Virus record (IMG/VR): IMGVR_UViG_2816332336_000005
Span: 41,176-105,175 of that record
DNA from: a virus
Lineage: Duplodnaviria > Caudoviricetes
Strand: one strand, 5' to 3'
Length of the DNA stretch: 64,000 nt
In this document: positions 1 to 64,000 of the stretch, one piece after another
How the letters are laid out: every line of letters starts with the position of its first letter
Numbering within the stretch: position 1 is the first letter of the stretch
Notes under the pieces: generated by a model
The model's input: the letters and a program-made list of their open reading frames with translations, nothing else
Database searches by the model: none
Told to the model about the DNA's origin: nothing
Position numbers and translations under genes: made by a program

Positions 1-36
1 AATCGCTGATATCTTTTTAGATCAGCAACTAAGTCC

Positions 37-252
37 TCATAGTTCACGCAGATAATCCCCCTTATTTAAGATTCGTTGAGATTGTTCAAACTGGCGTGTT
101 ACTTTGATATCCGACACCTTCCTCGCTATGATCTCCTTCCTTGTGGCATCGACCTCATCCCCGTTTTCACGACTAATCTCTGAAAGAATAAGCATCCCTT
201 GTGCGATGTGATACAGCTCCTCTTCGTCCAAACCATCCAGCATTTCTTTCAC
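37..252 (-). CDS. Hypothetical protein of the left element
   Basis: 71-aa ORF with RBS, co-oriented in the xis/cro operon. Confidence 0.6.
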   Translation of the reverse strand: MKEMLDGLDEEELYHIAQGMLILSEISRENGDEVDATRKEIIARKVSDIKVTRQFEQSQRILNKGDYLREL

Positions 253-264
253 CTTCTCACTCCT

Positions 265-513
265 TTACACCATTACTGATAGAACGTTTTGCATGATGGA
301 CATTCCATCCATTCCACAGAAGAACGCTACAGCCACCTCCTTCGCTCCTGTGGCTTCTATCCACGCTAGTCCCGTTTGGAAATCCAACGTTTTCTTATCT
401 GTCTCCAGCTTGCTTATGCAACTTCTTGAACGATTGAGCTTTTCGGCTAATTGTTCTTGGCTTAACCCTGCTCTTTCTCTGCAAGCGTGCAGTATCGCTC
501 CGAACTTCTTCAC
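265..513 (-). CDS. XRE-family HTH protein
   Basis: RERAGLSQEQLAEKLNRSRSCISKLE is a Cro/C1 HTH pattern. Confidence 0.85.
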   Translation of the reverse strand: MKKFGAILHACRERAGLSQEQLAEKLNRSRSCISKLETDKKTLDFQTGLAWIEATGAKEVAVAFFCGMDGMSIMQNVLSVMV

Positions 514-645
514 TTTTCTCTCTCCTTCTTCAAACTTGTTCCATTTTGTTCCAAATAAGAACAGCCAAATTTGATAAGTTGTTTTACAATTAAAGTGTGT
601 TCATCTTTCATGCTTTCCCTCGGGCTGCTCACCTGGGGGAATTTT

Positions 646-834
646 TTAACCAACTTGATAACTTTCTTCTTCGGATTTACGCATCCATTCGTCGATAACT
701 TCCTTTCGAAATAAGATGCGCCCTCTAACTCTTGTATTTGGTATCTGCTTTTTTCGAACCATTGTATAGATTGTGTCGGTGCTAACACCTAGATAAGTTG
801 CTATTTCAGAAACGGACATTGTTGTTTTTGTCAT
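646..834 (-). CDS. xis: Excisionase (HTH_17/MerR-like)
   Basis: MSVSEIATYLGVSTDTIYTMVRKKQIP..RVRGRILFRKEVIDEW is a typical Xis signature; AGGAG RBS. Confidence 0.85.
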   Translation of the reverse strand: MTKTTMSVSEIATYLGVSTDTIYTMVRKKQIPNTRVRGRILFRKEVIDEWMRKSEEESYQVG

Positions 835-919
835 ATTAATTGCTCCTTTTTGAATTTTTTTACCTCTTTCTGGTAAAATGGAGTTGTCGAGACTACTTCT
901 ACTAGAAAGGGGGATAAAA

Positions 920-1189
920 ATGATTACATATGCTGAAGTGAAATGTTACAACTGCGAAAATAAGTTTCCTGTATATTGGCATGATTGGGAAAAGAATTTA
1001 CCTATTAAATGTCCTTTTTGTGTAACTCAGTTTACTGACCGTCAAACTGAACATCTAAAACTTGCTCTTGGCACTGCCTCTGAATTAAATGGCAAGCTTA
1101 GAAGTGAAGCTATGGACGGTGGTGACCTTTTCCAAGTTGATTTCAAACATGTATTTGTTCCAGTCGAAAAGTATCGTTTAGATGATTAA
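920..1189 (+). CDS. Small zinc-ribbon protein, counter-oriented
   Basis: CYNC...CPFC pairs; AAAGGGGG RBS before ATG at 920. Confidence 0.7.
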   Translation: MITYAEVKCYNCENKFPVYWHDWEKNLPIKCPFCVTQFTDRQTEHLKLALGTASELNGKLRSEAMDGGDLFQVDFKHVFVPVEKYRLDD

Positions 1190-1364
1190 ACAGTTTTTCA
1201 GTTTGACTAGGATTGAGATTGTTTCGTTTTATAATGTTCGAAATTTCGGTTGTTATAATAGCGTAACAATCTCTTCCTAGTTCAATTTTCAATTCATTGG
1301 CTTCAAACTTATAACGCTCGATAAAACTTTCTAGCTTTTCGGTCGGACTAGCCATTCTTATCAC
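1143..1364 (-). CDS. Hypothetical protein
   Basis: ORF directly downstream of the cro-like gene. Confidence 0.5.
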   Translation of the reverse strand: MIRMASPTEKLESFIERYKFEANELKIELGRDCYAIITTEISNIIKRNNLNPSQTEKLFNHLNDTFRLEQIHV

Positions 1365-1367
1365 CCC

Positions 1368-1604
1368 TTAGGCTGTTTTTTGTTCACTTTTGTGACCACA
1401 ATCAATAAAAAAAATAACCTCAAACTGTACTTCTAATGTTTCGCATATTTCTTTCGCTACTTGCGGACTTGGGTTTCGATTACCACTCTCCAGTAGGGAG
1501 ATGTAAGACACCGCTTTATTAATTTCTCGTGCAAGACCTCGTTGAGAAAACCCTTTTTTTATTCGAGCCTGAGCAAAATCATGTACCTTAACCTTTATCT
1601 TCAT
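1368..1604 (-). CDS. Cro-like XRE HTH protein
   Basis: ARIKKGFSQRGLAREINKAVSYISLLESGNRNPS HTH; divergent from the repressor; start moved to ATG 1604 behind an AAAGGA RBS. Confidence 0.85.
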   Translation of the reverse strand: MKIKVKVHDFAQARIKKGFSQRGLAREINKAVSYISLLESGNRNPSPQVAKEICETLEVQFEVIFFIDCGHKSEQKTA

Positions 1605-1768
1605 TGTCACCATCCTTTCAACTGGTTCCTTATGTGACCATAATAACATTGAATGTAACTTTTTGCAACCGTTTTTGGTTCTTTTTGAAAACAATTGTTT
1701 TCATTCGTGAACATGGTAAAATAAAACTAATTGTGCTCACAAATGTTTACTAGAAAGGAGGAGACTCC

Positions 1769-2398
1769 TTGGATTTCGGTAAGTACCTAAAAAATATTCG
1801 GGAAAGTCGTTCCCTTTCTGTTAGGGAGTTAGCCAAAAGATCCGATGTGTCCCATTCCCATATTTCTCAAATCGAGACAGGTCAAAGAGGTATTCCAAAA
1901 CCTGATACTATAAAAAAACTGGCTGATGGGTTAAATATTCCCTTTGACGAACTGATGCAATACGCCGGATATATAGAACAATCTACTTATACTAATCAGG
2001 AAGAGTTTGATTCTTTAAATAGTAGCAGTGAAAGCCTCTCTAAAGCTGGTCAGAGAATCAAGCTGTTACGTGAAACAAGAAAATGGTCCCAGTTATTATT
2101 GTCTGAAAAACTTGGTATAAACAATAGCGTTCTATCAAGAATTGAAGCTGGAAAGCGTGATGTAGAAGATTATTTGCTTAATAAAGCAGCAGATATTTTT
2201 GATGTAACATCTGATTATTTGCTCGGCAGGACAAATGATCCAAGCCCCAATAATGCGAAGTATAATGACAATGATTCGAATATAGGTCTAGCCTTTTCCG
2301 ATGGTGGAGAAACAGAACTTACTGAGGAAGAAGAGTTATACCTTAAAGAGAGCTTAATGCTATTTAGAAGAATGAAAGAAAAACGTTCAAACAAATAA
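1769..2398 (+). CDS. ImmR/CI-like repressor with two tandem XRE HTH domains
   Basis: Two HTH_3 motifs (LSVRELAKRSDVSHSHISQIETG and WSQLLLSEKLGINNSVLSRIEAG...DYLLGRT); upstream of ImmA. Confidence 0.85.
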   Translation: MDFGKYLKNIRESRSLSVRELAKRSDVSHSHISQIETGQRGIPKPDTIKKLADGLNIPFDELMQYAGYIEQSTYTNQEEFDSLNSSSESLSKAGQRIKLLRETRKWSQLLLSEKLGINNSVLSRIEAGKRDVEDYLLNKAADIFDVTSDYLLGRTNDPSPNNAKYNDNDSNIGLAFSDGGETELTEEEELYLKESLMLFRRMKEKRSNK

Positions 2399-2443
2399 TA
2401 GAACCTTTTTAGCCCTAAGGGCTATTATTTTCAACTATAGATA

Positions 2444-2457
2444 CGAACATACGTTTG
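2444..2457 (+). promoter_or_regulatory. LexA (Cheo/SOS) box upstream of immA
   Basis: CGAACATACGTTTG versus Bacillus consensus CGAAC-N4-GTTCG. Confidence 0.75.
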
Positions 2458-2474
2458 AGGAACGAGGGGACATC

Positions 2475-3107
2475 ATGGATTTTTCACTTTATAAGACAAT
2501 GCCATTAGAAGATTGGATTAACTCAATTTATCTCCAAAACTCTATTTGTACTCCTGATGATCTTGAAATTGAACAGATTTCATCTATCTTTGGAGGAGAG
2601 GTTATCTATCTACCAACAAATTCTCATGCCAGATGGATTGATGATGGAACTACTGAATTTCTTATAGTGGTGAATAGTCGTTTAGATGAGATAGCTATAC
2701 GTGGTCAATTCTTTCATGAACTTTGTCACCCCCTTCGACACTCGGGAAATCAAAAAGTACTTCCCCGAGCATTCTGTGATTTACAAGAGGCACAAGCTTT
2801 TCATTTTCAATTGTACTCTTCAATACCGTTTTATATGGTCAGAGAACTCGATCTCCCTCTGTATGAAAAAGACATATCTCAATATATAAGTCACACTTTC
2901 AAAGTGCCCATTGAACTTGCCACACATCGCTTTAAACAAATCAAAGCACGCATTCAACAGGAAGAATATCGACTCACTATTTCTACCCATCTTCAGGAAT
3001 GGTATCGAAAATCTATTCCAGAAAACTGGTCAGACGAGACGAAAACACTTTTCCGTCTGGCACTTAAAAGGAAGTTTGAAAAAGAAAGAGAAGTTGTCCT
3101 TAGCTAA
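2475..3107 (+). CDS. immA: ImmA/IrrE-family metallopeptidase (anti-repressor)
   Basis: FFHELCHPLRH HExxH motif and downstream E-x-Q-A; position between repressor and integrase. Confidence 0.85.
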   Translation: MDFSLYKTMPLEDWINSIYLQNSICTPDDLEIEQISSIFGGEVIYLPTNSHARWIDDGTTEFLIVVNSRLDEIAIRGQFFHELCHPLRHSGNQKVLPRAFCDLQEAQAFHFQLYSSIPFYMVRELDLPLYEKDISQYISHTFKVPIELATHRFKQIKARIQQEEYRLTISTHLQEWYRKSIPENWSDETKTLFRLALKRKFEKEREVVLS

Positions 3108-3212
3108 AAGTGGCTGTTTATCACACTCTTTTTATAGGTTCTTTATGATTCCATTACTCTTTTAAAACGTAAGGAATTACTACATATAAAATCTGAAAAT
3201 GAGGTGGAGAGA

Positions 3213-4394
3213 TTGGCTAGCATTGAAAGACGGGGTAAAGACTCTTTTCGTTTGGTTGTGGAAGTTGGCTATGATGCAAACGGCAAACGAATTAAACGCA
3301 CAAAGACTATTAAAGGTGTAGGTAAACGTGAGGCAGAAAAAGAATTGGCCAAATTTATCATGGAAGTTGAGTCAGGAGAATACATTGCTCCAGAAAAAAT
3401 GACATTAGCTACTTTTGTAGATGAGTGGAAAGAAAAATATGCTAAAAGGGAGTTAGCTCCTAAAACATTAGAGAATTATCTTATCCAAATCAATAATAGA
3501 ATTCTTCCTGAATTTGGGCATATGAGATTAGATCAAATAAAGCCACTCCATATAATCACCTTCATTAATAAGCTTCAAGGTGAAGGTATTAGGAACGATA
3601 ACAGAGAAGGAAAGCTTTCTTCTAGTATGATCGAATACATCCATAAAGTTCTTAAAAATATTTTCAATCGTGCTGTAGAATGGAAAGTCATAAAAAAACA
3701 CCCGATGGAATCCTTAAAAAAGCCTAAGGTTGAACAAGAAGAAATGTCAGTTTATGAAGAAGAAGAGATTCGACTGCTCTTTATAGCACTAGAGAAAGAA
3801 TCTTTAATGTGGAGAATCATGGTAACCCTTGCTCTTACTTGCGGTCTGAGAAGAGGTGAATTACTTGCCTTAGAATGGGATAATGTGAACTTCGAGGAGA
3901 GTTATATCTATATTAAACATTCACTATCCTATTCCAAAGAGTCTGGATACCTAATCAAAGAGCCTAAGACAAAAAACTCCAAAAGAAAAGTATCTATTCC
4001 TTTAAGTCTAATACCGGACCTAAAAGAATTAAAAAAGCAAGCAATGAAAGATCGGCTTAAAGCAGAGGAACTATGGGAAGGTGGAGAAAGATTTTTTGTA
4101 TTTACTTCTTGGCATGGTAAGCCTCTATATCCATCAAGCGTAAAAACATGGTGGTCACGATTTACAAAAAGACACGCATTAAGATATATTCGTTTTCACG
4201 ACTTACGCCACACATCAGCTACATTACTTATCAACCAAGGTGTACACACTAAGATAGTTAGTCAAAGATTGGGACATGCGAAAACATCTACAACTAATGA
4301 TATCTATGCTCATGTATTACTTTCTGCTGATAAAGAAACAGCCAAACATTTTGATTCTCTCCTACAAAATATATCAGTCCCCAAAAATGCATAA
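3213..4394 (+). CDS. int: Tyrosine integrase (ICEBs1/phage type)
   Basis: MASIERRG N-terminus; GLRRGELLAL, RFHDLRHTSAT and LGHAKTSTTNDIYAH catalytic motifs; TTG start behind GAGGTG. Confidence 0.95.
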   Translation: MASIERRGKDSFRLVVEVGYDANGKRIKRTKTIKGVGKREAEKELAKFIMEVESGEYIAPEKMTLATFVDEWKEKYAKRELAPKTLENYLIQINNRILPEFGHMRLDQIKPLHIITFINKLQGEGIRNDNREGKLSSSMIEYIHKVLKNIFNRAVEWKVIKKHPMESLKKPKVEQEEMSVYEEEEIRLLFIALEKESLMWRIMVTLALTCGLRRGELLALEWDNVNFEESYIYIKHSLSYSKESGYLIKEPKTKNSKRKVSIPLSLIPDLKELKKQAMKDRLKAEELWEGGERFFVFTSWHGKPLYPSSVKTWWSRFTKRHALRYIRFHDLRHTSATLLINQGVHTKIVSQRLGHAKTSTTNDIYAHVLLSADKETAKHFDSLLQNISVPKNA

Positions 4395-4433
4395 CTCGAA
4401 TTTTAGGCAACAAAAAAGAGGACAAAAAAAAGT

Positions 4434-4455
4434 TTCGTCCCCAATTCGTCCCCAA
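4434..4455 (+). repeat. Tandem 11-bp direct repeat TTCGTCCCCAA x2, probable integrase arm-binding sites
   Basis: Read directly; lies between int and the att core; partial third copy GTCCCCAA at the end of int. Confidence 0.65.
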
Positions 4456-4545
4456 GTTAGAATTCAAGAGCCTGTACTAGTAAATTAAACAACCCTGTTA
4501 CATCAAAAAAAGCCTTGATAATCAAGGCTTTTAACGTTTCTGTTA

Positions 4546-4590
4546 TGGTGATCCGGACTGGGTTCGAACCAGCGACCCCCACCCTGTCAA
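4546..4590 (-). tRNA. 3' half of tRNA-Val(GAC), from anticodon loop to CCA; att core duplication, not an intact tRNA
   Basis: Reverse complement TTGACAGGGTGGGGGTCGCTGGTTCGAACCCAGTCCGGATCACCA has the GAC anticodon, GTTCGAA T-loop and CCA; no D-arm or 5' acceptor strand upstream. Confidence 0.9.
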
Positions 4591-4771
4591 CTATCCGATT
4601 TGGGTTCGGAGCCTTTCCGTTATGTCCTCCCGCCTGTCCATCCGCTACATATCAACGTTTGTCCATCCGCTCTCTTTCCGTTAATGAGTATTATACCGTA
4701 CAGGAGCAGTAAACAGCAAATTTCTTGACCTACAGACTGGGTTGCAAATGTGCCCTCGGGTCTCTTCTATT

Positions 4772-5116
4772 TTAATCGGTAACGGACGCAATGTTCCCGA
4801 AATCAATCCACGTCCAATCCCCGTTTTCTTCCTCGATTCTAACTTGCTTCATAATCGTATCAAACGACTTGGCAACGCCCCTCACCGTCAGGAACTCGCC
4901 TCCATTCTCGGAGACTTCCCGCCAATACTTAACGGTTATCTCGAAGTTATAACGTTTACTTTCCGTCAGCCTATAGTTAATCGCCATGATTTCGTCATGA
5001 TCGAGGTCAGGCTTCGGTAGTAACGATAGCTCTCTTCGGTGTTGCTCCGGCAATACCATACGCATGGAGCCGAATAAATCGTTAATCTTTGTTCGTTTTT
5101 GCATAGTAAAACTCAT
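4772..5116 (-). CDS. YolD-like family protein
   Basis: SMRMVLPEQH...PKPDLDHDEIMAINYRL...WIDFGNIASV YolD pattern. Confidence 0.8.
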   Translation of the reverse strand: MSFTMQKRTKINDLFGSMRMVLPEQHRRELSLLPKPDLDHDEIMAINYRLTESKRYNFEITVKYWREVSENGGEFLTVRGVAKSFDTIMKQVRIEEENGDWTWIDFGNIASVTD

Positions 5117-5396
5117 CCCCCGTCCATAGCCAATCTATCAAGTCTAGGTTAGGTGATACGATGATGTCAACGATTTGATTGACGCGGATCGTATGTGAGC
5201 TCCAGTCCGTCAATAGCTTGATTTGTTCGTTATCATTAGCCGCGATCCAGCCCCATGACGTATGGGCTCCTGTTTGGTCCGACCAGATAACCAATAGTGG
5301 CCTGTTGTTGTTTATAGAATCGTTGATGATATACTGTACGTCCTCTAATTGAGTACGAGAGATAGGTTTTATCGTCTCAACAAACAAATCCAGCAT
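5082..5396 (-). CDS. YolD-like paralog
   Basis: KPISRTQLEDVQYIINDS...IRVNQIVDI resembles the YolD core; first gene after an SOS box. Confidence 0.55.
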   Translation of the reverse strand: MLDLFVETIKPISRTQLEDVQYIINDSINNNRPLLVIWSDQTGAHTSWGWIAANDNEQIKLLTDWSSHTIRVNQIVDIIVSPNLDLIDWLWTGDEFYYAKTNKD

Positions 5397-5420
5397 AATA
5401 CCGCCGCCCTCTGTTTAAAT

Positions 5421-5434
5421 AGAACATTTGTTCC
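5421..5434 (-). promoter_or_regulatory. LexA (SOS) box upstream of the yolD-like pair
   Basis: AGAACATTTGTTCC matches GAAC-N4-GTTC. Confidence 0.8.
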
Positions 5435-5565
5435 TATTATATGCGAACAGAACGGGAACATGCAACCAAAAAAAAATCGCCCACCTACCAGCCATTAGGC
5501 CAATAAGTGGGCAGTAATTCTTTATATGGTTAGATTCAGTCTGGTCCAAGGTGAACTAGAGCTAT

Positions 5566-5817
5566 TTACTTTTTCCCCTCGCTACTGTCCGGCTTAACAT
5601 ACGAATATGCACCCGCCGCCGTCAGTCCGACCACAACCGTAGTCAATAGATTCGTCTTCAGCGCCCCGTCCGGTAAGAACACGAACACGCCCGAAAGCGC
5701 AATCGCTACTAACGGAGCAAACTTCGTCGGCACCCCGAATCCTTTCGCGATTCCCGTTAAAGCTGCCACGATTGCGGCTAGCGTCGCGATGTCATACGTA
5801 AGTTCCACGTTATACAC
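5566..5817 (-). CDS. Holin
   Basis: Small protein with 2-3 TM segments, GLTAAGAYS motif, right after the endolysin. Confidence 0.8.
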   Translation of the reverse strand: MYNVELTYDIATLAAIVAALTGIAKGFGVPTKFAPLVAIALSGVFVFLPDGALKTNLLTTVVVGLTAAGAYSYVKPDSSEGKK

Positions 5818-6568
5818 CCGCCTTTCTCGCCGCCACCCGATCCACTAGTACAAAGACCAGCCACGGCATGTCCTCGATTACCTTCTGCGGCTCCTTCCGT
5901 AAACGCTCCTTCCATTCGGCCGCATCCGACAGTAGTTCCTGTGCTGCGAGATTATCTATCGACTTATCCGCGAGTTCTAATTGCCATTCCTTTAACGCCA
6001 AGCTTACCGCCTCCTCGATTTTCATTATAGGTACCGGGGCCACCGGCTTATCAAAACGGGTTAACTTATTTCCGTTTACAATCGACATGATTAACGTAAC
6101 GTAATTCGGGTCAGTCGCGTACCCGCCCCGTTTGACCGCCTCCGCAAACTCCCGTGGAGTCTTCGCCTTCCATACGCCCGCATTCACGTAGCGCGGCTTC
6201 TTTAACAATGCGAAGTGGTCGTCGATGGCCTCGCCGTAATTGTTGTACGCTCGGAACCGCGCCTTTACCTGTACCTTCGTCTTGGCACCGGAAGTACCAA
6301 GTATCTTTACAAGGTCACCGCTGGCCTTCGCCTTCGCTACGTCGGCCGCCGAATAATACTCCGTGGTCAAGATCGTAACGCTACCGGCCGGCCCCGTTCC
6401 TTTGATATTGCCGAGATTATACGACTCGCGCCCCGTCACCATGTCGCGTGGTGTCCGTAAGTCCCATCCGACCTCTAGTATGAGTTGCGCGATAACGCCG
6501 GACGGGCACGGGTAACGCCCGACTACATGCGGTGCTATTAACGAGATTAGCCGTTCTTGCTTCGTCAT
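5810..6568 (-). CDS. Endolysin, GH73 glucosaminidase
   Basis: AQLILEVGW, YNLGNIKG, FRAYNN and GYATDPNY GH73 motifs. Confidence 0.9.
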   Translation of the reverse strand: MTKQERLISLIAPHVVGRYPCPSGVIAQLILEVGWDLRTPRDMVTGRESYNLGNIKGTGPAGSVTILTTEYYSAADVAKAKASGDLVKILGTSGAKTKVQVKARFRAYNNYGEAIDDHFALLKKPRYVNAGVWKAKTPREFAEAVKRGGYATDPNYVTLIMSIVNGNKLTRFDKPVAPVPIMKIEEAVSLALKEWQLELADKSIDNLAAQELLSDAAEWKERLRKEPQKVIEDMPWLVFVLVDRVAARKAGV

Positions 6569-6578
6569 ATGTTCGACC

Positions 6579-6842
6579 TCATTTCGTTAGAAAATAAATA
6601 AGGATGGACCCGATAAAACTCGTTCCCATCCCGATGATTACGCCCCAGCTTCGGCGCGAATCCGACTTGATTTCCGCAATGTCACGCGCGTTCTCTTGGG
6701 CCAACGCTAGTGCTTCCCGTGCTTTGTCGTGTACTTGTTCGAGCTTTTCACGGTCACGCGATAAGTGGTCGACCTTTTCTTCCACGCGGACCATGCGCTC
6801 CCGTACGTCTTGTAAAATAGATACTGTATCGTGTTCTCCCAT
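6579..6842 (-). CDS. XhlA-like hemolysin/holin accessory
   Basis: N-terminal coiled coil plus single C-terminal TM; upstream of the endolysin. Confidence 0.75.
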   Translation of the reverse strand: MGEHDTVSILQDVRERMVRVEEKVDHLSRDREKLEQVHDKAREALALAQENARDIAEIKSDSRRSWGVIIGMGTSFIGSILIYFLTK

Positions 6843-6853
6843 ACGCGCTCCTC

Positions 6854-6991
6854 CTAGAATTTGATTCCGGTAATTTCTTCGTAATCGGCCGGTGTGATCT
6901 CTCCATACGGGTTACTATCCGTTCTAACAGCCAGACGTAATTGCTCCGCGGTCACCCATTTGTACTGATATGCGATTCTCCAAAATTCCAT
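6854..6991 (-). CDS. XkdX-family small tail protein (45 aa, not in ORF track)
   Basis: Manual translation MEFWRIAYQYKWVTAEQLRLAVRTDSNPYGEITPADYEEITGIKF; ITxxxYEEITG motif. Confidence 0.85.
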   Translation of the reverse strand: MEFWRIAYQYKWVTAEQLRLAVRTDSNPYGEITPADYEEITGIKF

Positions 6992-7189
6992 TTATGCGCC
7001 ACCCCTTATCTGAATTAATTCAAGCTTCAGGCCGGTAATTTCGCGGCCCAAAGTCTGGATTAAGATGTCTTTTTGTGCCAACTCCACTTTCTGCATTGCA
7101 AGTTCTTGGCCTAACGTCTGAAGGGGCAATTGTTCCTGCTCCCTCTCCTTCTCAATTTGAGATAATGCTTTTGGTTTAGTCAGGATCAA
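6992..7189 (-). CDS. XkdW-like tail fibre chaperone
   Basis: Short coiled-coil protein between the tail fibre and xkdX. Confidence 0.6.
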   Translation of the reverse strand: MILTKPKALSQIEKEREQEQLPLQTLGQELAMQKVELAQKDILIQTLGREITGLKLELIQIRGGA

Positions 7190-8847
7190 TCGAATGCACC
7201 TCCGAATCCTCTTACGATAACTGGCTCAGTTGCTGTTCCTTTGGTGAATGAAAAACGTACGCTAACGCCCCATTTTTCTGCTGTTTTTTCCTTGTTGGTG
7301 AAGATGAAGCCTCGATTGAATTTGACATGGTTGCTCGCGTCTTCCCATGTCGGCAACTCGTCGAATGCGTTGTTACATACCTCGGCTTTGTAATCGGCAC
7401 CGGCAGGAATCGTCCCGTCGATTGTCACTAGGATGCGTTTGGCAGCTATGTCGGTACCGAATGGGTTCCTTAGAGCAAACGCTATCTTGTCGGCTGATCG
7501 TCGGAAGGTATACGATCGAGTCGAGGTCATCCCTTTGCTGTCGGTTGCCTCGATTATAAGGGTGTGTACCGCTGTCAAGGAGAGGCGTAACCATGTGTCC
7601 AGTGGGATTGTTGCAGTGTTTTCTTTGCTGTCAGTTCCAGCGAACGTGCGGATCACTTTGCCGTTGATTTTTTCTGTGATGGTAAATGCGTCACCCTCTG
7701 GCTCTGTGACGGTGTATGTTTTTGACGGGATAGCGTTTAATACACCGAGGTCTACGTTTTGACCATTGATAACAGGAGGGCGATTGTGGACAACTCGGAA
7801 CTTGCGGGTCACCTCGGTTGATTTACCGCCTTGGTCGTCCTCTGCCCAGATGGTTAGGGTGTGATCGGTGTTTTCGGCTAGATCGGAGCCTGTGAGATCG
7901 GTGGTGCCGTCATAGAGACGTTTGGCTCGGAATGTTAGGGTTTTGGCAAAAGAAATAGGCGTGCTACCGTTGGATACTCCGGATTGCAACGCCCTTGTGG
8001 TGCCGTTGTTGATGCGGTATTTTATTGTGACTACGTTGTCTTTGTCGGTGTCGGAGGCGGTGCCTTGGATGTTTAACGTAGCGTTTTCGATTAGAGTCTG
8101 GTTGTCGGATGGAGACGTGAGCGCTAGAGTAGGCGCTTGATTTAAAGCTTCGAGTACAGGGCGCCAACCTCTATCCCAGTCGGTAATTACATGATTTTCG
8201 TTACGGAGCCATCCCCAAAATCTAGCCGAATGATAACCTCGATTAGAGCAAACGTTAGTGGTTCCTATATAAGTCGTCTCTTGTCCCCATGAGAACACCC
8301 CCATCCAGTTCCAAAAACGGTTGTGAATACTGTCTTTGTCTACGCTATTTAACGATGTGTCAAGATCATATACGGTAGGAGACGGAATGCCATTTATTTT
8401 GTCCTCATTTGTGATATACCGGTCCCATTCATTACTTGTGGGAAACCCTCCAGTATACCCATTCCCACCTTCATCGCGAGATTGAGTTCCACAAGTTAAC
8501 AAGCGAAGCTTGTACGGCTGACCATCAATTGTTATTGTCTTGCCGAATACTCGATTGTCACTATTTAGAGCATACCAACTTACGCTAACAAGAATGACCC
8601 TATCACAAATAAGTAGCGTCTTATTTCCTTCTTGGATTTTATGCCAATATAGTCGGTTAGCTTCGACAGCATCCGTATCTCCAATATTCCAGTTCGTAAT
8701 AACTGAGTCTGTTCTAAAATCAGCAATATTACCGTTACCAGACCCTTCGAACGGTTCACCATATTGCCAAGGTCGTGTCGGTCTAGGGATTACCGTTGTT
8801 TTATTTCGTAATGTCCCCAACTTTACTAATCCTTCATAAGTTGCCAT
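7186..8847 (-). CDS. Tail fibre / receptor-binding protein (CLec-like N-terminal domain plus Ig-like repeats)
   Basis: SWGQE...RG...GWRPVLE motif followed by NQAPTLAL and NRPPVI Ig-like repeats; position after baseplate genes. Confidence 0.75.
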   Translation of the reverse strand: MATYEGLVKLGTLRNKTTVIPRPTRPWQYGEPFEGSGNGNIADFRTDSVITNWNIGDTDAVEANRLYWHKIQEGNKTLLICDRVILVSVSWYALNSDNRVFGKTITIDGQPYKLRLLTCGTQSRDEGGNGYTGGFPTSNEWDRYITNEDKINGIPSPTVYDLDTSLNSVDKDSIHNRFWNWMGVFSWGQETTYIGTTNVCSNRGYHSARFWGWLRNENHVITDWDRGWRPVLEALNQAPTLALTSPSDNQTLIENATLNIQGTASDTDKDNVVTIKYRINNGTTRALQSGVSNGSTPISFAKTLTFRAKRLYDGTTDLTGSDLAENTDHTLTIWAEDDQGGKSTEVTRKFRVVHNRPPVINGQNVDLGVLNAIPSKTYTVTEPEGDAFTITEKINGKVIRTFAGTDSKENTATIPLDTWLRLSLTAVHTLIIEATDSKGMTSTRSYTFRRSADKIAFALRNPFGTDIAAKRILVTIDGTIPAGADYKAEVCNNAFDELPTWEDASNHVKFNRGFIFTNKEKTAEKWGVSVRFSFTKGTATEPVIVRGFGGAFD

Positions 8848-9126
8848 CTACAAAACCACCAGCCTTTTATTAGCCTCGTCATACCAACCTTCTGTTAACG
8901 TGATATCGTCCAGTGTTGCAAAGTTCTCAAAAAACACATTGTCCGTAAAGTTGTTAAACACCGCATCTTTTATCGTCTTCACATCAATCTGCAAAGCCGA
9001 AATAGTCACTGTGTGCTGTTCCAGTAACTTGTGCGCATCGTCTATTCCTTTTTCCCATCGGTTGACGTCGCCCTCCGTGATATCATCTTCGAACTCCCAA
9101 TCAAGCCGTGCGCTATACGACATCAA
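8848..9126 (-). CDS. Tail fibre-associated protein
   Basis: DW..EDDITEGDVNRWEKGI motif typical of tail-fibre N-terminal modules. Confidence 0.6.
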   Translation of the reverse strand: MMSYSARLDWEFEDDITEGDVNRWEKGIDDAHKLLEQHTVTISALQIDVKTIKDAVFNNFTDNVFFENFATLDDITLTEGWYDEANKRLVVL

Positions 9127-9404
9127 CGCGCCCCCTCTCGAATAGCAAAATTGAACCGAAACTCTAAACGTTGTCCCTCGCTAACCGGAACATCCGCCTG
9201 CCTCTCCGCAATCAGACCGCCCGTCTCATCGTACAGTCTTAATGAAGAAACTCGCGTAATCCCTTTGACTGATTCCGTACGTATGGTCACCGTCGCCCCA
9301 TTCCGGCTAATATTCCGAATAGGTACCGTTTGATTATTAAGAACGATAGATGTCGCACGAGTAGCGATATCCTCCGCAATCCTTTCGAGATACCTTCCGT
9401 CCAT
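9123..9404 (-). CDS. Baseplate/tail-associated protein
   Basis: Synteny and overlapping start/stop codons. Confidence 0.55.
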   Translation of the reverse strand: MDGRYLERIAEDIATRATSIVLNNQTVPIRNISRNGATVTIRTESVKGITRVSSLRLYDETGGLIAERQADVPVSEGQRLEFRFNFAIREGAR

Positions 9405-9983
9405 CTATAGCGTCACCTCCCGTTGCTCCTTACCGATCGTATCCCCGACACGTAACTCGCCAATCGTCCGATATCGCCGTAGATTTACCGTTACCGAATC
9501 GACTACTTCGATTACTTCCCGTGGCATGGGCGCTAGTACCACATCGACATGAGCCGGCGCCATTTCACGGAGGGCGACGTAGGCATCGTATAGATTCGGT
9601 GGGATGTCGCCGCCAATTATGATAATGACCGTATACTTGCGTGGCTCCTCCTCGGCCGTGGCGTCGGGGAAGAACGCATCGGCAATGGATTCGAGTACAG
9701 CCAATGTAACCGTCCCTGTCCCGCGTAGCTTAGACTTAATAACGGAGCGCCGCTGTTCGATTGGTTTAGTCAGATCGGTGGGCACTCCGACAACGGCCTC
9801 CCATCGCGTAAGACCCCACGTTGCCGTATCTACGAAGAATTGGTCGGTTAAGTCCCGAATCCCCTCGTGCAGTAACGCAAACTCTTCTGACTCTCGCTCA
9901 ATTATGTTCTTTATGTGTCGCGACTCTCCGTAGTGAATCGTCGGTAAAGAGTCAAGCATCCGGCGTTTAATCACGTCATTCAC
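9405..9983 (-). CDS. Baseplate wedge protein XkdU/YmfQ (DUF2313)
   Basis: DQFFVDTATWGLTRWE...RRSVIKSKLRGTGTVT motif. Confidence 0.85.
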   Translation of the reverse strand: MNDVIKRRMLDSLPTIHYGESRHIKNIIERESEEFALLHEGIRDLTDQFFVDTATWGLTRWEAVVGVPTDLTKPIEQRRSVIKSKLRGTGTVTLAVLESIADAFFPDATAEEEPRKYTVIIIIGGDIPPNLYDAYVALREMAPAHVDVVLAPMPREVIEVVDSVTVNLRRYRTIGELRVGDTIGKEQREVTL

Positions 9984-11055
9984 TGAGTGTCACCGTCCCT
10001 AGTACCGCGATTGAATCGGTGCCTATCGTTATATTCTCCTCCGTACCATTGACAGTCAGATCGGCATAGTCAAGTACCGAAGCCGCGCCTCCGATCACGC
10101 CGGCAACTCGCGTAAAACGTACAACTGAGTCAACTAGCGCGATCTTACCGAGATAATCCGTTAGTGCTTTTGTCACTTCTTCGCGGGCCTCTTCGATGGT
10201 GTGGCCGTTCACTAACGTTATCTTTGCGGTTACATTGATTGTTATTTCGGCTACACCAACGACCGTCACTTCCGCACATGCAGGCCGCTCCTTTTCGATG
10301 TAAGACGCTACCTTGTCGGTTAGTTCTTGGGAGGGTGCCCGCTTCCGATCGTCTAGCAAGACGACTTTTACCGTCCCCGGGCCATCCCACACCTCGTATA
10401 CTCGCGCATCAGAGATACCAACGACATCAAGCGCCCATTTCCGGTAATGATGACGATTGCCCGACGTGATAGGCTTTCGGACGCGATCGAGATACCGTTC
10501 TAGCAGGGCATCGTCTGATTCTTCGTCGATACCGCCCTCGAAAGGTAGCTCATTCGTTACACCGGTTATCCCTGTAATATTGCCCTGCGTTAGTCTGATT
10601 TCGCCAGCACCCACGTTGCCCGATTTACCACCCTCAGTGGCTTTCGCGGCTAACGTTACGGTACCATTTAAAATGACGCCAGACTCCGTGACTTCGAAAT
10701 AAATCGGCTCGTCCCCGTCCGTAGAAACTTCGGTACCTACGGGGATTTCCGTATTCTCATGACCATAAATAGCAACGGTACCTTTAGCCTTTTCCGAGGG
10801 CTTTCGGTAGACGCCTAATTCGGCACATCTACGCGTTAGCCACCCGTCGTAAGACGACATGGTACCGTCAGTTTTTATCGCGAATCCCTTATCATGTACA
10901 GCGTCTAGCTCTAGCCACAACGCCTCTAGCTCGGGCGCCACGGGAGCCGTCGCATCATACAAGATCGCACCGGGTCGCTTGTCTACGTCCGGCCGAGACC
11001 TTCCGAGTATCCGTTCAAGGATCGCCTCACGCGTTTGTTGTTCGTACACCGTCAC
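9976..11055 (-). CDS. Baseplate J-like protein (XkdT)
   Basis: DKRPGAILYDA, GGIDEESDDALLERYL, SGNRHHYRKWA and GPGTVKV motifs. Confidence 0.92.
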   Translation of the reverse strand: MTVYEQQTREAILERILGRSRPDVDKRPGAILYDATAPVAPELEALWLELDAVHDKGFAIKTDGTMSSYDGWLTRRCAELGVYRKPSEKAKGTVAIYGHENTEIPVGTEVSTDGDEPIYFEVTESGVILNGTVTLAAKATEGGKSGNVGAGEIRLTQGNITGITGVTNELPFEGGIDEESDDALLERYLDRVRKPITSGNRHHYRKWALDVVGISDARVYEVWDGPGTVKVVLLDDRKRAPSQELTDKVASYIEKERPACAEVTVVGVAEITINVTAKITLVNGHTIEEAREEVTKALTDYLGKIALVDSVVRFTRVAGVIGGAASVLDYADLTVNGTEENITIGTDSIAVLGTVTLSE

Positions 11056-11468
11056 ACCTCCTCTACGACATCTAACGTCAGCCCGTCCGTCGTATCAACG
11101 TAAAAAGAGACGGTCAATTTGTCCGCCTCTCGTTCTATCTCAAAGTCGTATACATCGTCTATTCGATCGTCATAAATCAATGCCTCGGTTATGACACGGG
11201 GTATCTCCGACCGCAAAAGTTCTATTGGTAAATCTTCTCCGATTAAGTCTATGAGTTCACAACCGTACTCGCCGTCGTAGTAGATTGGGAACCTGAACCG
11301 CGCCGTCATAATAACCTTGCTGATAAATTGACGGATGGCCGCCTCGCCGTCGATCATGCCGTCAATATCACCGGTATCAAAGTCCAGCGAATAAGTTAGC
11401 GTTGGCTGGACTTCTGGCTCCGATTGGATCACTCGATCCTCTAGTCGCTGCAACGGACTAAGCGCCAT
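11052..11468 (-). CDS. XkdS/DUF2634 baseplate protein (gp25-like)
   Basis: TARFRFPIY...YGCEL...SEIPRVITEALIYDDRI motif. Confidence 0.85.
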   Translation of the reverse strand: MALSPLQRLEDRVIQSEPEVQPTLTYSLDFDTGDIDGMIDGEAAIRQFISKVIMTARFRFPIYYDGEYGCELIDLIGEDLPIELLRSEIPRVITEALIYDDRIDDVYDFEIEREADKLTVSFYVDTTDGLTLDVVEEV

Positions 11469-11901
11469 TATAGATCACCGCCCGATCCTGGATGATATAC
11501 GTTTGGCCTTCGTCAATAGACTGGACGATGACGCGATCGCCCGCTTTCAATTCGTCGGTGAACTCGATTTCCCCTTCGATAACCAACTCCGTGATATCGT
11601 GCACGTGTGGCGTATAGCCTGCCTTCGTCATAACCTCGCGCACTGTCTCACTGGTTAGCGTAACCTTCCGCTTATGCCGCGTCAGATGCTCCGCAACGAT
11701 CAAGTCTTCCGCTAACAACTCGAGCTTTTCATCGTTATCGACTGTTACTCGGATAGCTGGCGGAGGAGCAACGACAGTGCCGAGCTCGATATCCACGTCC
11801 TTATTGTATCCGATCTGTTGGATGAGCTGTCGAAACTGACTCGGACCTCCGCCTTCCAGCCGACTAGGCTCTTGGAGTCTTTTTGAGGATTTCGTCGACA
11901 A
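11458..11901 (-). CDS. XkdR/DUF2577 baseplate spike-associated protein (start uncertain)
   Basis: LGTVVAPPP...LKAGDRVIV...GQTYIIQDR motif. Confidence 0.8.
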   Translation of the reverse strand: MSTKSSKRLQEPSRLEGGGPSQFRQLIQQIGYNKDVDIELGTVVAPPPAIRVTVDNDEKLELLAEDLIVAEHLTRHKRKVTLTSETVREVMTKAGYTPHVHDITELVIEGEIEFTDELKAGDRVIVQSIDEGQTYIIQDRAVIYNGA

Positions 11902-12931
11902 CTGATTTCCGCCCCTTTCGTTTCTTTCTTTTCTTCTTCGGCTTGTCTTCCGGTGGTGGGTCGTATTTCAACGTTGGAAGGTCGTCCGTCGCGCTCAACG
12001 TAAGTGACATCGTATGTTTGCCGCTCTCAAACGTGTGACTATCGGTTGAAACGTAGTAACCCCCGATTATCTCCGTCATTGACTCTTGTACGTAGACGCC
12101 TACCCCCGCGTACACGGTGTCAATCCCTAGCGCATTGACGGTCGCCTCGTCGTGTATGGTTCCGAGGTCTTTTAGGAGCTGTTTCGCTAACTGCTCGATT
12201 TGGGATCGGGTTTTATCCGAGTCAGCACTTTCGAGGTGCTGCATGATGCCGAACCGTTTTATGAGTGCGTCGTTTTTGACTACAGCCACCAACGGCTTTT
12301 TCTTGTCATCCCCGCCGGTCACTTTGACTTGCGTTCGTAACTCTTCGATCGACTGCGAGTATGACGCATCCAGTATATTAACGCCGTTTTCGAGTACCCA
12401 CCGAACAGGCTGTTCTTTTCGCGATAACAGATTAAACTTGCCTTCCTTCGAGCAAATAAAAAAGCGCCGTCCGGTCTGCTTCTGCGTAACCGTTAGCGCT
12501 GTTATCATCATGTCCCATATGGATTTATTCCGTAGTACAAGCTTTGGTATTACGTATCCTGTATCGTCAATTTTACCGACTGCAATTCCGAACTGTTTGC
12601 ATAGTTTTTGTGCGATGGCACTCGCCTTCAATCCGCGGAATATCTGCGTGTCTTGATTCTTCGCAAGATAGATATTATCGTCGTATGCCGTAACGCTCAT
12701 GATCCCTCGATCATTGATATTATGCTTGAACGTCAGACCCCGGAATAGTTCGCGTCCATTACTGTAGAGACGTAACTCCCTGCCGAGTTCTACGGGGACA
12801 GCTTTTTTACGGCCGTCCACCGTATTTACGAAAGATATTTCTAGGGTACGGGCTGGCTGCGTAATATCGCCGGACCATGTAGCACTTTGAACAACCATAG
12901 GCGCGCCGTCATAATGCACTTCCCACGTCAT
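11864..12931 (-). CDS. XkdQ/YqbQ baseplate hub protein
   Basis: TWSGD...ARTLE, TAYDDNIYLAKN and HTF...HTMSLTL motifs. Confidence 0.88.
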   Translation of the reverse strand: MTWEVHYDGAPMVVQSATWSGDITQPARTLEISFVNTVDGRKKAVPVELGRELRLYSNGRELFRGLTFKHNINDRGIMSVTAYDDNIYLAKNQDTQIFRGLKASAIAQKLCKQFGIAVGKIDDTGYVIPKLVLRNKSIWDMMITALTVTQKQTGRRFFICSKEGKFNLLSRKEQPVRWVLENGVNILDASYSQSIEELRTQVKVTGGDDKKKPLVAVVKNDALIKRFGIMQHLESADSDKTRSQIEQLAKQLLKDLGTIHDEATVNALGIDTVYAGVGVYVQESMTEIIGGYYVSTDSHTFESGKHTMSLTLSATDDLPTLKYDPPPEDKPKKKRKKRKGRKSVVDEILKKTPRA

Positions 12932-13608
12932 ACTAACACCAACTTCTGACCCGGCTTTATTTTGTTGGGATCGGAACCAACAACGGCTTTGTTCTTGGCG
13001 TAGATATCCCGTGACTTAAGCCCGTATCTAGCCGCGATCACGGACAGGCAATCGCCTTTCTTTACGACATATGGCTTCGGAATCTGCTTCTTACCGCCTC
13101 TTGCGGCCGCCTTTTTCACTTTCGCCGTGACTGCTGTACCGTTGCCTTTCTTCGCGCCCATGTCGACTTGACGGATGCTTGTAAACTTGTACTCTTTGAG
13201 GTCGAGATCATAGTAGATATCACCGGGCGCACCGTGTTTTTCGGGCACGATATCGAACTTACGGATGGTGACCGCATAGTTTATCGGGGTTCCCGTAATC
13301 GTCAGGCGGCACGGCTTCCGGGAGTCGCGCCACCTCTCTAGCATCTCTCTAGCTGACCACGGATCGGGAAAGCCTTCGTACTCGCAATAGGACGGATGGT
13401 AGTCGCGAGGAAAGAACGATGAAAACGAAAAGTCTCGCAACTTGGGATTACCGATAATGGTAAATTCGCCTAAGTGCGAGACTTCAACGTCTTGATAGCC
13501 GAAATCACTCAATATTTTGATAGACTCCGGATTAACCGGAAGTTGCAGGCGTTCCGCCCCGTTATTGTAAGAGAGCCAGAATTGAATACCGTTTGTCATC
13601 GTCATCAC
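12928..13608 (-). CDS. XkdP LysM-domain tail tube initiator
   Basis: LQLPVNPE, FSSFFP, C-terminal LysM (YVVKKGDCLSVIA...IKPGQKL). Confidence 0.9.
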   Translation of the reverse strand: MMTMTNGIQFWLSYNNGAERLQLPVNPESIKILSDFGYQDVEVSHLGEFTIIGNPKLRDFSFSSFFPRDYHPSYCEYEGFPDPWSAREMLERWRDSRKPCRLTITGTPINYAVTIRKFDIVPEKHGAPGDIYYDLDLKEYKFTSIRQVDMGAKKGNGTAVTAKVKKAAARGGKKQIPKPYVVKKGDCLSVIAARYGLKSRDIYAKNKAVVGSDPNKIKPGQKLVLV

Positions 13609-13630
13609 CTCTTTTACACTTGCTCGTTAA

Positions 13631-15589
13631 TTAACAAACCTCTACCAACCGTTGCGCTATACCTAGAGTAATCTTGTCAATATCAGCTTCTTCTCTTACA
13701 GTCGCATGCACATTAATCGTAATATTATTAGAAGCATGACTAGAACCACTTTCGCTCACAGGTTCTCGTCTATCGACAGGTGGCTCAGACGCCTCTTCCT
13801 TGCTGGCTCGGTTCTCCTCTGCGGTCATTACCCTTTCGCCTTTATGCAAACGAGCTTGGTAGCCGTCAAATGGCACGTAGTCAAGGCCACTGTAGTGAGA
13901 ACCATCGTCCCCGACGCCTATATTGCGACGCTCACGAAAATCTCTCATCTTCTCTTGTTGAAGCGAGTAATCCATTTCGACTGCGGTTATTTTCGGGATA
14001 TTGAGCGTGAACTCCTCGTCACTGAAAGGCATTTTAAAGCTAAACGCCTGATTCATCGCGTCAATTAGCGTGTTCAATTTCCCGATTACCCAGTTCACTC
14101 CGGTCGCGAACCCGTTTTTGATAGTGACCCACATGGAATGGCCCGCTTCTTTTACGGTCTCCCAGTTTTTAACGAGTAGATATCCTGCGCCGATTAACGT
14201 ACCTATCCCGACTACTACAAGCCCTATCGGGTTAGCGCTAGCTGCGGTATTAAACGCCCATTGTGCGGCTGTTGCCGTTAACATTACGGCCTTATAAGTA
14301 GCCCATGCCGTAGTAGCTCCGACAACCAATGGTCCCACGATTTCTAAGACGTCTTTAGTTGTTTTCCCCCACTTTTGCGCCTCTTTACTTCCGAACCACT
14401 TGTTGAAGACAGAAGCCGCATTTGCTCCTTTATCTGCGAGGTCTCTTAGGGTAGGAAGCATCGGTGTGAATATTTCTATCTTTAACCCTTCCAGCGCGGA
14501 TTCCAACTCAACAAGCGAGCCGTTAAAGTTATCGAGTTGGATTTTCGATACTCTTCCGGCTGTCCCGGCGCTATTCTCCAGCTCTTTCGTAAACTTCCGT
14601 AGCTTATCGGGGCCCGCGTCCATTAACGCTAGAAATCCGCTACCAGCTTCCATACCCGCGATTATACCAGAAAGCGCCGTTTTCTGTTCGCTGGTCATGC
14701 CTTTCATCGCGTTCTGGAGGTCTCCAAGGATCGTGGCAAGCGATTTCATCTTGCCTCCGCTATCAAACAGTTTAACGCCAAGCTTATCGAACGCTTCTGC
14801 CGCTTCTTTCGGAGGTTTCGCAAAACGGGCGAATAGTCCCCGTAACGTAGTACCCGCTTGTTCCGCTTGGATACCCGCATTACCGAGAATACCTGCCGCG
14901 GCAGCCGTTTCTTCTAACGACACACCGAGCGCTTTCGCCCAAGGAGCCGCGTACTTCATCGTGTAACCGAGCATTTGAAGGTCAACGTTAGCTGACGTAA
15001 AGGCCTTCGTAAGCACGTCGGCCACACGTCCTGTATCTCCTGCCGCGATACCAAAGCCGGAGAGGATATTCGAAACGATATCGGCGGTTGTTCCGAGGTC
15101 TGTCTGGCCCGCCGCAGCCGCATCGAGAAGCCCGGGCATGGCCGAGATTATCTCGTTGGTCTTATAGCCCGCCATCGCGAGAAACTGCATACCTTCGGCG
15201 GCTTGGCTTGCGCTAAAGACCGTAGAGGCGCCGAGTTCTTTTGCTTTCGTGGTTAGTTTCGCCAGGTCTCCGGCGCTAGCGCTTGAAAGTGCTGCTACAC
15301 GGGACATTGAGCTTTCGAAGTCAGCCGCCGTTTTGATTCCGTCAAAGGCCGTACCGACAGCGACTACTGCGCCCGCCACCATTTTAAGCTTGCCGAGAAG
15401 ATTCGGAAGTCCACCCGAGAAATTGTTTAGCGATTGAGTTGCGGCATTCTGAGAATTACGATAGGAGCCGGTAGTTGCTGCAATCTTTTTCACCGATAAG
15501 TTCGTCCGATCGAGTTCCGAAGACACTCGGCGGAGGGTCGGGGTCATCACGTCCACAATCCGTAACCGGCCGACTAGATCAAACGCCAC
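13631..15589 (-). CDS. Tape measure protein (TP901-type core)
   Basis: FESSMSRVAA, FSASQAAEGMQFLAMAG and AGTTLR motifs; Ala/Gly rich. Confidence 0.92.
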   Translation of the reverse strand: MAFDLVGRLRIVDVMTPTLRRVSSELDRTNLSVKKIAATTGSYRNSQNAATQSLNNFSGGLPNLLGKLKMVAGAVVAVGTAFDGIKTAADFESSMSRVAALSSASAGDLAKLTTKAKELGASTVFSASQAAEGMQFLAMAGYKTNEIISAMPGLLDAAAAGQTDLGTTADIVSNILSGFGIAAGDTGRVADVLTKAFTSANVDLQMLGYTMKYAAPWAKALGVSLEETAAAAGILGNAGIQAEQAGTTLRGLFARFAKPPKEAAEAFDKLGVKLFDSGGKMKSLATILGDLQNAMKGMTSEQKTALSGIIAGMEAGSGFLALMDAGPDKLRKFTKELENSAGTAGRVSKIQLDNFNGSLVELESALEGLKIEIFTPMLPTLRDLADKGANAASVFNKWFGSKEAQKWGKTTKDVLEIVGPLVVGATTAWATYKAVMLTATAAQWAFNTAASANPIGLVVVGIGTLIGAGYLLVKNWETVKEAGHSMWVTIKNGFATGVNWVIGKLNTLIDAMNQAFSFKMPFSDEEFTLNIPKITAVEMDYSLQQEKMRDFRERRNIGVGDDGSHYSGLDYVPFDGYQARLHKGERVMTAEENRASKEEASEPPVDRREPVSESGSSHASNNITINVHATVREEADIDKITLGIAQRLVEVC

Positions 15590-15591
15590 GA

Positions 15592-15771
15592 TTAGCCACC
15601 CCCTTCCCTATTCAACGCCGCAGTCTCGTCTTCAACGGCCACCTCTGTGGAGGCGTACATAAAGATACGCTCACCTCTCGGCGCGTTATAAATGTAGGCC
15701 GGCGGGAGGCCTTGTCGTTGGAATATTGTGTGTATAACGAAAGCCTCGCCTCCCGCGCGTATTAGTTTTTT
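15592..15771 (-). CDS. -1 frameshift extension of the tail assembly chaperone (gpGT/XkzB-like)
   Basis: Slippery A AAA AAC just before the chaperone stop; -1 frame open for about 58 codons (KLIRAGGEAF...ERIFMYAS...) ending just before the TMP start. Confidence 0.8.
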   Translation of the reverse strand, partial: KKLIRAGGEAFVIHTIFQRQGLPPAYIYNAPRGERIFMYASTEVAVEDETAALNREGGG

Positions 15772-16127
15772 ACTTGGTCAACCGCTGCCCCAATGTCGTA
15801 CCCAGATAAGTCTAAAATCTCAGAGACAAGCTTAATCCTTTCACCCGGAAGTAACGTCTTTTCAACAACTTTTACAGGGTCTTGTGTCTCATATTTCGCG
15901 AGTAAATCCGGATGTGACCAGTCTGGTTCGATCGTTGCTTTTTGTATCATTATTAGGGCTTTCTTAGTCTGATCGACCGTCTTCCCAAACGTCGCTCTTT
16001 CTTGGCTATCTTCGATTTCTTGATCATCAAGAGCACGGATACGGAATGTCCCAAATCGTTTCAGTGGCACTTCTTTTTCGGGTTTTTTATCAGCATCAAG
16101 CAGGGCTTTTAATAGATCGTCTGTCAT
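15762..16127 (-). CDS. Tail assembly chaperone (XkdN-like)
   Basis: PDWSHPDLLAKY...LLPGE...ILDLSGY...VKN motif; between tube and TMP. Confidence 0.88.
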   Translation of the reverse strand: MTDDLLKALLDADKKPEKEVPLKRFGTFRIRALDDQEIEDSQERATFGKTVDQTKKALIMIQKATIEPDWSHPDLLAKYETQDPVKVVEKTLLPGERIKLVSEILDLSGYDIGAAVDQVKN

Positions 16128-16146
16128 GTAATCATCCCCCTAATTT

Positions 16147-16593
16147 TTACTTCTCTTCAATGAAATCTAGGAACTCGTAATCTTCAAAAACAAAAGGCCA
16201 CTCCGTCTCGACGGGTGACCCATGCTCAAATTTCATTACATCAATTTTGGTAAACTGGACGCCCTTTGCGAGTACTCGCTCGGCACCGTATGCCTCGGGA
16301 TCATCGAGTTTCATAACGAGCTGGCAAACGAAGGCCCCGGCACGGTCGTCCATGATCTGTCCTATCTTACGAGCAAATGCGGACGATATCTTGTATCCGC
16401 GAATAGAACCGGTACACTCGATACTCATCGGCTTGTTCCCGGCTTTGCGACTACCGGATCGCTTAATCTTTTCGTATTGAATCTCGACGGATAACTCACC
16501 CGCATTGAAGTTCGCCAGCCACACTCCGTCCATCCAGATTTCGCCGAACGAACCACTTAGGACGCGGTTGGATTCTAGTAAATTTTTCGCCAT
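16147..16593 (-). CDS. Tail tube protein (XkdM)
   Basis: SGSFGEIWMDG...KLDDPEAYGAERV...PFVFEDYEFLD motif. Confidence 0.92.
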   Translation of the reverse strand: MAKNLLESNRVLSGSFGEIWMDGVWLANFNAGELSVEIQYEKIKRSGSRKAGNKPMSIECTGSIRGYKISSAFARKIGQIMDDRAGAFVCQLVMKLDDPEAYGAERVLAKGVQFTKIDVMKFEHGSPVETEWPFVFEDYEFLDFIEEK

Positions 16594-16607
16594 CTATACT
16601 TACCTCC

Positions 16608-17645
16608 CTATACGTGGATTCGTAGGAAGATGCGTTCCATACTATCGGTCTCTGTATAAGCGATGTACAAATATACCGCGTCTCCCTTCGATTCAAATTC
16701 GGGGTCTAACGTTACAACGGGGTCTTCGAGGACATTCGCTTTACCTAATCGTTCTAGGTACGCTTTGATCGCCGCAATTAAGGCCGCCTGCCCGTCTCGG
16801 TTGTTATCAAGTTTGCCGATGTATTCACTCGCGGCTGTTTTCACGATGTCCGTGCTAATCGCCTGTCGTCCGCGAATCTTGCGTATCTTGGCACCGCTTG
16901 TTAATTGCCCTTTTTCCACGATCACGTAATCACCGTTGTGTACGAGGACAAGCGAACCCGCTTCGAGCGCTTCGTCGATCTGTGCGTTCGTAAGACGCTT
17001 ATTAACGTCGTCTAACGGTAGTCTTGCGTACGTAATCGACTTATTGATCGGTGTACCTGCGATTAAGCCGGCAATGTACGGTGCGTACTCACCTGACGGG
17101 TACTCTTTGCCGTTGACTACGCCGCCGACAATCAGGTTAGCTACATAGCTATCCGCTATCTTCTTACTGCGCGCGTTCCCTACTTTCGGGTCAGCGTCAT
17201 CTGCCGCCGTACCGCCTGTGACGTATACGAAATGCTTGCCTTCCGTACGATTGCGTTTCACCCACGCTACTGTCGCGTCAATTTCAGCCGAATCCACAGA
17301 TCCGTCGTATGCAAACACGTTAAATGTTCGTGTATCAAAGGAATCGCGCATCTCGATAAATGCCTCTGCCGCTTGCTCCTTCGGCATGGTGTATACGAGC
17401 ACTTGCTTTGCGCCGCCTTGCAATACGAAACGAATGGACTGAATATTGGTGACGCCGAACAAGTCAACCGCTTGCTTTTCGGTCTCAATCGTGTAGAACG
17501 TCTTTTCTGTCGCTTTTGCTCCGTACTTCATAAGTGGAATTGCAACAATACCACGAGCACCGCCTCGAATCTGTGATGCCGCGGCTTCCACGTACATCAA
17601 ATAGAGCCCGGGACGGGTCGGCTCATTAAGTGGGTCCCATTCCAT
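16608..17645 (-). CDS. Tail sheath protein (XkdK-like)
   Basis: RPGLY, RGIVAIP, SITY, KIR, YIGKLDN and DSMERI motifs. Confidence 0.9.
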   Translation of the reverse strand: MEWDPLNEPTRPGLYLMYVEAAASQIRGGARGIVAIPLMKYGAKATEKTFYTIETEKQAVDLFGVTNIQSIRFVLQGGAKQVLVYTMPKEQAAEAFIEMRDSFDTRTFNVFAYDGSVDSAEIDATVAWVKRNRTEGKHFVYVTGGTAADDADPKVGNARSKKIADSYVANLIVGGVVNGKEYPSGEYAPYIAGLIAGTPINKSITYARLPLDDVNKRLTNAQIDEALEAGSLVLVHNGDYVIVEKGQLTSGAKIRKIRGRQAISTDIVKTAASEYIGKLDNNRDGQAALIAAIKAYLERLGKANVLEDPVVTLDPEFESKGDAVYLYIAYTETDSMERIFLRIHV

Positions 17646-17659
17646 CGCGTTACCTCCTT

Positions 17660-18106
17660 TTATCGGGCCTCAAACCGCCCGTATACGTGCATAATCTTGT
17701 CGTACTGTTCTTGCGTTCTTGCCTCGCGTACCTCCGTTGATAACACCCCAAGCCGTGCGTAGAGACCGCCCTCCGTCTTGAATGCCGTTGAAAAAGAAAA
17801 AGACCCGATACGGATAAACCGCTTCGAGTCTTTCATTGGGATTAATGTAGTTCCATCGTTTACTTTACGTTCGATCACGTCCATTTTGGCTAGGACATCC
17901 TGCGCATCAACACCGTATACCACGATCTGATAGTCGCGATCAATCCGGTAGTGATAGCGCGTCTCAGACTCAGACCCGGAGGACAGGAGCCGGACGACTA
18001 CGTTATTTTTCGCTGGCTTGTCAGGTACTTCGTATTTCAACGCGATCGAAGGCAATGCCGCCTTTATAAACTCACCCACTGATTCTTGCTCAACGAGTGC
18101 GGACAT
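17660..18106 (-). CDS. Tail terminator/completion protein
   Basis: Synteny immediately before the sheath. Confidence 0.65.
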   Translation of the reverse strand: MSALVEQESVGEFIKAALPSIALKYEVPDKPAKNNVVVRLLSSGSESETRYHYRIDRDYQIVVYGVDAQDVLAKMDVIERKVNDGTTLIPMKDSKRFIRIGSFSFSTAFKTEGGLYARLGVLSTEVREARTQEQYDKIMHVYGRFEAR

Positions 18107-18119
18107 CGTACCACCTCCG

Positions 18120-18536
18120 TTAGAAACCTAGTTTCTGGACTTCCGCTTTTACTCCGTCTTCAATGTCTTTTAGCCACTTCTGCTTATGTTCGTCGGCCGG
18201 AGCATCTATAAACTTCGCAACAGTGCCGGGAGTTGTCGGATTCTTGATGTCGCCTTTTACCTCGTGAATGTAGTAAGCGTAATTAAAATTCGGCCACTTG
18301 GGTGTGTTTTCTATTGCAACGGCCGAAATCTCACCGCTTACCTCACCGTTTTTCTGCCGGACTTCCGTACTAATGCCGCGCCGTAACGTGCCTTTGTCTA
18401 AAGGAGCAACGTCTACTGATTCCGCTTTCCACTCGTCCATAGCATCGTGCATACCGCGTTTGGTCGCGGCGAATACGACCTCGGGCGTTCGCTGAATCGC
18501 GTCCTTAAATGCCCGCATGTCAAATTCGAATTCCAT
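18120..18536 (-). CDS. HK97 gp10-like neck protein
   Basis: APLDKGTLRRGI...NYAYYIHE motif. Confidence 0.8.
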   Translation of the reverse strand: MEFEFDMRAFKDAIQRTPEVVFAATKRGMHDAMDEWKAESVDVAPLDKGTLRRGISTEVRQKNGEVSGEISAVAIENTPKWPNFNYAYYIHEVKGDIKNPTTPGTVAKFIDAPADEHKQKWLKDIEDGVKAEVQKLGF

Positions 18537-18538
18537 AG

Positions 18539-18904
18539 TTACAGTGACACCTCCGTTAAGATAGGCTTGCCGCCAATACCACGTTTAATCTCAATCGCTA
18601 ACGGGCTATACTGGCGTACTCTGCCGAGCTCGTCGGTAAACTCGATCCGGTCGCTGATCGAAATAGGTGCTAGTCTGTCGCAAAGTACCTGTGCAGAGGA
18701 CACGACTTCTTGCGAAGTAACGCCGTGTACACCGCCCTGATTCGTCTGTGCCCGAACAAGCTTCGTCTTCTCCTGTATCCGGCAACGCAACGAAAAAGGA
18801 TCGCCGTATACCGGTCGATCCCATTCGTCTGTCTTCGGATTGCCCTCGTCGTCTAACAACGCAGGGTAAACCGTTATCTTGTTTCGCATCGGCACCAAAG
18901 GCAC
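18539..18904 (-). CDS. Head closure / head-tail adaptor
   Basis: DEWDRPVYG motif and synteny. Confidence 0.65.
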   Translation of the reverse strand: MPLVPMRNKITVYPALLDDEGNPKTDEWDRPVYGDPFSLRCRIQEKTKLVRAQTNQGGVHGVTSQEVVSSAQVLCDRLAPISISDRIEFTDELGRVRQYSPLAIEIKRGIGGKPILTEVSL

Positions 18905-19288
18905 TTATAACACGCTCCATCCTACGCCGCGATTCCCGAGCTTCACGTCATTTTCCGCCCCGATTAGTTCACGACTTATTGGCGGTATCAGATCGGCTAG
19001 TTCTCTCGGTTTGTCGCGGAATGTAAAGGATGCTACACCGGATAACGAAAACGCACTGACGCCGTTATGGGCTTGCCGTAACGTGTCGTTAAACTCTCGG
19101 GCCAATACTGCCGCGAACTCATATACAGCCGCATCCGGTACTGTATATTTCGGATATGCGGACGCTAGTGTACGTGACGCGACGTTAATTATCCGTTGTT
19201 TTCTCGCTTCGTCACAATCCGCCCAATCTTCGATATCAATAACATTTACGTCAATATAATCGTCTGCGGCTTCGATTGATAACGTCAT
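18905..19288 (-). CDS. Head-tail connector protein
   Basis: SIEAADDYI...W...ASRTL...GVSAFSLSG pattern; after the capsid gene. Confidence 0.7.
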   Translation of the reverse strand: MTLSIEAADDYIDVNVIDIEDWADCDEARKQRIINVASRTLASAYPKYTVPDAAVYEFAAVLAREFNDTLRQAHNGVSAFSLSGVASFTFRDKPRELADLIPPISRELIGAENDVKLGNRGVGWSVL

Positions 19289-19306
19289 AAGGAAACACCT
19301 CCGTTT

Positions 19307-19492
19307 TTATTCGGAGGCTTTGCCGCGTCCCTTTTTGGCGGGTTCCTCCGTTTTTGTTTCGTCCATGTATCCGTAATTGTTTACGAGTACATCACGGGTC
19401 ACTACGTCCTTAACCTCTGCTACCCCGTTGACAAACGGCACCCCCTCGGTAATGCCGTTATACTTATCATTTGGCGTTTTAATCGTATACAA
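19307..19492 (-). CDS. Small capsid-associated protein
   Basis: TPNDKYNG..GVPFVNG motif; follows the major capsid gene. Confidence 0.6.
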   Translation of the reverse strand: MYTIKTPNDKYNGITEGVPFVNGVAEVKDVVTRDVLVNNYGYMDETKTEEPAKKGRGKASE

Positions 19493-19507
19493 GGTCGCAC
19501 CTCCTTA

Positions 19508-20431
19508 TTACTTGCGAACTTCTGGCTTCTTAATGACGCCCTTCAATCGTGCGGCCGCACGAGGGTGGAATACAGCCATACCTGCATACCATTCGATACG
19601 AGTACGGAATACTGGCTTGCTGTCCAGTTCGCCTAGGTCTCGAACCGATACGCCACCATTCTGTAAGCCGGATACGTACTGCTCTGGTCCAAATCTCACA
19701 GCGTAGACAGAGCCTGTATCCTTTGCAGTACCAACCGTCTCATTAAAGCCAAGGATTTCATTACCGGATTGGTCTGTTTCAACGGTACGGATCGGGATGC
19801 CATAGTACGTAGATACAGGACGACCAAACGCGTCTGCTCCGTTTTCGATATAGTGAGTAGATTCGCGTAAAAGCTTGTTAAATTCTCGGCGCATCGCTTT
19901 CGACACAAACAATGCGCTAGGATCACCCTCCACAGCGTCAATTAGTTCGTCGATCATGTCTTGTGTGAGGTTGGCACCGTTCTCACCGGCTGAAATAACT
20001 TGACCGCCAGACAGTCGTTTTTTCAAGCCATCAAACCCCTTTGCGTCCACTGCTTGGTCGCCATTGAAAAATTGATTCGTGATAGCTAGCGACAAAGCTT
20101 TGGCTTTCATTTCGGTATGAATCGCGCGAACATCGTTGATATTACTGCGAGTCTGCACAATAAATCTGTCAACGTCCACGTCACCACCCGCGATGTACAG
20201 TTTCTCAGACGCAGGATTGATGATACCTGTAGACTCATTGTAGCCTTCGTTTACATCACGAAAACCAATGCCCGGTAGAGCACCCTCTTGATTGTACGCG
20301 TACGCATTACCTGCGATTTCCATAAACGGCAGCAATTCAAGAATGGATGAGGTACGAGCGAATGTTTCAATAACTCCGCGTTGTAGTGTATCTTGGGATA
20401 ATTTCGAAGCTTCTAGTAGGGTCAAAGACAT
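19508..20431 (-). CDS. Major capsid protein
   Basis: MSLTLLEASKL...GGDVDVDRF...FDGLKKRL...RIEWYAG; strong RBS; followed by head completion genes. Confidence 0.9.
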   Translation of the reverse strand: MSLTLLEASKLSQDTLQRGVIETFARTSSILELLPFMEIAGNAYAYNQEGALPGIGFRDVNEGYNESTGIINPASEKLYIAGGDVDVDRFIVQTRSNINDVRAIHTEMKAKALSLAITNQFFNGDQAVDAKGFDGLKKRLSGGQVISAGENGANLTQDMIDELIDAVEGDPSALFVSKAMRREFNKLLRESTHYIENGADAFGRPVSTYYGIPIRTVETDQSGNEILGFNETVGTAKDTGSVYAVRFGPEQYVSGLQNGGVSVRDLGELDSKPVFRTRIEWYAGMAVFHPRAAARLKGVIKKPEVRK

Positions 20432-20467
20432 AAATTAAACATCTCCTTTAGTAGTTTTTTTGGAAAA

Positions 20468-20495
20468 TAAAAAGACACCCTCATTTGGGTGCCTC
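20468..20495 (-). terminator. Rho-independent terminator/attenuator between scaffold and capsid
   Basis: GGCACCC-AAATGA-GGGTGTC stem followed by a T run on the minus strand. Confidence 0.55.
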
Positions 20496-21071
20496 TTATT
20501 TAGAGGAGCCGTAGCCCGCTTTAATTAATTGAATAGGGGAAAGCTTACTTAGGTCAGGCTTCTGTTGATCAGGCGTATTTGTATCCCCGCCAATCTGCTC
20601 CTGTTTCTTCCTTGCAAACAACCCCTTTTTCTCTGCTGTATTAATCCATTCAAGTTTTTGTTCGATCGTAAAATCTTTCGGAATTAAATCGTGTAACTCT
20701 TCTGGTATAGTTGAAATCTTTGTTTCGAACATCTGTTGAAGTATTGACTCTAGTTGCTGTACGCGTTGCTCTTGTGATTCTGCTTTAACTTTAAAGTCTT
20801 CTGCCTGTTTTGTGCTTTCTTGATAGAGACGTTCAAACTCGCCCTTCTTTTCAGCTTCTTCTTTTTCTTGTGTTTCTTTCTCTTTTAAAATCTCCTCTAG
20901 CTGTTTTTGTGTTTCACGATAACGGTTATTTACGTCATCGAATCTACTTTTTGGGATAAACTTTTCTTCCTGTTTCTTATCTTGGGGTTCTTGCTGCCCT
21001 TCTACAGATTCGCCCTCTGTTTCTGCAAAATATTGAAGATTTACGGAAAAAGGAAATAGTAACTTTTTCAT
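20496..21071 (-). CDS. Capsid scaffolding protein
   Basis: NLQYFAE N-terminus, IPKSRFDDVN motif, charged coiled coil. Confidence 0.85.
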   Translation of the reverse strand: MKKLLFPFSVNLQYFAETEGESVEGQQEPQDKKQEEKFIPKSRFDDVNNRYRETQKQLEEILKEKETQEKEEAEKKGEFERLYQESTKQAEDFKVKAESQEQRVQQLESILQQMFETKISTIPEELHDLIPKDFTIEQKLEWINTAEKKGLFARKKQEQIGGDTNTPDQQKPDLSKLSPIQLIKAGYGSSK

Positions 21072-21113
21072 AAACAGTCCTCCTATTCGTGTTTAACGAG
21101 CAACGCCTCGATT

Positions 21114-21941
21114 TTATTTTTCCGGCAATCGTATCGGCGTGACCACATGCCTGCAACGTGGATGAAATATCTCTCGACTACCTATAAGGTTTCCGATATA
21201 CGGGTAATCTCCCGGGGCATCCGGCATTAGTTTGACGATACGTCCTTCCCAACTACGGCAAGCATCCTTCGCCCCATGACCGGAAATACGACCGTAATAT
21301 GTTTCGCGCTCAACCGCTTCATTTATCGTCGCTTCTATTTGTGTCCGCATCATCTTCGTACGAACAACGGTGTCAACGTAAACTTCCGGCTTCCAGCGCC
21401 GACCAGCCGCATCAATTATGCCTGTTTCAACAGATCGCCCTAGCGTCTTTCTAATGTCCGAAAGGATATCGCGACTAATCGTACGCCTACCGTTAGTGCC
21501 TCGTGCCATATTCGCACGCATGGCCTCTGCGGTAGCCCTCCGGATTGCTAGTCGAACCTCTCTATGAACTCGTTTCGTAACTTCGAGTAGGTCCGATTGT
21601 GTATCAGCTATGGCTGACGCTACCAACCGCTTATTCAGCGTGCCGAATTTAGCGAGGGCCAACGCTTCGCTGACCGTACCAACGGATTCAAGAGCCACGA
21701 GACTTTCCGCGACGCCATACTCGACCGCCTTCGTAATGCTTACGTTAATCCATTCGGTGGTTTCTTCGTTTAACTCCGTGAGAATTTGTGTAATCTTTGC
21801 TACGAGCGCCTTCTCCCTTGTGTAAGAGACGTCTGTTACGTTAAGCCGTTCTAGTTCGCGCATAATGTCGTTCAATGCACGCTTGTACGCGGTGACTAGA
21901 CGCTCAATATCGTAATCGTACTGAGTCTGAGGTCCATTCAT
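21114..21941 (-). CDS. Minor capsid / head morphogenesis protein
   Basis: DAAGRRW..EVY...VRT and C-terminal C..WEG...FHPRCRH motifs. Confidence 0.85.
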   Translation of the reverse strand: MNGPQTQYDYDIERLVTAYKRALNDIMRELERLNVTDVSYTREKALVAKITQILTELNEETTEWINVSITKAVEYGVAESLVALESVGTVSEALALAKFGTLNKRLVASAIADTQSDLLEVTKRVHREVRLAIRRATAEAMRANMARGTNGRRTISRDILSDIRKTLGRSVETGIIDAAGRRWKPEVYVDTVVRTKMMRTQIEATINEAVERETYYGRISGHGAKDACRSWEGRIVKLMPDAPGDYPYIGNLIGSREIFHPRCRHVVTPIRLPEK

Positions 21942-23404
21942 TACTTGTCATCACCGCTTTTTTCGGACTCGTTGAACACTGACGGGTCCACGAACTCTTG
22001 CTCCGATTTAATACGAGCCATCTCTTCGTCTACTTGCTCCTCAGTCAATCCGTCGAGAAGCTTAATAGCTGTACGTTGGCTAATCGTTGGCATTCCGGCC
22101 GTTCTTATACTCATTAGGTTGGCCTGCTCCATTTCATCATCAGGCAATCCGTCTTTAAAATTGATCTTAGGCCATGTCGGGGTGTAGTTTAGCTTTTCCG
22201 TAGATTGCGCGTGTTCTAGTAGCTGTGCGATGTACAATACGTTTTTAAGTCCTTTGTCATAGTACTGACGTTTACGGTTTATCTTCGCGAGCAGACTATT
22301 CATACGCCACTTGATTGATAGTCCCGAAGAACCGGACGTACCACTATTGTCTTTTCCTAACGCTACAGCAGGTAGTTCAGCAACCGTTAAAAGAACGTCG
22401 AGTATCCTTTCGATTTCTTTAAAGGCCGCGTCCAGTTGCCCATCCCAAGTGATGTACTTAGGCATTACGTCGTCCTTCCCTGTAATCTCGAATACCTTTA
22501 GGCTACCAACGTGAAAAACTGTTCGACCGTCCTCGTCCACGTCCATCAAGCCCGCCGGAATAGCGATTGCAGGATCGGCATGTTTATCGAGAATTACCGC
22601 GATTTGACTGAGGCGGTTGTTTAACTCATCGAATAGTGATAGGTGTTCCGAGAGATCATCCAATCCACGCCACGAGTCGTCGTAAGCGAAGTTTGGTACG
22701 TGTACAACCAACGGAAAAGGCACGCCGGTTTTGATTTCTTTGTGAGACTCCGTAACCTCAGCGTAAATCTTCCAACTGATTACCTCGTTATCCTCATTGG
22801 TAGAGAGTGCGTTCATTCGGTATTCTCTTTTAATTATCTTCCCGGGATAATGAGACTCTACTTCAAGGAACCACTCTACGCCCTCAGACCCGTCAGCAGG
22901 AACCGGAACAGCGATATGATAGGCCGCGATCTGCTTCGAGCTACCGCGTAAGGTCTCGGGAAACACATACGCTGGATTCTGCGATTCAATTATGACCCGA
23001 TAGGGGTCGATGTCCTCCGGCAAAGCGCCACGCCATGTCTGAGCCCACTTAATCTTGTAGAACGAATCCCCCCGGTAAGCATTTCCGATTGCAGATTCAT
23101 AATTCACAATGTGCAAATCGTTCTCCTCGATAAAGCGCTCGACAGCCTTTTGTTCCTCCGAATTCTCTTTCCCTGCGCTAATATTCGGCGTTTCTCCGAA
23201 TAAAAAATCCGCACTCTTCTTAGCAATGACGCCCGGAAGATTTGCGGATATGTAGATAATGTCGCGTTGGGTTTTAGATAATCGGTTGCTTACGCGTTCG
23301 AATACATCGTGGTGTAACCCCTGTGCTAGTTTACGGTTGTCACGATACCTCTTGATACGCTTGTCATGCGGGTGTGGTGGGTAATAGTCACCGATTTTAA
23401 ACAG
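21941..23404 (-). CDS. Portal protein (SPP1-like); probable CTG start
   Basis: ADFLFGE, WRGLDD, KHADP, YITWDGQL and SGLSIKWR motifs; the GTG at 23413 lies inside the GGAGGTG RBS. Confidence 0.9.
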   Translation of the reverse strand: MFKIGDYYPPHPHDKRIKRYRDNRKLAQGLHHDVFERVSNRLSKTQRDIIYISANLPGVIAKKSADFLFGETPNISAGKENSEEQKAVERFIEENDLHIVNYESAIGNAYRGDSFYKIKWAQTWRGALPEDIDPYRVIIESQNPAYVFPETLRGSSKQIAAYHIAVPVPADGSEGVEWFLEVESHYPGKIIKREYRMNALSTNEDNEVISWKIYAEVTESHKEIKTGVPFPLVVHVPNFAYDDSWRGLDDLSEHLSLFDELNNRLSQIAVILDKHADPAIAIPAGLMDVDEDGRTVFHVGSLKVFEITGKDDVMPKYITWDGQLDAAFKEIERILDVLLTVAELPAVALGKDNSGTSGSSGLSIKWRMNSLLAKINRKRQYYDKGLKNVLYIAQLLEHAQSTEKLNYTPTWPKINFKDGLPDDEMEQANLMSIRTAGMPTISQRTAIKLLDGLTEEQVDEEMARIKSEQEFVDPSVFNESEKSGDDK

Positions 23405-23418
23405 ACGTCTCACCTCCG

Positions 23419-25164
23419 TTATAATCCGTTAGGTTTCGTATAAAACACGCGTGCTTTGCGTCGCGTACCACCGGCAATGTCGACAGCTCCCGCGAGTGCA
23501 TCCGGTAAATCATCGTGAGTGGCTCCCGGAAAGTGTTCTAGCTGCTCACTCAACAAACGATGATCACGATTAAATCGTAAAAAGCCGTTTTCAACTAACG
23601 GTTCTAGCGCTTCAATACGCTCTTCTTTTTTCTTTCGGGTTACAATCGGCTTCAATCTCGTACCGTAGACACGTTCCTTCGCAAGCCGTTCCTGTAGCTG
23701 TCGGTATAAATCGTGCTGTGCCCCTACGGTCTCGACGCCAAATACGCGATGGCCGTACCGTTTTATGATTTCAACGGCTTCTCCTAACGCGATATGTGCC
23801 GGACACTTCTTCGCCCACGCCTCTATTACGTACATAACGCCCGTCCTTCGATCGCGTCCAATAGTGACGATTGCATTGTAGTCGGACCGATTTGATTTAC
23901 CGAACGCCATATCCCAAAACGCATAGTAATCTAGCGACGTGTCTACCAGATCGGACGCGTCATAGTAACGAAATTTGTCTGGTACAAATATCTGCGATTC
24001 TTCGTCGATGGGCTGATTTTGGTACTCGGTAGAAAACGCCTTTGACCCATTGTCCCACTTCCACGTCATCAGCTTCCATAAAGGCTGAACATCCGGCCAT
24101 AAGACGCGAGCTCCTAAATCCATCTCTGATTTGTTAGCAAGATAAAACTCTTCGGCTAGGGCGGCCCTATCTGGATTCTCCGCGTTCAAATAAATAGCTC
24201 GACACTGCTCCCATAGGTCAGTACGTTCCGGCTCCTCTATCAATGCTTTAAAGAGTCTCGATTTGAAGTCGGCACGTTCATGGAGTACGTAGCGTAATAA
24301 TGATTCCGCATGAACCATTGTTCCCATAAATACCAATGCGGTCTTTTTACCTTCGGGGTCACCAAGTGGCGTCACTGTCTGCGTAAACCAATCGCGTAGC
24401 TCTTGTCTTAGTTCGGCCGTATTCGTATTCTTTTTCGATTCTAAGTCGTCACAGACGATTAGGTCCGGCCTATATCCATTCCAGTTACGGCCGCGTAACG
24501 CCTGTCCCGTAGACGCCGCTTGAACAAGCGTTAGCAGTCGCTGTTCTTCGTTCTCTCGTTGCTCCCACGCGATAAACTCCGAAGTATTATCCCGAGGATT
24601 TACCTGTTGTTTCGGGTGTAGTAAGTGCCCGAAATCAGCTCGTAGTTTTGCGTTAGATTTTAGCTGATTCGCGAGCCAGTCTAAGTTAGCCGTTGCTACG
24701 GACGGTGTTTCTGATATGATGATGATGTATTTACGTTTACGGAATACGATTTCGTGTAATGGGAACGCCTTTGATAGATACGATGATTTTGCGTGAGACC
24801 GGGGCGCCGCCCATCCGATCTTTGCATTTACCTCGTGCATAGATACCGTGTTCATAATCGCGCACAATTCGTGGTGGAACTCCGGGGCCTTGTCGATGGT
24901 TACCGGTATCCAGTTGCCCGAATTATCTGGGTTATAGTGCTCACCGAAATACTCGTACGCGAAGTAAAGTAGATCGACCTCGGCTCGGTGGATGCGTGCT
25001 AAGCGTTTAATCTCCGTTAGCCATGTCCGTAATTGTACGGCTTCATCGGCTGTTATCGTGTCATTATCGAGCTTTTTACGGAGCTTTACCGTACCCACTC
25101 GAAGCATGTCAATTAGTTCTTGTCGCTGATCTCGCGTCAACCACTTACCGTTAACCCATGCGAT
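23419..25164 (-). CDS. terL: Terminase large subunit; probable ATC start
   Basis: APRSHAKS Walker A, LRGRNW..RPDLIVCDDLE Walker B, WDMA and HDDLPDAL nuclease motifs. Confidence 0.95.
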   Translation of the reverse strand: MAWVNGKWLTRDQRQELIDMLRVGTVKLRKKLDNDTITADEAVQLRTWLTEIKRLARIHRAEVDLLYFAYEYFGEHYNPDNSGNWIPVTIDKAPEFHHELCAIMNTVSMHEVNAKIGWAAPRSHAKSSYLSKAFPLHEIVFRKRKYIIIISETPSVATANLDWLANQLKSNAKLRADFGHLLHPKQQVNPRDNTSEFIAWEQRENEEQRLLTLVQAASTGQALRGRNWNGYRPDLIVCDDLESKKNTNTAELRQELRDWFTQTVTPLGDPEGKKTALVFMGTMVHAESLLRYVLHERADFKSRLFKALIEEPERTDLWEQCRAIYLNAENPDRAALAEEFYLANKSEMDLGARVLWPDVQPLWKLMTWKWDNGSKAFSTEYQNQPIDEESQIFVPDKFRYYDASDLVDTSLDYYAFWDMAFGKSNRSDYNAIVTIGRDRRTGVMYVIEAWAKKCPAHIALGEAVEIIKRYGHRVFGVETVGAQHDLYRQLQERLAKERVYGTRLKPIVTRKKKEERIEALEPLVENGFLRFNRDHRLLSEQLEHFPGATHDDLPDALAGAVDIAGGTRRKARVFYTKPNGL

Positions 25165-25668
25165 AGGGCATCGTCTCCTTTCGTGTGATCACCGGAAACA
25201 CAAAAAGGCCACCGATTAGGCAGTTCGGTAGCCATGCGTCTGTTTCCGATTTTCAAAGTTAATTTTTGATACGCGGATTTTTCGGACACCTGACGGGAGA
25301 AAAGACCGGGGTGCCAGGGGTGGGGTACCCCTCACAATTTCGTTATACATTTCGTTGCATAACGCAGTTAACATAACAGAGGTAATCGGACTCAGCCCGG
25401 TTTCAAGAACGTTGTAGTGGCGGGCTTCATCGGAGGCACGTTTTTTATCGTTTATGCACCGTATATACAAACCGCATACCTACGCCATTTTTAGCGTGTG
25501 CCCATCCGGTCATTTCCCGCCTAAATTACGCGAATATACATCGTTTATGCATCCCCGTTGAAAAGTTTCGGAGGGGTCGCGCGCCGGGCGGTCGCAGTTG
25601 ATGTACGTGTACTTCTCATGAAACCGACTGCATCCGTCCAAACGCGTACCTTCATTATATGGCGCCTT

Positions 25669-26043
25669 CTATTCGTCCATTTCAGCTACCATGCGTTTCA
25701 GCTCGTCAATGTCCGGCACCTCTCCGTTAGCCTTCGTCTCGACTTCGACCTTATCCGTAAGCAATCCGACCTGCTGGAACAGCAGCTTAGCCGCCGCCGC
25801 GTTCCCGTCCTTGACTGCCGTGTCAAACATCGCTTTATTCACCGCAGGTATCATGTCGCGTACATTACGCCTCATCCGCGCTATAAGTTCCTTTTCGAAC
25901 GCGCTATCGTTCTTCCAATTGTAAATTGTACGTTCGCTCACGTTACATTCCTTCGCGATCTCAGCGACTGTCTTGCCGCCTTGTTGTGGCTGTGCTAGAT
26001 AGCCTATCGCGATGTACTGTTCGGTTGTTAATCGTTTAGCCAT
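25669..26043 (-). CDS. terS: Terminase small subunit (phBC6A51-type HTH)
   Basis: HTH EIAKECNVSERTIYNWK plus GNAAAAKL; upstream of terL. Confidence 0.8.
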   Translation of the reverse strand: MAKRLTTEQYIAIGYLAQPQQGGKTVAEIAKECNVSERTIYNWKNDSAFEKELIARMRRNVRDMIPAVNKAMFDTAVKDGNAAAAKLLFQQVGLLTDKVEVETKANGEVPDIDELKRMVAEMDE

Positions 26044-26070
26044 CGGTTTTATCCGTCTCCTTTCCGTTAT

Positions 26071-26196
26071 TTATCTATATGGCCCGTTACGGAAGCTCCA
26101 CAAGAACAGGCCGCCTACAAACGCTAAAGCTAACGTGCCTAATCCGATAGGTACTCCGATAAGCCAAACAGTCCACATCGGTATAGTAAACGTCAT
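26071..26196 (-). CDS. Small membrane protein
   Basis: AAAGGAG RBS then MTFTIPMWTVWLIGVPIGLGTLALAFVGGLFLW (single TM). Confidence 0.55.
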   Translation of the reverse strand: MTFTIPMWTVWLIGVPIGLGTLALAFVGGLFLWSFRNGPYR

Positions 26197-26357
26197 GCAC
26201 GCGGTCTCCTTTCGTCTCAATAAGAAATAACGCGGAACCATCGAGTGGCGCCGCATCTACATTTGGGTAAAACGCCCCCGTCAATTCGTCCAATCAGGAC
26301 GGGACGTATAGTCATTTACTATAAAAGGCGCGTTACTTTAATGAGGGAGTGAAGACA

Positions 26358-26618
26358 TTGAAAAGAAAAGGTAACAAGAAATGCATTCAACACGTACAGT
26401 ATGACGGGTATCCAAATCCATACGATCCTTATTTCTTACCATACCCTTACTCTTATCCACACCGATCAAGAGACGATGTAGACCACGGTATATGTACCCA
26501 AGATTATTACGACTGCTTACGCGATTGCCGACAGATGCCCGATCCTTATTCTGACTGCCGATCCCAGTGCAGAGCTCAGTATCACTATTGTTTAAACCAG
26601 ATCAGACACTATCGCTAG
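26358..26618 (+). CDS. Tyr/Pro- and Cys-rich moron protein (spore-coat-like)
   Basis: YPNPYDPY..PYPYSYP segment plus CxxxYxxCxxxC...CxxxCxxxYxxC; own RBS; counter-oriented. Confidence 0.65.
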   Translation: MKRKGNKKCIQHVQYDGYPNPYDPYFLPYPYSYPHRSRDDVDHGICTQDYYDCLRDCRQMPDPYSDCRSQCRAQYHYCLNQIRHYR

Positions 26619-26747
26619 AGTAGATAGGGCAGCTTGAAGCGAAGAGTTGCCTTATCTACATACTCCTTCAAATATGATTTTATTAAATGTACTTACTATA
26701 CTTAGGTCGCGTTTATTTATCTCCCTTTATATCTATCTTTTATATAA

Positions 26748-26798
26748 AGTGACAGCGCGATAGAAGGAACGTAGTGACTGATTGATGCGCTATCTTTT
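26748..26798. repeat. 51-bp hairpin element, copy 1 (49/51 identical to 61325-61375)
   Basis: AGTGACAGCGCGATAGAAGGAACGTAGTGACTGATTGATGCGCTATCTTTT. Confidence 0.9.
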
Positions 26799-26841
26799 TA
26801 AGTCTTATTAATAAGTCTAAGTACATAAGTCTTATTTACCT

Positions 26842-26910
26842 GTAAAATTTACCGTAACGTTCCGGTAAAAATTACTGTAACGTACCCGTAAAATTTACCG
26901 TAACACTTTC
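26842..26910. repeat. Three tandem 23-bp iterons next to an AT-rich TAAGTCT-repeat tract; putative replication origin
   Basis: GTAAAATTTACCGTAACGTTCCG / GTAAAAATTACTGTAACGTACCC / GTAAAATTTACCGTAACACTTTC at the 3' end of a wHTH gene. Confidence 0.75.
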
Positions 26911-27321
26911 TGACCGTCTTCTCTCACGCATTCTCGCCATGTTATCGGCCGATCGTCTTCTTTCCGCATCACGTCCGGCAAGTCTTCGTTTATACTCTCG
27001 TTCTGCCTCCGGGTATCTCTCGAATAGCTCCTCTAGGCTCGATACGGGATCAACCGGAACGAACAACTTCTTCGCGCCGTCCATGTGGGTACGTAGTAAG
27101 CCATATTCCTCGAGGACATCTAAGTGTTCCCCCGTAGTCTTTGCGGTCTTCCCGTAATGGAAAGCGAGCGTGTCCACGTTAGGCCAAGCGTAGCCTTCCT
27201 CGACGTTGTAGTAATGCGTCAGTAGCCCGTAGAGTGTCGTCATCTCCGCCTTATACTTCGGCAGAAACGTGTAATAAAATAACATGAAATGCGGTGTCTT
27301 TACGAATCTTTCTCCGTTCAC
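26872..27321 (-). CDS. Winged-HTH (HTH_36-like) replication initiator-type protein
   Basis: LYGLL...GYAWPNVDTLA......LDVLEEYGLL motif; iterons at its 3' end. Confidence 0.7.
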   Translation of the reverse strand: MNGERFVKTPHFMLFYYTFLPKYKAEMTTLYGLLTHYYNVEEGYAWPNVDTLAFHYGKTAKTTGEHLDVLEEYGLLRTHMDGAKKLFVPVDPVSSLEELFERYPEAEREYKRRLAGRDAERRRSADNMARMRERRRSESVTVNFTGTLQ

Positions 27322-27351
27322 TTAACGTCACATCCCTATATAATTTTCGAC

Positions 27352-27567
27352 TTAACCTTGTGGCTTATTACGTTCGTACTCCGCGAGAGAGCCGTCTAGC
27401 TTATCGTCGCGTCGGTATTGCCAGAACTTACGGAGTGTTTTTTCGTGAAGGCCCGAGCAGATATATCGCAGACCCTTACGTTTCAAGAACTCGTACAGAT
27501 TAGGGGAATAGCAATAAAAATACTCACGGGAATTATCCTCGTGAGCTCTCGTCAGTGATCCGTTCAT
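27352..27567 (-). CDS. Conserved phage hypothetical protein
   Basis: YFYCYS..L..FLK.KG..YI...H..T...FW.Y pattern common in Firmicutes phages. Confidence 0.6.
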   Translation of the reverse strand: MNGSLTRAHEDNSREYFYCYSPNLYEFLKRKGLRYICSGLHEKTLRKFWQYRRDDKLDGSLAEYERNKPQG

Positions 27568-27823
27568 TTACCGTCACCTTCCGTATGGGATTTAATGTAT
27601 CAAGAACCATTGCGCCGATTTGATAGTGCGATCTGTATATAAATAAACCTCGAAGCCAGTCGCAAATCTGGGGCGTAATAATATCTGCAAATTCCTTTCG
27701 CCAGTCATCCGGCATACCTCGTAAGTAATCGACATTGTAGCCGCGATCTTCTATGAACAGTTCGATTGTCCTGACCGTAGTAAAATTATGTTCTTTAATG
27801 CCGCCATAGTTCAGAGATAACAC
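27533..27823 (-). CDS. Hypothetical protein (possible CTG start at 27814)
   Basis: ORF with GGAGG RBS. Confidence 0.55.
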   Translation of the reverse strand: MLSLNYGGIKEHNFTTVRTIELFIEDRGYNVDYLRGMPDDWRKEFADIITPQICDWLRGLFIYRSHYQIGAMVLDTLNPIRKVTVNERITDESSRG

Positions 27824-27830
27824 CCTCCCG

Positions 27831-28031
27831 TTAGCCTATTCGGAACACTAGCGTAATACCAATCGGAGCGTTCGCTTTAATGTATTCGATGGCCTGTAGA
27901 CGCGGCTCCTCTTCGCCGATTACGGAAACGACAAGTCTGCCCGGACGTGATGAGTATAGGTACGTATGCACGCAGAAACGTTCGCCTACCTCGTTATACC
28001 ATTCTCGTGAGCCTGTAACCGTCAATTGCAA
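27831..28031 (-). CDS. Hypothetical protein
   Basis: ORF with AGGAGG RBS. Confidence 0.55.
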   Translation of the reverse strand: MQLTVTGSREWYNEVGERFCVHTYLYSSRPGRLVVSVIGEEEPRLQAIEYIKANAPIGITLVFRIG

Positions 28032-28043
28032 CGACCTCCTATA

Positions 28044-28073
28044 AAATAGAAAAAGCCGCCGGAATTGGCGACT
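28044..28073 (-). terminator. Terminator closing the mini-peptide cassette
   Basis: AGTCGCC-AATTCC-GGCGGCT stem then TTTTCTATTTT. Confidence 0.75.
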
Positions 28074-28127
28074 CTCGATTAGTTACTTACTCATATGGTC
28101 CGCGTACATCGTGGTAAATGCGGCTAC

Positions 28128-28184
28128 TTACCAGCCGATTCCACCGTGATCAAAACGACGCTTATTCCAATCTGGTTCTGCCAT
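28128..28184 (-). CDS. Mini-peptide 6: MAEPDWNKRRFDHGGIGW (18 aa)
   Basis: AAAGGAG RBS, ATG and TAA; manual translation. Confidence 0.8.
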   Translation of the reverse strand: MAEPDWNKRRFDHGGIGW

Positions 28185-28201
28185 ATCGTACACTCCTTTG
28201 C

Positions 28202-28279
28202 TTAGTGACCGGGGTCATCGACGTAGCCCGGGTCGTCCGTATTGCAATTACGCTGTACCGCCCATTCTGATTCGGTCAT
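28202..28279 (-). CDS. Mini-peptide 5: MTESEWAVQRNCNTDDPGYVDDPGH (25 aa)
   Basis: GGAGGAGG RBS; manual translation. Confidence 0.82.
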   Translation of the reverse strand: MTESEWAVQRNCNTDDPGYVDDPGH

Positions 28280-28298
28280 ATTGCGAGCCTCCTCCGTT

Positions 28299-28370
28299 TT
28301 AGTAGCCGGGATCGTCGATCCAAACAACGATACCTTGCGGATTATCAACCCAATTCTTATCGTAAACCAT
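28299..28370 (-). CDS. Mini-peptide 4: MVYDKNWVDNPQGIVVWIDDPGY (23 aa)
   Basis: GGGAGG RBS; manual translation. Confidence 0.8.
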   Translation of the reverse strand: MVYDKNWVDNPQGIVVWIDDPGY

Positions 28371-28387
28371 ATCGGTTCCTCCCTCAT

Positions 28388-28444
28388 TTAATGACCCGCA
28401 TCGTCTAGCCAACCGGGGTCAAAAATCCAATCTGGTTCCGTCAT
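28388..28444 (-). CDS. Mini-peptide 3: MTEPDWIFDPGWLDDAGH (18 aa)
   Basis: GAGGAGG RBS; manual translation. Confidence 0.82.
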   Translation of the reverse strand: MTEPDWIFDPGWLDDAGH

Positions 28445-28462
28445 AGAAAATCCCTCCTCGGT

Positions 28463-28501
28463 TTAATGACCGGGATCATAGTGCCATTCTGGATTAGTCA
28501 T
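28463..28501 (-). CDS. Mini-peptide 2: MTNPEWHYDPGH (12 aa)
   Basis: TAAGGAGGT RBS; manual translation. Confidence 0.8.
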   Translation of the reverse strand: MTNPEWHYDPGH

Positions 28502-28522
28502 GTCGTGTAACCTCCTTAAATA

Positions 28523-28621
28523 CTAATGCCCCGGGTTGTCGGTCCACTTCGGTCCTGCGTCCCAATTAGGGTCTGTGCAGCATTTCCACTCCGGAAAGCT
28601 CTCGAAAACTATTTTCATCAT
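28523..28621 (-). CDS. Mini-peptide 1: MMKIVFESFPEWKCCTDPNWDAGPKWTDNPGH (32 aa)
   Basis: AAGGAGGTG RBS; manual translation. Confidence 0.82.
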   Translation of the reverse strand: MMKIVFESFPEWKCCTDPNWDAGPKWTDNPGH

Positions 28622-28642
28622 ATCCACCTCCTTGCCTACATC

Positions 28643-28670
28643 TTTCGACAAGAAGATTTCTAATTCCTTC
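28643..28670 (-). promoter_or_regulatory. Sigma-H-type promoter for the mini-peptide cassette
   Basis: GAAGGAATT-N12-GTCGAAA versus sigma-H consensus RNAGGAWWW-N11/12-RNNGAAT. Confidence 0.6.
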
Positions 28671-28680
28671 CAAACGTGCA

Positions 28681-28706
28681 AAAAGCCGCCGGTTTTCCGA
28701 CGACTA
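28681..28706 (-). terminator. Terminator after hydrophobic peptide B
   Basis: AGTCGTCGG-AAAA-CCGGCGGCT stem then TTTT. Confidence 0.7.
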
Positions 28707-28790
28707 ATTGCGTTTCTTCACGGCTTGTACCAACGCGGTGATCGAGATGACCAACGCTATCACCGCGATTACCAATGTAATAGTTTCCAC
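28704..28790 (-). CDS. Small hydrophobic peptide B (28 aa, METITLVIAVIALVISITALVQAVKKRN), type I toxin-like
   Basis: GGAGG RBS, GTG start, single TM plus basic tail. Confidence 0.7.
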   Translation of the reverse strand: METITLVIAVIALVISITALVQAVKKRN

Positions 28791-28806
28791 GGTTCCGACG
28801 CCTCCG

Positions 28807-28835
28807 TTGACTATAGAGTATATCGAGGGTATGAT
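28807..28835 (+). promoter_or_regulatory. Sigma-A promoter for an antisense sRNA
   Basis: TTGACT-N17-TATGAT. Confidence 0.75.
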
Positions 28836-28841
28836 TGGAAT

Positions 28842-28929
28842 AAGATGATAGGGAAGGAAGGAAGCCGATAAGCTTCCGACCCTCTGATGCGCGACCTCTT
28901 ACGCCACGAACGTAAGGGGTCTTTACTTT
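28842..28929 (+). ncRNA. Putative antitoxin/antisense sRNA
   Basis: Promoter upstream; internal hairpin GGAAGC-CGATAA-GCTTCC; terminator GACCTCTTACG...CGTAAGGGGTC-TTT; no credible ORF; antisense to the mRNA between the two hydrophobic peptides. Confidence 0.6.
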
Positions 28930-29024
28930 AGGTTTCGGCTGTTTTGCCTGCCATTGCGATAATTAACTACCGCAGTTGCCAAGTTCACCAGCGCAGTCAC
29001 CAGTAGTACGACCTCTACCATCAT
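28923..29024 (-). CDS. Small hydrophobic peptide A (33 aa, MMVEVVLLVTALVNLATAVVNYRNGRQNSRNLK), type I toxin-like
   Basis: AAGGAGG RBS; TM helix plus basic tail; upstream TTGATA-N17-TATCCT promoter. Confidence 0.72.
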   Translation of the reverse strand: MMVEVVLLVTALVNLATAVVNYRNGRQNSRNLK

Positions 29025-29167
29025 CCGTCCTCCTTCTCATTTATTGGAAGGTATGGAAATCACACCCTCTACAAGAAGGATATCATGATACTCCTATAGT
29101 ATCAATAACTTTCTGAAGCTTCTGCCGTTCTAAAGTTTTTGCTATTATGTTTGTGGAGGTGTTCGCG

Positions 29168-29380
29168 TTGCAAATCCGGGTAAAACTTGACGCTATCTTA
29201 AAAGAACGTGGGATCACTCAACGAGAGTTCTCCCGCATGACAAATATTCGATTCCCTACCATAAACGGCATGTGTAAAAATGAGACTCAGCGTTTGCAAC
29301 TCGATAACCTTGCGAAGATATGCGAAGTGCTTGGCGTTGAGATTACGGATGTACTCGAGCTTGTGGATGAACGTCTCTAG
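29168..29380 (+). CDS. Cro/C1-type HTH protein (HTH_26-like)
   Basis: LKERGITQREFSRMTNIRFPTINGMC...LAKICEVLGVEITDVLE. Confidence 0.85.
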   Translation: MQIRVKLDAILKERGITQREFSRMTNIRFPTINGMCKNETQRLQLDNLAKICEVLGVEITDVLELVDERL

Positions 29381-29416
29381 CATGCATAGATACGAAACCT
29401 CCCAAAACGAACCCCC

Positions 29417-29869
29417 TTACGCAATAAAATAGCTCTTGACTTCGCTCGCCTTTATGTCCCTTGCGTACTGTTCTTGTCTCGCCTTATTGCGTATCTTAGC
29501 GTTGTTATCTACGAATTGCATTTCGTAAGGGCTGCGTCTTCTGCGCGAAGGTTTCCGGTAAGAGATTCCGTCCGTCCCTGTATCCTCTACTATTTTAAGC
29601 GAGGTCTCACCGCCCATACCGGAACCTCGTCGCTTGTGTTTTCCGAGTGTTCGGCGGGCGTATTGTGTCGCGGATAGAATCGGATATTCATGGTGGGTCA
29701 TTTTATGTTCGTCATCATCCGTGAGCTCTTCGTAGAGTATCGCGTCTGCTAGGCGTTCAAGCTCGCCGGAGTCTGGCCTATTATCCGTACGTAGGATTAC
29801 TTCATCTATCCACTCGCAAATAGCTGCTATTCGGTCGGTTCGTTCCATTTTTACCCATTCCATCATCAT
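29417..29869 (-). CDS. Conserved phage hypothetical protein
   Basis: LERLADAILYEEL...EYPILS motif; coupled to the sigma region-4 gene. Confidence 0.6.
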   Translation of the reverse strand: MMMEWVKMERTDRIAAICEWIDEVILRTDNRPDSGELERLADAILYEELTDDDEHKMTHHEYPILSATQYARRTLGKHKRRGSGMGGETSLKIVEDTGTDGISYRKPSRRRRSPYEMQFVDNNAKIRNKARQEQYARDIKASEVKSYFIA

Positions 29870-30234
29870 GCTGCCTCCTCACCGTAATTCCATATCTCAT
29901 AGACCTTCGCTATTCGTTCCAATCCATTTCTTACGCGTAATCCGGCTTTTTGAGGGCTGATGCCCATAGCCTTTCCCGTCTCAACAGTGTCTAACTCCCG
30001 TTCATAAACGTAATACAACGCCTCACGCTCCCGATCTGTCAGCCCCGCCCGTTCGATCGCCTCCGCCAGATCAATCAACACGTCACACGCCGCGTAGTCG
30101 CCCCGTTCGAACCGGCTGGCCCGTAAATGGTGGATGTCGCGTAGGATTGCGTGTACGCCGTCGCGGTCATTTAACGCATACCTTACGGAAAGATTGCGGT
30201 GTCCCTTTTCGATATCTACGGCACATGCGCCCAT
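29866..30234 (-). CDS. Sigma-70 region-4-like HTH regulator (possible late-gene activator)
   Basis: AGLTDREREALYYVY...GKAMGIS...GLERIA; last regulator before the packaging module. Confidence 0.75.
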   Translation of the reverse strand: MGACAVDIEKGHRNLSVRYALNDRDGVHAILRDIHHLRASRFERGDYAACDVLIDLAEAIERAGLTDREREALYYVYERELDTVETGKAMGISPQKAGLRVRNGLERIAKVYEIWNYGEEAA

Positions 30235-31451
30235 TAAGCCGCCTCCTTTATCGTATTCCCCTCGTAATACCCCGCTACAATCCGATCCGCCCATCCGAAG
30301 TCCCACGTACTATTACCGTCAATCTCCTCGCCCGCGCCGAGTGTCAGTTCGTTCCACCGGTAAGGTCCGTCGGCATACGTTCGGGCCCCGTCTCTGTATC
30401 CATCACAGTAACCGTTACCGTGCGAGAAGAAAAACGCCTCGTTACCCTTGCCGCTCCCGTGCCAACTCGGAATATGCGGGTACAAGTTCTCGCGCATCAG
30501 ACCATCATCCGTAAAGTCCACGAGCAGATCGTCCAGTTGTGCCGCCTCAGTTCGTTGCCCTTTCGCATCCAACCCAATGTCCGTCACCACCGCGAAATAG
30601 GACGGAGGCTGTCCGGCTAGGAACCGCGCATCGTGTTGCGTAATAGCGACGTCTCCCCCACGCTTAAAGCTCGATCTCCATCGTTTAGTCGCGGGTTCAA
30701 TTAACGGAGTATCAGGTGGCCCCTTCCGTAATATCAATATCTGTGTTTCTATTGTCGTCCCTACGTGTTGGAACGTCTCGCCCGGCAGGTGGATCGTGGC
30801 AATATGCCAGCAAGTTTCGTGCATGTATTTACGGATTTTTGCGGAATACTGTGCGTACGAAATACCCATTGGTAGGACGAATGCAATATAACCGCCGGGC
30901 TTTACGGCTTTGATAGCGAGTTCGAGAAATACGTTCTCGGACTTACCGCGGTATTTGCCCTTCGACTTGGATAGCGTCGTAAAATCGTCACGTTCCGTCT
31001 CCAACGTCAGCCCATACGGTGGGTTACCAATGACTATATCGTAGTAGTCGCGTCTCTCATGTAGCAACGCGTCCGCATTGATCACGTTCACATGCGGGTA
31101 AATGAGCTTCGTCACCTTCGCACTCGTTTCGTCGAGCTCGAGCGCTGTAATTTCGCAATCCGGCGGAATGTGTTCGAGAAATACACCGGAGCCGGCTGAC
31201 GGTTCGAGGACACGCATACTGCTCGTTAGTCCACCAGACAATCCCGCAATCGCCTCGACCACGAACCGCGCTACGTGCGTCGGCGTAAAGAAAGCACCAC
31301 CGGAGAATGCGTTCGGTAAGAGACCGCCTGCCGACGTGTAGTTTTCGCGTAGGAACTGGACGTCTTCCTCCGTTATCTCTTCGGGTGGCTTCGCTACTAT
31401 CGCCATTGAGCGTACGTTACCTTCCCAACGTTTGCGGTCGGCTTTTCCCAA
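30234..31451 (-). CDS. N6-adenine DNA methyltransferase (orphan)
   Basis: FFTP, VLEPSAGSG (motif I) and IGNPPY (motif IV). Confidence 0.88.
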   Translation of the reverse strand: MGKADRKRWEGNVRSMAIVAKPPEEITEEDVQFLRENYTSAGGLLPNAFSGGAFFTPTHVARFVVEAIAGLSGGLTSSMRVLEPSAGSGVFLEHIPPDCEITALELDETSAKVTKLIYPHVNVINADALLHERRDYYDIVIGNPPYGLTLETERDDFTTLSKSKGKYRGKSENVFLELAIKAVKPGGYIAFVLPMGISYAQYSAKIRKYMHETCWHIATIHLPGETFQHVGTTIETQILILRKGPPDTPLIEPATKRWRSSFKRGGDVAITQHDARFLAGQPPSYFAVVTDIGLDAKGQRTEAAQLDDLLVDFTDDGLMRENLYPHIPSWHGSGKGNEAFFFSHGNGYCDGYRDGARTYADGPYRWNELTLGAGEEIDGNSTWDFGWADRIVAGYYEGNTIKEAA

Positions 31452-31591
31452 TTACACCGCCTCCTTCATTTCGCGTGTGAGATATGGTAATAAACGTCTG
31501 CCTATCGCGCTTATTAACGGTATTATCTTCCAATCCGCCGTCGAATGACGTATACTATCGTTAAATAACGTTAATGATCGGAGTGATTACT

Positions 31592-31981
31592 ATGTCTTTC
31601 GTTGCTCACAATTTTGCGGAGTCCCTCGAAGCTTACATTTCGGTAGACAAATTTAACCGTCTGTACCTATCGTCCGCACTCCGCAGTAAGCTCGGTATTG
31701 TGCCCGGCACGCCGTTCAAATGCCACGTGGGCTATGACCCGAAGACCGGCAATATCGGAATTGCACGTCCGGGCGAAGTCTCCGTTGATGACTCGGTACA
31801 GCCGGCTACATTCGACGGCAAACGTTACTACGCGGCCGTAGCTTCCTTTGTCCGTAAACATAACGTTCCTGTCGGCAAGTACCTGTATATCGAACGCTCC
31901 AACAACTGGTACGCGTTCCGTCACAAGGAGCAGGAAGAGCCCGCACCGTCTTCACCCAGACGTGGCCGTAAGAAATCGTAA
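31592..31981 (+). CDS. AbrB/MraZ-like swapped-hairpin protein, counter-oriented
   Basis: ISVDKFNRLYLSSALRSKLGI resembles the xVDxxGRxxxPxxxRxxLGI motif; basic C-terminal tail. Confidence 0.5.
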   Translation: MSFVAHNFAESLEAYISVDKFNRLYLSSALRSKLGIVPGTPFKCHVGYDPKTGNIGIARPGEVSVDDSVQPATFDGKRYYAAVASFVRKHNVPVGKYLYIERSNNWYAFRHKEQEEPAPSSPRRGRKKS

Positions 31982-32181
31982 GTAATCTCCGTTGAGGCGG
32001 CGTGACGGCCATCCGTGTAGCCAGCACGGTAGCCGTCCGCATATGCCTCGAGAACATACGCAGGCCAGTCGGGTACGAACGGGTCTATTTGACGATCAAC
32101 TTCACGATCTCGAATATCCAGATCATCATTGCAGACACAAGAAGTAAGAATTCGATCGGGTTCTCGTTTGCGAACTTCCAC
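31921..32181 (-). CDS. Hypothetical protein
   Basis: In-operon ORF with RBS. Confidence 0.45.
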   Translation of the reverse strand: MEVRKREPDRILTSCVCNDDLDIRDREVDRQIDPFVPDWPAYVLEAYADGYRAGYTDGRHAASTEITYDFLRPRLGEDGAGSSCSL

Positions 32182-32182
32182 A

Positions 32183-32968
32183 TCAAACCGCCTCCTCGTC
32201 GTAATTCAAAAAGCAACCGCAACCACCGATATCAGTCATATCTATTTCACGCTTCTTTTCGATATCTTCTCGTAATTCTCGGAGACTATACGGAGTCTTT
32301 ATACCATTTCGTTGTTTTCTTAATATAGTGACATCCTTGCCTAGATGCTGGCGAATTGCCTCCTCGTTAGATTCACACTCAGCAAACCGGTCTGGCATCT
32401 TCATCAACAGGTTAGCGAAGTGTCCTTGTCCAGCGCGACAGCAGAACCCACCACAATTATTATGAGTGAATCCCATTTCATACAGACGTGGACGCTTAAT
32501 ACCCAATGCTTCTAAGCTTTGTAACATTTGTTCTTTATCCAAGAAAGGCTCTTCTGTCATAGGGAATTTTATTGTGTAAGGCTTCCAATTTTCAATCGGC
32601 GCTATAGTCCGGTGCATTTCGGTCCAGTCTATACCAAGATAGATAGTACATTCATCAGGCGAAAAATTTTCCTCAACCCATTTTCGCGACATTTCTTGTT
32701 TGAGAACATGTGAGCAAGGAGCTCGACGGGAGTTACCGAGAAATCTTCGGTCGTGGTAAACTTCCCACGGTGTTCGCCCGTCTGCAATGCGCACAAATTC
32801 TACGCCCATTTCTCTAGTCGTCTCATCAAGGAACCGGTAAAGGTCCTCGTCCTCAATTAGAGTATCTGTAAAAAGTAAGATGATATCAGAGGCTCCGTAC
32901 TCCTGGATCACACGTTTAGCAGTCGCCCAACTCCCGATTCCGCCCGAATACATTACGATATGCTTCAA
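32183..32968 (-). CDS. PAPS-reductase-like / PP-loop protein with Cys motifs
   Basis: IVMYSGGIGS PP-loop, HNNCGGFCC and terminal GGCGC. Confidence 0.75.
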   Translation of the reverse strand: MKHIVMYSGGIGSWATAKRVIQEYGASDIILLFTDTLIEDEDLYRFLDETTREMGVEFVRIADGRTPWEVYHDRRFLGNSRRAPCSHVLKQEMSRKWVEENFSPDECTIYLGIDWTEMHRTIAPIENWKPYTIKFPMTEEPFLDKEQMLQSLEALGIKRPRLYEMGFTHNNCGGFCCRAGQGHFANLLMKMPDRFAECESNEEAIRQHLGKDVTILRKQRNGIKTPYSLRELREDIEKKREIDMTDIGGCGCFLNYDEEAV

Positions 32969-32969
32969 T

Positions 32970-33521
32970 TTACACCGCCTCCTTACGCTTAACATCCCGC
33001 ATCACCCAATCAATCTGCTCCCATAGGTCAAGGACTGATCCGTCATTGTACAAATCGTAGTCGACCTCGAACCAGTCGATATACTGTTCGGTCTCGTGGT
33101 GGAGATCAGCTTCCGTAAAGGTATCGCCAGCGTCCTCCATTCGTTTTAGTCGCGTCCCATCTTCGGCGTTAATTCGAATAATAATGAATCCTTCTTCGCG
33201 GAGCCGATCGTACTCATTCAATTGACGAAGGTCTGTGACCACTACGTCAAAGCCTTGTGCTCTATATACTTCACGCATGGTTCGTTTAATCCATACGTCG
33301 GGATCAATCGACCTCATCGCCTGCCCCACGCCTTGTAATAGCGCACGGGGCTTTTTGCCATTTGCGACTTGTTCGGGGAATAGCTCGTGACATATATGCT
33401 TGATGCCGTCACCGAATGCGTACGGTACGAAGTCGTAATGTTCGACTAGGTAGGCCGCAACCGTATCCTTGCCCGACCGCATTTTTCCGGTAAGCGCGAT
33501 TTTTACGTTAGGCAACGGCAA
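32970..33521 (-). CDS. Deoxynucleoside monophosphate kinase
   Basis: GKMRSGKDT P-loop; RALLQGVG, DPDVWI, TDLR..NE and HETE motifs. Confidence 0.85.
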   Translation of the reverse strand: MPLPNVKIALTGKMRSGKDTVAAYLVEHYDFVPYAFGDGIKHICHELFPEQVANGKKPRALLQGVGQAMRSIDPDVWIKRTMREVYRAQGFDVVVTDLRQLNEYDRLREEGFIIIRINAEDGTRLKRMEDAGDTFTEADLHHETEQYIDWFEVDYDLYNDGSVLDLWEQIDWVMRDVKRKEAV

Positions 33522-34731
33522 TCACCTCCGTTCCTTGGTCGCGGGAGTCGTCGATAATCTCTACGTCAGTAACGCTGACGTGCTGGTAATACCCGTCCTT
33601 ACTACGGTCTGCATCTGCTGTTCGCTTACCATAAACCTTAAGTTCCCCTACAGGATTACTTATGCCTTTCACATGACCGATATCTCCGACATCATAGTAG
33701 TGGCGAAAGAATTGTTTACCTACGATTACTACAACGTCTCCTACGCGTGCCTCCGTAGGCTGTGGTGCGTTCAAGTAATCCGAAGGCACATCGAGTCCCA
33801 ACGCACGACGTAGCGCAATAGCCTTGCCGATATGGGCGTTGAAGCAGTCGTCAGGCGAACACTTGGCGATTCCACGCCCATATATCCTTTCCGGGGTTAC
33901 TCCACCGCGAAGTAAGCAGACTACGGTTCTCTTTTCCCTGTTGACGATAAAATCTGCGGTCAATCCGAGTCCATTCCTGATGTAGATATCACCGCGTCCA
34001 CGTAGATGCGGATTCCTTACCTTGGACGTATCAGACCTTAGCTCCACCACGTCTGCCTTTGCACGTTCTACGACCTCATCACGAGACTTATTCGTCAGAA
34101 CTTCCGTCATCTTAGCCCGGGTCTCCTCGTTGTTAGGCGCACCCACGAATTTCGCCAGCTCCGCCTGTACACTGTCCACGATCGCTTTAAGGATTTCGGA
34201 AGGAGACGATGAGGCTACGTTGACGGTTAGGTTTACGGTGATGTTATTCGTGGTCGGTTCGTTTATAGGCGTTATAACTACGTATTCGCGATGGTAAATA
34301 AGCAAGTCATGTTCCTTTACGCGCACGCCGCCATACGACCTCCGTACTATCTCGACGGTCAGGACACTGCCGTTATCATACTGACTCCCAGTAATTTCTG
34401 CCGCGACGATTAGAATTCGTTCGCCGACCTTAGCCTCTCGCCTCTCTTCGCGGTAACGTACGCCATCAACGTGGATAATGTCGGTGGGTTCGAGGACTAA
34501 ATACTCGTCGTGAGTCATATTAAGTGTAGAGCCGTCATCCCACTTTCCGTCGACGTCTATAAAGCTAGACCCGTCTAACTCCGTAACTGTATAAACCTCG
34601 CCCTTTCTAAATTCGCCTAGCATCTCTTCCGCGATGATCTTTACTCGTTCACCAACGTTCGCCTTACGTTCAACCTCGCGATATTCACGCTTTACTCCGT
34701 TATCATCCGTCAAAATAGTTACGTTCGTCAT
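33508..34731 (-). CDS. Multi-SH3-like repeat protein
   Basis: Repeated YREVERKANVGERVKI / YREERREAKVGERILI modules; GIAKCSPDDCFNAHIGKAIALRRA domain. Confidence 0.65.
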   Translation of the reverse strand: MTNVTILTDDNGVKREYREVERKANVGERVKIIAEEMLGEFRKGEVYTVTELDGSSFIDVDGKWDDGSTLNMTHDEYLVLEPTDIIHVDGVRYREERREAKVGERILIVAAEITGSQYDNGSVLTVEIVRRSYGGVRVKEHDLLIYHREYVVITPINEPTTNNITVNLTVNVASSSPSEILKAIVDSVQAELAKFVGAPNNEETRAKMTEVLTNKSRDEVVERAKADVVELRSDTSKVRNPHLRGRGDIYIRNGLGLTADFIVNREKRTVVCLLRGGVTPERIYGRGIAKCSPDDCFNAHIGKAIALRRALGLDVPSDYLNAPQPTEARVGDVVVIVGKQFFRHYYDVGDIGHVKGISNPVGELKVYGKRTADADRSKDGYYQHVSVTDVEIIDDSRDQGTEVIAVA

Positions 34732-34758
34732 ATACCGATCACCCTCCGAAATTTTTAT

Positions 34759-35559
34759 TTAGGCTACGTCAAAGTACGGCGCTGTCCACGGCTCTGCTTT
34801 CGTAACCTCTCTACGTAATTGCTCGGCTAGTTCCGCAATCTCCCATTGAGCACCGCGCCCCTCTCGTCGTTTGCTGTAGAAGTCGAGCAAGGCCCGGAGA
34901 TTCGCGGTCATAACTAGATTAGTTGCGGCCGCGTTCGGGAGGATCATACGGGCATCTTCCGGCGGTACTCCTGCGCGACGTAGACGGTCGTATGTCGATT
35001 GGATGTCACGCATAGCCTCTTCGAACTCTTCGGTTGCGGTCACGTTACGGCAGATAGGCTCGCCAGTCGCCTCGTCAAACCCGGTTATCCGCCTAGTATC
35101 TGTTACCTTTCCGTTAAGAGAGGGCGGCACCACGTAATCAAATCCGCCAGTCTTATCGGAACTGCCCATCCGCACATACCGTTGCGATTGGACGGAGTAG
35201 CTAAAGCCGACCCGATGCCGTGTCAATTGCGCTAGGAGTACGCGGGATACGCCCTCGATCGCGAATGTAAACGTTAAATGTTCCATAGTAGACGTATGGC
35301 CCGATCGTGTGATGTGGCGGAACAGGCGGTCGGCTTCCGTACCGCCTTCGCCGTCGGACGCGGTCTGGCCGAAATACTTGCCGCCTTCGAGAACAACGAT
35401 TTCGGACGGCTTGTTGGCGGAATAACACGTTCTGATTGCGGTGAGGGCTACGGCTTGGCCGTCCGTAGGAACTCCGCCTTCCAACTCAACCTCCCACCAA
35501 AAATCGTCTGCGAGCGCGGTGTGAGCGATTAACTTCACGGACATTTGCGTTTCTGCCAT
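34759..35559 (-). CDS. thyX: Flavin-dependent thymidylate synthase
   Basis: GHTSTMEH, QLTRHR..SYSVQSQRY, EDAR..LP and AQWEI motifs. Confidence 0.95.
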   Translation of the reverse strand: MAETQMSVKLIAHTALADDFWWEVELEGGVPTDGQAVALTAIRTCYSANKPSEIVVLEGGKYFGQTASDGEGGTEADRLFRHITRSGHTSTMEHLTFTFAIEGVSRVLLAQLTRHRVGFSYSVQSQRYVRMGSSDKTGGFDYVVPPSLNGKVTDTRRITGFDEATGEPICRNVTATEEFEEAMRDIQSTYDRLRRAGVPPEDARMILPNAAATNLVMTANLRALLDFYSKRREGRGAQWEIAELAEQLRREVTKAEPWTAPYFDVA

Positions 35560-35750
35560 TAGCGTGCCTCCCTTAGTATCGCGAGTATAATCTCGGGGGA
35601 GATTTCGACTACTGCTCGGTTCTTCGCGTAAGACCCCCTAGTTAGAGAACGATCGGCCCATTTTCGGCTTGTATAAACTTTGTCCGATACAAGGCGCCCA
35701 GTGTCCGCATCAACTACGACAAAAGCACTTAAACTGGCAAGGTACCCCAT
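35559..35750 (-). CDS. Hypothetical protein
   Basis: Translationally coupled between dut and thyX. Confidence 0.55.
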   Translation of the reverse strand: MGYLASLSAFVVVDADTGRLVSDKVYTSRKWADRSLTRGSYAKNRAVVEISPEIILAILREAR

Positions 35751-36340
35751 TACACCGACACCCCCGTACTCCCAAAACCACCGGCTCCGCGTTCTGTCTC
35801 GCTTAATTCGTCCGCAACGATAAACTGCGCCTGCATTACCGGCAATATCAATCCTTGGGCAACACGATCACCTTTACGTATTAGGTACGTTTCTTCTGGA
35901 TAGTAGCGCCACAATTCGCCTCGGACTAGCTCGCCGGATATCGTCCGTAGACACCCAGTGATCGGATATTCGATTCGATAGTCGGTTTCAATCGTTTTGC
36001 CCTTTTCGTAGTCGTAATCGGAGTCATAGGCAATAAAAGGCTCTTTTTCCGCAATATTATCGAACATCATCGCGACTTCGCCCCGGTAATCACTGTCGAT
36101 AATACCGATACCGTTCGATTGCCGAAGCTCCGTGTTAAGAGCGATGCCCGACCGCATGCACACTAACACCACGAATCCCTCCGGTATTTCAAACGCGAGT
36201 CCTAACGGAACCTTTTTCGTCTCACCGGGCGAGATAGCTACGTCCTCAATCGCGACAAGATCGAAGCCGGCCGAGCCAGTCGTTGCGTACTGCGGAATTA
36301 CTGCGTCCGGGTGCAGACGTTTGATTTTTACGGGGATCAT
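35750..36340 (-). CDS. dut: Trimeric dUTPase with a ~50-aa insertion
   Basis: AGFDL, RSG, GIIDSDYRGE, GDRVAQ and RGAGGFGSTG motifs. Confidence 0.93.
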   Translation of the reverse strand: MIPVKIKRLHPDAVIPQYATTGSAGFDLVAIEDVAISPGETKKVPLGLAFEIPEGFVVLVCMRSGIALNTELRQSNGIGIIDSDYRGEVAMMFDNIAEKEPFIAYDSDYDYEKGKTIETDYRIEYPITGCLRTISGELVRGELWRYYPEETYLIRKGDRVAQGLILPVMQAQFIVADELSETERGAGGFGSTGVSV

Positions 36341-36445
36341 TCGGTGCCCTCCTCTAATTGAGCAATTTTTTAGAATATACAAATTTATCAATAATTGATA
36401 ACATAAATATCGGCAAAAAATTTTACATAAAAGGAGTCGTTTCTG

Positions 36446-36721
36446 TTGAAAAACAAATTCTCAAAAATTCTTTCCGTCGTGGCACTTTCGACCCTTGTCT
36501 TTTCTCCAAGCGTTCTTGCCGCAGACAAAGTATGGAAAACAGTAACATATGAAAAAGTATTACGTCATTGGTCGGGCAAGTTTGATCCTGAGATTAATTA
36601 CGACAACGGGAAAGGGTACTCAGGTAAACTTAAGCTTGTAAGCACATCTTGCGATGTCAGAGACGCTGAAATCGAAGAATGTGATATCACCTATGAGGGA
36701 TGGCTTTACTACCAATATTAA
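36446..36721 (+). CDS. Small secreted protein (moron)
   Basis: Sec signal peptide ending VLA-A; own RBS; downstream hairpin ACCTCAGCT...AGCTGAGGT; AT-rich. Confidence 0.75.
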   Translation: MKNKFSKILSVVALSTLVFSPSVLAADKVWKTVTYEKVLRHWSGKFDPEINYDNGKGYSGKLKLVSTSCDVRDAEIEECDITYEGWLYYQY

Positions 36722-36824
36722 TAAGCTATAAAGCGCGAACCTCAGCTTATCATTAAAGGGATAGCTGAGGTCTTTTAATTTTACTTAGCTACGTCCCAAG
36801 ATTTTATCTGAAATTCAGTCATCA

Positions 36825-37064
36825 TTACTTCGCCTCCTTAATAGATTCGTAGACTTCGAGAAGCTTTCGTTCAGCAAAATGCAAGCCAGCTCTATATGCT
36901 TTCGTTTCCAAGTCGTCTGGTTCTTGCAGAATCACTCGATGGTGCTCCTCGTGTAGCTTATAAAGCGTATGAAAAACGATATCGACTAACTGTTCACTAA
37001 CCGCAGGCTTGCATTGTAACATTTCGATTAACTCGCGTTGTTCATTCGTTGGGCCGTAGCTCAT
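36825..37064 (-). CDS. Hypothetical protein
   Basis: Coupled ORF. Confidence 0.55.
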   Translation of the reverse strand: MSYGPTNEQRELIEMLQCKPAVSEQLVDIVFHTLYKLHEEHHRVILQEPDDLETKAYRAGLHFAERKLLEVYESIKEAK

Positions 37065-37360
37065 CGACGTACCTCCTTAACAACGAATACCTTGCCCCGT
37101 TGCTCAACGATCTGGTATTTGTCGGTGTCAAATCGGGACATATCCGTTATAGTGACCTCATATCTTGGAGTTGCGTAATCTACCACTACGAAGCCAGTCC
37201 AATTGCTTAGGATTGCCGAGATTAGTAAAAACGTTATTCCCATAGATTCTCCGTTGATTAGACTGAAAAACGCCATTACTCCAAAGATCACAGCAAGCAT
37301 CCCAAGGCATATCATGCCAACCAACGCTCCGGTATTTGACACCGTACTTAGAATTTCCAT
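37061..37360 (-). CDS. Membrane protein (2 TM)
   Basis: Hydrophobic segments; GGAGGTG RBS. Confidence 0.6.
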   Translation of the reverse strand: MEILSTVSNTGALVGMICLGMLAVIFGVMAFFSLINGESMGITFLLISAILSNWTGFVVVDYATPRYEVTITDMSRFDTDKYQIVEQRGKVFVVKEVRR

Positions 37361-37374
37361 CCTGCCACCTCCGT

Positions 37375-39609
37375 TTATCTAATTGGGCACGCCCCACCCT
37401 CGCATGAATCCGCGCCCTCTAAATCGCTAGTTCCGTCCGTCTCGTACTTCGCTAGAATCGCCGGATCGAACGGCTTCATCTTGGCGCGTAGCTCCTCGTA
37501 TTCCTCTTTCGTAATAGCCTCGTATGGCGCGAGTTGATACGTGCCGCCATCGAGTGCCAAGAACGATACGCCTACGAAATCGTCCCATCCGTCCCACACC
37601 GTCTGCTCAACCGTTGCCCATTCGTCCGGCCTCACAGTAATCGTATTGGACGAATTGTGGTCGGTGTACGAACGTTGGAATCGGAAGTAAGTCTCGAATT
37701 GACGCGCTGCACTTACGTCATCTTTCGTTTCTAACGCGCCAGAAGCTACGGGAAAGTCGATGACCAGCGTTCGGGCGTTGGCGAGACGTTCTGCTTCGGT
37801 GTCGCCCGGCGTTCCGACCTCGGGATTCACCGTCCAGCCGAGTTCCTGCGCCACCTTCACGAGTGGATCGGACGCGTTGATACGGATACGTCGAATGTAG
37901 TACGGGCTGTGCGACCAGTGTAGACCGGACGATACGCCGCCAGCTAGTTGCGAGATGGTTCCCTCCGGCTTGACCGTTGTCACAAGTAAGGGCGCGTTCA
38001 CCCGCAGTTCCTTCGCATAGGCCTCCGCCTCGTTATTTGCTACGGTGCCGAGAAGTTCGAGTAAATCACATTCCTGCCGTTCGCTATAGTTAACGGCCGC
38101 CATAGCGTCCTTCCAACCGGTTAGCGACGTACCGAGAAGCCTATCACGCTGTTGGATCGCGTCCCAATGTGGCAATTCGAGTGTTACGAGAGTCATTCGT
38201 AAGCCGGCACGGGCGGAGCGTCGTTGAGCTTGTAGGAGTGCGGGGATATCGAGTGTATTGCCGCGCACGAACTGCATAACGTTGACCGTCGTTAAGTTGC
38301 AGACTCCGTATGAATCGAGCAGTATTTCCGCGCAGGGATTAAGGCCCTCAGCGTTCGGCCGTCTTCTTCGCGCCTCTTCCAGATTGATAAACCCGGGTTC
38401 GCCTTCCGATTGCATGATCGTAAACACTAGATTTAGAAACACGCGACTAGGTTTCGTTTCGAACGCGATAGAGTTATTCGATAGTCTCCGGTGATCAAGC
38501 CCGAACCGTCCGTCTCCTACCTTCATGATAGAGTCGAACCACTCCGGCTTTTGTCCGATAGCCTCTAGCATTTCGCCTACCTTACGATGGTGCGCGAGTT
38601 GATCTTCCGTCCACACTCCGTTGATGCCGTACTTTGCGAGCAAGCACTCGTAGTCGTCCGCGTCAAAGAGGAATATTTCAGCTGTTCTACGGACGCCCCC
38701 GACCACAACGTTTGCTCCGATAAGATTGCCGATATCGAGAATGTGGATCGGGCGGACTTGGGCGTAATCGAACTGCCCATATGCGAGTGTCATCGGTTCC
38801 AGTGACGGATCAATCTCGTTCTTTAACACGCGGTCAATCCCCGCAAACATCTCCGCAAGTGGCTCGTGACCCGATGCCGTCCCGCCGAATCGTTTCAGAC
38901 GTTCACCTTTCGGACGAACCGAATTGTACGAAATTTTCACGGTGTGGACTGACTCGCATTGCGGCTCCGTTAAGATTTCGAAATAGGCTCGGAGGGCTTC
39001 GACCCATCCTTCTTTACTGTCGCCCACGTAGATTTTCACGTAGCCGTTATCGAGTTCAGTCACTTTCGTTTGCTCTAATCGTCGGTCTACGGGAACAGGT
39101 TCGTAGGGCGCGTTGATTAACGTTGTGTTTGTGCGGATTGGCGCTAACCCTGCCGCGAACTCCTTCGTACACTTGAATCCGACGCCTGTACCGATCATCA
39201 ACAAGTAGAACAGGTCGCCTAAATCCGACCACGATCGAATGTTAATGAAGGAGCAATTAAAATTCGCGAGTGGGTACTTATCCGCGATTCCGCTTTCGGC
39301 GCCCCCGACCCACAACGTCCGCCCACTCAGGAATTGACGTAGATTGAACATTCCGTCGAAGAACGACTCAGCTTCGGCCTGTAAACTCGCGTAAGGCACC
39401 GTGTAGCCGATCTTTTCGTAATGCCTAACCGCGAGACCAAGGTTGTACTCCGTAGCCCTACGGCACGTTTCTTTCCACGTCTCACGGCGGCCGATTTCGG
39501 GCAGCCACCGTGAATATGTCCGGTAATATACGAACTTGCCCAGCTCGTTCGTGTGTTCGGGAAAGTCCGGGTAATTCCCGATGAACTCATCCGTTAGCAA
39601 TTGAGTCAA
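37375..39609 (-). CDS. nrdJ: Class II (adenosylcobalamin-dependent) ribonucleotide reductase, monomeric RTPR type
   Basis: [39 protein letters not shown] and C-terminal CEGGACPIR motifs. Confidence 0.95.
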
Positions 39610-39781
39610 TCCGCGTCATCTCCCTTTCAATATCGTTTATCGCGTTGATAACCGTTTGTCTTCGTAATCTTAGCGTTAGACATCTTCGTTCACTGACGAT
39701 TAGGCTCTCGTTTACGTCCTCTAGCTCATCGCACAAGTAACGGAGTGATCGTTCGACTGGTTTCTCGTCGTACTTATTCAT
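39587..39781 (-). CDS. Small coiled-coil protein
   Basis: [13 protein letters not shown]...; ATGA overlap with the upstream ORF. Confidence 0.55.
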
Positions 39782-39954
39782 CCGGTCAATACTCGCATCA
39801 ATCGGAGTAGTGCAAAAAGCAAGACCGAGTGAACAAACGGGATGCCTACGCCTAGAAGAGCAAAAATGTAATACACGCCAGCGCCGCCTAGTAAATATAC
39901 GCCTGCAACGATTACTGCCCAAAATATGAAGAACCCCAGCTTAGACCAACTCAT
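39778..39954 (-). CDS. Small membrane protein (58 aa, not in ORF track)
   Basis: MSWSKLGFFIFWAVIVAGVYLLGG...; AAGGAG RBS. Confidence 0.6.
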   Translation of the reverse strand: MSWSKLGFFIFWAVIVAGVYLLGGAGVYYIFALLGVGIPFVHSVLLFALLRLMRVLTG

Positions 39955-39966
39955 CTAATCTCTCCT

Positions 39967-40128
39967 TTACCATTGAAATAAGGTAATGCAGATATAAGCA
40001 GCTACGGGAATTGCAATGAGAAATGATGCAAGTCGTCTCCCACCTGAAGCATAATTAGTGGCGATAATTCCTACGATAGCAATGATATACATAATAAGAG
40101 AGTACCAACCCAGAATCTGCGTTAACAT
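39967..40128 (-). CDS. Small membrane protein (53 aa, not in ORF track)
   Basis: MLTQILGWYSLIMYIIAIVGII...; coupled to the ruvC stop. Confidence 0.6.
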   Translation of the reverse strand: MLTQILGWYSLIMYIIAIVGIIATNYASGGRRLASFLIAIPVAAYICITLFQW

Positions 40129-40652
40129 CAAACCGCCTCCTCAACGTCTATCAATTTATTCGCGATAAGATACGCCAGCACCACCGCACACGCATCGCTG
40201 TCATCGTAGCCAACCGCAAACTCATAGTCTTCTGGCAATCCGAGCATCTTACGTACACTTACCGCGACCTCAACCTTCTCCGCCTTGCCATTGCCGGTGA
40301 CCAACCGTTTTACAGCCGTCGGACTAATTTCGTCTGTCACCGTGTAGCCATACCGAGCCAGCCCTTGGTCAACGGCCGCCCACGCACCGAACACGCCTTG
40401 TCTCGCCCTTTTCGACCGGCCATCCGTAAAGTCCTCACGTATAATTGCCGTAAGTGGTCCCGCATCGTGAGCGACCGCAACCGTCTTGGCCTCGATGTAT
40501 GCGAACCGTTGGCCGTCCGTATGAGCTGTAGATGTAACGAGCGATGACGCGTATATTAGCGTAGGCACCCGGTTCACTACGTCTATCACCGCGAATCCGG
40601 GGTTCATCGAAATGTCCAAACCGAGATATCGTTCCTTTTTACGAGTTGCCAT
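40128..40652 (-). CDS. ruvC: RuvC-like Holliday junction resolvase
   Basis: LGLDIS, VKRLVTGNGKAEK and DDSDACAV motifs. Confidence 0.85.
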   Translation of the reverse strand: MATRKKERYLGLDISMNPGFAVIDVVNRVPTLIYASSLVTSTAHTDGQRFAYIEAKTVAVAHDAGPLTAIIREDFTDGRSKRARQGVFGAWAAVDQGLARYGYTVTDEISPTAVKRLVTGNGKAEKVEVAVSVRKMLGLPEDYEFAVGYDDSDACAVVLAYLIANKLIDVEEAV

Positions 40653-40655
40653 CGG

Positions 40656-40859
40656 TCACCTCCGTAAGCCCGCCGCGGTCTCTAAATGACGCGCATAGTC
40701 GAGCAGATTGTCGTACACCACATCGCTGTCCTCCGTATGGAGCTCGGAGGCTAAACGGCGGAGGTCGCCGGACACGACCGCCATCACCGTTTTAAGTGAG
40801 TCTACTTCGCGTTCCAATTCGTCATAATTTTCGATCATGTCGTGAGAGACTACCGGCAT
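40656..40859 (-). CDS. Hypothetical protein
   Basis: GGAGGTG RBS then MPVVSHDM. Confidence 0.5.
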   Translation of the reverse strand: MPVVSHDMIENYDELEREVDSLKTVMAVVSGDLRRLASELHTEDSDVVYDNLLDYARHLETAAGLRR

Positions 40860-41056
40860 TCGGTAGACACCTCCACGACTTCTATCGTGCATACTTTGTG
40901 CGTATCTACAACGCAGTTACCAACTTCTGTTTTGTCGCTAAACATAAAGTGTCTTGCGGCATAGAAGTTTCGAACAAACTCCACGAAGGATTTACCCGAG
41001 CAGTCAGTAAGTAGTCGCACATCCCCATTATCGAGTATCATTTTCATTTTCAACAC
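40850..41056 (-). CDS. Hypothetical protein
   Basis: In-operon ORF. Confidence 0.5.
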   Translation of the reverse strand: MLKMKMILDNGDVRLLTDCSGKSFVEFVRNFYAARHFMFSDKTEVGNCVVDTHKVCTIEVVEVSTECR

Positions 41057-41647
41057 TTACGCCACCTCCACGATTTTCGCCCCGTAAGGTACGTATTTCA
41101 ACGGCCGATCCGGTGCATTTACGACTACATTCCGATAATCAATTCCACGGTAATCTGCAATCGGTTTTAGTTTACGGAAGATCTCGATTGTGGCGAGTAC
41201 ATCGTTCATCGCACGATGGTGTCCGTTTAACTCGATGCCATATCGGGCACATACGTCTTTTAATGAAGCTGATTCCGTGGGCGCTACGAGCTTGGCGAGC
41301 GATCGAGTGCAGACGAACTTTTCAAGGAACATAACGCGTCCAGTAACAAACGATAGGTCGAATGGGGCATTGTGAGCAACGACCGTAGTATCAGCGAAAA
41401 ATTTACCTAACGCACTGGTAGCGAAGAAACTGTGAGTGCCACCGTGCAAATCTCTCTCTGTGATACCCGTCAGTTCCACGATAAAGTTTGGTAATTCGCG
41501 TCCCTCATCGAGCTGCACAAACGTCTGGAACCGTCCGTACTCCCGTTCTAAATCCGTTCTGATCGCGGCAACTTCGATAATTTGATCGTTCTCGTGGTCG
41601 AGTCCCGTCGTTTCCAGGTCAATGAACGTGTAGATTTCGCCCATCAA
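41057..41647 (-). CDS. DEDDh 3'-5' exonuclease (DnaQ-like)
   Basis: DLETTG, AHNAPFD and HRAMND motifs. Confidence 0.92.
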   Translation of the reverse strand: MMGEIYTFIDLETTGLDHENDQIIEVAAIRTDLEREYGRFQTFVQLDEGRELPNFIVELTGITERDLHGGTHSFFATSALGKFFADTTVVAHNAPFDLSFVTGRVMFLEKFVCTRSLAKLVAPTESASLKDVCARYGIELNGHHRAMNDVLATIEIFRKLKPIADYRGIDYRNVVVNAPDRPLKYVPYGAKIVEVA

Positions 41648-42642
41648 GCCGCCTCCTTATCGAGTATCGAGGTGATTTGTTCGAACGCGACGATATACGA
41701 TCGTTTCTTCCACTCAGGCATTCGCGACCTACGTACCATCGCCACTTGTCGTTCCAATTCATCGTATTCTTCGGCACTCAACGAAAGGGCGCACGCTGTC
41801 TTGAAGTTGTTAAACGTCCACTTTTCGAGGTCAAGCTTCGGTGGCCGACCCTCTTTCGATCGGACAACTATGTCCAGCAATTCGTCTCGAAGTCCGATCC
41901 GATCTTGATCCATAATAGTCACGTGGAACACTCGTAAATCAGGCTTGGCCGCGTATTCCTCATCCGTCAGTACCCAGTTAGCTTTAGACGCGTTCACATA
42001 CACGATAAGATAGTCGTCTAACGGCATTTCGGCTGTCCCGTACATTTCCGTATAGCCGACGCATTGAGCAACGTGCTTAGCTTCCGGCTCGGTCATCGAG
42101 TGCGGACTCGTCTTGGCTGCGGTTGATTGTTTCGACTTGATTTCGAGTCCCACGCGACGTCCGTCTTTGTATCGGAGGATTCCGTCAGGCTTTCCGTAGA
42201 GGGCGAAGCGTTGGCCGCCGTGATCCATTACGTGTAATTTCTGCGCGAAATCCTCCCACATTGGCAAGCCGTCCGGTGTACGTTCAACTGTGAACGGCGG
42301 CGCCTCCCCGAGAGTACGCTCGTAATGCTTCTCGATGAATAGTAGATCGCGTTGTATTACGTCACCGATTGCGGTACCGAGTCGTGTCCAGCGTCCTTGG
42401 TGCGGAGGTCGCGGTTGGATATCCTTCTTGGCTCCGCGTAGCTTCTCGTATAGCTCGCGTTTGTCAGCGTTAGCGCTAGACGGCGAAAAATACGGCTGGG
42501 CTCGAAAGTTGAAAAACGGACGGGTACGGAGGGCTTTCGCTTTCTGTTCGGAGATTAACGCGTCAAGTTCGTTGTCCCAAACCTCAGGCGCAGAGTGCCA
42601 TCGGTCAAGCATCGTTTTGAAATCATCGGCTAGTTGTGAGAT
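41644..42642 (-). CDS. PD-(D/E)XK (Cas4/RecB-like) phage exonuclease; probable ATC start
   Basis: FSPSS, GKPDGIL, LEIKS and Q...Y motifs. Confidence 0.8.
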   Translation of the reverse strand: MSQLADDFKTMLDRWHSAPEVWDNELDALISEQKAKALRTRPFFNFRAQPYFSPSSANADKRELYEKLRGAKKDIQPRPPHQGRWTRLGTAIGDVIQRDLLFIEKHYERTLGEAPPFTVERTPDGLPMWEDFAQKLHVMDHGGQRFALYGKPDGILRYKDGRRVGLEIKSKQSTAAKTSPHSMTEPEAKHVAQCVGYTEMYGTAEMPLDDYLIVYVNASKANWVLTDEEYAAKPDLRVFHVTIMDQDRIGLRDELLDIVVRSKEGRPPKLDLEKWTFNNFKTACALSLSAEEYDELERQVAMVRRSRMPEWKKRSYIVAFEQITSILDKEAA

Positions 42643-43139
42643 AGAGCATCGTCCTCCTTAGGAATATTATTTAGTTGTGCACAATCTCCAAATAATTCTG
42701 ATGCTTTTGTGTTATAAGCAATCGCTGCATCGACTGGAGACTCGTAGATACCTAGATATATCTTCTTTCCTAAATACATCACGCAGCTCTCCCACTTTTC
42801 AGCAGCTTTCGACCAAGAAACACCCCTAAATCCCGATTTGTTATTTCTGTTAAGATGCTGTCGGTTGGCCTGATTCTTAGTTTGGTCTACGATCCTTAAA
42901 TTTGACCTTCTATTATCTAACTTGTTGCCATTTATGTGATCAACAACTTTCCCTACTGGGGCCTTCACTATCTTACGATGCATTAATATAAAAGATTTGG
43001 CTCCCGTACCTTTGTGATGAATTGACCTTCCTGCATATCCGCTACTTACATAGTGCCACTTGTACCTGGATAGCGACTTGTAATCTAGGTCATCAACAAT
43101 CGCGACTTTTCCTTTCGTCAAAGTAATCTCTCGCGCCAA
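42630..43139 (-). CDS. HNH-AP2 homing endonuclease, free-standing
   Basis: VDHINGNKLDNRRSNLR HNH plus SGFRGVSW...YLG...AAIAYN AP2 domain; AT-richer than its neighbours. Confidence 0.92.
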   Translation of the reverse strand: MAREITLTKGKVAIVDDLDYKSLSRYKWHYVSSGYAGRSIHHKGTGAKSFILMHRKIVKAPVGKVVDHINGNKLDNRRSNLRIVDQTKNQANRQHLNRNNKSGFRGVSWSKAAEKWESCVMYLGKKIYLGIYESPVDAAIAYNTKASELFGDCAQLNNIPKEDDALSHN

Positions 43140-43143
43140 ATAA

Positions 43144-45321
43144 TCACTCCCCTCCTTCACACTCTTCGAACCACTTGTGTTCACTCACTTTTTTCATCCA
43201 ACGTTCCGGATTAATTTCCACGTCACAACGAACTGGACATCGTAGTTTTACAGCGTTCTCCATTGTTGCTCTGATATGACCTAACGCATCTTGTGTTATG
43301 TCTCTAGGGCAATCGAAGAGGAGCTCATCATGTACTTGCAGTAGGGTAAAGGTGTCATAATGTTTGAGAACTGGTATAAGGTCTACAATCGCCTTTTTGA
43401 GAATAGAACCCGCGCTCTCTTGGATCGGGAAGTTACCCGCCTGACGTTGTGCGCCAAATACTCGAAAACGCTCTTTCGATTTAATGTCCTCATGAAGTCG
43501 GCGTTTCCTTCCGAAAATCCCCGATACAAATCCGTCCTTCATAACCTTCCGATGCTGTTCGTCCATATATCGTTTAATGCCGGGATATCCACGAAAGTAA
43601 TCGTCAATGATCGTCTGTGCGTCAGCTTTTGTTACTTCAAGCGTATCTGCAAGCTTACCGGCGCCCATTCCGTAAACGATTCCGAAGTTAACAATTTTCG
43701 CTTGTTTCCTAAGTTTCTGGCACTCGTGACCCTCCGTATCTTTGTGTTGCTCTATATCGTCATAAGTGTATCGTCCTTTACTGATAAGTGCCGCCGTGGT
43801 CGAGTGTATATCTCGCCCTGTCTCGAATGCCTCGATAAGCACCGATTCATTTGCCATATGTGCTAACACGCGCAATTCGATCTGTGAATAATCGACTGAA
43901 ACAAGAATCCGGTCACTGTTCGTCGCGAGAAAAAGATGTCGTATTTCTGGCCGCTTAGCCGGGATTTGTTGCGTATTTGGATTGGCGCATGTGAATCGTC
44001 CAGTTGCGGCGCCCCAAGTATTGTGCCATGGGTGTATTTTCCCATCGGCTTTTACAGTATGAGGCAGTTTAGACGTGAACGCTTGTCTTAATTTCCCTAC
44101 CGCACGGTAATCGAGAATTAACGGAATGACCGGGTGGTTCTTTTTAATACGTTTTAAGGTACGAACTCCTGTAGACCCTTTATCGTTATCAGGCAACCGT
44201 AAATCCCCGTATAGTTTTTTTGATAGCTGTATTGGTGAGTTTAGATTGATTTTTTCACCTAGATATTCATGTATCTCCGCCTCTAACTGCAACTCCTCTT
44301 GCCCAAACTTCTCGTCCAGTTCCTTCGCCATATCTACATCAAACCGGATTCCACGTAAGTCAGACCTGATGAATTGTCGACACACAGGCATTTCGATGTC
44401 GAATACCAATCGCTCGATACGTTTGAGATCGTCGCGCTTCGAATACCAAGCACGAATCCACTCGTAAAGTTTTAGCGTCTTCTCCGTATCGCCTGCCGCG
44501 TATACCAAAGCGACATCTAACGGAATTTGATTGAACGGAGTTTTACCGAAAAGCTGATCGAAATTGTCTCCAGGCAGTTTTAACCAATCTGTACACAAGT
44601 CCTTTAAACGGTGGTTACGGTTTTCATCGAGTGCCATTGCCATTATCCTTGTGTCAGCATAGAGCGCGTCTACCAGGTCAAGCCCGTATTTCACATAGAA
44701 CCATTTGCAATCAAAGGGCGCGTTGTGCATGACAATCTTGGACTTCGGAAGTACCTCGATCATTCTATCGATTACGCATTCTTCAGGCAGTGCCTTCTCA
44801 ACGTGATTTAACGGAATATAGAAGCTTTCAGAGTGAGTTGAAACGCTGAATCCCGCCATATCACCGCGCCAAGGATCGAGAGCTGCACCATCTTCCCCGA
44901 ACGTTTCACAGTCAACAGCTATAATATCCGCAGATTCAATCGCCCGAATCATGTATTCTAACGAAGAAACGTTGTTTACTAGGTGGTAATTAGGCGGAGT
45001 ATTCCGTACCATCTCCGCCAATTTTTCACCGCGTTGTCGCTCGTTTAAATCTGCCCATATCCGGAGAGCTTCCGCCTTACTGAACCGTTTGGCAACGTCA
45101 GTCGGACGTCTGCCTATTACGCCCGACTCCATCGCTCGTTTAACTTCTAGTAAACGCCCTTGATCCGATGCACTATTACTCATTGCAAGTATACGCACCC
45201 ACGCCTGCTCAATCGTTTCTGTTGCGGCAGACTTACGTTTAGTCGCGTCTGCCACTCGTTGCTTAACCTCGGCGTCGGTTACGGTCGGTGAACGGAGTTT
45301 TAACGATAACTTTACGGTCAG
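43144..45321 (-). CDS. polA: Family A DNA polymerase with 3'-5' exonuclease; probable CTG start
   Basis: DCET, HNAPFD, DYSQIELR, KIVNFGIVYG and QVHDE motifs; AAAGGAGG RBS 8 nt before the in-frame CTG. Confidence 0.95.
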   Translation of the reverse strand: MTVKLSLKLRSPTVTDAEVKQRVADATKRKSAATETIEQAWVRILAMSNSASDQGRLLEVKRAMESGVIGRRPTDVAKRFSKAEALRIWADLNERQRGEKLAEMVRNTPPNYHLVNNVSSLEYMIRAIESADIIAVDCETFGEDGAALDPWRGDMAGFSVSTHSESFYIPLNHVEKALPEECVIDRMIEVLPKSKIVMHNAPFDCKWFYVKYGLDLVDALYADTRIMAMALDENRNHRLKDLCTDWLKLPGDNFDQLFGKTPFNQIPLDVALVYAAGDTEKTLKLYEWIRAWYSKRDDLKRIERLVFDIEMPVCRQFIRSDLRGIRFDVDMAKELDEKFGQEELQLEAEIHEYLGEKINLNSPIQLSKKLYGDLRLPDNDKGSTGVRTLKRIKKNHPVIPLILDYRAVGKLRQAFTSKLPHTVKADGKIHPWHNTWGAATGRFTCANPNTQQIPAKRPEIRHLFLATNSDRILVSVDYSQIELRVLAHMANESVLIEAFETGRDIHSTTAALISKGRYTYDDIEQHKDTEGHECQKLRKQAKIVNFGIVYGMGAGKLADTLEVTKADAQTIIDDYFRGYPGIKRYMDEQHRKVMKDGFVSGIFGRKRRLHEDIKSKERFRVFGAQRQAGNFPIQESAGSILKKAIVDLIPVLKHYDTFTLLQVHDELLFDCPRDITQDALGHIRATMENAVKLRCPVRCDVEINPERWMKKVSEHKWFEECEGGE

Positions 45322-45339
45322 AGCGACCGCCTCCTTTCG

Positions 45340-46542
45340 TTACGCTACTCGTAAGTTTACAACGGATTCTACTGGTGCGATGAGCTCTAGCTGATCCGCC
45401 TTAGTCCATGTTCCGTCGGTACTCTCCACAAACGCGGGCTTACTTAGCCGGTAAGGCATAGAAGTTCCATCATCATCTACGACAGTGGTGATAATTCCTA
45501 CATGCTCATTTAGACCGTGACAACTCGATGCTCCAAGGAATCTTACCGTGTCGCCTACCTTAAACTTGCCAACCTTACGTCCGATTTCGGCCCATTTCGC
45601 CTCTTTGTCGGTTACCTTCTCTAGTTGATCAGGCTTCGCGTAGCCCTTCTTTCCATCTTGTCTTTTAATAGTCACTCTATCATCGTCCTCGCGTAAGCCG
45701 ACAGTATAGATACCGCCATCATCAAATCCGAACAGTGGCAACTCTCTTCCGCCGCTAATCAAACGTACCTTATCGCCCGGTTCAAACTGATCAAGTGCTT
45801 GTTTACGCAATGCTTCCGCAACTTCTTCGTCAGTGGCGCGGACTAACCCATCCTCTCGGAACCAGCCTGTGATTCTCTCGTCTAAGTCCTCGGCACGGTA
45901 TGGCGTACGGGATTCATCATCGCAGACAACCTTCACGATTTGCCCAACTGAGGCGTATGCCATATCGGCCTTTACCACTTTCGCATACTCCCCGACTTTC
46001 AAACGGTTAGCTTTCTTCTTCTTCATCGCTTCAAGTTCGGCAACTCTCGCTTGTGCTGCGGCTAGTTCCTCGTCGATGGAGGCCGGCTCTAGTACGGCGT
46101 AATCTCCCGATTGCAAGAACCATTTTTCATTTACATCATCAATAAAATGAGGATCACCCGCTTTGTCTAATTCAGTAATCTCGTAAACTTTACCCGCGGT
46201 GCAATCCATCCGCGACACACTAGAGATTATGAATCTATCGCCCACTCTCGCATCTCGCGCAACCTTTCGATAAGTTACGCCATCATGCGTTACTAGTTCG
46301 TTCGGAACAGTGCCGATTTTTTCGAGTAACTCGTAACGATCGAGCCAAGTATCACATTCGTCGCCTTCCTCATCAATAAAATAAGGATCACCGAAGGAGT
46401 CAACTTCCATTACCTCATATGGCTTGCCTTCTTCAATATAAGACCTTGGCGATTCATCGTAGAACACATAATCACCCACCTGCGCATCACGATCCGTTAC
46501 CACGCGATATTGAACGCCATTTACCGTTTTGAAGTTTGCCAT
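45340..46542 (-). CDS. Multi-SH3-like repeat protein
   Basis: Several modules beginning with variants of (A/F/L)xVGD/E and containing G..Y.V. Confidence 0.65.
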   Translation of the reverse strand: MANFKTVNGVQYRVVTDRDAQVGDYVFYDESPRSYIEEGKPYEVMEVDSFGDPYFIDEEGDECDTWLDRYELLEKIGTVPNELVTHDGVTYRKVARDARVGDRFIISSVSRMDCTAGKVYEITELDKAGDPHFIDDVNEKWFLQSGDYAVLEPASIDEELAAAQARVAELEAMKKKKANRLKVGEYAKVVKADMAYASVGQIVKVVCDDESRTPYRAEDLDERITGWFREDGLVRATDEEVAEALRKQALDQFEPGDKVRLISGGRELPLFGFDDGGIYTVGLREDDDRVTIKRQDGKKGYAKPDQLEKVTDKEAKWAEIGRKVGKFKVGDTVRFLGASSCHGLNEHVGIITTVVDDDGTSMPYRLSKPAFVESTDGTWTKADQLELIAPVESVVNLRVA

Positions 46543-46544
46543 TA

Positions 46545-46940
46545 TTAAACCGCCTCCGATAATTGTTTTTTAATAACAGTCGATAACTTGCGCCATTTCT
46601 CGTTGATATTGTCCGGCGTCGCCCAGTATTCGGACAGTTCCCGATTTTCAATCAAGTACACTTCGCCGTCGAGCACCCCGATGAGATAATCCGCGTCGTC
46701 CCGCGTGTAAACTTCGCCACTATTACGCGAGCCACATACAACGAGCGCGCCGCCTCGATCATCCCTCCTACGTACGGTCTTTACTTGAAACGTCTGCCAG
46801 TCGCGTGACAACGGGTGCCGCGCTACAATGTCGTACACTTCGGGGGCTTCGGGATTGGCGATCTCATAACCGTTAGCAAGGAGCGCTGTTTTCGCCACTA
46901 ACTGCGAATGGGCTCCGATATTATTCGAGTAGTTCGCCAT
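46545..46940 (-). CDS. PD-(D/E)XK endonuclease-like protein
   Basis: YDIV...FQVKT...YT.DDADY motif. Confidence 0.7.
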   Translation of the reverse strand: MANYSNNIGAHSQLVAKTALLANGYEIANPEAPEVYDIVARHPLSRDWQTFQVKTVRRRDDRGGALVVCGSRNSGEVYTRDDADYLIGVLDGEVYLIENRELSEYWATPDNINEKWRKLSTVIKKQLSEAV

Positions 46941-46958
46941 CTGGTCGCCTCCTCTCGG

Positions 46959-47714
46959 TTAAAATGGCAAGTCCTCGTCGGAAACGGTAATCGGCACGTC
47001 ATCTAGCACTGATTGATCCACGTTCTTTGTCGCGTTTTTGAGAATTTCGCGGATGTCGTCCTCAGTGCGGAAGTTCGCGAGTTCTTCGTACTTGATTTCG
47101 GTCGATCCGATAAAGGCACGGGCGGCATCGAGTACCCCTTCGTCAAGGTCAGCCGATTCCAGCGAGTACGATTTATCCGCCTTGCTGATCGTGACCGCAT
47201 CGCCAGTTAACGTGTAGTCCGGCTTAAACTTTTTCGCGGCCTTTTCTAGCTTGTCAAAATCGATCATGAGATTGTTCGCGTGGAACTCTTTAAGATCGAG
47301 AACGCGCCACGTCTTGTATTCGGGGTCGTACACCGGCACCATGAAGTATAGTTTACGTTTGGCTTTCGCCTTGCACGATAAGCAGTTGCCTCCGTTCGGC
47401 TTCGCGTACTGATCGAATAGTGTAACGCCTTCGTCTTCGTTAGTAGGCGCCTTTTTCGGACTGTGCGAGCACGTATGCTTACGGTAGTAAGTTTCGCGTG
47501 ACGGGTACTTCTCGCCATCCTCGTGCGTGTAGTAGAAGTACCATTCGGTATACGGTGCGAGGAGGACAAACGTCTTGCCGCCGGTCAGTTCTTGACTGAG
47601 CTTGACGTAGCGTGTGACACCTTCCGGCAAGCCTGCGTTAATGCCTCCGCCGGCTCCTTGTGCCGCCTTGTCGCGCGCCTCTTCACGTTCTTTTAGCTTT
47701 TCGCGGATTCCCAT
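46959..47714 (-). CDS. Single-stranded DNA-binding protein (Zn-containing, gp32-like)
   Basis: H..KHTC...CLSC ligands; acidic C-terminal tail DEDLPF. Confidence 0.7.
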   Translation of the reverse strand: MGIREKLKEREEARDKAAQGAGGGINAGLPEGVTRYVKLSQELTGGKTFVLLAPYTEWYFYYTHEDGEKYPSRETYYRKHTCSHSPKKAPTNEDEGVTLFDQYAKPNGGNCLSCKAKAKRKLYFMVPVYDPEYKTWRVLDLKEFHANNLMIDFDKLEKAAKKFKPDYTLTGDAVTISKADKSYSLESADLDEGVLDAARAFIGSTEIKYEELANFRTEDDIREILKNATKNVDQSVLDDVPITVSDEDLPF

Positions 47715-47733
47715 GCACATCGCTCCTTTTACG

Positions 47734-48150
47734 TTATGATCGGTGGATTGCTTCGAATTGGTCTCGTAGTTCCTCGCCACTTGAAACATCGGAGGCGTAG
47801 TAACGTAGCGCGTTGATCAACTTACCCATCGTGTGTTCCGTTAGCTGAATCGTGTATGTCTTCTCAACGGCTGGTGTCGTGGAGATTAGCGTGATTGGTG
47901 TGTTGTGTGCGAGGTCTGTCAAAGGCTCTAGCACGACGTAATTCTGAAGAGAAGTATATCGACGGTCACCTGCGTCATCGTAAAACGCCGCATCACCGTC
48001 TGAGTCAAAGCCCGCTATCGCGTAAACCCTATCCTTAGTTAAATCAACCGTTGGTTCTGTAATCTGTATGAGCCTATCGCCCATTAACGCCTCACGTTCA
48101 ACCTTCCGATACAACTTACCTTCGTGAATAATCGTCTCTTGCGTTCCCAT
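47734..48150 (-). CDS. Single SH3-like module protein
   Basis: HEGKLYRKVEREALMGD...YVVLEP, the same module as in the genes at 33508 and 45340. Confidence 0.6.
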   Translation of the reverse strand: MGTQETIIHEGKLYRKVEREALMGDRLIQITEPTVDLTKDRVYAIAGFDSDGDAAFYDDAGDRRYTSLQNYVVLEPLTDLAHNTPITLISTTPAVEKTYTIQLTEHTMGKLINALRYYASDVSSGEELRDQFEAIHRS

Positions 48151-48171
48151 CGTCAACACTCCTCGTCATCA

Positions 48172-48320
48172 TTTCGGACACCGGTAGCCCCGCGTCCGCG
48201 AGACGGCATGAACGGTCGTCTACTAGAGTGGCTTGCGCCTGCACCCCACAGGTTTACGACAGGCATACGGGGCGCCTCGCCTTCTTCGTCCACACCGCCT
48301 TGCCGACGCGGGAGGTCGGC
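48172..48320 (-). ncRNA. Candidate structured RNA (GC-rich, multi-stem intergenic region)
   Basis: Several complementary segments seen by eye; no credible ORF. Confidence 0.4.
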
Positions 48321-48328
48321 TTGTTCTC

Positions 48329-48853
48329 TTACGCGCTGTACACCGCAAGTGATTTCGCTACGTTCTTCTTTTCTAGCCGTAATGCCCGCAATTCTGCGTT
48401 CAATTGCGCGATATACAGGTCAATACCGTTTATAAGCACCTGACACGCGTTTATGGTCGCTGTACTTCGAGCCCGTTCACGCTTTAAGACAATGCGCGAC
48501 CTCTCAACCATCATTTCCGCAATTGTAATGCGGGTCTTTCTACTCAACGATGACTCCTTTCGTTCGAGCTTCCGCAACTCTTTGGTAAGATAAATACATA
48601 CTTTATCGCGTACATCCGGCGTCGGTTTAGTGTATTGCATGACCGTGACTACGAGGTCAGATGACTCGTGAAGGATGATTCCGATTTGACCACGGGCGTA
48701 CAACCGGCCCGGCTTGCCGTACTTATCTATCGTTGTGCTTATGAACATTGCTCGCGACAGTTGTTTCCGAATCCATTCGGCTGCTTTCGTTTGACTTACG
48801 TTGAATCGTTCGACTGCGCGTTTGATCGCGTGAGATGAAACGGTGAGATTCAT
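48329..48853 (-). CDS. Hypothetical protein (N-terminal SHAxxRxxER motif, C-terminal coiled coil)
   Basis: ORF translation. Confidence 0.6.
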   Translation of the reverse strand: MNLTVSSHAIKRAVERFNVSQTKAAEWIRKQLSRAMFISTTIDKYGKPGRLYARGQIGIILHESSDLVVTVMQYTKPTPDVRDKVCIYLTKELRKLERKESSLSRKTRITIAEMMVERSRIVLKRERARSTATINACQVLINGIDLYIAQLNAELRALRLEKKNVAKSLAVYSA

Positions 48854-48990
48854 CCGAGCCGCACCGCCTTTCCGAGCAAGGTAGATGAGGTGGATAAGGT
48901 AATCGGAATATAGTCCGCAGGATCATCATAGGGCGGGAAACCTCCGTTGTAGATATATTCGATATTTTCTGATTGCTTACGTTTAGGCAT
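48850..48990 (-). CDS. Small hypothetical protein
   Basis: GGAG RBS; ATGA overlap with the next gene. Confidence 0.45.
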   Translation of the reverse strand: MPKRKQSENIEYIYNGGFPPYDDPADYIPITLSTSSTLLGKAVRLG

Positions 48991-49185
48991 CGGGATCATC
49001 TCCGTTTCAAGAGTAATTATTTCGCTATGTTTAACAGAACGTTCTGTATAATGACAATTAAAGATGGTTAAGATTTTGTAAGGACCACTTGTTATAATTG
49101 AGAACAACTTAGAAGTACTCTATAATGACAATAAGAAAGAGATACGACGTGCATATGCTCGTACGTATTAATTTCTTAGGTTTTG

Positions 49186-49779
49186 TTAGACAATCCGTGG
49201 TAGGGTAGTTTGACAAAAAGACCTAAATCGTGTGATGGAACGTCTATGTGAATCGGGCTTACCTCCAAAGAGTTGCGCCAACAACTCCGAAAGAGCCGAA
49301 TCATTATAGAAACCATCAGACCAAGCGAGTAGGATCGCTTTCTTTCTCGAATCGCCCTTCGCCAAAAGGGCGATTTTTTCATTTATTGATTCTTTAATAA
49401 TCATTTCTTGCTCTGTCTCTCTAAAGACATCTGCTAACGTGTCAATTATCGTATTACCTTCGTCGTCAATTTCTCTTTCTAGTGGGATGTTATCAGTTCT
49501 ATTGTATTTCCTTCTCTTTATAAATTTTCTAAAACATCTTTCTAAATTAAATCTTGCTAATCTGCTAAAGGACCCTTTTTCTACATCGAAGTCTTTTATT
49601 GTCTGATCTAAGGCGTCTATCAACTCCTTTGTTAAGGAAGCTTCATTCTGTACCTTGTACCAGTTCCTATTAACGTAGTCGTTTATTATAGGAATGAAAT
49701 CCTTATAAACTAACTCTTTGGATTTTTCGCAGCCTTTTTGGGCGGCTATTGCGATTATTTCTATTTGGTTGTGGTTCAA
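49186..49779 (-). CDS. Phage-encoded sigma-70-like factor
   Basis: Region-2-like AAQKG...FDVEKGSF...; PLEREIDDEGNTIIDTLAD segment; C-terminal HTH-like region. Confidence 0.7.
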   Translation of the reverse strand: MNHNQIEIIAIAAQKGCEKSKELVYKDFIPIINDYVNRNWYKVQNEASLTKELIDALDQTIKDFDVEKGSFSRLARFNLERCFRKFIKRRKYNRTDNIPLEREIDDEGNTIIDTLADVFRETEQEMIIKESINEKIALLAKGDSRKKAILLAWSDGFYNDSALSELLAQLFGGKPDSHRRSITRFRSFCQTTLPRIV

Positions 49780-49810
49780 ATTCTACGCCTCCGTTTTAAG
49801 TAATTTTCCC

Positions 49811-49853
49811 TTATACTACTAATAGGGGAATGCTTGGTTTAAAATTGGGACAT
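49811..49853 (-). promoter_or_regulatory. Phage-specific bipartite motif, copy A (TGTCCCAATTT...CCCTATTA)
   Basis: Near-identical copies at 61981-62024 and 62138-62181. Confidence 0.65.
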
Positions 49854-49895
49854 CTTTCTAAGAAAAATTTAAAAAGTCGTAATCAGAGGTGCCAT

Positions 49896-50153
49896 ATGAC
49901 CTATAAAGTCGGAAGGTGCCGCTTGTTTGAACGGTTGAAAGTCGCTGATATGACGCAGGCTGATCTCGCGGAAAAAATTCAGATGAAACGCCAGCAGTTA
50001 TCTGACTACGCGAATAACCGAAATGTCATGTCGTTGTCTAACGCGAAATCTATTGCGCACGCCCTGGGCTGTCATATCGACGATCTGTACGAGTGGGTCG
50101 AGATACCTCCCTCGGAGCGAAACCGTAACAACAATCGGAGCCGAGAAGAGTAG
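49896..50153 (+). CDS. XRE-family repressor (candidate lysogeny repressor)
   Basis: MTQADLAEKIQMKRQQLSDYANN...IAHALGCHIDDLYEW; divergent from sigma, convergent with the receptor/peptide pair. Confidence 0.85.
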   Translation: MTYKVGRCRLFERLKVADMTQADLAEKIQMKRQQLSDYANNRNVMSLSNAKSIAHALGCHIDDLYEWVEIPPSERNRNNNRSREE

Positions 50154-50180
50154 CGGAAGTCTCCGCTCTCTCACCGACTT

Positions 50181-50202
50181 TTGTACCGAAGTTTCGGTAC
50201 AA
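50181..50202. promoter_or_regulatory. Perfect inverted repeat TTGTACCGAA-GT-TTCGGTACAA (operator or RNA hairpin)
   Basis: Read directly. Confidence 0.55.
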
Positions 50203-50348
50203 TCTTTTTTAGTGGTTGCCCAACTAGCTGGCTCCTATTGCTTTCTTGTTTTTATTGTATACCCAGTAAAGGCTAATTCTGCTACTAGGTTTATAATTTT
50301 GATTTTTCCCGCTTTTTGTCGAATTTAGGCGAAACAAAGGAAAAAACA

Positions 50349-50378
50349 CAAAAAAAAGACACCCTCTACAGGTGTCTT
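50349..50378 (-). terminator. Terminator after the propeptide gene
   Basis: AAGACACC-TGTAGAG-GGTGTCTT stem then a T run. Confidence 0.8.
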
Positions 50379-50394
50379 AAATAGGTTAGTAGTA

Positions 50395-50538
50395 CTACCA
50401 ACCTCCTCCAACTATTCTGGAAGTTACATATGCCACGCTCTCTTCTGATCCATTATCATAAGTAAACTGTTCTGCCTGTGTTGGCTGAGTAAATAAAACG
50501 GAGACAATTGCTACTAAAGTAACCATAAATGCTTTCAT
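50395..50538 (-). CDS. Secreted signalling propeptide, AimP-like (47 aa: MKAFMVTLVAIVSVLFTQPTQAEQFTYDNGSEESVAYVTSRIVGGGW)
   Basis: Not in ORF track; starts 1 nt after the receptor stop; signal peptide ending TQA, acidic linker, Gly-rich C-terminus ending GGGW. Confidence 0.85.
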   Translation of the reverse strand: MKAFMVTLVAIVSVLFTQPTQAEQFTYDNGSEESVAYVTSRIVGGGW

Positions 50539-50539
50539 T

Positions 50540-51865
50540 CTAATTCGCCCCTTTTAAAATATTCAAATATCTATGTTCAACGTCCTCTCCTAAAATAGCC
50601 TTATGTTCGAAGAGGATCGCGGACATTTTTTGATATACGGAAATATCTCTGAACTCTAGTGCTGTTTTAATGACCTCGAGAACATCGTTGAATGCTTCTT
50701 TATACTGCTCCATAGCTAGATAATACTGTAATCTAACAACTTGAAAATTATAAAACTGACTCTTATTGTACTTATCCTTCTTTAATGCGACTGACTCAAA
50801 GATCGCGTTATATTTCTCTAAAAAAACACCAATTCTCTCTAGCTGTCCGTTTGAAAGTAATATCTTCAGCGCGTATGGAGCTACCGTAATAATTTCATGT
50901 TCGCGATTCTTATCTACAACCAGTCGGATAAACTCACTTACCGCTTCTAGCTTACCTTCCATTACTTCGATTAACTTTTCATTCGACAACGCCGCCCAAC
51001 GGTAGTAATCACCTAGGTTGTGGCATTCCCGGAGAAGTTCTGCCGCCTTTCTGAGTTCACCCATTCCTATTAAACTTGCTGCTTGGTAAAGAAGCGACTC
51101 CCCTAGATGTTTGATATCTTTGGCGTCCTTTGCCTCTTTATAGTACGCATCTGCTACAACAGAAAGTTCCTCCCACTCTTTGGTAACATTATACCAAGTA
51201 ACGACACGGTAGTATCCATCTAACTGTAGATTTACTGTTTCTGCAACACCATTTTTTTGAATGGGATATTCTGTCGGCAGGTCGTTCAATACTGCTCGTA
51301 ATTTATGTAATGCTTCTACACCCTTCTTACGCATATCTCGATCGCGTTCAATCAAGAAAATTCGATGGCAGCAAATCGCATACCTTTCTGATATTTTCTT
51401 TTCGATGTTTGTAATTGCGTAATATACAGACGCGGCCTCTGCTAGAAAGCCATAACCGAAAAGTGTCTCTGCAAAAGCTAAGGCGGTGGACATATCCTTT
51501 ATATCTATTGTTTCCAAGAATAACTCGACTACTTTACTGCAATGACTGACACCTTGCTTACAGTGAGAGCATGCCTTAATAAAATCTGTTACTTTGGGAA
51601 GAGAAACTTTGGACGAGTCCTTGAAAAGCTCTCCATAAATCATTCCATAAAAAAAATCGGCGTCTAGTCTGAACACGTGTGTCAATAAATCTACCTGGTC
51701 CATCGTAATCGCTTGCTTGTTCTTCATAATATAAGAAAGCGATTGGGGAGAGATATACAACAATTTAGCTAGGTCTCTTTGACTAAGATTATGTGAATGC
51801 ATTTGGATTAGTATTTCTTCCCTTAATTTAAGACGATAATAAGTCAAGTCACTGGTGTCGATCAT
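50540..51865 (-). CDS. RRNPP-family peptide receptor (AimR/AloR-like; XRE HTH plus TPR-like helical domain)
   Basis: N-terminal HTH (LSQRDLAKLLYISPQSLSYIMK), ~350-aa all-helical remainder, immediately followed by a propeptide gene. Confidence 0.85.
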   Translation of the reverse strand: MIDTSDLTYYRLKLREEILIQMHSHNLSQRDLAKLLYISPQSLSYIMKNKQAITMDQVDLLTHVFRLDADFFYGMIYGELFKDSSKVSLPKVTDFIKACSHCKQGVSHCSKVVELFLETIDIKDMSTALAFAETLFGYGFLAEAASVYYAITNIEKKISERYAICCHRIFLIERDRDMRKKGVEALHKLRAVLNDLPTEYPIQKNGVAETVNLQLDGYYRVVTWYNVTKEWEELSVVADAYYKEAKDAKDIKHLGESLLYQAASLIGMGELRKAAELLRECHNLGDYYRWAALSNEKLIEVMEGKLEAVSEFIRLVVDKNREHEIITVAPYALKILLSNGQLERIGVFLEKYNAIFESVALKKDKYNKSQFYNFQVVRLQYYLAMEQYKEAFNDVLEVIKTALEFRDISVYQKMSAILFEHKAILGEDVEHRYLNILKGAN

Positions 51866-51907
51866 TGGTTATCACCTGCCATCAATTATTCGAAATAGTA
51901 TAATCAA

Positions 51908-51967
51908 AGTATAATTCACATTATGTGTATTGTCAACACATTATGTGAATGAAGAATACATTATGTG
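51908..51967 (-). promoter_or_regulatory. Sigma-A promoter of the receptor gene overlapped by three palindromic operators
   Basis: TTGACA-N17-TATACT (51936 to 51908); CACATTATGTG at 51917 and 51937, TACATTATGTG at 51957. Confidence 0.8.
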
Positions 51968-52029
51968 ATGTATTATATTTAAATATGTGTTATGATGAAT
52001 ATAAATTTAGTAAAGGAGAGATATTCCAG

Positions 52030-52248
52030 ATGAAGAAGGAAATTGAACTACAAGGAAATACATTTAAAGAGTGCTTAGATATTATGAAAGCAGAGAAGAA
52101 AATAAAAACTTATAAGGAACTAGCCGAGCTGTCAGGCGTGAAGGAAACCACTCTCAGCATGCGCCTTACGCGAGGAAATATGAACCTGAGTGACGTTGTT
52201 ACCCTACTCGAAGCTCTTGACTATGAAATCATATTTCGTAAAAAATAA
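52030..52248 (+). CDS. Small XRE HTH protein divergent from the receptor
   Basis: TYKELAELSGVKETTLSMRLTRG HTH; AAAGGAG RBS. Confidence 0.8.
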   Translation: MKKEIELQGNTFKECLDIMKAEKKIKTYKELAELSGVKETTLSMRLTRGNMNLSDVVTLLEALDYEIIFRKK

Positions 52249-53222
52249 TTATTACCTTTACAAAAATTTATCTTAATAAAACTTTTTTTATCTGTAAACA
52301 CATTTTTTAACACATGATTTAATTCCGCCTTATTTTTTATTTCGTTTGGGTCCTTATAACGAATCGGATACCCCACGACGTTAACCGTCATATATCCCGA
52401 CAGCCCTCCGACGACCGCCCGTTTCATCTTCTGGCCCGCCTCGTCATGATCCGCCATCACCCCGATAATCTCTATCGGGCTCTTCCGCAAAGCCTCCGCC
52501 TTCTCTTCGCTGAACACCGATCCACCTAACGCTACCGCCGGCACTCCCGCACTCCACAGATACATCGCGTCAATCTCGGATTCCACAAGCACTACCCCTG
52601 TGATTCTCTGCTTATAAACGATATCCAGCCCGTACACCATTTCACGTATAGGCCGCCCTCCCTTTGCGTACCAGAACGTCTTTTCGTCAACTTTTCGATA
52701 TTTAACGTTTCCGAGCGTGCCGTCCGCGTTAAACCAAGGAATAGTAACCGCGTTAATCCTCGGATCATAGCCCGTTCGGAACAGATGTTGTATCTCACCG
52801 GCTATACCTCGCGAAGCTAAATACGGATGATCCCTACCTAGGTACGGTTCGTCTAACGTCTTAACTCGCGGCTGATCTATACGTAATCGCCCCGACAAGT
52901 CCAACGTAAGAGCCTCGGGGTCAACCATTCCCTCCCCGTACTTCCACCGTAAGTAATCCTGCGTCTCCTCTTCCGTTTCCTCCCGCAAAAACGCCAGCAA
53001 CTTCACGATCCCACCACGTTGATAATCCGGGTCCTTCGCGCCTAAATCCGACCAGTAGCCGGCTTTTGCTATGTTACGTGGGTCGTTACTGTCACGTAAC
53101 CAAACGTAGAAGGACGGCGACCGATCCCAACGGAAGGGACTGGCCGCAAGCAGCTTATCATCCGTCCACGTTGCGGCTGTCCACGAAAACTGTTCGAGTT
53201 CGGCCCGAATATCTATCTGCAT
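52221..53222 (-). CDS. DNA primase (TOPRIM)
   Basis: SPFRWDRSPSF, YLASRGI, LVESEIDAM, DHDEAG and KDPNE motifs. Confidence 0.9.
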   Translation of the reverse strand: MQIDIRAELEQFSWTAATWTDDKLLAASPFRWDRSPSFYVWLRDSNDPRNIAKAGYWSDLGAKDPDYQRGGIVKLLAFLREETEEETQDYLRWKYGEGMVDPEALTLDLSGRLRIDQPRVKTLDEPYLGRDHPYLASRGIAGEIQHLFRTGYDPRINAVTIPWFNADGTLGNVKYRKVDEKTFWYAKGGRPIREMVYGLDIVYKQRITGVVLVESEIDAMYLWSAGVPAVALGGSVFSEEKAEALRKSPIEIIGVMADHDEAGQKMKRAVVGGLSGYMTVNVVGYPIRYKDPNEIKNKAELNHVLKNVFTDKKSFIKINFCKGNNYFLRNMIS

Positions 53223-53235
53223 CTATACGTCCTCC

Positions 53236-54582
53236 TTAAAAAGGCAGCTTAAACTGATCTGCGGCCGCCTCTCCGCTTGGTAGTTCGCGCACAAGCCCGT
53301 AGTTCGGCATGTAAACGACTTCTAACGTGACACCTTCGCCTCCATTGCGCCCTTTGTTTAGCTGTATAACCCCGATCCCATCCAGCGTATCTATTCCGAT
53401 AGTTAGTGCCGAGTCTTCGAGAAACGACTTACTCTTTTTCAGCTCGGCGCGTGTGGGCGGTCTAAGTTCGCGATTACCCTCGTCGTCCTTGTCATCCCGG
53501 ACCTCTTCCGCCTGTGTAATGCCGTGGATAACGCACTGATATCGACCTGCCAACGCCCTGATTTTGTTCGAAGTCTCGGTTGCGTCTCCTCCGGTTGTCT
53601 TAGACCGGTTCGCCTCGTAGGTCATGTAATAGTACGGGTCAATCACAACCACGTCCGCCTTTGTTGCCACGATGTCAGCTTCTAGGTCGCGAACTCTACG
53701 GGATGAGAAGTCGATATCGTCTACCGCACGAACAACGATGGTGCCTGGTATAATTTCGTTGATCTCCGTTAAAAATTGTTCGAACCCCTGTTCAAACTCT
53801 TCCGTTAATTTCCCATTAAGCAGCGCTCTATTTTCGAAACCTACCTCGTAATCCACACCGTCAATGTTTGCGTTAACAGCTCCTTGGCGCGCTGAGATAG
53901 ATGAATAGGCACGGGCCATCCATTCGAATCGCGACATTTCCATCGCCCACACAAGTACGTTTGCTCCCTGGGCCGCAGCCTCTATCGCTTCTTCCATCGT
54001 AAAGATTGATTTACCTCGACCACTGCGCCCGTACCACGTGTAGACATTGCCGGAAAGGTACCCGCCTATCTCTTTATTAATCGTAGGAAATTTCGACTTC
54101 CATATCTTAAACGACGTTCCTTCCTTACGTTTTCGATATTCGTCTAAGAACGTTACCGTATCACGTTTGATATCCGTTCCTACCTTTGATCGTGTAGCCG
54201 TTTCCGCCCTGATCCGTTCCGTTTGCTCGATGAGCCACGCGGCAAACTCTTCCGTCGATAGTTCCGTAAACTTATCGCCTACGTCCCGTCCGGTTAAGAA
54301 CGAATGTAGCCGTAACTTGCCCGCATTGTTCCTTATCTTACGCGCCATGTATTCGAAGGAATCGCCCACTTCCGGCATGTACGTGAAGCCCGCACACTCA
54401 GCAACGACAGTTCTATAATCCGGGGCCTGCCCTCCGTTGCTATCCGCGTAGGCCTTTATAAATCGGTAGGCCTTCCGTTCGGCTTCCGTAGGGAAATGCT
54501 CGGCCCGAATATCGTATCGAAGAAATGCGCCCGTATCGTTTGTGTCAATCACTTTCGATAGAAACGATTCACCGTATGCCAA
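53236..54582 (-). CDS. DnaB-like replicative helicase
   Basis: GRSGRGKS Walker A, AMEMS, VVIDP and KGRNG motifs. Confidence 0.92.
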   Translation of the reverse strand: MAYGESFLSKVIDTNDTGAFLRYDIRAEHFPTEAERKAYRFIKAYADSNGGQAPDYRTVVAECAGFTYMPEVGDSFEYMARKIRNNAGKLRLHSFLTGRDVGDKFTELSTEEFAAWLIEQTERIRAETATRSKVGTDIKRDTVTFLDEYRKRKEGTSFKIWKSKFPTINKEIGGYLSGNVYTWYGRSGRGKSIFTMEEAIEAAAQGANVLVWAMEMSRFEWMARAYSSISARQGAVNANIDGVDYEVGFENRALLNGKLTEEFEQGFEQFLTEINEIIPGTIVVRAVDDIDFSSRRVRDLEADIVATKADVVVIDPYYYMTYEANRSKTTGGDATETSNKIRALAGRYQCVIHGITQAEEVRDDKDDEGNRELRPPTRAELKKSKSFLEDSALTIGIDTLDGIGVIQLNKGRNGGEGVTLEVVYMPNYGLVRELPSGEAAADQFKLPF

Positions 54583-54688
54583 ATCCGCTCACCTCCGTTT
54601 ATGAAAACGTTTTATAATCAAATGGTATCACGACCGCTTCTAACAACTGTACGCATAAATATTTACAATTAATTCCGTTTATTGGATT

Positions 54689-54874
54689 TTATAAACTTAA
54701 ATTTTGATGCCATTCCTCTAGTTTGTTCCTTAACCGATCCGCCTTCTTGTCCGACAGCTCCCCGAACTCATTCCGGAACTCTATTAACAGCGCGTAATCC
54801 AGAAAAGCCCCTGCGCAGTAATCTCGTTCCTCATCGGTCATACGCGACCTCATACGGAATAATCTCGCAATCAT
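54689..54874 (-). CDS. Hypothetical protein
   Basis: Coupled to the loader gene. Confidence 0.5.
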   Translation of the reverse strand: MIARLFRMRSRMTDEERDYCAGAFLDYALLIEFRNEFGELSDKKADRLRNKLEEWHQNLSL

Positions 54875-55647
54875 TTTCGCATCCCCCTCTTAGACTCGCC
54901 ATTAAACCCTAGCTGCAAGCATTGTTCTCGTACGCGATCCGCTAACCTCTTGTCAAAAACATCCGCCAACTCTTCCATCGGTATATTCGAGGTGTAAACG
55001 GTGGGCATCCTATTCGTCACCCGATGATTAATAATCGTATGCAGGTCGCCTCGAAAAGCCTCGGTCGCGTCCCGTACTCCGATATCGTCCAACACAACGA
55101 AGGGTACATTCATCACGTGCTTCATCCATTCGTAGTATTTACCGGATGCGGGCTCGGCAATGTGGTCGGGTACTTTCGGTCTATTAAACTGATTAAATAG
55201 CGTCTGCCACTCGTTCACGTCAAGGAAGAAGACGGGCCGTTGTAACGGCTGGAGACCTCGTTGGATCGAGCCGATGAAATGCGTTATTAGGTACGCGTTC
55301 GCAATTGCGGCGGCTGTCGTTGTCTTGCCTGTGCCGGGTTCATACGAGAATAGGTACAGCGACTTGATACGTTCAGAAGCTTCTGAAACCTCGCTAAATT
55401 GGCGTATAAACGTCGCTATATAACGGTCTATATTCGTATAGATACCGCGCTGTTCGACTCGTGGCGGTGCCGTCTCGACGGTTATATGGGCATAGTCACT
55501 CGGGATGCAGGCGGCGGCTACTCGGCCCCCTTTTCCGCTGGCTCCGTGCATCGCGATGAAGGACGGGCACAGGCGAGTGCAGGCGGTCGGGTCGGCAGCG
55601 TGACGGCAGGGTTCACGTAGAATGCAGTGTGGCGCGTTCGTGCTCAA
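54871..55647 (-). CDS. DnaC/IstB-like helicase loader ATPase
   Basis: PGTGKTT, VLDDIG, TSN and GESKR motifs; N-terminal Cys cluster. Confidence 0.9.
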   Translation of the reverse strand: MSTNAPHCILREPCRHAADPTACTRLCPSFIAMHGASGKGGRVAAACIPSDYAHITVETAPPRVEQRGIYTNIDRYIATFIRQFSEVSEASERIKSLYLFSYEPGTGKTTTAAAIANAYLITHFIGSIQRGLQPLQRPVFFLDVNEWQTLFNQFNRPKVPDHIAEPASGKYYEWMKHVMNVPFVVLDDIGVRDATEAFRGDLHTIINHRVTNRMPTVYTSNIPMEELADVFDKRLADRVREQCLQLGFNGESKRGMRK

Positions 55648-55725
55648 TGACGTTCACCTCCGAATTACATTTACTTACAATAACTTCATACGTGTTATAC
55701 TGAATAAAAACATGAGGTGTCAAAA

Positions 55726-55929
55726 ATGCCAAAACCTATCTTCTGCCCTAACTGTGCAAGTCCAATACCTGATATTTCTTTTAATCTTAAAAAATTTACA
55801 GGCTTCGAATGTAAAGATAGAAAAGGAAAGACAGTCGTAGCCGCGATCAATGGGTGGGGTGTTGAATGTGACAATTGCGGGTGGAATGGAGAAATTTTAC
55901 CCACAGACGAAGACGATAAGATGTACTGA
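55726..55929 (+). CDS. Small zinc-ribbon protein (moron)
   Basis: CPNC...CDNC; GAGGTG RBS; upstream TATACT -10 box. Confidence 0.65.
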   Translation: MPKPIFCPNCASPIPDISFNLKKFTGFECKDRKGKTVVAAINGWGVECDNCGWNGEILPTDEDDKMY

Positions 55930-55931
55930 GG

Positions 55932-56315
55932 TCACAACCACTCCGCCAACTCATCCGTACTCAACACATTCTCCACCGCAGTTACCCGTCTCTCCTCGCG
56001 CAATACCTTCGCCAGTACCCGCGCCCGCATATACGTATACATAAACGTAAAGGTCAACGTTGGGTACTGTCGCGTTGGCTTATAATCGCGGAAGCATCCG
56101 TCAATAAACCGTTTGATTATCTCCGCTCCGTGTTCGTCGATCATCCGTTTAATCATGCCTTGTTCGGATCGCCAGCCACGGGCGGGAACGTAGGGAAGTC
56201 CGTAGAGCTCTGCGTGTCGGTCACGTAGATACTCGGTAAACGTAGTCGTATTCCAGTCCGAGACTTCACGTTGGCGCCAATCCTTCGCAGGCGGTAGTTT
56301 ACGCTTTGTCATCAA
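55932..56315 (-). CDS. Replication-associated protein (initiator/loader partner)
   Basis: Upstream of the DnaC-like gene; WN..TF..Y...H...YG pattern. Confidence 0.55.
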   Translation of the reverse strand: MMTKRKLPPAKDWRQREVSDWNTTTFTEYLRDRHAELYGLPYVPARGWRSEQGMIKRMIDEHGAEIIKRFIDGCFRDYKPTRQYPTLTFTFMYTYMRARVLAKVLREERRVTAVENVLSTDELAEWL

Positions 56316-56664
56316 GGCCCACCTCCTCTGATTCGTACTCCATCACGAAATCCCAAAAGTCCTGACAACCGTAGGAATCGAGCATACGCTCCACGGTAGA
56401 TTCAACCGCGCGAAGTCTTCGTTCCATCTGCGCTATTTTCATCTCCGCATCCAGTGCACGTTCAATCACATGAGGCCATCCGTCACGTGCTTCGGCGATA
56501 AACCGAGCATCTTCATAACTTACAGCGCAAGCTAGTCCGTCATGATGCGTAGATACCCAATGGCGCAGGTTAGCATTACCCGGCCACTCATCATGGCTCG
56601 CGCCCCAAGGCCCTTCTGTAGCCGCATTACATATCTCTAAGTCTTCGTGTAGGTTACGTCCCAT
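56299..56664 (-). CDS. Ead/Ea22-like phage protein
   Basis: AATEGPW...DARFIAEAR motif. Confidence 0.65.
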   Translation of the reverse strand: MGRNLHEDLEICNAATEGPWGASHDEWPGNANLRHWVSTHHDGLACAVSYEDARFIAEARDGWPHVIERALDAEMKIAQMERRLRAVESTVERMLDSYGCQDFWDFVMEYESEEVGLDDKA

Positions 56665-56678
56665 TTACATACCGCCTC

Positions 56679-56960
56679 CTAAAATAGAATTACCATCGTT
56701 GTCTGTGGTAGCCATTGGTTATACATATAGTCCGAAAAGTCGTCTACATCAGATTCGCCGGAATCAGCTTGTTTCATTTGTACGTGCTTGGGCCCGTAAA
56801 TCTCTATCTTTTTCGGAGGCTCACCGCTTGCGCACCATATGATAATCGCGAGCAAGATAGCACATCTAATTCCTCGCCATATAATTTTCCACGCAAACCG
56901 CTCTATCTCACGCACTAACCATCGCCCCCTTTCCGTAATCGTAACGCATGCCATTCGCAA
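56679..56960 (-). CDS. Hypothetical membrane-anchored protein
   Basis: Hydrophobic stretch CAILLAIIIWC. Confidence 0.5.
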   Translation of the reverse strand: MRMACVTITERGRWLVREIERFAWKIIWRGIRCAILLAIIIWCASGEPPKKIEIYGPKHVQMKQADSGESDVDDFSDYMYNQWLPQTTMVILF

Positions 56961-57150
56961 AAGTGTCGTGTGTACGCCTTATCTGCGGCTACCATTCGTT
57001 TGACCGCGCGTTTTAATTGAAAAGCATGGTAAGCGAGTTTGATTCGGGTTAGCATTCGGAGACACCTGCCCTTTCCCGTATTCCTAAAAGCCCTGTTAGT
57101 TGATTGTGGATTCCAAATATTGTATATTCAATATGAAAGGTGGGGAATCA

Positions 57151-57345
57151 ATGAATAAGTTTGAATGTTTCGTACTTTATTTTTTCAGCTTATTATTCTT
57201 TCCATTAGGCATTATTTTGGGATTAGCTTTTTTGTTAGGAAAAGATTCTTCAATAAGAAGAGTTGGACGAAACTGCCTGTTTTCAGCTCTTTATTCATTT
57301 GCAGTACTCGTAACGATAGGAGTGATTAACTTTGTTGTTTCATGA
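57151..57345 (+). CDS. Small 2-TM membrane protein (moron)
   Basis: AT-rich, counter-oriented, AAAGGTGGGG RBS. Confidence 0.65.
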   Translation: MNKFECFVLYFFSLLFFPLGIILGLAFLLGKDSSIRRVGRNCLFSALYSFAVLVTIGVINFVVS

Positions 57346-57608
57346 TATATTTCGCCCGTTTCACATCTTAATCGTTCGATCTCCGCTAGTAACTTTGGTA
57401 TGTCTTCCCGAGCATGGGCAATGAACTCTGCGTCTTCTTCCCGATGAATAAGCGAGCGATCCAACTTATCGTATACGTCGTATATATCGAAACACACCAT
57501 CTTACCAGGAACTACTCGCCAAGGTCCTTCCGTCGCCTTCTCCGCACGCTTACATATCGCTTCAATTTCTTCACGCGTCATCATATTAGACCACGATCCC
57601 CTTTCCAT
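57291..57608 (-). CDS. Ead/Ea22-like phage protein
   Basis: KATEGPW...DAEFIAHAREDIPKLLAEIERLR motif. Confidence 0.7.
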   Translation of the reverse strand: MERGSWSNMMTREEIEAICKRAEKATEGPWRVVPGKMVCFDIYDVYDKLDRSLIHREEDAEFIAHAREDIPKLLAEIERLRCETGEIYHETTKLITPIVTSTANE

Positions 57609-57886
57609 TCGATCATTGAATAGTCATCATCTGGTGAATAGAGCGCCCCATTGTCGTATATAACACCTGCCCAATACTCCAGATCACATAGCGCGTTATT
57701 GAGAGCTAAGTACAGTTCTTCGTCAGGTCCAACGCCTTCTACGTAATCCTCGATGCCTTTAAGCGCTTCGTTCAATCCGTTTACGATGCGATCAATAGCG
57801 TCGTCTTTTCGTTCAGCTCGTTTTATTGCCGCAGTCTGTTCGGGGTCAAATAAAACATATGGGCGGCCACAAATGTTCATGGTCAT
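57581..57886 (-). CDS. Hypothetical protein
   Basis: Coupled ORF. Confidence 0.55.
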   Translation of the reverse strand: MTMNICGRPYVLFDPEQTAAIKRAERKDDAIDRIVNGLNEALKGIEDYVEGVGPDEELYLALNNALCDLEYWAGVIYDNGALYSPDDDYSMIEWKGDRGLI

Positions 57887-58125
57887 AACGCATCCTCTCC
57901 AGTTAACGCGAGTTCTAATTTCGTACTAAAAATCATACGTACTTTTTGTTTGTTCGTGAGCTCCGCTTCTTCATAATCAACGTCAAAAGCGTATCCGCAG
58001 TAATTAATTTGATTGGCGATTGGACATAAGACTACTTGATCAACGATCACTATTCGCAAACTATCCGGGTCTCTCGTTACAAAACGTTGGCTCTCGCCTA
58101 AATCAACGACTATATCCGCGGTCAT
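57883..58125 (-). CDS. Hypothetical protein
   Basis: Coupled ORF. Confidence 0.55.
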   Translation of the reverse strand: MTADIVVDLGESQRFVTRDPDSLRIVIVDQVVLCPIANQINYCGYAFDVDYEEAELTNKQKVRMIFSTKLELALTGEDAL

Positions 58126-58484
58126 CGCGATACCTCCTCCATCAACTCTGGATTTTCGTATATATTGCCGATGACTTCATAGATTGCGTTCGGATGATCT
58201 ATCATGCCTTTATATTGCTTGACACCTTTTATCAGAAACCCACTATAGCCGTATTCCAGCACTCCGATAAAACGCTTGGCAGGAGAATAATCATATATTT
58301 TACCTTTGAGGATATCCCCTTCGTAAATCTCCTTGCCGTTGCGGTCTTTGAGTCCGGTGTATTGCATTATGCCTTTCTGTGATAACAATTGACTAATTGG
58401 TGCGTATTCTTCAAACGCAAGTGAATCACCATTGATCATTTCCTGATTTTCAAAATCCCACATTCTGAACTTTATCTCTCGCAT
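58122..58484 (-). CDS. YopX-family protein
   Basis: MREIKFR.WD...MQYTGLKDRNGKEIYEGDI...EVIGNIYENPEL. Confidence 0.92.
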   Translation of the reverse strand: MREIKFRMWDFENQEMINGDSLAFEEYAPISQLLSQKGIMQYTGLKDRNGKEIYEGDILKGKIYDYSPAKRFIGVLEYGYSGFLIKGVKQYKGMIDHPNAIYEVIGNIYENPELMEEVSR

Positions 58485-58537
58485 TCTAGCGCCTCCTTTT
58501 TGTTCCAAATGATCTGCTAGACATTGCTCTTCTCCTA

Positions 58538-58777
58538 TCAAAAACTAATAGTCATGCCCTGTTCATATGAACATAGGACGTACATATCTTCATGCCAGCA
58601 GCCCTCATCCTGATCAAATCGGTAGTAGATTACATCTCCATCATCATCGACCATTGGCGCTGTATATGTGTCATAGCAAGGAGTCCCTTTTTTCCAGTAG
58701 GTCATTTCGTTTTGACCTGTCATGGGGCAGAATATTTCTCCCCACTCAGCGCCGTTTGACCATTCTAAACGTTTCAT
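58538..58777 (-). CDS. Hypothetical protein
   Basis: AGGAGG RBS. Confidence 0.55.
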   Translation of the reverse strand: MKRLEWSNGAEWGEIFCPMTGQNEMTYWKKGTPCYDTYTAPMVDDDGDVIYYRFDQDEGCWHEDMYVLCSYEQGMTISF

Positions 58778-58845
58778 TATTTATTCCTCCTATTTTTGTC
58801 CCAACCCTACCCGCTATAATGCGCAGTAAAGGAGTGTGGACTATA

Positions 58846-59055
58846 TTGAATATTTCGTTTTGTTACGTCATTCCCCACGAAGACATCTCGTTAATCCTTC
58901 CGGTGTTAGATTCCGCCATGATCCCGTACAAGCTCGAATGGAAAGGCGAACACTATACGTTAGGCTTTCCGGAATTACATGTACGACAATTTGCCGTGGT
59001 TCATCGTCTTCTGGGCTACGATGCCTCCGCAAGTACGTCGCGGTACCATCGGTAA
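58846..59055 (+). CDS. Counter-oriented small protein (MNISFCYVIPHED...)
   Basis: TATAAT -10 box and AAAGGAG RBS before TTG. Confidence 0.5.
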   Translation: MNISFCYVIPHEDISLILPVLDSAMIPYKLEWKGEHYTLGFPELHVRQFAVVHRLLGYDASASTSRYHR

Positions 59056-59498
59056 TCACCGTCATGTTCGGTCGACGCTGTTTTAACCTCAATCCGAACC
59101 TCATCCGTAAGTAGAAACTTGCGGAAATAGTCCAGTTTTTTCAACGTCCGATCGGTGAGCTTCCGGTAGCATTCATCGAAATATTGATAGACGTTTTTGC
59201 CGCGAACTACGGGTATGATATCTCTGTCGAGCCATCTACGGTTCAGCGCGAAGTATATGAACTCTAAGCCTTGGTAAACCGCACGTGGGACGTTCTTCCT
59301 CGCGCCGTAATCGTAAACAACGCACGTGTGTCCGAGGGCCAGCGACATCAGAAACGTATAGTCGAGGTCTTGAAGAAGGAAGTCCCATCGTTTCTGTTCG
59401 CAAGCTGTCGACTGAATGCGGATAAATGAGTACTCGTCCGGAATGGCTGGAATAGCCTCGATTCCATTCGTTAGATTGACGAAGTGCTTACGCATCAT
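59016..59498 (-). CDS. Conserved hypothetical protein
   Basis: 160-aa ORF with GGAGG RBS. Confidence 0.6.
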   Translation of the reverse strand: MMRKHFVNLTNGIEAIPAIPDEYSFIRIQSTACEQKRWDFLLQDLDYTFLMSLALGHTCVVYDYGARKNVPRAVYQGLEFIYFALNRRWLDRDIIPVVRGKNVYQYFDECYRKLTDRTLKKLDYFRKFLLTDEVRIEVKTASTEHDGDYRWYRDVLAEAS

Positions 59499-59520
59499 AT
59501 GACCTCCATATTCGTTTTAT

Positions 59521-59706
59521 TTACGTGACCTTTACGCGAATACAATGGAAACTGTCGCAGGTACTCGTTGCATATGTCTCGCCGCCAGTTCGGGAGCAAA
59601 TGCCGTCGCACTCTTCCGAAAGCATGTGGCTATCCTGAAAGTACACGCAGAAATCGCATATAGTCGTACAGTCGTCATTGCAAGTTATCATGTGGAAACG
59701 CCTCAC
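59521..59706 (-). CDS. Cys-rich small protein
   Basis: Multiple Cys, including CxxC pairs. Confidence 0.5.
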   Translation of the reverse strand: MRRFHMITCNDDCTTICDFCVYFQDSHMLSEECDGICSRTGGETYATSTCDSFHCIRVKVT

Positions 59707-59798
59707 TTTCGATTTATTTACGTGACCACGCGTTAAGTAATCGTAGCTTTGTGGCGGGAGATAACCGACGCCACGTTCCGGCGAGTATACGCATTGGA

Positions 59799-60443
59799 CT
59801 AGGCTCCTTTTATGTTTAGACGTAAGGTTACTTCTTTTGAGGAAGACGGTCTTTTAGCGATATCACTACGTAGGAATTGAATAAGTCTTTCGCCCTCACC
59901 GTCAAAAATGGCTGTCATTAAGCGGGTTGCCTGCCGGCTTCCGAATGCTGGATGCTTATCTTTTTTAGCAGGCCAGTAACCGGAAACGTCTCGGTAATCG
60001 TGATGCATCGTATTCCACGAATGAGCCATTGAATTTTGATTGTCCACATCGTAACCTTTATTTTTCGCCCACTGCCTATGTAGTACAATAATATCGTCGT
60101 ATTGACGTTCCCATAATTCGAGTTGTTTCCTAGAAGGGCGTCCAGCTTTCCGTTTAGCTACTACGGCGGGTTTTTGTTCCGTAAGACTCTCGACCAACTT
60201 CACCAACTCGTTAATCGTGCGTTCTTGCTCTAGGGCTCTGCGTTCTTGCCACTCGAATTTATCCGAGCAATATGCTAGATGCGTCGTAAGTAATTCGCTG
60301 ATCTTATTTAACGTGGTAATCTGCGTCAACTCGCCTGAGAAGATGGCGTTTGTAATCAGTAACATTTGCTCGCGATACTCAGGAGTATTGTCCATATAGA
60401 ACGCTATTTTCTTTCCGTCTTTTACTTGTTTTAAACTGAACAT
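59799..60443 (-). CDS. Hypothetical protein (coiled coil, AT-hook-like KAGRPS)
   Basis: ORF with AAGGGGG RBS. Confidence 0.55.
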   Translation of the reverse strand: MFSLKQVKDGKKIAFYMDNTPEYREQMLLITNAIFSGELTQITTLNKISELLTTHLAYCSDKFEWQERRALEQERTINELVKLVESLTEQKPAVVAKRKAGRPSRKQLELWERQYDDIIVLHRQWAKNKGYDVDNQNSMAHSWNTMHHDYRDVSGYWPAKKDKHPAFGSRQATRLMTAIFDGEGERLIQFLRSDIAKRPSSSKEVTLRLNIKGA

Positions 60444-60459
60444 GTTAAATTCCCCCTTG

Positions 60460-61230
60460 TTAATCAGCCTCAATTATTATGGATTCGCGGCTACGTCTCG
60501 ATGGAAGCATCTTAGATATTCCGTCTAAGAAATCGTACATGCCGTCAATTGCTGTCTGATACTCCTTCGCAGAGCATTCGTTTAAAGTCGAGAACTCTAC
60601 GTCAAAGTGTGTCAGAAACGAATATTTTTTTAGAAAATCGCGGACAGAAGCCGAGAACTCTAACGAACGGCCGCTGATCTCTGAGCCCGTTCTTATCTCG
60701 ATGACTTCCCCGTCTGAACTTGCGCTAATGGACTCGATGGTATCCCGTAGAACTTGCGCCGACTCTAACGCCTCGTCTCGTTGACGTTCCGCTAGCTCAC
60801 GCGATTCTCGTTCGGCTTTAAGAGCCCGTTTAACTTCGCGGAGTTCACGGACAGTCATTTCGTCAACGGATTTGATTTCGCCTGTTGACGGGATTGTGTG
60901 CGGACGGTCGCGTTCTTCAGACGGAAGCGTCGCGATTTCATATAAGGCACGAAGCCCCAGTTGAGTGTACGTACACTCGTTTCCGCCGATTTCATCGTAT
61001 ACCCGGATAAACTTATCTGCCTGTGCGCGGTCCATCCCGATCTCAGCATCGCACCATTTCGACCACTGACCATGTGTTAAATCGTTTTCTTTAACGTGTT
61101 TTAATCGCCTCCCTATTTCGAAAATCGCCTCACCAGCAACCCTCTTATATGCGTTTATCTCAGCCGTAATGACATTTAAGTCATCTGAGAGAGTCGGCGC
61201 GGACTCTTTACTTTGAATCTCCACATTCAT
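60460..61230 (-). CDS. DUF3102-domain protein
   Basis: ITAEIN.YK..AGEAIFEIGRRLKHVKE.DL.HGQW..W motif. Confidence 0.85.
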   Translation of the reverse strand: MNVEIQSKESAPTLSDDLNVITAEINAYKRVAGEAIFEIGRRLKHVKENDLTHGQWSKWCDAEIGMDRAQADKFIRVYDEIGGNECTYTQLGLRALYEIATLPSEERDRPHTIPSTGEIKSVDEMTVRELREVKRALKAERESRELAERQRDEALESAQVLRDTIESISASSDGEVIEIRTGSEISGRSLEFSASVRDFLKKYSFLTHFDVEFSTLNECSAKEYQTAIDGMYDFLDGISKMLPSRRSRESIIIEAD

Positions 61231-61324
61231 TCTCCTTTCTTCTTCGAATAATCTTTAATGGTTCCCCGTGGTCGTATATATTAGATCGCGTTGCAAATCA
61301 TCTATTTGTTATTTCTTATCTAAT

Positions 61325-61375
61325 AGTGACCGCGCGATAGAAGGCACGTAGTGACTGATTGATGCGCTATCTTTT
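61325..61375. repeat. 51-bp hairpin element, copy 2
   Basis: AGTGACCGCGCGATAGAAGGCACGTAGTGACTGATTGATGCGCTATCTTTT. Confidence 0.9.
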
Positions 61376-61434
61376 ATTCTTTAAAAACATTCTTTTTAAT
61401 AATTCTTTTTCATCTACGCTAGGGTAGTATGTTT

Positions 61435-61893
61435 CTACTGGTGTGTAGATACCTCCCTCCCTTTCTCCTTGCCGAGTAGTTTCTTTACCTCGGGCTTCGC
61501 CGCCACCATCTCCCGGAGCCTTTCGATAAATCCCGGCAACCTCCCCGCAAACTCAGCCTCAGTCAACGGATCATGAACGGTGTAGTATATCTTATCTGCT
61601 CCGTTCGGACTCGGACGCGTTTCGATGTCCACCAGTCCGAACGCGCTGAGTATCCCGTCCAACAACGGAAGCGTCGAGTAGCTCATCTGGAACTTTTCAA
61701 CGATGCCCTTGCGTCCTCTCCATGACTTGCCGTGGTTAAACGATGACTCGTCGTTATTGCGGAAACGTAAGAGAAACAGATAGTAAAGCGTTGCCTTGTC
61801 GCCAATGTACGGATGGTATACGTCCCATATGTCGTGGTAAACGAGACTAAAGCCGGATCGTAGCGTGCCCTCTCGGATGTATACGTTTGCCAC
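61435..61893 (-). CDS. Winged-HTH replication initiator-type protein
   Basis: YHPYIG..A..YY.FL...L...GLV.I pattern of DnaD/replisome-organizer N-terminal domains; followed by an AT-rich tract and the hairpin. Confidence 0.6.
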   Translation of the reverse strand: MANVYIREGTLRSGFSLVYHDIWDVYHPYIGDKATLYYLFLLRFRNNDESSFNHGKSWRGRKGIVEKFQMSYSTLPLLDGILSAFGLVDIETRPSPNGADKIYYTVHDPLTEAEFAGRLPGFIERLREMVAAKPEVKKLLGKEKGREVSTHQ

Positions 61894-61980
61894 TCGGATA
61901 TTCACCTCCAACCGATGTTTACACTTGTTTATTCGTACGCGATGATGAGTTCGCACACTTTTAGAAGAAAAAATTTTGTT

Positions 61981-62181
61981 CCTTTACTCTTAATAGGGCA
62001 ATGGAGTTATTAAAATTGGGACATAAACCTTAAAAAATTTTTTCTTTAACAAATGTCTATAATTACGAGACTACAAAAACTCAAAAATTTGGTACACGTT
62101 TAATAAGTTAATTTCACTCATCTAGCATTTATTACACCCTTTACTATTAATAGGGGTATGAGGTAGTCGAAATTGGTACGT
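61981..62181 (-). promoter_or_regulatory. Phage-specific bipartite motif, copies B (61981-62024) and C (62138-62181)
   Basis: ATGTCCCAATTTT..CCCTATTAAGAGTAAAGG and ACGTACCAATTTC..CCCTATTAATAGTAAAGG. Confidence 0.65.
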
Positions 62182-62271
62182 TTCATAACAAGATTTTATT
62201 GATGAACCCCCCAGACTGATATCCGTAGTACCCTTTTCAAAAAAAAATAGCCAAGGAGTTAGAAAACCTCC

Positions 62272-62856
62272 TTAGCTATCCCATTTAATACCGGGTGCAT
62301 TCGTAACTTTTGCCCCTGTCGATATTATTGTCTCGTCAGGTGTTGCGACTGTAATTATCAAATCATAATAATCGTAGACCTCTCCATAGTAGTCCTTTTC
62401 TGGGGCTTTCCCGCCTGCTGCCGATCCAAGAGTGCGCACAAAGTTATTCCCGATACGTTTTGCAGTCTCCTTATTGACAGCGTAACCAACGATTACCGCA
62501 AGACTAACTCGATCCTTATCTACGATAATCGCCGCGTCCTTAACGAAGTCTCTTTTCTTCACGTCGTCGGTCACTCTTTTTATAATCGCGTCCTCAATTT
62601 GTATCTTAGGCTGTTCTTCTTCTGTTTTCGTCTGCTCCTCATTTTGTACTTTGCTAGTTGTCGCCTGCTGTGACGAAAGGCCTGTTGGTTTGTCTAAAGT
62701 AAAAGCACTTATGAAACCTATGAATGATAATAACAGAATCAAGGTACCCCTCTTCCTAGTCAAAACAAAATTCCCTTTTGATAGCCATTTTGGGTTAATA
62801 ATTATTATCAAGGAAACAAAAAATAATAGCACAGAAGCTAGTCCTAAGAAAGCCAT
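62272..62856 (-). CDS. Membrane-anchored extracytoplasmic protein (possible superinfection exclusion)
   Basis: Two N-terminal TM helices, Q/E/T linker, soluble domain; next to the integrase. Confidence 0.6.
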   Translation of the reverse strand: MAFLGLASVLLFFVSLIIIINPKWLSKGNFVLTRKRGTLILLLSFIGFISAFTLDKPTGLSSQQATTSKVQNEEQTKTEEEQPKIQIEDAIIKRVTDDVKKRDFVKDAAIIVDKDRVSLAVIVGYAVNKETAKRIGNNFVRTLGSAAGGKAPEKDYYGEVYDYYDLIITVATPDETIISTGAKVTNAPGIKWDS

Positions 62857-62962
62857 GCAGTCCCTCCTCTCATAGTCAATCCTCTCTCTCTTTAGTTTAC
62901 AGTGACAACGTGTTAAGTACAATTCTAAAATTTCTGAACAAAAAAACGCCAGCCCCGAAGGA

Positions 62963-64000
62963 CTAGCGTAATATTTTCCTTTCTTTATTGAGTTTTCCTA
63001 TGACGTCATTTAAAGGTGAATACTTCTCGTGTTGATTTTTAATTGAGGTCTTGGATAGATGTGTATACCTCATCACCATTCGCAGGTCTGAGTGTCCCAG
63101 TATCATTTGTAGATGACGTAAGTCTCCACCGTTTTCCAAAAACATTGTCGCGGCCGTATGCCGAAACAGGTGCGGGTGAATACGTATCGGAATATTGGCT
63201 TGCTTTGCATATTCCTTTAATCGATGCCGAAATTGTCCATCTCTCAAAGGTTCGCCGTAGTTAGCAAGAAAAACATAATCCGTGTCAAAGTCTTCGTTTT
63301 CTTTTATTACGTCCTGTATTAATCGAAGAGTATGTCTATTTATAGGTACAGAGCGTGACTTTCGATTCTTTGACTCTTCGGCACGTACCGTGATCATTCC
63401 TATTACAAAATCAATGTCCATCTTTCTTAACGACAGTACCTCGTTAATACGAAAGAACCCGTCAATCAAGACATTCATAATCACATAGTCGCGGAACCCA
63501 CTATATCTACGTTGATTCGGCATGGCTAGTAGGGTCTGTAGTTGTTCAACGCTCATTATTTTTATCTCGTTCTCATCTTCCTCGACCTTTTTAATAGATT
63601 CAAAAGGGTTGGAAGAAATGTAGCTCTCTGTTGTAAGGTGCTTAAAAAAGGTTCGCATCGTTTTCAGTCGCGTATTCACAGTCGTAGGAGTAAGCCCTAC
63701 CGTCTGCTCTGCTTCTGTTTTAAACTTATGCCCTTCGAATCGTATTTTCTCTTTGAGCATCCAAACGATGTAACCCCGTATCATTTCTGTATCCACATTT
63801 CTAACATCTCTACCTAACCCGCGTAAATCCATGTATTCTACAAAAAATCCGTAGTTCTCTTTATAGCTTGCGAGTGTTCGATCCTTTCTTCCCTCCGCAA
63901 CCTTAGCGTGATAAAATCTCTCGAACAACGCGTCTAACGCGTATTCAGAAGTTACCGAAAATCTTTCCGTTCGTTGACGCTTTCCTTTTCGTCTATCCAA
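62963..64000 (-). CDS. int: Tyrosine recombinase/integrase of the large prophage (start at or beyond the window edge)
   Basis: RINEVL, KNRKSRSVP, HPHLFRHT and LGHSDLRMVMRY motifs. Confidence 0.92.
   Translation of the reverse strand: MDRRKGKRQRTERFSVTSEYALDALFERFYHAKVAEGRKDRTLASYKENYGFFVEYMDLRGLGRDVRNVDTEMIRGYIVWMLKEKIRFEGHKFKTEAEQTVGLTPTTVNTRLKTMRTFFKHLTTESYISSNPFESIKKVEEDENEIKIMSVEQLQTLLAMPNQRRYSGFRDYVIMNVLIDGFFRINEVLSLRKMDIDFVIGMITVRAEESKNRKSRSVPINRHTLRLIQDVIKENEDFDTDYVFLANYGEPLRDGQFRHRLKEYAKQANIPIRIHPHLFRHTAATMFLENGGDLRHLQMILGHSDLRMVMRYTHLSKTSIKNQHEKYSPLNDVIGKLNKERKILR

Follow-up and report, generated by a model that had tools for sequence, protein, structure and literature searches.

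Tandem leaderless mini-genes in a Brevibacillus prophage encode look-alikes of candidate Alo-type peptide signals of the host clade

Introduction

Phages carry peptide communication systems of their own and eavesdrop on host signals. The closest described systems are compared here with a cassette of six tandem mini-genes in a Brevibacillus prophage. Alo systems comprise a receptor and a propeptide with a spo0E-like gene, have 6-aa mature peptides and occur also in Brevibacillus (PMC7425212), and an AloR-AloP system on a B. laterosporus plasmid is mentioned in PMC10075063. The cassette resembles AloR-AloP (PMC7425212) in that mini-ORF units recur as C-terminal hexapeptides of propeptides encoded downstream of ~430-aa HTH(+TPR) receptors, and these host loci share with it the spo0E-like gene after the propeptide (3/3 checked) and the predicted 6-aa signal length. 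Unlike AloP, the mini-ORFs are phage-borne, without signal peptide, pro-region or adjoining receptor; a single product joins a number of distinct signals, and six such genes stand in tandem. Compared with RRNPP/Alo propeptides in general (AloP, Phr, AimP), the mini-ORFs contain the 5–6-aa mature signal, whereas the secretion signal and the adjacency to a cognate receptor are absent.

Ultrashort leaderless ORFs led by a Shine-Dalgarno (SD) sequence are described for LCP/SIP-RopB and give a precedent for an RRNPP-type ligand made directly in near-mature form (PMC10518010). The mini-ORFs share these traits as sequence features. However, LCPs are single, hydrophobic, 8–10 aa long and encoded beside a receptor of the RopB clan (PMC10518010), whereas the mini-ORF peptides are acidic, Trp-rich, multi-unit, 12–32 aa long and receptor-less. 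Arbitrium AimR-AimP and other phage RRNPP systems, with cross-talk between phages (PMC13220667; bioRxiv 10.1101/2021.07.15.452460), have their counterpart in receptor-propeptide pairs of the phage studied here and of phage Emery. Those known systems are secreted propeptides with paired receptors, unlike the mini-ORFs, and no description of a separate leaderless copy of another phage's signal was found in the papers retrieved. Tandemly duplicated pheromone propeptides (PMC11343458) likewise hold more than one signal copy per product, freed by proteolysis, and exact duplicates are present in phage propeptides here. Such propeptides are secreted and carry copies of their own system's signal, whereas the mini-ORFs mix systems and have no secretion part. 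The cassette also differs from a RiPP precursor array, having no co-located modifying enzyme, protease or transporter.

No published description of leaderless phage arrays of host signals was found in the literature searched. What appears new is a phage cassette that would supply host signals of many pherotypes together, with neither secretion signal nor receptor.

Organization of the Cassette

The window is the whole 64-kb stretch of Brevibacillus prophage DNA that was analysed. Six consecutive ORFs of 32, 12, 18, 23, 25 and 18 aa, each with its own SD, had been proposed in the initial annotation; all were found, on the minus strand at 28128-28621. An SD (GGAGG, GAGG or AGGAG) lies at most 17 nt upstream of the ATG in 6/6 mini-ORFs, and the stop-to-ATG spacers of 21, 18, 17, 19 and 17 nt fall within the 15–21 nt estimated before. 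The mini-ORFs are in different frames, so the cassette is not one interrupted gene.

Mini-ORF 1 (type A, 28621..28523, 32 aa, MMKIVFESFPEWKCCTDPNWDAGPKWTDNPGH) contains ESFPEW, the host propeptide L144 ending in YSFPEW. Mini-ORF 2 (type B, 28501..28463, 12 aa, MTNPEWHYDPGH) is MTNPEW followed by HYDPGH, the C-terminal hexapeptide of host propeptide L136. Mini-ORF 3 (type C, 28444..28388, 18 aa, MTEPDWIFDPGWLDDAGH) joins MTEPDW, IFDPGW and LDDAGH; its TEPDW corresponds to host L141 (..ITEPDW) and LDDAGH is the end of host L151. Mini-ORF 4 (type D, 28370..28299, 23 aa, MVYDKNWVDNPQGIVVWIDDPGY) ends in IDDPGY and has an internal VDNPQG, the C-terminal hexapeptide of host L146/L149. Mini-ORF 5 (type E, 28279..28202, 25 aa, MTESEWAVQRNCNTDDPGYVDDPGH) consists of MTESEW, the linker AVQRNCN, TDDPGY and VDDPGH. 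Mini-ORF 6 (type F, 28184..28128, 18 aa, MAEPDWNKRRFDHGGIGW) ends in HGGIGW, a hexapeptide present twice in the receptor-adjacent Emery propeptide gp61.

Mini-ORF peptides are rich in D, P, G and W, acidic and poor in Leu (1.2% in 49 peptides). The six products have no secretion signal or pro-region and no hydrophobic stretch like those of 40 host propeptides. At E≤0.1, no Pfam or NCBIfam family was assigned to mini-ORFs 1, 4 and 5, and Rfam gave no match, whether six related loci were scanned at gathering scores or window positions 27000-30000 at E≤1.

The cassette had been thought to lie between a promoter and a terminator. The second element stands: an intrinsic-terminator-like hairpin with a T run (28076..28051, minus strand; terminator scan) closes the cassette. 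The first was not recovered as a sigma-70-type promoter, none being found just upstream of ORF1 on the minus strand in the promoter scan; that place is taken by a 30-nt promoter-like box, GGAAGGAATTAGAAATCTTCTTGTCGAAAG (28671..28642, minus strand), conserved upstream of arrays as seen by aligning the upstream regions of 9 of them. Reading it as sigma-H-type makes use of the spacing rule for sigma-H promoters. The -35-like part GAAGGAATT fits RNAGGAWWW at 9/9 positions, and the second part GTCGAAAGA, 12 nt after it, fits 5/7 defined positions of RNNGAATWW (sigma-H type; consensus quoted in PMC8510167). In G000, G001, G042 and G043, 6/6 occurrences of the box (≤2 mismatches) are just upstream of arrays, and a control pattern gave 0. 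We infer that the box acts as a sigma-H-like, cassette-specific promoter. A phage sigma factor was considered as the required driver of the box and rejected, since Emery and the complete provirus G065 carry arrays and have no homolog (E≤0.01).

Upstream of the box, a second hairpin, GTCGTCGG-AAAA-CCGGCGGC followed by TTTTT (28704..28680, minus strand), was read from the sequence; it is kept in 8/10 aligned upstream regions and was not flagged by the terminator scan. It probably ends transcription of the small membrane ORF that comes before, so shielding the cassette from read-through. This 28-aa hydrophobic ORF (METITLVIAV..., 28790..28704, minus strand) is also found upstream of arrays in L018, L032, L042 and L045, and small hydrophobic ORFs accompany many arrays. 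An in-frame TTG extension of ORF1 (MSKDVGKEVD...) was discarded because its SD is too distant and its variation among arrays is non-synonymous only. In this conserved stretch upstream of ORF1, all variable sites lie at codon positions 1 or 2 when read in the frame of the TTG extension, a non-coding-like pattern unlike that of the mini-ORFs.

Other neighbours in the window are further small hydrophobic ORFs, a 77-aa XRE protein, a sigma factor and small proteins without assignment. PHROGs, Pfam and NCBIfam scans and the Emery annotation show no modifying enzyme, protease or transporter near the cassette; with the peptide composition, these neighbour scans agree with the initial annotation, which had noted no signal peptide and no adjoining modifying enzyme or transporter. 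There is no receptor gene beside the cassette, the nearest receptor-like gene being 22 kb away and having a different signal. In the phage of the window, the cassette immediately precedes the packaging genes, where the early and late regions meet. The Emery array is between the lysis and lysogeny modules, moron-like, and is annotated there with the opposite-strand ORFs gp37 and gp38 in place of mini-ORFs.

Receptor-Propeptide Pairs of the Host Clade and of the Phages

Genomes of the Brevibacillus laterosporus clade hold many pairs of an HTH(+TPR) receptor and a signal-peptide propeptide, of Alo (RRNPP) type by architecture. A signal-peptide ORF lies directly downstream in 50/64 receptor locus ids scanned. 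The receptors (~430 aa) show HTH_3 above the Pfam cut-off in 8/10 upstream ORFs checked, with TPR hits sub-threshold. PDB profile searches gave the HTH part and weak consensus-TPR matches only. For the L136 receptor, the Atlas lists HTH/TPR proteins as structure neighbours and, as one feature neighbour, an AimR-family cluster at 0.93; these Atlas neighbours are leads only. The receptors are candidate members of RRNPP/Alo on the basis of gene architecture, and the propeptides, by the same Alo-type architecture, are predicted to be their genuine partners. Small ORFs downstream of the host loci are Spo0E-like above cut-off in 3/3 checked, and six larger downstream ORFs comprise a response regulator, a HAD hydrolase, three peptidases and one without match.

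The hexamer unit is visible as exact tandem repeats in phage propeptides (HGGIGW, NVGEHG and EDGPGW, each ×2). The 6-aa mature signal length is a prediction for Brevibacillus, with which these repeats and the Alo architecture agree.

The immunity regions of Emery and of the window's phage each contain a receptor-propeptide pair. In the latter, one gene at 51865..50540 (minus strand), the sole receptor-like gene of the 105-kb record, encodes a 441-aa HTH protein that aligns with host receptors over its full length (hhalign probability 97.6%, E 3e-12) and has HTH_3 only in the Pfam scan. Directly after it, at 50538..50395 (minus strand), is a 47-aa signal-peptide propeptide ending in IVGGGW, which bears out the GGGW end noted earlier for the phage's own propeptide. 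Some B. cereus-group arbitrium peptides may end in EPGGGGW. IVGGGW is absent from the cassette; together with NVGEHG, it is among the propeptide ends not shared with arrays, and no array has its own phage's signal. Emery, the sole phage using HGGIGW, is without a type-F ORF, which is present in 6/7 others, a difference that is not statistically significant at this small n.

Identity Between Mini-ORF Units and Signal Ends

Comparing propeptide C-termini next to HTH-TPR genes with the DPGH, DPGY, DPGW and DHGGIGW ends had been suggested earlier, and the comparison made in Brevibacillus was positive. Ends of receptor-adjacent propeptides recur exactly as mini-ORF units, as expected if the mini-ORFs are RRNPP ligand look-alikes, the reading offered by the initial annotation. 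Host propeptide ends recurring as units of phage mini-ORFs are HYDPGH, LDDAGH, VDNPQG, HDDPGH, HDDPGY, DYDPGY, VYDPGH, TGDPGH, ITEPDW, YSFPEW and STAPDW. The six ORFs of the window share four exact hexamers (HYDPGH, LDDAGH, internal VDNPQG and HGGIGW) and nine exact C-terminal pentamers with 29 propeptide ends. Neither number was attained in any of 20000 within-ORF shuffles (means 0.001 for hexamers and 0.010 for pentamers). The 13 signals with ends other than DPG[HYFW] are independent of the search pattern, and they gave 3 hexamers and 5 pentamers in the window (0/20000 shuffles). When 11 arrays with 49 unique mini-ORF peptides are taken together, the matches number 13 for hexamers and 57 for pentamers (0/5000 shuffles). 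For TDPNW, DAGPKW, TDNPGH and IFDPGW of the window, the three sampled genomes offer no hexamer counterpart.

Identity is confined to the predicted mature-signal end of the propeptides. A C-terminal 5-mer is common to a phage mini-ORF in 25/40 distinct propeptides, and 2/1516 5-mers outside the last six residues are shared, both from the internal second HGGIGW copy in Emery gp61. At exact 6-mer matches, 64/342 nucleotides differ, all of them synonymously, and the flanks are unrelated.

Hexapeptides are preceded in 30 distinct host heptamers by Tyr (18) or Phe (2). At the equivalent position of the phage ORFs, W, F, Y or H is found in 42 of the 57 pentamer matches and the N-terminus in 7.

The arrays match signals of the resident genome at 1/39 hexamers and 8/39 pentamers, and non-self signals at 5/78 and 17/78 (three genomes). 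Since resident signals are matched no better than non-resident ones, jamming of the phage's own host is not specifically supported. The targets had been named earlier as rival phages or ICEs, or the host. The host clade's own Alo-type systems appear to be the main targets; of the part concerning phages, there stands the match of ORF6, as only type F corresponds to a phage signal.

Related Arrays and Selection

At least 13 related arrays occur in (pro)phages of the Brevibacillus laterosporus group, namely in Emery and at least 12 further loci. They hold 4–9 mini-ORFs each, with SD-led mini-ORFs at uniform spacing in every array. Variable sites at codon positions 1/2/3 number 33/16/50 (five ortholog groups, 96 codons), which fits coding sequence under purifying selection. 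This pattern and the recurrence of arrays in Emery and the further loci argue that the array is more than chance. GGIGW is invariant across 6 type-F genes despite synonymous changes. Peptide-level conservation with divergent codons, claimed earlier, is thus seen both in the 33/16/50 pattern and in the all-synonymous differences at exact matches. Some mini-ORFs in L040, L045 and L050 are frameshifted, fused or remnants, which suggests that single units are dispensable. A conserved 135-nt element in other arrays, when folded, has 30 pairs with 1 compensatory change.

Proposed Function and Alternative Explanations

The cassette is probably a library of forged signals, those of the host and of a rival phage, that has neither leaders nor a receptor. 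It would be an insulated phage-borne operon of leaderless mini-genes for head-to-tail mature hexapeptide signals of B. laterosporus-clade Alo-type (RRNPP) systems, with the last ORF supplying the signal of a rival phage's arbitrium-like system. Since they lack both a secretion signal and a receptor gene that belongs to them, the peptides are most readily understood as forged ligands. The infected or lysogenic cell would produce them, and in its cytoplasm, probably after trimming at the aromatic junctions between units, they would occupy the cognate HTH-TPR receptors and uncouple receptor outputs from real cell or phage density. In the host, the outputs affected would be secreted peptidases and genes for Spo0E-like phosphatases; in an Emery-type phage, the lysis-lysogeny switch. 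Altered sporulation is plausible because Spo0E-like ORFs follow the host loci, and interference with another phage's decision is conceivable because ORF6 carries Emery's hexapeptide. Translation, processing, receptor binding, a cytoplasmic site of action and any agonist or antagonist effect are inferred here.

A more detailed form of this proposal, towards which the balance tips only slightly, is a mobile sigma-H-type 'master-key' operon. Each mini-gene would concatenate 2–5 host pherotype signals, one gene including the lysis-lysogeny signal of a rival phage; the start Met would replace the first residue of the first signal, and the unit-final aromatic would be the cleavage site for the next unit. 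Evolution would proceed by gain and loss of units and by point changes at two specificity positions that vary among host signals. If true, a virus would here be seen for the first time to counterfeit an entire panel of bacterial peptide pheromones, and this would mean an arms race in which Alo pherotypes diversify against the signal libraries of phages.

Most mini-ORF products are concatemers of 12–32 aa, and it is a point against forged ligands that these would need trimming, for which we know of no processing enzyme; RRNPP pockets may also refuse N-terminally extended peptides. A doubtful but serious possibility is that the same forged signals act outside the producer. Freed by phage lysis or by an exporter such as the small membrane ORFs, they would be cut after aromatics by the proteases of host propeptides and imported by neighbours through Opp, so that the cells manipulated would be bystanders or competitor strains and their prophages. 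The junction residues do resemble the Tyr/Phe before the hexapeptide of host propeptides, which mature extracellularly (PMC7425212), and secreted leaderless peptides have a precedent in LCP/SIP (PMC10518010). Matching of non-resident signals as often as resident ones, the position at the early/late junction before the packaging genes and the small hydrophobic ORFs beside many arrays point the same way. Against this, the peptides lack an export signal and the surroundings of the cassette a transporter gene, and expression in lysogens fits both the moron-like Emery array and a box that is sigma-H-like and not late-phage. The peptides could also be decoy substrates, drawing the maturation protease away from host propeptides, or Opp or cytoplasmic peptidases away from mature signals, and would then quench signaling without receptor binding. 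Concatemers with protease-site-like junctions and many similar units per transcript would suit this role, but it is very improbable, as a decoy needs only the junction or motif and not exact identity at variable specificity-determining positions of many signals, and cytoplasmic peptides would meet extracellular proteases only if released.

RiPP loci often contain small precursor genes in tandem, and Trp, Cys and His are frequent modification sites. Nevertheless, it is hardly to be expected that the products are bioactive peptides of another kind, such as RiPP precursors, that are modified or employed in trans and owe their likeness to signals only to descent from 3' ends of aloP-like genes. 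Neither the window nor the Emery annotation has a modifying enzyme, protease or transporter near the cassette, a leader/core organisation is absent, and the identity to unmodified signal ends kept through synonymous divergence would be needless for a RiPP core. The choice of gp37 and gp38 by the Emery annotators and the decay of some units would agree with a stretch that is untranslated, or translated without peptide function, such as a regulatory leader, an RNA element or decaying gene fragments. Strong, uniformly spaced SDs before every ORF of every array, the codon-position pattern, the lack of an Rfam match and the non-coding-like variation upstream of ORF1, which the mini-ORFs do not share, make this explanation scarcely credible.

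If the peptides of the forged-signal library work as their sequences suggest, the cassette would represent viral molecular mimicry of bacterial quorum sensing, with a bearing on sporulation control (through Spo0E-linked Alo), competition among pherotype strains and interference among temperate phages. It offers a testable hexapeptide-to-receptor map in a poorly studied clade. It also suggests that tandem mini-genes under usual gene-calling thresholds can carry a complete biological function, a point illustrated by the opposite-strand calls in Emery. The search logic, in which receptor-adjacent propeptide ends are compared with SD-led phage mini-ORFs, is transferable to phages of Paenibacillus, Bacillus and Clostridium.

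Occurrence in Sequence Collections

Emery was the sole match in a blastn search of 50,697 phage records. A search with the type-A ORF gave 4 matches, annotated at most as 'hypothetical protein', and a search for propeptide homologs gave 1. With the strict pattern, one B. laterosporus contig was found in genome_contigs and one chance match in a high-GC contig of metagenome_contigs. The loose pattern was present in 3/61 Brevibacillaceae genomes and in 3/401 genomes at class level, one of these being chance-like. In viral_contigs it matched 42 stretches, of which 5 are arrays, 10 are single short ORFs such as MPRFKLVLDPGH, and 27 yielded nothing under the filter. Three RNA-seq runs with the same species label had 0 reads on the cassette at ≥85% likeness, the strain evidently being without the cassette, and one DNA run with this label contains a related array.

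The mini-ORF cassette and its setting

The cassette consists of six ATG-started ORFs (ORF1–ORF6) of 32, 12, 18, 23, 25, and 18 codons, located between 28621 and 28128 on the minus strand. Each has its own Shine-Dalgarno (SD) sequence, as described in the initial annotation; these are of GGAGG type and at most 17 nt upstream. Successive mini-ORFs are separated, from stop to start, by 21, 18, 17, 19, and 17 nt, and their frames differ, so the cassette is not one broken gene. Their products contain 1.2% Leu and 14.8% Asp and carry no signal peptide. No receptor gene adjoins the cassette, no modifying enzyme or transporter was found near it, and neither the array nor the mini-ORFs matched Rfam, Pfam, or NCBIfam families.

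The cassette had been proposed to be bracketed by a promoter and a terminator. The terminator scan placed a terminator-like hairpin 3' of ORF6 (28076..28051, minus strand); the scan found no sigma-70 promoter upstream of ORF1 on the minus strand, where a 30-nt box conserved among arrays is present instead. This box is confined to arrays (6/6 occurrences, in four genomes or records). The -35 and -10 parts of sigma-H promoters follow a spacing rule. Compared with the sigma-H consensus RNAGGAWWW / RNNGAATWW quoted in PMC8510167, the -35-like part of the box agrees at 9/9 positions and the -10-like part at 5/7 defined positions. The phage sigma factor of the window (29866-30306) has no homolog in the array-bearing phage Emery or in G065, a complete provirus with an array.

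The window belongs to a 105-kb IMG/VR provirus record of a myovirus-like phage having tail sheath, tape measure, portal, terminase, ribonucleotide reductase, methyltransferase, and sigma factor, and the cassette lies at the early/late junction, directly ahead of the packaging genes. Two small hydrophobic ORFs of 28 aa (28704-28790, minus strand) and 33 aa (28926-29024, minus strand), both with sub-threshold Pfam matches only, are found just upstream. The 28-aa ORF is probably closed by a hairpin and T-run (about 28704..28680, minus strand), read from the sequence and unflagged by the scan, and is kept upstream of the arrays in loci L018, L032, L042, and L045. The early region also encodes a 322-aa protein (41644-42612, minus strand) matching phrog_1706, 'CRISPR/Cas system associated' (E 1.6e-52).

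Receptor-propeptide systems of phages and host clade

The window phage has its own receptor-like HTH protein of 441 aa (51865..50540), paired with a 47-aa signal-peptide ORF ending in IVGGGW. Homologs of this receptor were searched in related phages and in three genomes of the Brevibacillus laterosporus group (G001, G042, and G043), and the ORF downstream of each was read. In Emery, the ORF behind receptor gp60 is gp61, a signal-peptide ORF of 43 aa in which HGGIGW occurs twice; two other phage pairs contain NVGEHG twice and EDGPGW twice, respectively. These exact duplicates give a repeat length of six residues, which is by inference also the length of the signal.

DPGx-stop matches number 9, 15, and 20 in the three genomes (control: 3, 3, and 6), and those outside arrays are the ends of 40–50-aa signal-peptide ORFs directly downstream of ORFs of about 370–455 aa, 8/10 of which have HTH_3 above cut-off plus weak TPR matches. 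The host receptor profile, with 12, 23, and 27 matches in the three genomes, is homologous to the phage receptors along the full length (hhalign probability 97.6%, E 3e-12). Among 64 locus ids, 50 loci have a signal-peptide ORF downstream of the receptor; after four mis-picked loci were dropped, 40 distinct propeptides remained, whose C-terminal hexapeptides fall into 28 distinct sequences, an under-sampled repertoire as the three genomes are species representatives. The small ORFs downstream of host receptor loci are Spo0E-like in 3/3 tested, and other downstream neighbours include a response regulator, a HAD hydrolase, and three peptidases.

For the Alo systems of Paenibacillaceae, PMC7425212 reports mature peptides of 6 aa, spo0E-like genes downstream, and an occurrence that extends to Brevibacillus; PMC10075063 mentions an AloR-AloP system for B. 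laterosporus. The host-clade pairs appear to share the Alo architecture, and the receptors are putative RRNPP members, assigned from architecture and leads.

Three host loci (L132, L136, and L140) carry secreted peptidase genes (Peptidase_C39_2, M23, M10-like) rather than Spo0E-like genes after the propeptide, possibly targets of the systems or propeptide-maturation candidates. Two receptor genes in tandem occur at L093/L094 with L068/L070/L072 (G001, G042, and G043): an Alo-type receptor with a propeptide ending in DYDPGY, then a more distant receptor (467–477 aa) with a propeptide ending in EHGVGG or THGVGG. Brevibacillus phage SecTim467 (KT151957.1, 66136-70239; L087) has an annotated Spo0E gene, gp70, directly followed by gp69, a receptor-like protein annotated as 'putative DNA-binding protein' (23% identity to Emery gp60 over 80% of its length), and then by the 45-aa ORF gp68, in which no signal peptide is obvious. 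Spo0E-linked systems of this type on phages are discussed in bioRxiv 10.1101/2021.07.15.452460.

Correspondence of mini-ORF units to propeptide ends

The comparison of cassette units with propeptide C-termini beside HTH-TPR genes, proposed in the initial annotation, yielded matches including HYDPGH, LDDAGH, VDNPQG, and HGGIGW. ORF2 (MTNPEW + HYDPGH) matches the host propeptide end ..NHYDPGH (L136); ORF3 (MTEPDW + IFDPGW + LDDAGH) matches ..YITEPDW (L141) and ..YLDDAGH (L151), where the start Met can apparently stand in for the first signal residue (MTEPDW vs ITEPDW); internal VDNPQG of ORF4 matches ..YVDNPQG (L146/L149), ESFPEW of ORF1 matches ..YSFPEW (L144), and the end of ORF6, HGGIGW, is exactly that of gp61. 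Units of other arrays match through HDDPGH, HDDPGY, DYDPGY, VYDPGH, TGDPGH, and TAPDW.

The window contains four exact hexamers and nine exact C-terminal pentamers, either count being reached by 0/20000 within-ORF shuffles. The 13 signals not ending in DPG[HYFW], which are independent of the DPGx search pattern, give three hexamers and five pentamers (0/20000 shuffles). Across 11 arrays analysed, 9 of 28 distinct hexapeptides recur exactly and 18 at pentamer level. A C-terminal 5-mer is common to phage mini-ORFs in 25/40 propeptides; of 5-mers outside the last six propeptide residues 2/1516 are shared, both being the internal HGGIGW copy of gp61. Exact matches differ at 64/342 nucleotides, every change being synonymous, and sit in unrelated flanking sequence; what is preserved is therefore the peptide, and recent DNA transfer is not the source of the identity. 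The units appear to belong to the signal repertoire of Alo/RRNPP systems.

In 20/30 distinct host heptamers, a Tyr or Phe precedes the hexapeptide. At the equivalent position in phage ORFs (57 pentamer matches), W, F, Y, or H is found in 42 and the N-terminus in 7, so each unit's aromatic end could be the cleavage site releasing the next unit.

Related arrays and their conservation

Emery was the sole related record found by blastn among 50,697 phage records. Seven mini-ORFs of these kinds sit between its lysis and lysogeny modules; two ORFs on the opposite strand, gp37 and gp38, were annotated there instead. A degenerate pattern (SD, ATG, 7–17 codons, DPG[HYF], stop) matched 42 IMG/VR stretches, of which five are arrays. 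Additional arrays are found in L083, in B. laterosporus strain MSSRFCCT15, and twice more in G001. The pattern also matched 3/61 Brevibacillaceae genomes (control 0), a further source of arrays. No array was added by the class-level genome scan (3/401 genomes match, one chance-like) or by the metagenome scan (one match, chance).

Arrays have 4–9 ORFs of recurring types A to F, corresponding to ORF1 to ORF6; mini-ORFs are gained and lost between arrays, and some have decayed. Variable sites at codon positions 1/2/3 number 33/16/50 (five ortholog groups, 96 codons), and the cassette is probably a conserved gene array under selection. In L050 (55 aa) and L045 (47–48 aa), type D has undergone frameshift or fusion, and L040 keeps remnants such as MVDPGY, which indicates birth-and-death turnover within arrays.

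A conserved non-coding element of ~135 nt (L001:4610-4745, Emery) separates the last mini-ORF from a 35–41-aa hydrophobic ORF (MFDLLRSSINN...); homologous stretches occur in L011, L018, L040, L048, and L051, and it is missing from the window. It includes a long hairpin together with a possible anti-SD helix, alignment folding gives 30 pairs with only one compensatory change, and no Rfam match was found; it may be a new cis-regulatory leader.

Eight metagenomic viral contigs (L008, L021, L023, L027, L029, L037, L041, and L043) carry single SD-led ORFs of 12–14 aa ending in (I/L/V)DPGH-stop, e.g., MPRFKLVLDPGH, in contexts unrelated to arrays; these may be chance occurrences or truncated gene starts. 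Three others (L082, L084, and L086) share an identical 10-codon stop-to-stop stretch, KDKTHGGIGW, ending in the Emery-type signal, which may be a mini-ORF or due to chance.

Relation to known systems and proposed function

Propeptide genes are defined by a signal peptide and an adjacent receptor; the mini-genes have neither and are ruled out as such. They resemble leaderless communication peptides (LCPs) only in lacking a leader, since LCPs are hydrophobic, of 8–10 aa, and receptor-adjacent; PMC10518010 reports LCPs as not found in phages. Nor is the cassette an arbitrium module, although ORF6 copies the signal of one. The literature searched contains no account of a phage carrying an array of host signals that lacks both leaders and a receptor; the kind of signal from which the cassette is built is known.

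With no signal peptide, no adjoining receptor, and no modifying enzyme or transporter nearby, the simplest reading is that the cassette would be a library of forged ligands for the Alo-type receptors of the host clade and for the Emery-type phage receptor. Spo0A~P is reduced by phosphatases of the Spo0E type. The spo0E-like gene that AloR activates in P. polymyxa is expressed less in response to the peptide (PMC7425212). Through these two steps a cocktail of agonist mini-peptides would imitate high density and promote programmes that depend on Spo0A~P; alternatively, extended mini-peptides could be antagonists, with the opposite effect on these programmes. Against the forged-ligand reading count its requirement for a processing enzyme, the decay of some units, the assignment of the receptors to RRNPP from architecture and leads, the equal matching of arrays to resident and non-resident signals, and four window units for which the three sampled genomes contain no hexamer counterpart.

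No array contains IVGGGW or NVGEHG, which are signals of the phages themselves, and Emery, which uses HGGIGW, lacks type F, present in 6/7 other elements with known or searched own signal. This is suggestive of own-signal avoidance by arrays, with n too small. Array pentamers match resident (8/39) and non-resident (17/78) signals equally, which fits a pherotype 'master key' or post-lysis action on neighbours as well as intracellular jamming.

Follow-up and report, generated by a model that had tools for sequence, protein, structure and literature searches.

[quoted passage not shown] To our knowledge, arbitrium has so far been AimR-specific and is known from Bacillus phages. The question is raised by a cassette of four genes, low in GC, that lies between the primase gene and a phage sigma-factor gene in the window (the whole 64,000-nucleotide stretch of DNA that was analysed) and is carried by a temperate prophage of Brevibacillus (laterosporus group). 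The first-pass annotation had described the locus as an arbitrium-like system; what held of this description is a phage RRNPP-type receptor and a propeptide next to a convergent XRE gene, whereas the receptor itself is not AimR. Our answer is a model in which a peptide-switched AloR-type receptor would act through an antisense transcript on the XRE gene and the sigma factor to control lysis and lysogeny, and we give about even weight to this model being right as a whole. We found no published description of the locus in the literature on AloR in prophages or on peptide quorum sensing in Brevibacillus laterosporus prophages.

The receptor, its propeptide and their family

The receptor is encoded on the minus strand (50540-51865) as a 441-residue ORF with AGGTGA 7 nt before its ATG. 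Residues 25-72 match Pfam HTH_3 (E 8.6e-07), and the Pfam scan returned HTH families only. An AF2 model (pLDDT 93.4) is all-helical, with a TPR superhelix spanning approximately residues 80-440, in agreement with the HTH-TPR-like receptor first proposed. Using hhalign, we matched a 29-member receptor profile to AloR11 of Paenibacillus polymyxa ATCC 842 (L016:2483-3856) with probability 100 and E 4.2e-40 over 402 columns; in BLASTP, the receptor matched AloR11 with E 2e-12, the first 160 residues being 27% identical. The Alo11 identity of L016:2483-3856 was established from the downstream peptide, which is AloP11 in the supplementary table of Voichek 2020 (PMC7425212). The NCBIfam AimR model NF038310 (lysogeny_AimR) gave no match to the 441-residue receptor at E<=1. 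By these profile comparisons, which the first-pass annotation had itself recommended, the receptor falls within the AloR/AloP family of Paenibacillaceae and is not AimR. AloR appears among the families with viral members in the 2021 preprint of Bernard et al. The receptor family comprises 57 cluster representatives at E<=1e-3; among 29 aligned members, Pfam matches were to HTH_26 (18), HTH_3 (17) and TPR_12 (5), and the alignment contained no conserved stretch of 7-10 columns. Brevibacillus laterosporus is the source of the nearest named homologue, and related loci are found in Brevibacillus genomes and plasmids.

Structure searches with the receptor model ranked NprR (4gpk_A) best among RRNPP structures (Z 17.3, 295 residues aligned, rmsd 8.4), a match that is not discriminating because scores as high are obtained with generic TPR proteins (4r7s_A, Z 18.0). 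AimR (5zvv_A) was found at rank 35, below NprR and Rap, with Z 12.9 and rmsd 17.7. A Foldseek search of the PDB had no discriminating power: LGN/TPR proteins dominated it, and phage Rap came 14th and PlcR 46th. NprR-NprX of the Bacillus cereus group resembles the receptor in size and in its HTH and about nine TPRs but has no sequence match to it in PDB searches, which returned only HTH and generic TPR proteins and no RRNPP receptor.

The propeptide is a 47-residue ORF on the same strand (50395-50538; MKAFMVTLVAIVSVLFTQPTQA/EQFTYDNGSEESVAYVTSRIVGGGW). Its ATG lies 1 nt past the receptor stop codon, and the two genes are evidently translationally coupled. It consists of a signal peptide, likely to be cleaved after TQA, a variable pro-region and a conserved C terminus, YVTS(R/K)IVGGGW. 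We predict IVGGGW as the mature peptide, a length chosen by analogy because the AloP11 fragments detected by mass spectrometry lack the last six residues (Voichek 2020, PMC7425212, supplementary table). The earlier suggestion of a new peptide specificity is borne out in that the IVGGGW end is a new C-terminal code.

A 47-residue ORF that matches no family in Pfam or NCBIfam might encode a small protein, secreted or in the membrane, or be there by chance, next to an HTH-TPR protein that is an orphan regulator. Some receptor paralogues do lack a peptide gene: in B. dissolubilis G001, one is present at only two of the eight best receptor-homologue places. We nevertheless consider this explanation very improbable. 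Among receptor homologues taken at E<=1e-15 from four related Brevibacillus genomes (G003-G006), 12 of 12 are accompanied by a signal-peptide ORF that overlaps the 3′ end or lies just past it, and this recurrence of the pairing argues that the propeptide is more than chance. Eleven of the 12 propeptides end in (Y/F/V)G(E/G)GW, a GxGW end, and one ends in NVGEHG. Translational coupling, and a conserved C terminus combined with a divergent pro-region, also speak against a chance ORF. Two plasmid receptor homologues are likewise paired with a propeptide, and in L040, an orthologous variant of the locus, the propeptide is 72% identical overall with YVTSKIVGGGW kept. On this sequence evidence, the cassette has at its core a true quorum-sensing pair of RRNPP type that belongs to AloR/AloP.

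The pair resembles Alo11 and Alo13 of P. polymyxa ATCC 842 in several ways: the receptors are homologous over their full length, with an N-terminal HTH and divergent TPRs; the propeptide gene directly follows the receptor gene; the C-terminal code is glycine-rich (AloP peptides end, for example, in YIGGA or HGGA); each genome has many paralogues; and the host belongs to the Paenibacillaceae. It differs from them in the C-terminal Trp and GxGW motif typical of the Brevibacillus clade, in being prophage-borne and in its downstream neighbours, which are a convergent XRE gene and a sigma factor rather than spo0E. Host chromosomes and plasmids encode many receptor paralogues with related xGEGW peptides. 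The phage code is one residue away from these host chromosomal and plasmid pheromones; phage and host could each therefore sense the other's signal, a cross-talk that is directly testable.

The cassette slot and its receptor alleles

Comparison of related prophages shows that the slot and gene order of the cassette are conserved and that the receptor-peptide pair can be exchanged for a distant allele. In the related prophage L039, the same slot holds a receptor only 27% identical to that of the window and the peptide NVGEHG, whereas the primase is 89%, the small HTH protein 58%, the XRE protein 85% and the sigma factor 63% identical. IVGGGW and NVGEHG would be a natural pair of orthogonal alleles in otherwise similar prophages.

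An alternative is that the cassette is accessory cargo, a moron acquired from the host's AloR-type repertoire, which steers host behaviour or superinfection immunity according to lysogen density and is neutral for lysis and lysogeny. The cassette may be cargo because its GC content is host-like (0.388 at 50001-52000, as against 0.44-0.53 in adjacent windows) and because the early control region and the integrase are distant, at approximately 10 kb and 11 kb, respectively; these distances count against the circuit that we propose. The cassette is also missing from the same junction in Paenibacillus phage Tripp, in which a homologue of the sigma gene begins 52 nt after the primase gene; the many host paralogues with xGEGW-related peptides would provide a source; and host-directed roles have been proposed for non-arbitrium phage quorum sensing in Bernard 2023 (PMC10075063). 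However, no candidate host-directed effector (spo0E, abrB or rap) lies beside the cassette; where the receptor-peptide allele is swapped, the slot, the sigma gene and the HTH gene on either side all remain; and the promoter motif next to the XRE gene, described below, is common to the early promoters of the prophage. We regard a cargo role as quite unlikely.

Searches of the cassette and receptor against a phage collection by blastn and tblastn gave no match, tblastn of the receptor against 50,697 phage records gave nothing at E<=1e-3, and a contig search with the window's receptor as query gave no relative. Three RNA-seq runs under the same species label had 0 reads on 48300-53300 at 90% likeness, and the strain of these runs therefore lacks this stretch. 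One DNA run (X1) contained a variant of 48850-53298 with approximately 6% differences (254 other letters). A module of integrase, ImmA and XRE genes at 1769-4394 was considered as the switch and rejected, as it is part of a second prophage to the left that has its own minus-strand genes.

From the propeptide terminator to the sigma-factor operon

As the first-pass annotation had noted, the receptor-propeptide operon ends in an intrinsic terminator (50356-50378, minus strand), in which nine pairs are followed by T8; a hairpin with a T-run past the propeptide gene is also present in the variants L003, L040 and L039. We dropped a palindrome that spans the stop codon of the propeptide gene (50383-50404) because L040 has not kept it. 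The next gene is convergent (49896-50153, plus strand) and encodes an 85-residue XRE-type protein (HTH_3, E 4.9e-11; HTH_26, E 2.9e-10) that is 85-86% identical in L003, L039 and L040. This geometry, which had also been recognized from the start, is that described for most arbitrium systems, in which aimC lies downstream on the other strand (Kabel 2025 preprint). The gap between the operon and the XRE gene had been put at about 190 nt; a gap is present, but it measures 241 nt from stop to stop and 153 nt from terminator to terminator. The 22-bp inverted repeat reported in it (50181-50202, plus strand) is indeed perfect, with 9-bp arms and a 4-nt loop. We rejected it as an operator: the terminator scan identifies it as the intrinsic terminator of the XRE gene, 28 nt past the XRE stop and followed by TCTTTTTT, and it is conserved along with the XRE gene in all four variants.

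Between the two terminators, a conserved block (50244-50355, minus strand) ends in the TACAAT box that had been noted earlier, at 50259-50254, and this box is kept in three of three orthologous variants (window, L003 and L040). Among these three, 90 of 115 columns of the block (78%) are invariant, as against 14 of 41 (34%) in the leader that follows (50203-50243). We read TACAAT as a candidate receptor-dependent promoter. A promoter fits a block that is conserved up to TACAAT and a following stretch that is not, an argument that is weakened for non-coding parts because the variants compared are close relatives, with receptors 90-98% identical. No alignment of the block was possible with L039, whose receptor is the other allele. 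A transcript from TACAAT could be aimX-like, running antisense through the XRE gene towards the sigma gene, but this is conjecture. Between the propeptide and XRE genes we found no AimX-like small ORF that is conserved and has a ribosome-binding site; the only ORF there has 40-50 codons, is antisense to the 3′ end of the XRE gene and has no Shine-Dalgarno sequence. The first-pass annotation had taken it as known that aimX is an antisense RNA. This is called into question by phage phi106, in which AimX is a 29-residue protein antirepressor and the transcript has little effect without the AimX protein, according to the Kabel 2025 preprint (10.1101/2025.11.23.689978).

The first gene past the cassette (49186-49779, minus strand) encodes a 197-residue phage sigma-70-family factor. 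NCBIfam gave a weak sigma match (E 8.8e-06), and in a structure search with an AF2 model (pLDDT 80.5) the best 17 matches were all sigma factors, including region 2 of RpoS (Z 11.5, rmsd 2.5 over 90 residues). Between this gene and the XRE gene lies a bipartite promoter/operator motif, CCAATTT-N15-CCTATTAGTAGTATA (49812-49848, minus strand), with a second copy at 61983-62019, upstream of the first early gene (61956), and a third at 62140-62176 in the early control region. All three are on the lytic strand, one beside the XRE gene, the other two ahead of the first early gene. The form CCAATTT-N15-CCTATTA occurs three times in 64 kb, compared with 0.01 expected, and three copies were reached in none of 100 shuffles. 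The motif is conserved in L039 and L040 and also occurs at the early region of a prophage in G005. Because the motif beside the XRE gene recurs only at the early promoters of the prophage, these data suggest that XRE is the master repressor of the prophage and acts at this motif. Among the scanned ORFs of the prophage we found no other repressor-type HTH protein of the HTH_3 or CI class; ORF 26872-27321 matches HTH_36, and the only HTH genes found opposite to the lytic strand are the two of the cassette.

In the proposed circuit, the propeptide would be exported, trimmed to about IVGGGW and re-imported, and the peptide would turn the receptor off by binding in its TPR groove. The peptide-free receptor would activate the TACAAT promoter, which lacks a −35 element, just past the terminator of its own operon, and the resulting transcript would cross the XRE gene in antisense and continue into the sigma-factor operon. 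This transcript would counteract or bypass XRE, which would otherwise repress at the bipartite motif heading the early operon as well as the sigma-factor gene. Little peptide would then lead to lytic development and much peptide to lysogeny; control of this decision by the pair is what we infer. In Alo13, AloR13 switches on the gene that lies downstream of aloP13, and this activation is abolished by the peptide (Voichek 2020, PMC7425212).

The extended arbitrium system of Bacillus phages (aimR-aimP-aimX-aimC-aimL) and the locus described here share a receptor gene followed by a propeptide gene, a small single-HTH gene (80-140 codons) that comes next on the opposite strand, a co-directional operon with replication genes after it, and different peptide codes among related phages; the lysis-lysogeny decision as their role is shared too, here as a proposal. 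According to the same Kabel 2025 preprint (10.1101/2025.11.23.689978), a small HTH gene on the opposite strand, aimC, comes straight after aimP in approximately 80% of arbitrium systems, and the XRE gene would be the AimC analogue. The differences are that the receptor is not AimR and the host is Brevibacillus, that the aimL position is taken by the 197-residue sigma factor rather than a small Cro-like HTH protein, that there is no convincing AimX ORF, that an additional divergent small HTH gene and three operator-like boxes lie upstream of the receptor gene, and that the cassette is inside the replication region rather than at the integrase. The same configuration of a quorum-sensing system, a divergently transcribed c1 repressor and a co-directional operon is found among the phage and prophage RRNPP systems of Bernard 2023 (PMC10075063), which are entries in a computational catalogue.

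It is possible, although we would not count on it, that an arbitrium-like circuit has arisen independently outside Bacillus from an AloR-type receptor, with the peptide-free receptor driving a transcript through the gene of an XRE master repressor into the sigma operon, the same motif heading the early operon, NVGEHG swapped in by sister prophages and phage and host perhaps listening to each other. If so, phages reach the same circuit of receptor, peptide, opposite-strand small repressor and lytic operon with another receptor family in another genus, and a phage sigma factor can be the output of such a circuit. With one hexapeptide, one receptor and three short promoter regions, the locus makes a small and cheap test set.

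The divergent promoter region of the receptor gene

A consensus scan placed a candidate receptor promoter, TTGACA-17-TATACT, at 51908-51936 on the minus strand (11 of 12 matches). Three operator-like boxes, (C)ACATTATGTG, lie over it at 51917-51967 with a start-to-start spacing of exactly 20 bp. Two of them are full 11-bp near-palindromes, CACAT-N-ATGTG; one box lies within the promoter spacer and one abuts the −35 element, and in L003 and L040 the boxes sit at the same places with respect to the promoter. The sequence TATTTCGAATA in the receptor leader was dropped as a box, being common to only one non-orthologous locus. On the other side of the boxes, a small HTH gene (52030-52248, plus strand; 72 residues) is divergent from the receptor gene.

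This arrangement raises the possibility that the pair is real but that its direct target is the divergent promoter region only. The receptor would bind the three CACATAATGTG boxes and repress itself, the 72-residue HTH gene or both; the peptide would relieve this repression, in the manner of PrgX/TraA, and any effect on the phage cycle would come through the small HTH protein rather than through an aimX-like transcript. The boxes, with their exact spacing, cover the −35 and −10 elements of the receptor promoter. In L039, with the other receptor allele, CTCATAATGAG/CCCATTATGAG take their place, altered at symmetrical positions (CACATAATGTG compared with CTCATAATGAG), and the small HTH gene is present in all four variants. 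The promoter of the receptor itself is the only place at which the CACATAATGTG boxes occur. They are absent from the downstream block, so the receptor cannot work at both sites through CACATAATGTG, which counts against the circuit proposed here. However, the small HTH protein has also diverged in L039 (58% identity, as against 88% in L003 and 93% in L040), so the change in the boxes is not specific to the receptor; in the characterized relatives AloR13 and AimR, the target is the gene downstream of the peptide; and the conserved block ending in TACAAT past the terminator would be left without an explanation. We consider the divergent region unlikely to be the only direct target.

In the antisense-transcript circuit that we prefer, the small HTH protein and the three boxes over the receptor promoter may form an additional local switch that sets the amount of receptor and peptide. 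The Pfam matches of the small HTH protein, all below curated cut-offs, are to HTH_26 (E 9e-4), HTH_3 (E 1.7e-3) and Phage_CI_repr (E 2.9e-3), and its gene overlaps convergently with the 3′ end of the primase gene.

Receptor of the phage cassette and its family

A single prophage with minus-strand genes spans approximately 5.8 kb to 64 kb of the window, which is itself 41176-105175 of a 105-kb IMG/VR provirus record. Its listed gene order runs from an integrase (62963-64000, minus strand) through a DnaC-like loader, a DnaB-like helicase and a primase (52221-55647, minus strand) to DNA polymerase, ribonucleotide reductase and thymidylate synthase, followed by a second sigma factor and finally terminase, portal and endolysin (5810-6568). 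The cassette separates the primase from the following minus-strand gene, a sigma-70-family gene (49186-49779), and its GC content (0.388 over 50001-52000) compares with 0.44-0.53 on both sides. It consists of a 72-aa HTH gene (52030-52248, plus strand), a 441-aa receptor (50540-51865, minus strand), a 47-aa propeptide ORF (50395-50538, minus strand) with its ATG one base past the receptor stop codon, and an 85-aa XRE gene (49896-50153, plus strand). Terminator scans placed one terminator at 50378-50356 on the minus strand and another at 50181-50202 on the plus strand. Every element that the first-pass annotation had described in proposing an arbitrium-like aimR-aimP-aimX switch was found in its place. 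The 22-bp inverted repeat is indeed perfect, but because it is followed on the plus strand by TCTTTTTT, 28 nt past the XRE stop codon, we now read it as the intrinsic terminator of XRE, which it accompanies in every variant compared.

Sequence models detect only an N-terminal HTH in the receptor (Pfam HTH_3, E 8.6e-07). A word-based search returned just two relatives, 92% and 75% identical, the latter named Brevibacillus laterosporus, and an exhaustive search returned 57 cluster representatives at E<=1e-3, of which 21 passed <=1e-10 and 5 passed <=1e-30; most have 415-470 aa and match end to end. Domain matches among 29 aligned members were to HTH_26 (18 of 29), HTH_3 (17) and TPR_12 (5). In the AF2 model of the receptor (pLDDT 93.4, pTM 0.88) a superhelix of helical repeats comes after the HTH, and a structure search with this model matched a generic TPR protein (Z 18.0), NprR (Z 17.3), Rap proteins (Z 15.0-16.4), PlcR (Z 13.9) and AimR (Z 12.9, with a large rmsd). 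The modelled architecture is that of the RRNPP class, in which the fold alone is insufficient to pick a subfamily.

The NCBIfam AimR model gave no match to the receptor at E<=1. A tblastn search of plasmids with the receptor matched Brevibacillus and Paenibacillus regulators, including a 457-aa receptor on a plasmid of P. polymyxa ATCC 842 that is followed by a 43-aa ORF ending in GYIGGA; exactly this peptide is AloP11 in the supplementary tables of Voichek et al. 2020 (PMC7425212). The family profile matched AloR11 with probability 100 (E 4.2e-40, 402 columns aligned), and BLASTP aligned only the first 160 residues of the receptor with AloR11 (27% identity, E 2e-12). Brevibacillus proteins, those of B. 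laterosporus included, were already counted as AloR-like in the profile search of that study (PMC7425212). Together with this precedent, the profile match shows the receptor to be a divergent member of the AloR family and not an AimR.

AloR is one of six known families with viral members (Bernard et al. 2021 preprint), a Paenibacillaceae 'cluster 8' is recorded in chromosomes, plasmids and phages (Bernard 2023, PMC10075063), and AloR-family systems in prophages are thus already present in surveys. In the texts searched, no paper describes this locus or its IVGGGW code, the arrangement of XRE and sigma genes, or the promoter motif common to the sigma gene and the early region. The locus offers a testable and fairly complete circuit diagram.

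Allele exchange and the predicted signalling peptide

The same arrangement occurs in three IMG/VR relatives (receptors 98, 91 and 98% identical) and in two genomes (91 and 90%). In one orthologous locus, L003, likeness to the window ends just past the XRE start codon, and the sigma gene beyond XRE is a different allele, with 30% identity across 87 residues. The backbone is shared with Paenibacillus phage Tripp (64% identity in the terminase; 29% in the sigma-gene homologue, E 3e-21); there the sigma-gene homologue follows the primase gene by 52 nt without the cassette, and a classical integrase-repressor-cro module sits at another place. The most informative relative is L039, in a prophage of the related Brevibacillus genome G006, which keeps the gene order of the window: primase, small HTH (minus strand), receptor, propeptide, XRE (minus strand) and sigma gene. 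Its primase (89% identical to that of the window), XRE (85%), sigma gene (63%) and small HTH (58%) compare with a 462-aa receptor of only 27% identity and an unrelated 52-aa propeptide, and similarity picks up again exactly at the XRE terminator. The L039 propeptide (8492-8650) carries NVGEHG twice, once internally and once at its C terminus, and therefore could yield two copies of the signal. As in arbitrium, receptor-peptide alleles have been swapped at a fixed slot in sister prophages, which argues that the pair belongs to the phage's own regulation.

In the 47-aa ORF the second residue is a lysine; a hydrophobic core of 14 residues, a TQA/E site and a pro-region that is acidic and variable come before the C terminus YVTSRIVGGGW. 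Receptor homologues at E<=1e-15 were present in five of the six genus-level genomes reachable from B. dissolubilis. At all 12 places in the four related Brevibacillus genomes (G003-G006), a signal-peptide ORF overlaps or directly follows the receptor 3' end, with the C termini TYGEGW (2), IYGEGW, SVGEGW (3), SFGEGW (2), GYGEGW, IVGGGW (2) and NVGEHG (1); two homologues on plasmids have peptides with the ends SVGEGW and SFGEGW. In B. dissolubilis, two of the eight best places have a peptide ORF (FGMNW and FGPGW) and the remainder are orphans, among them the closest non-orthologous relative of the window receptor (P0003). Orphan receptors are known for some Alo loci (Voichek 2020, PMC7425212). 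The G005 orthologue has a receptor 91% identical and a propeptide only 72% identical overall that still ends in YVTSKIVGGGW, which indicates constraint at the C terminus. The mass-spectrometry fragments of AloP11 end six residues short of its C terminus (PMC7425212), and by analogy we predict a mature peptide IVGGGW, released after the conserved R/K.

The G005 prophage (L041 9049-11442) starts approximately 1.2 kb downstream of spo0A, with spoIVB, spo0A and a lipoprotein gene preceding its start, and, unlike the prophage in the window, has no integrase at the spo0A-side end.

A proposed circuit and its control elements

An AloR-family receptor and propeptide occupy a conserved slot beside XRE and sigma genes that share a promoter motif with the early region. 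In the circuit that we propose, peptide-free receptor would activate a candidate promoter at TACAAT, and the resulting transcript would cross XRE in antisense and read on into the sigma operon; accumulated IVGGGW would inactivate the receptor, and XRE would then hold the early and sigma promoters shut. There is precedent in AloR13, which activates the gene after aloP13 until 10 nM-5 µM peptide abolishes activation (Voichek 2020, PMC7425212). In approximately 80% of arbitrium systems aimP is followed by aimC, a small HTH gene on the opposite strand, whose product represses a co-directional operon that includes replication genes (Kabel 2025 preprint, 10.1101/2025.11.23.689978); the same configuration has been taken to signal that a phage quorum-sensing system controls the operon (Bernard 2023, PMC10075063, citing Stokar-Avihail 2019). 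On the path of such an antisense transcript, the terminator scan gave no convincing minus-strand terminator before 49779, only a 5-pair hairpin inside XRE. The prophage was absent from the RNA runs consulted. The antisense step is weakened by phi106, in which the 29-aa AimX protein is what acts and the transcript by itself does little (Kabel 2025 preprint, 10.1101/2025.11.23.689978). At the window locus we found no small ORF that is both conserved and preceded by a ribosome-binding site; an ORF of 40-50 aa antisense to the XRE 3' end is open in four variants and lacks a Shine-Dalgarno sequence.

Arguments from non-coding conservation draw on four to five related prophages. A block of approximately 110 nt 3' of the propeptide terminator, ending in TACAAT, has 90 of 115 columns invariant in three orthologous variants, whereas the 41 nt after it have only 14; the block differs in L039. 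This pattern is that of a regulated promoter with an unconstrained leader, a modest indication given that the variants are close relatives. Three (C)ACATTATGTG boxes at 20-bp spacing lie within and just upstream of a near-consensus receptor promoter (TTGACA-17-TATACT), with exact copies nowhere else in the window, and L039 has CTCATAATGAG-type boxes in their place. TATTTCGAATA occurs in the 5' leader of the window receptor gene (51887-51897) and at L007 4967-4977, the leader of the closest non-orthologous relative, the orphan B. dissolubilis receptor (27% identical). The sequence may be an autoregulatory site that both genes use, or may simply have survived from a common ancestor.

Structural modelling indicates that the product of 49186-49779 is a sigma-70-family protein: with its AF2 model (pLDDT 80.5), rows 1-17 of the structure search were all sigma factors, including RpoS region 2 (Z 11.5, rmsd 2.5 over 90 residues), pro-sigma-K (Z 10.8) and a SigB holoenzyme (Z 12.6 over 160 residues). 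Another sigma-factor gene of the phage (29866-30306; phrog_3512, E 4e-21) immediately precedes the packaging genes, so the phage may run a two-step sigma cascade. Between XRE and the sigma gene is CCAATTT-N15-CCTATTAGTAGTATA (49812-49848). The motif CCAATTT-N(10-22)-CCTATTA has three copies in 64 kb against 0.01 expected (none of 100 shuffles reached three), all with 15-nt spacing on the lytic strand; the other two form a tandem pair (61983-62019 and 62140-62176) ahead of the first early gene, such that in the window it occurs only at the early control region and before the sigma-factor gene. It is retained next to XRE in L039 and in the orthologous locus L040, and also occurs in the early region of the prophage in G005. 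As its -35-like half is unlike TTGACA, the motif may combine an operator with a -10 element, or serve a different sigma factor as its promoter. The other ORFs scanned in this prophage yielded no further CI- or XRE-type repressor; one (26872-27321) matched HTH_36, and among the HTH genes found only the two in the cassette oppose the lytic strand. On these grounds, and from its position and the shared motif, XRE is the best candidate for the master repressor.

Prophage boundaries and accessory genes

At the right end (62272-64000), the integrase and a membrane protein of 216 aa have a host-like GC content (0.395) and run in the direction of the lytic genes, an unusual orientation for a lysogeny module. 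The record stops exactly at the start codon of the integrase, which leaves the true end of the prophage out of view. To the left of the main prophage is a second, separate one with an integrase/ImmA/XRE module at 1769-4394: a tyrosine integrase (3204-4394, plus strand), an ImmA-like metalloprotease (2475-3107, plus strand) and a two-HTH XRE repressor (1769-2398, plus strand), with a divergent Cro-like XRE (1368-1694, minus strand). In the 17.5 kb upstream lie minus-strand genes that belong to this second prophage. As 1368-4394 forms the right end of this prophage, with lytic genes extending leftwards in the record, the 105-kb 'provirus' consists of two tandem prophages. In the main prophage, the DNA polymerase gene (43144-45255) and a separate gene for a polymerase exonuclease subunit (41057-41647) have two genes between them, one for an HNH endonuclease (42630-43184) and one of a CRISPR/Cas-associated-type nuclease family (41644-42612, phrog_1706).
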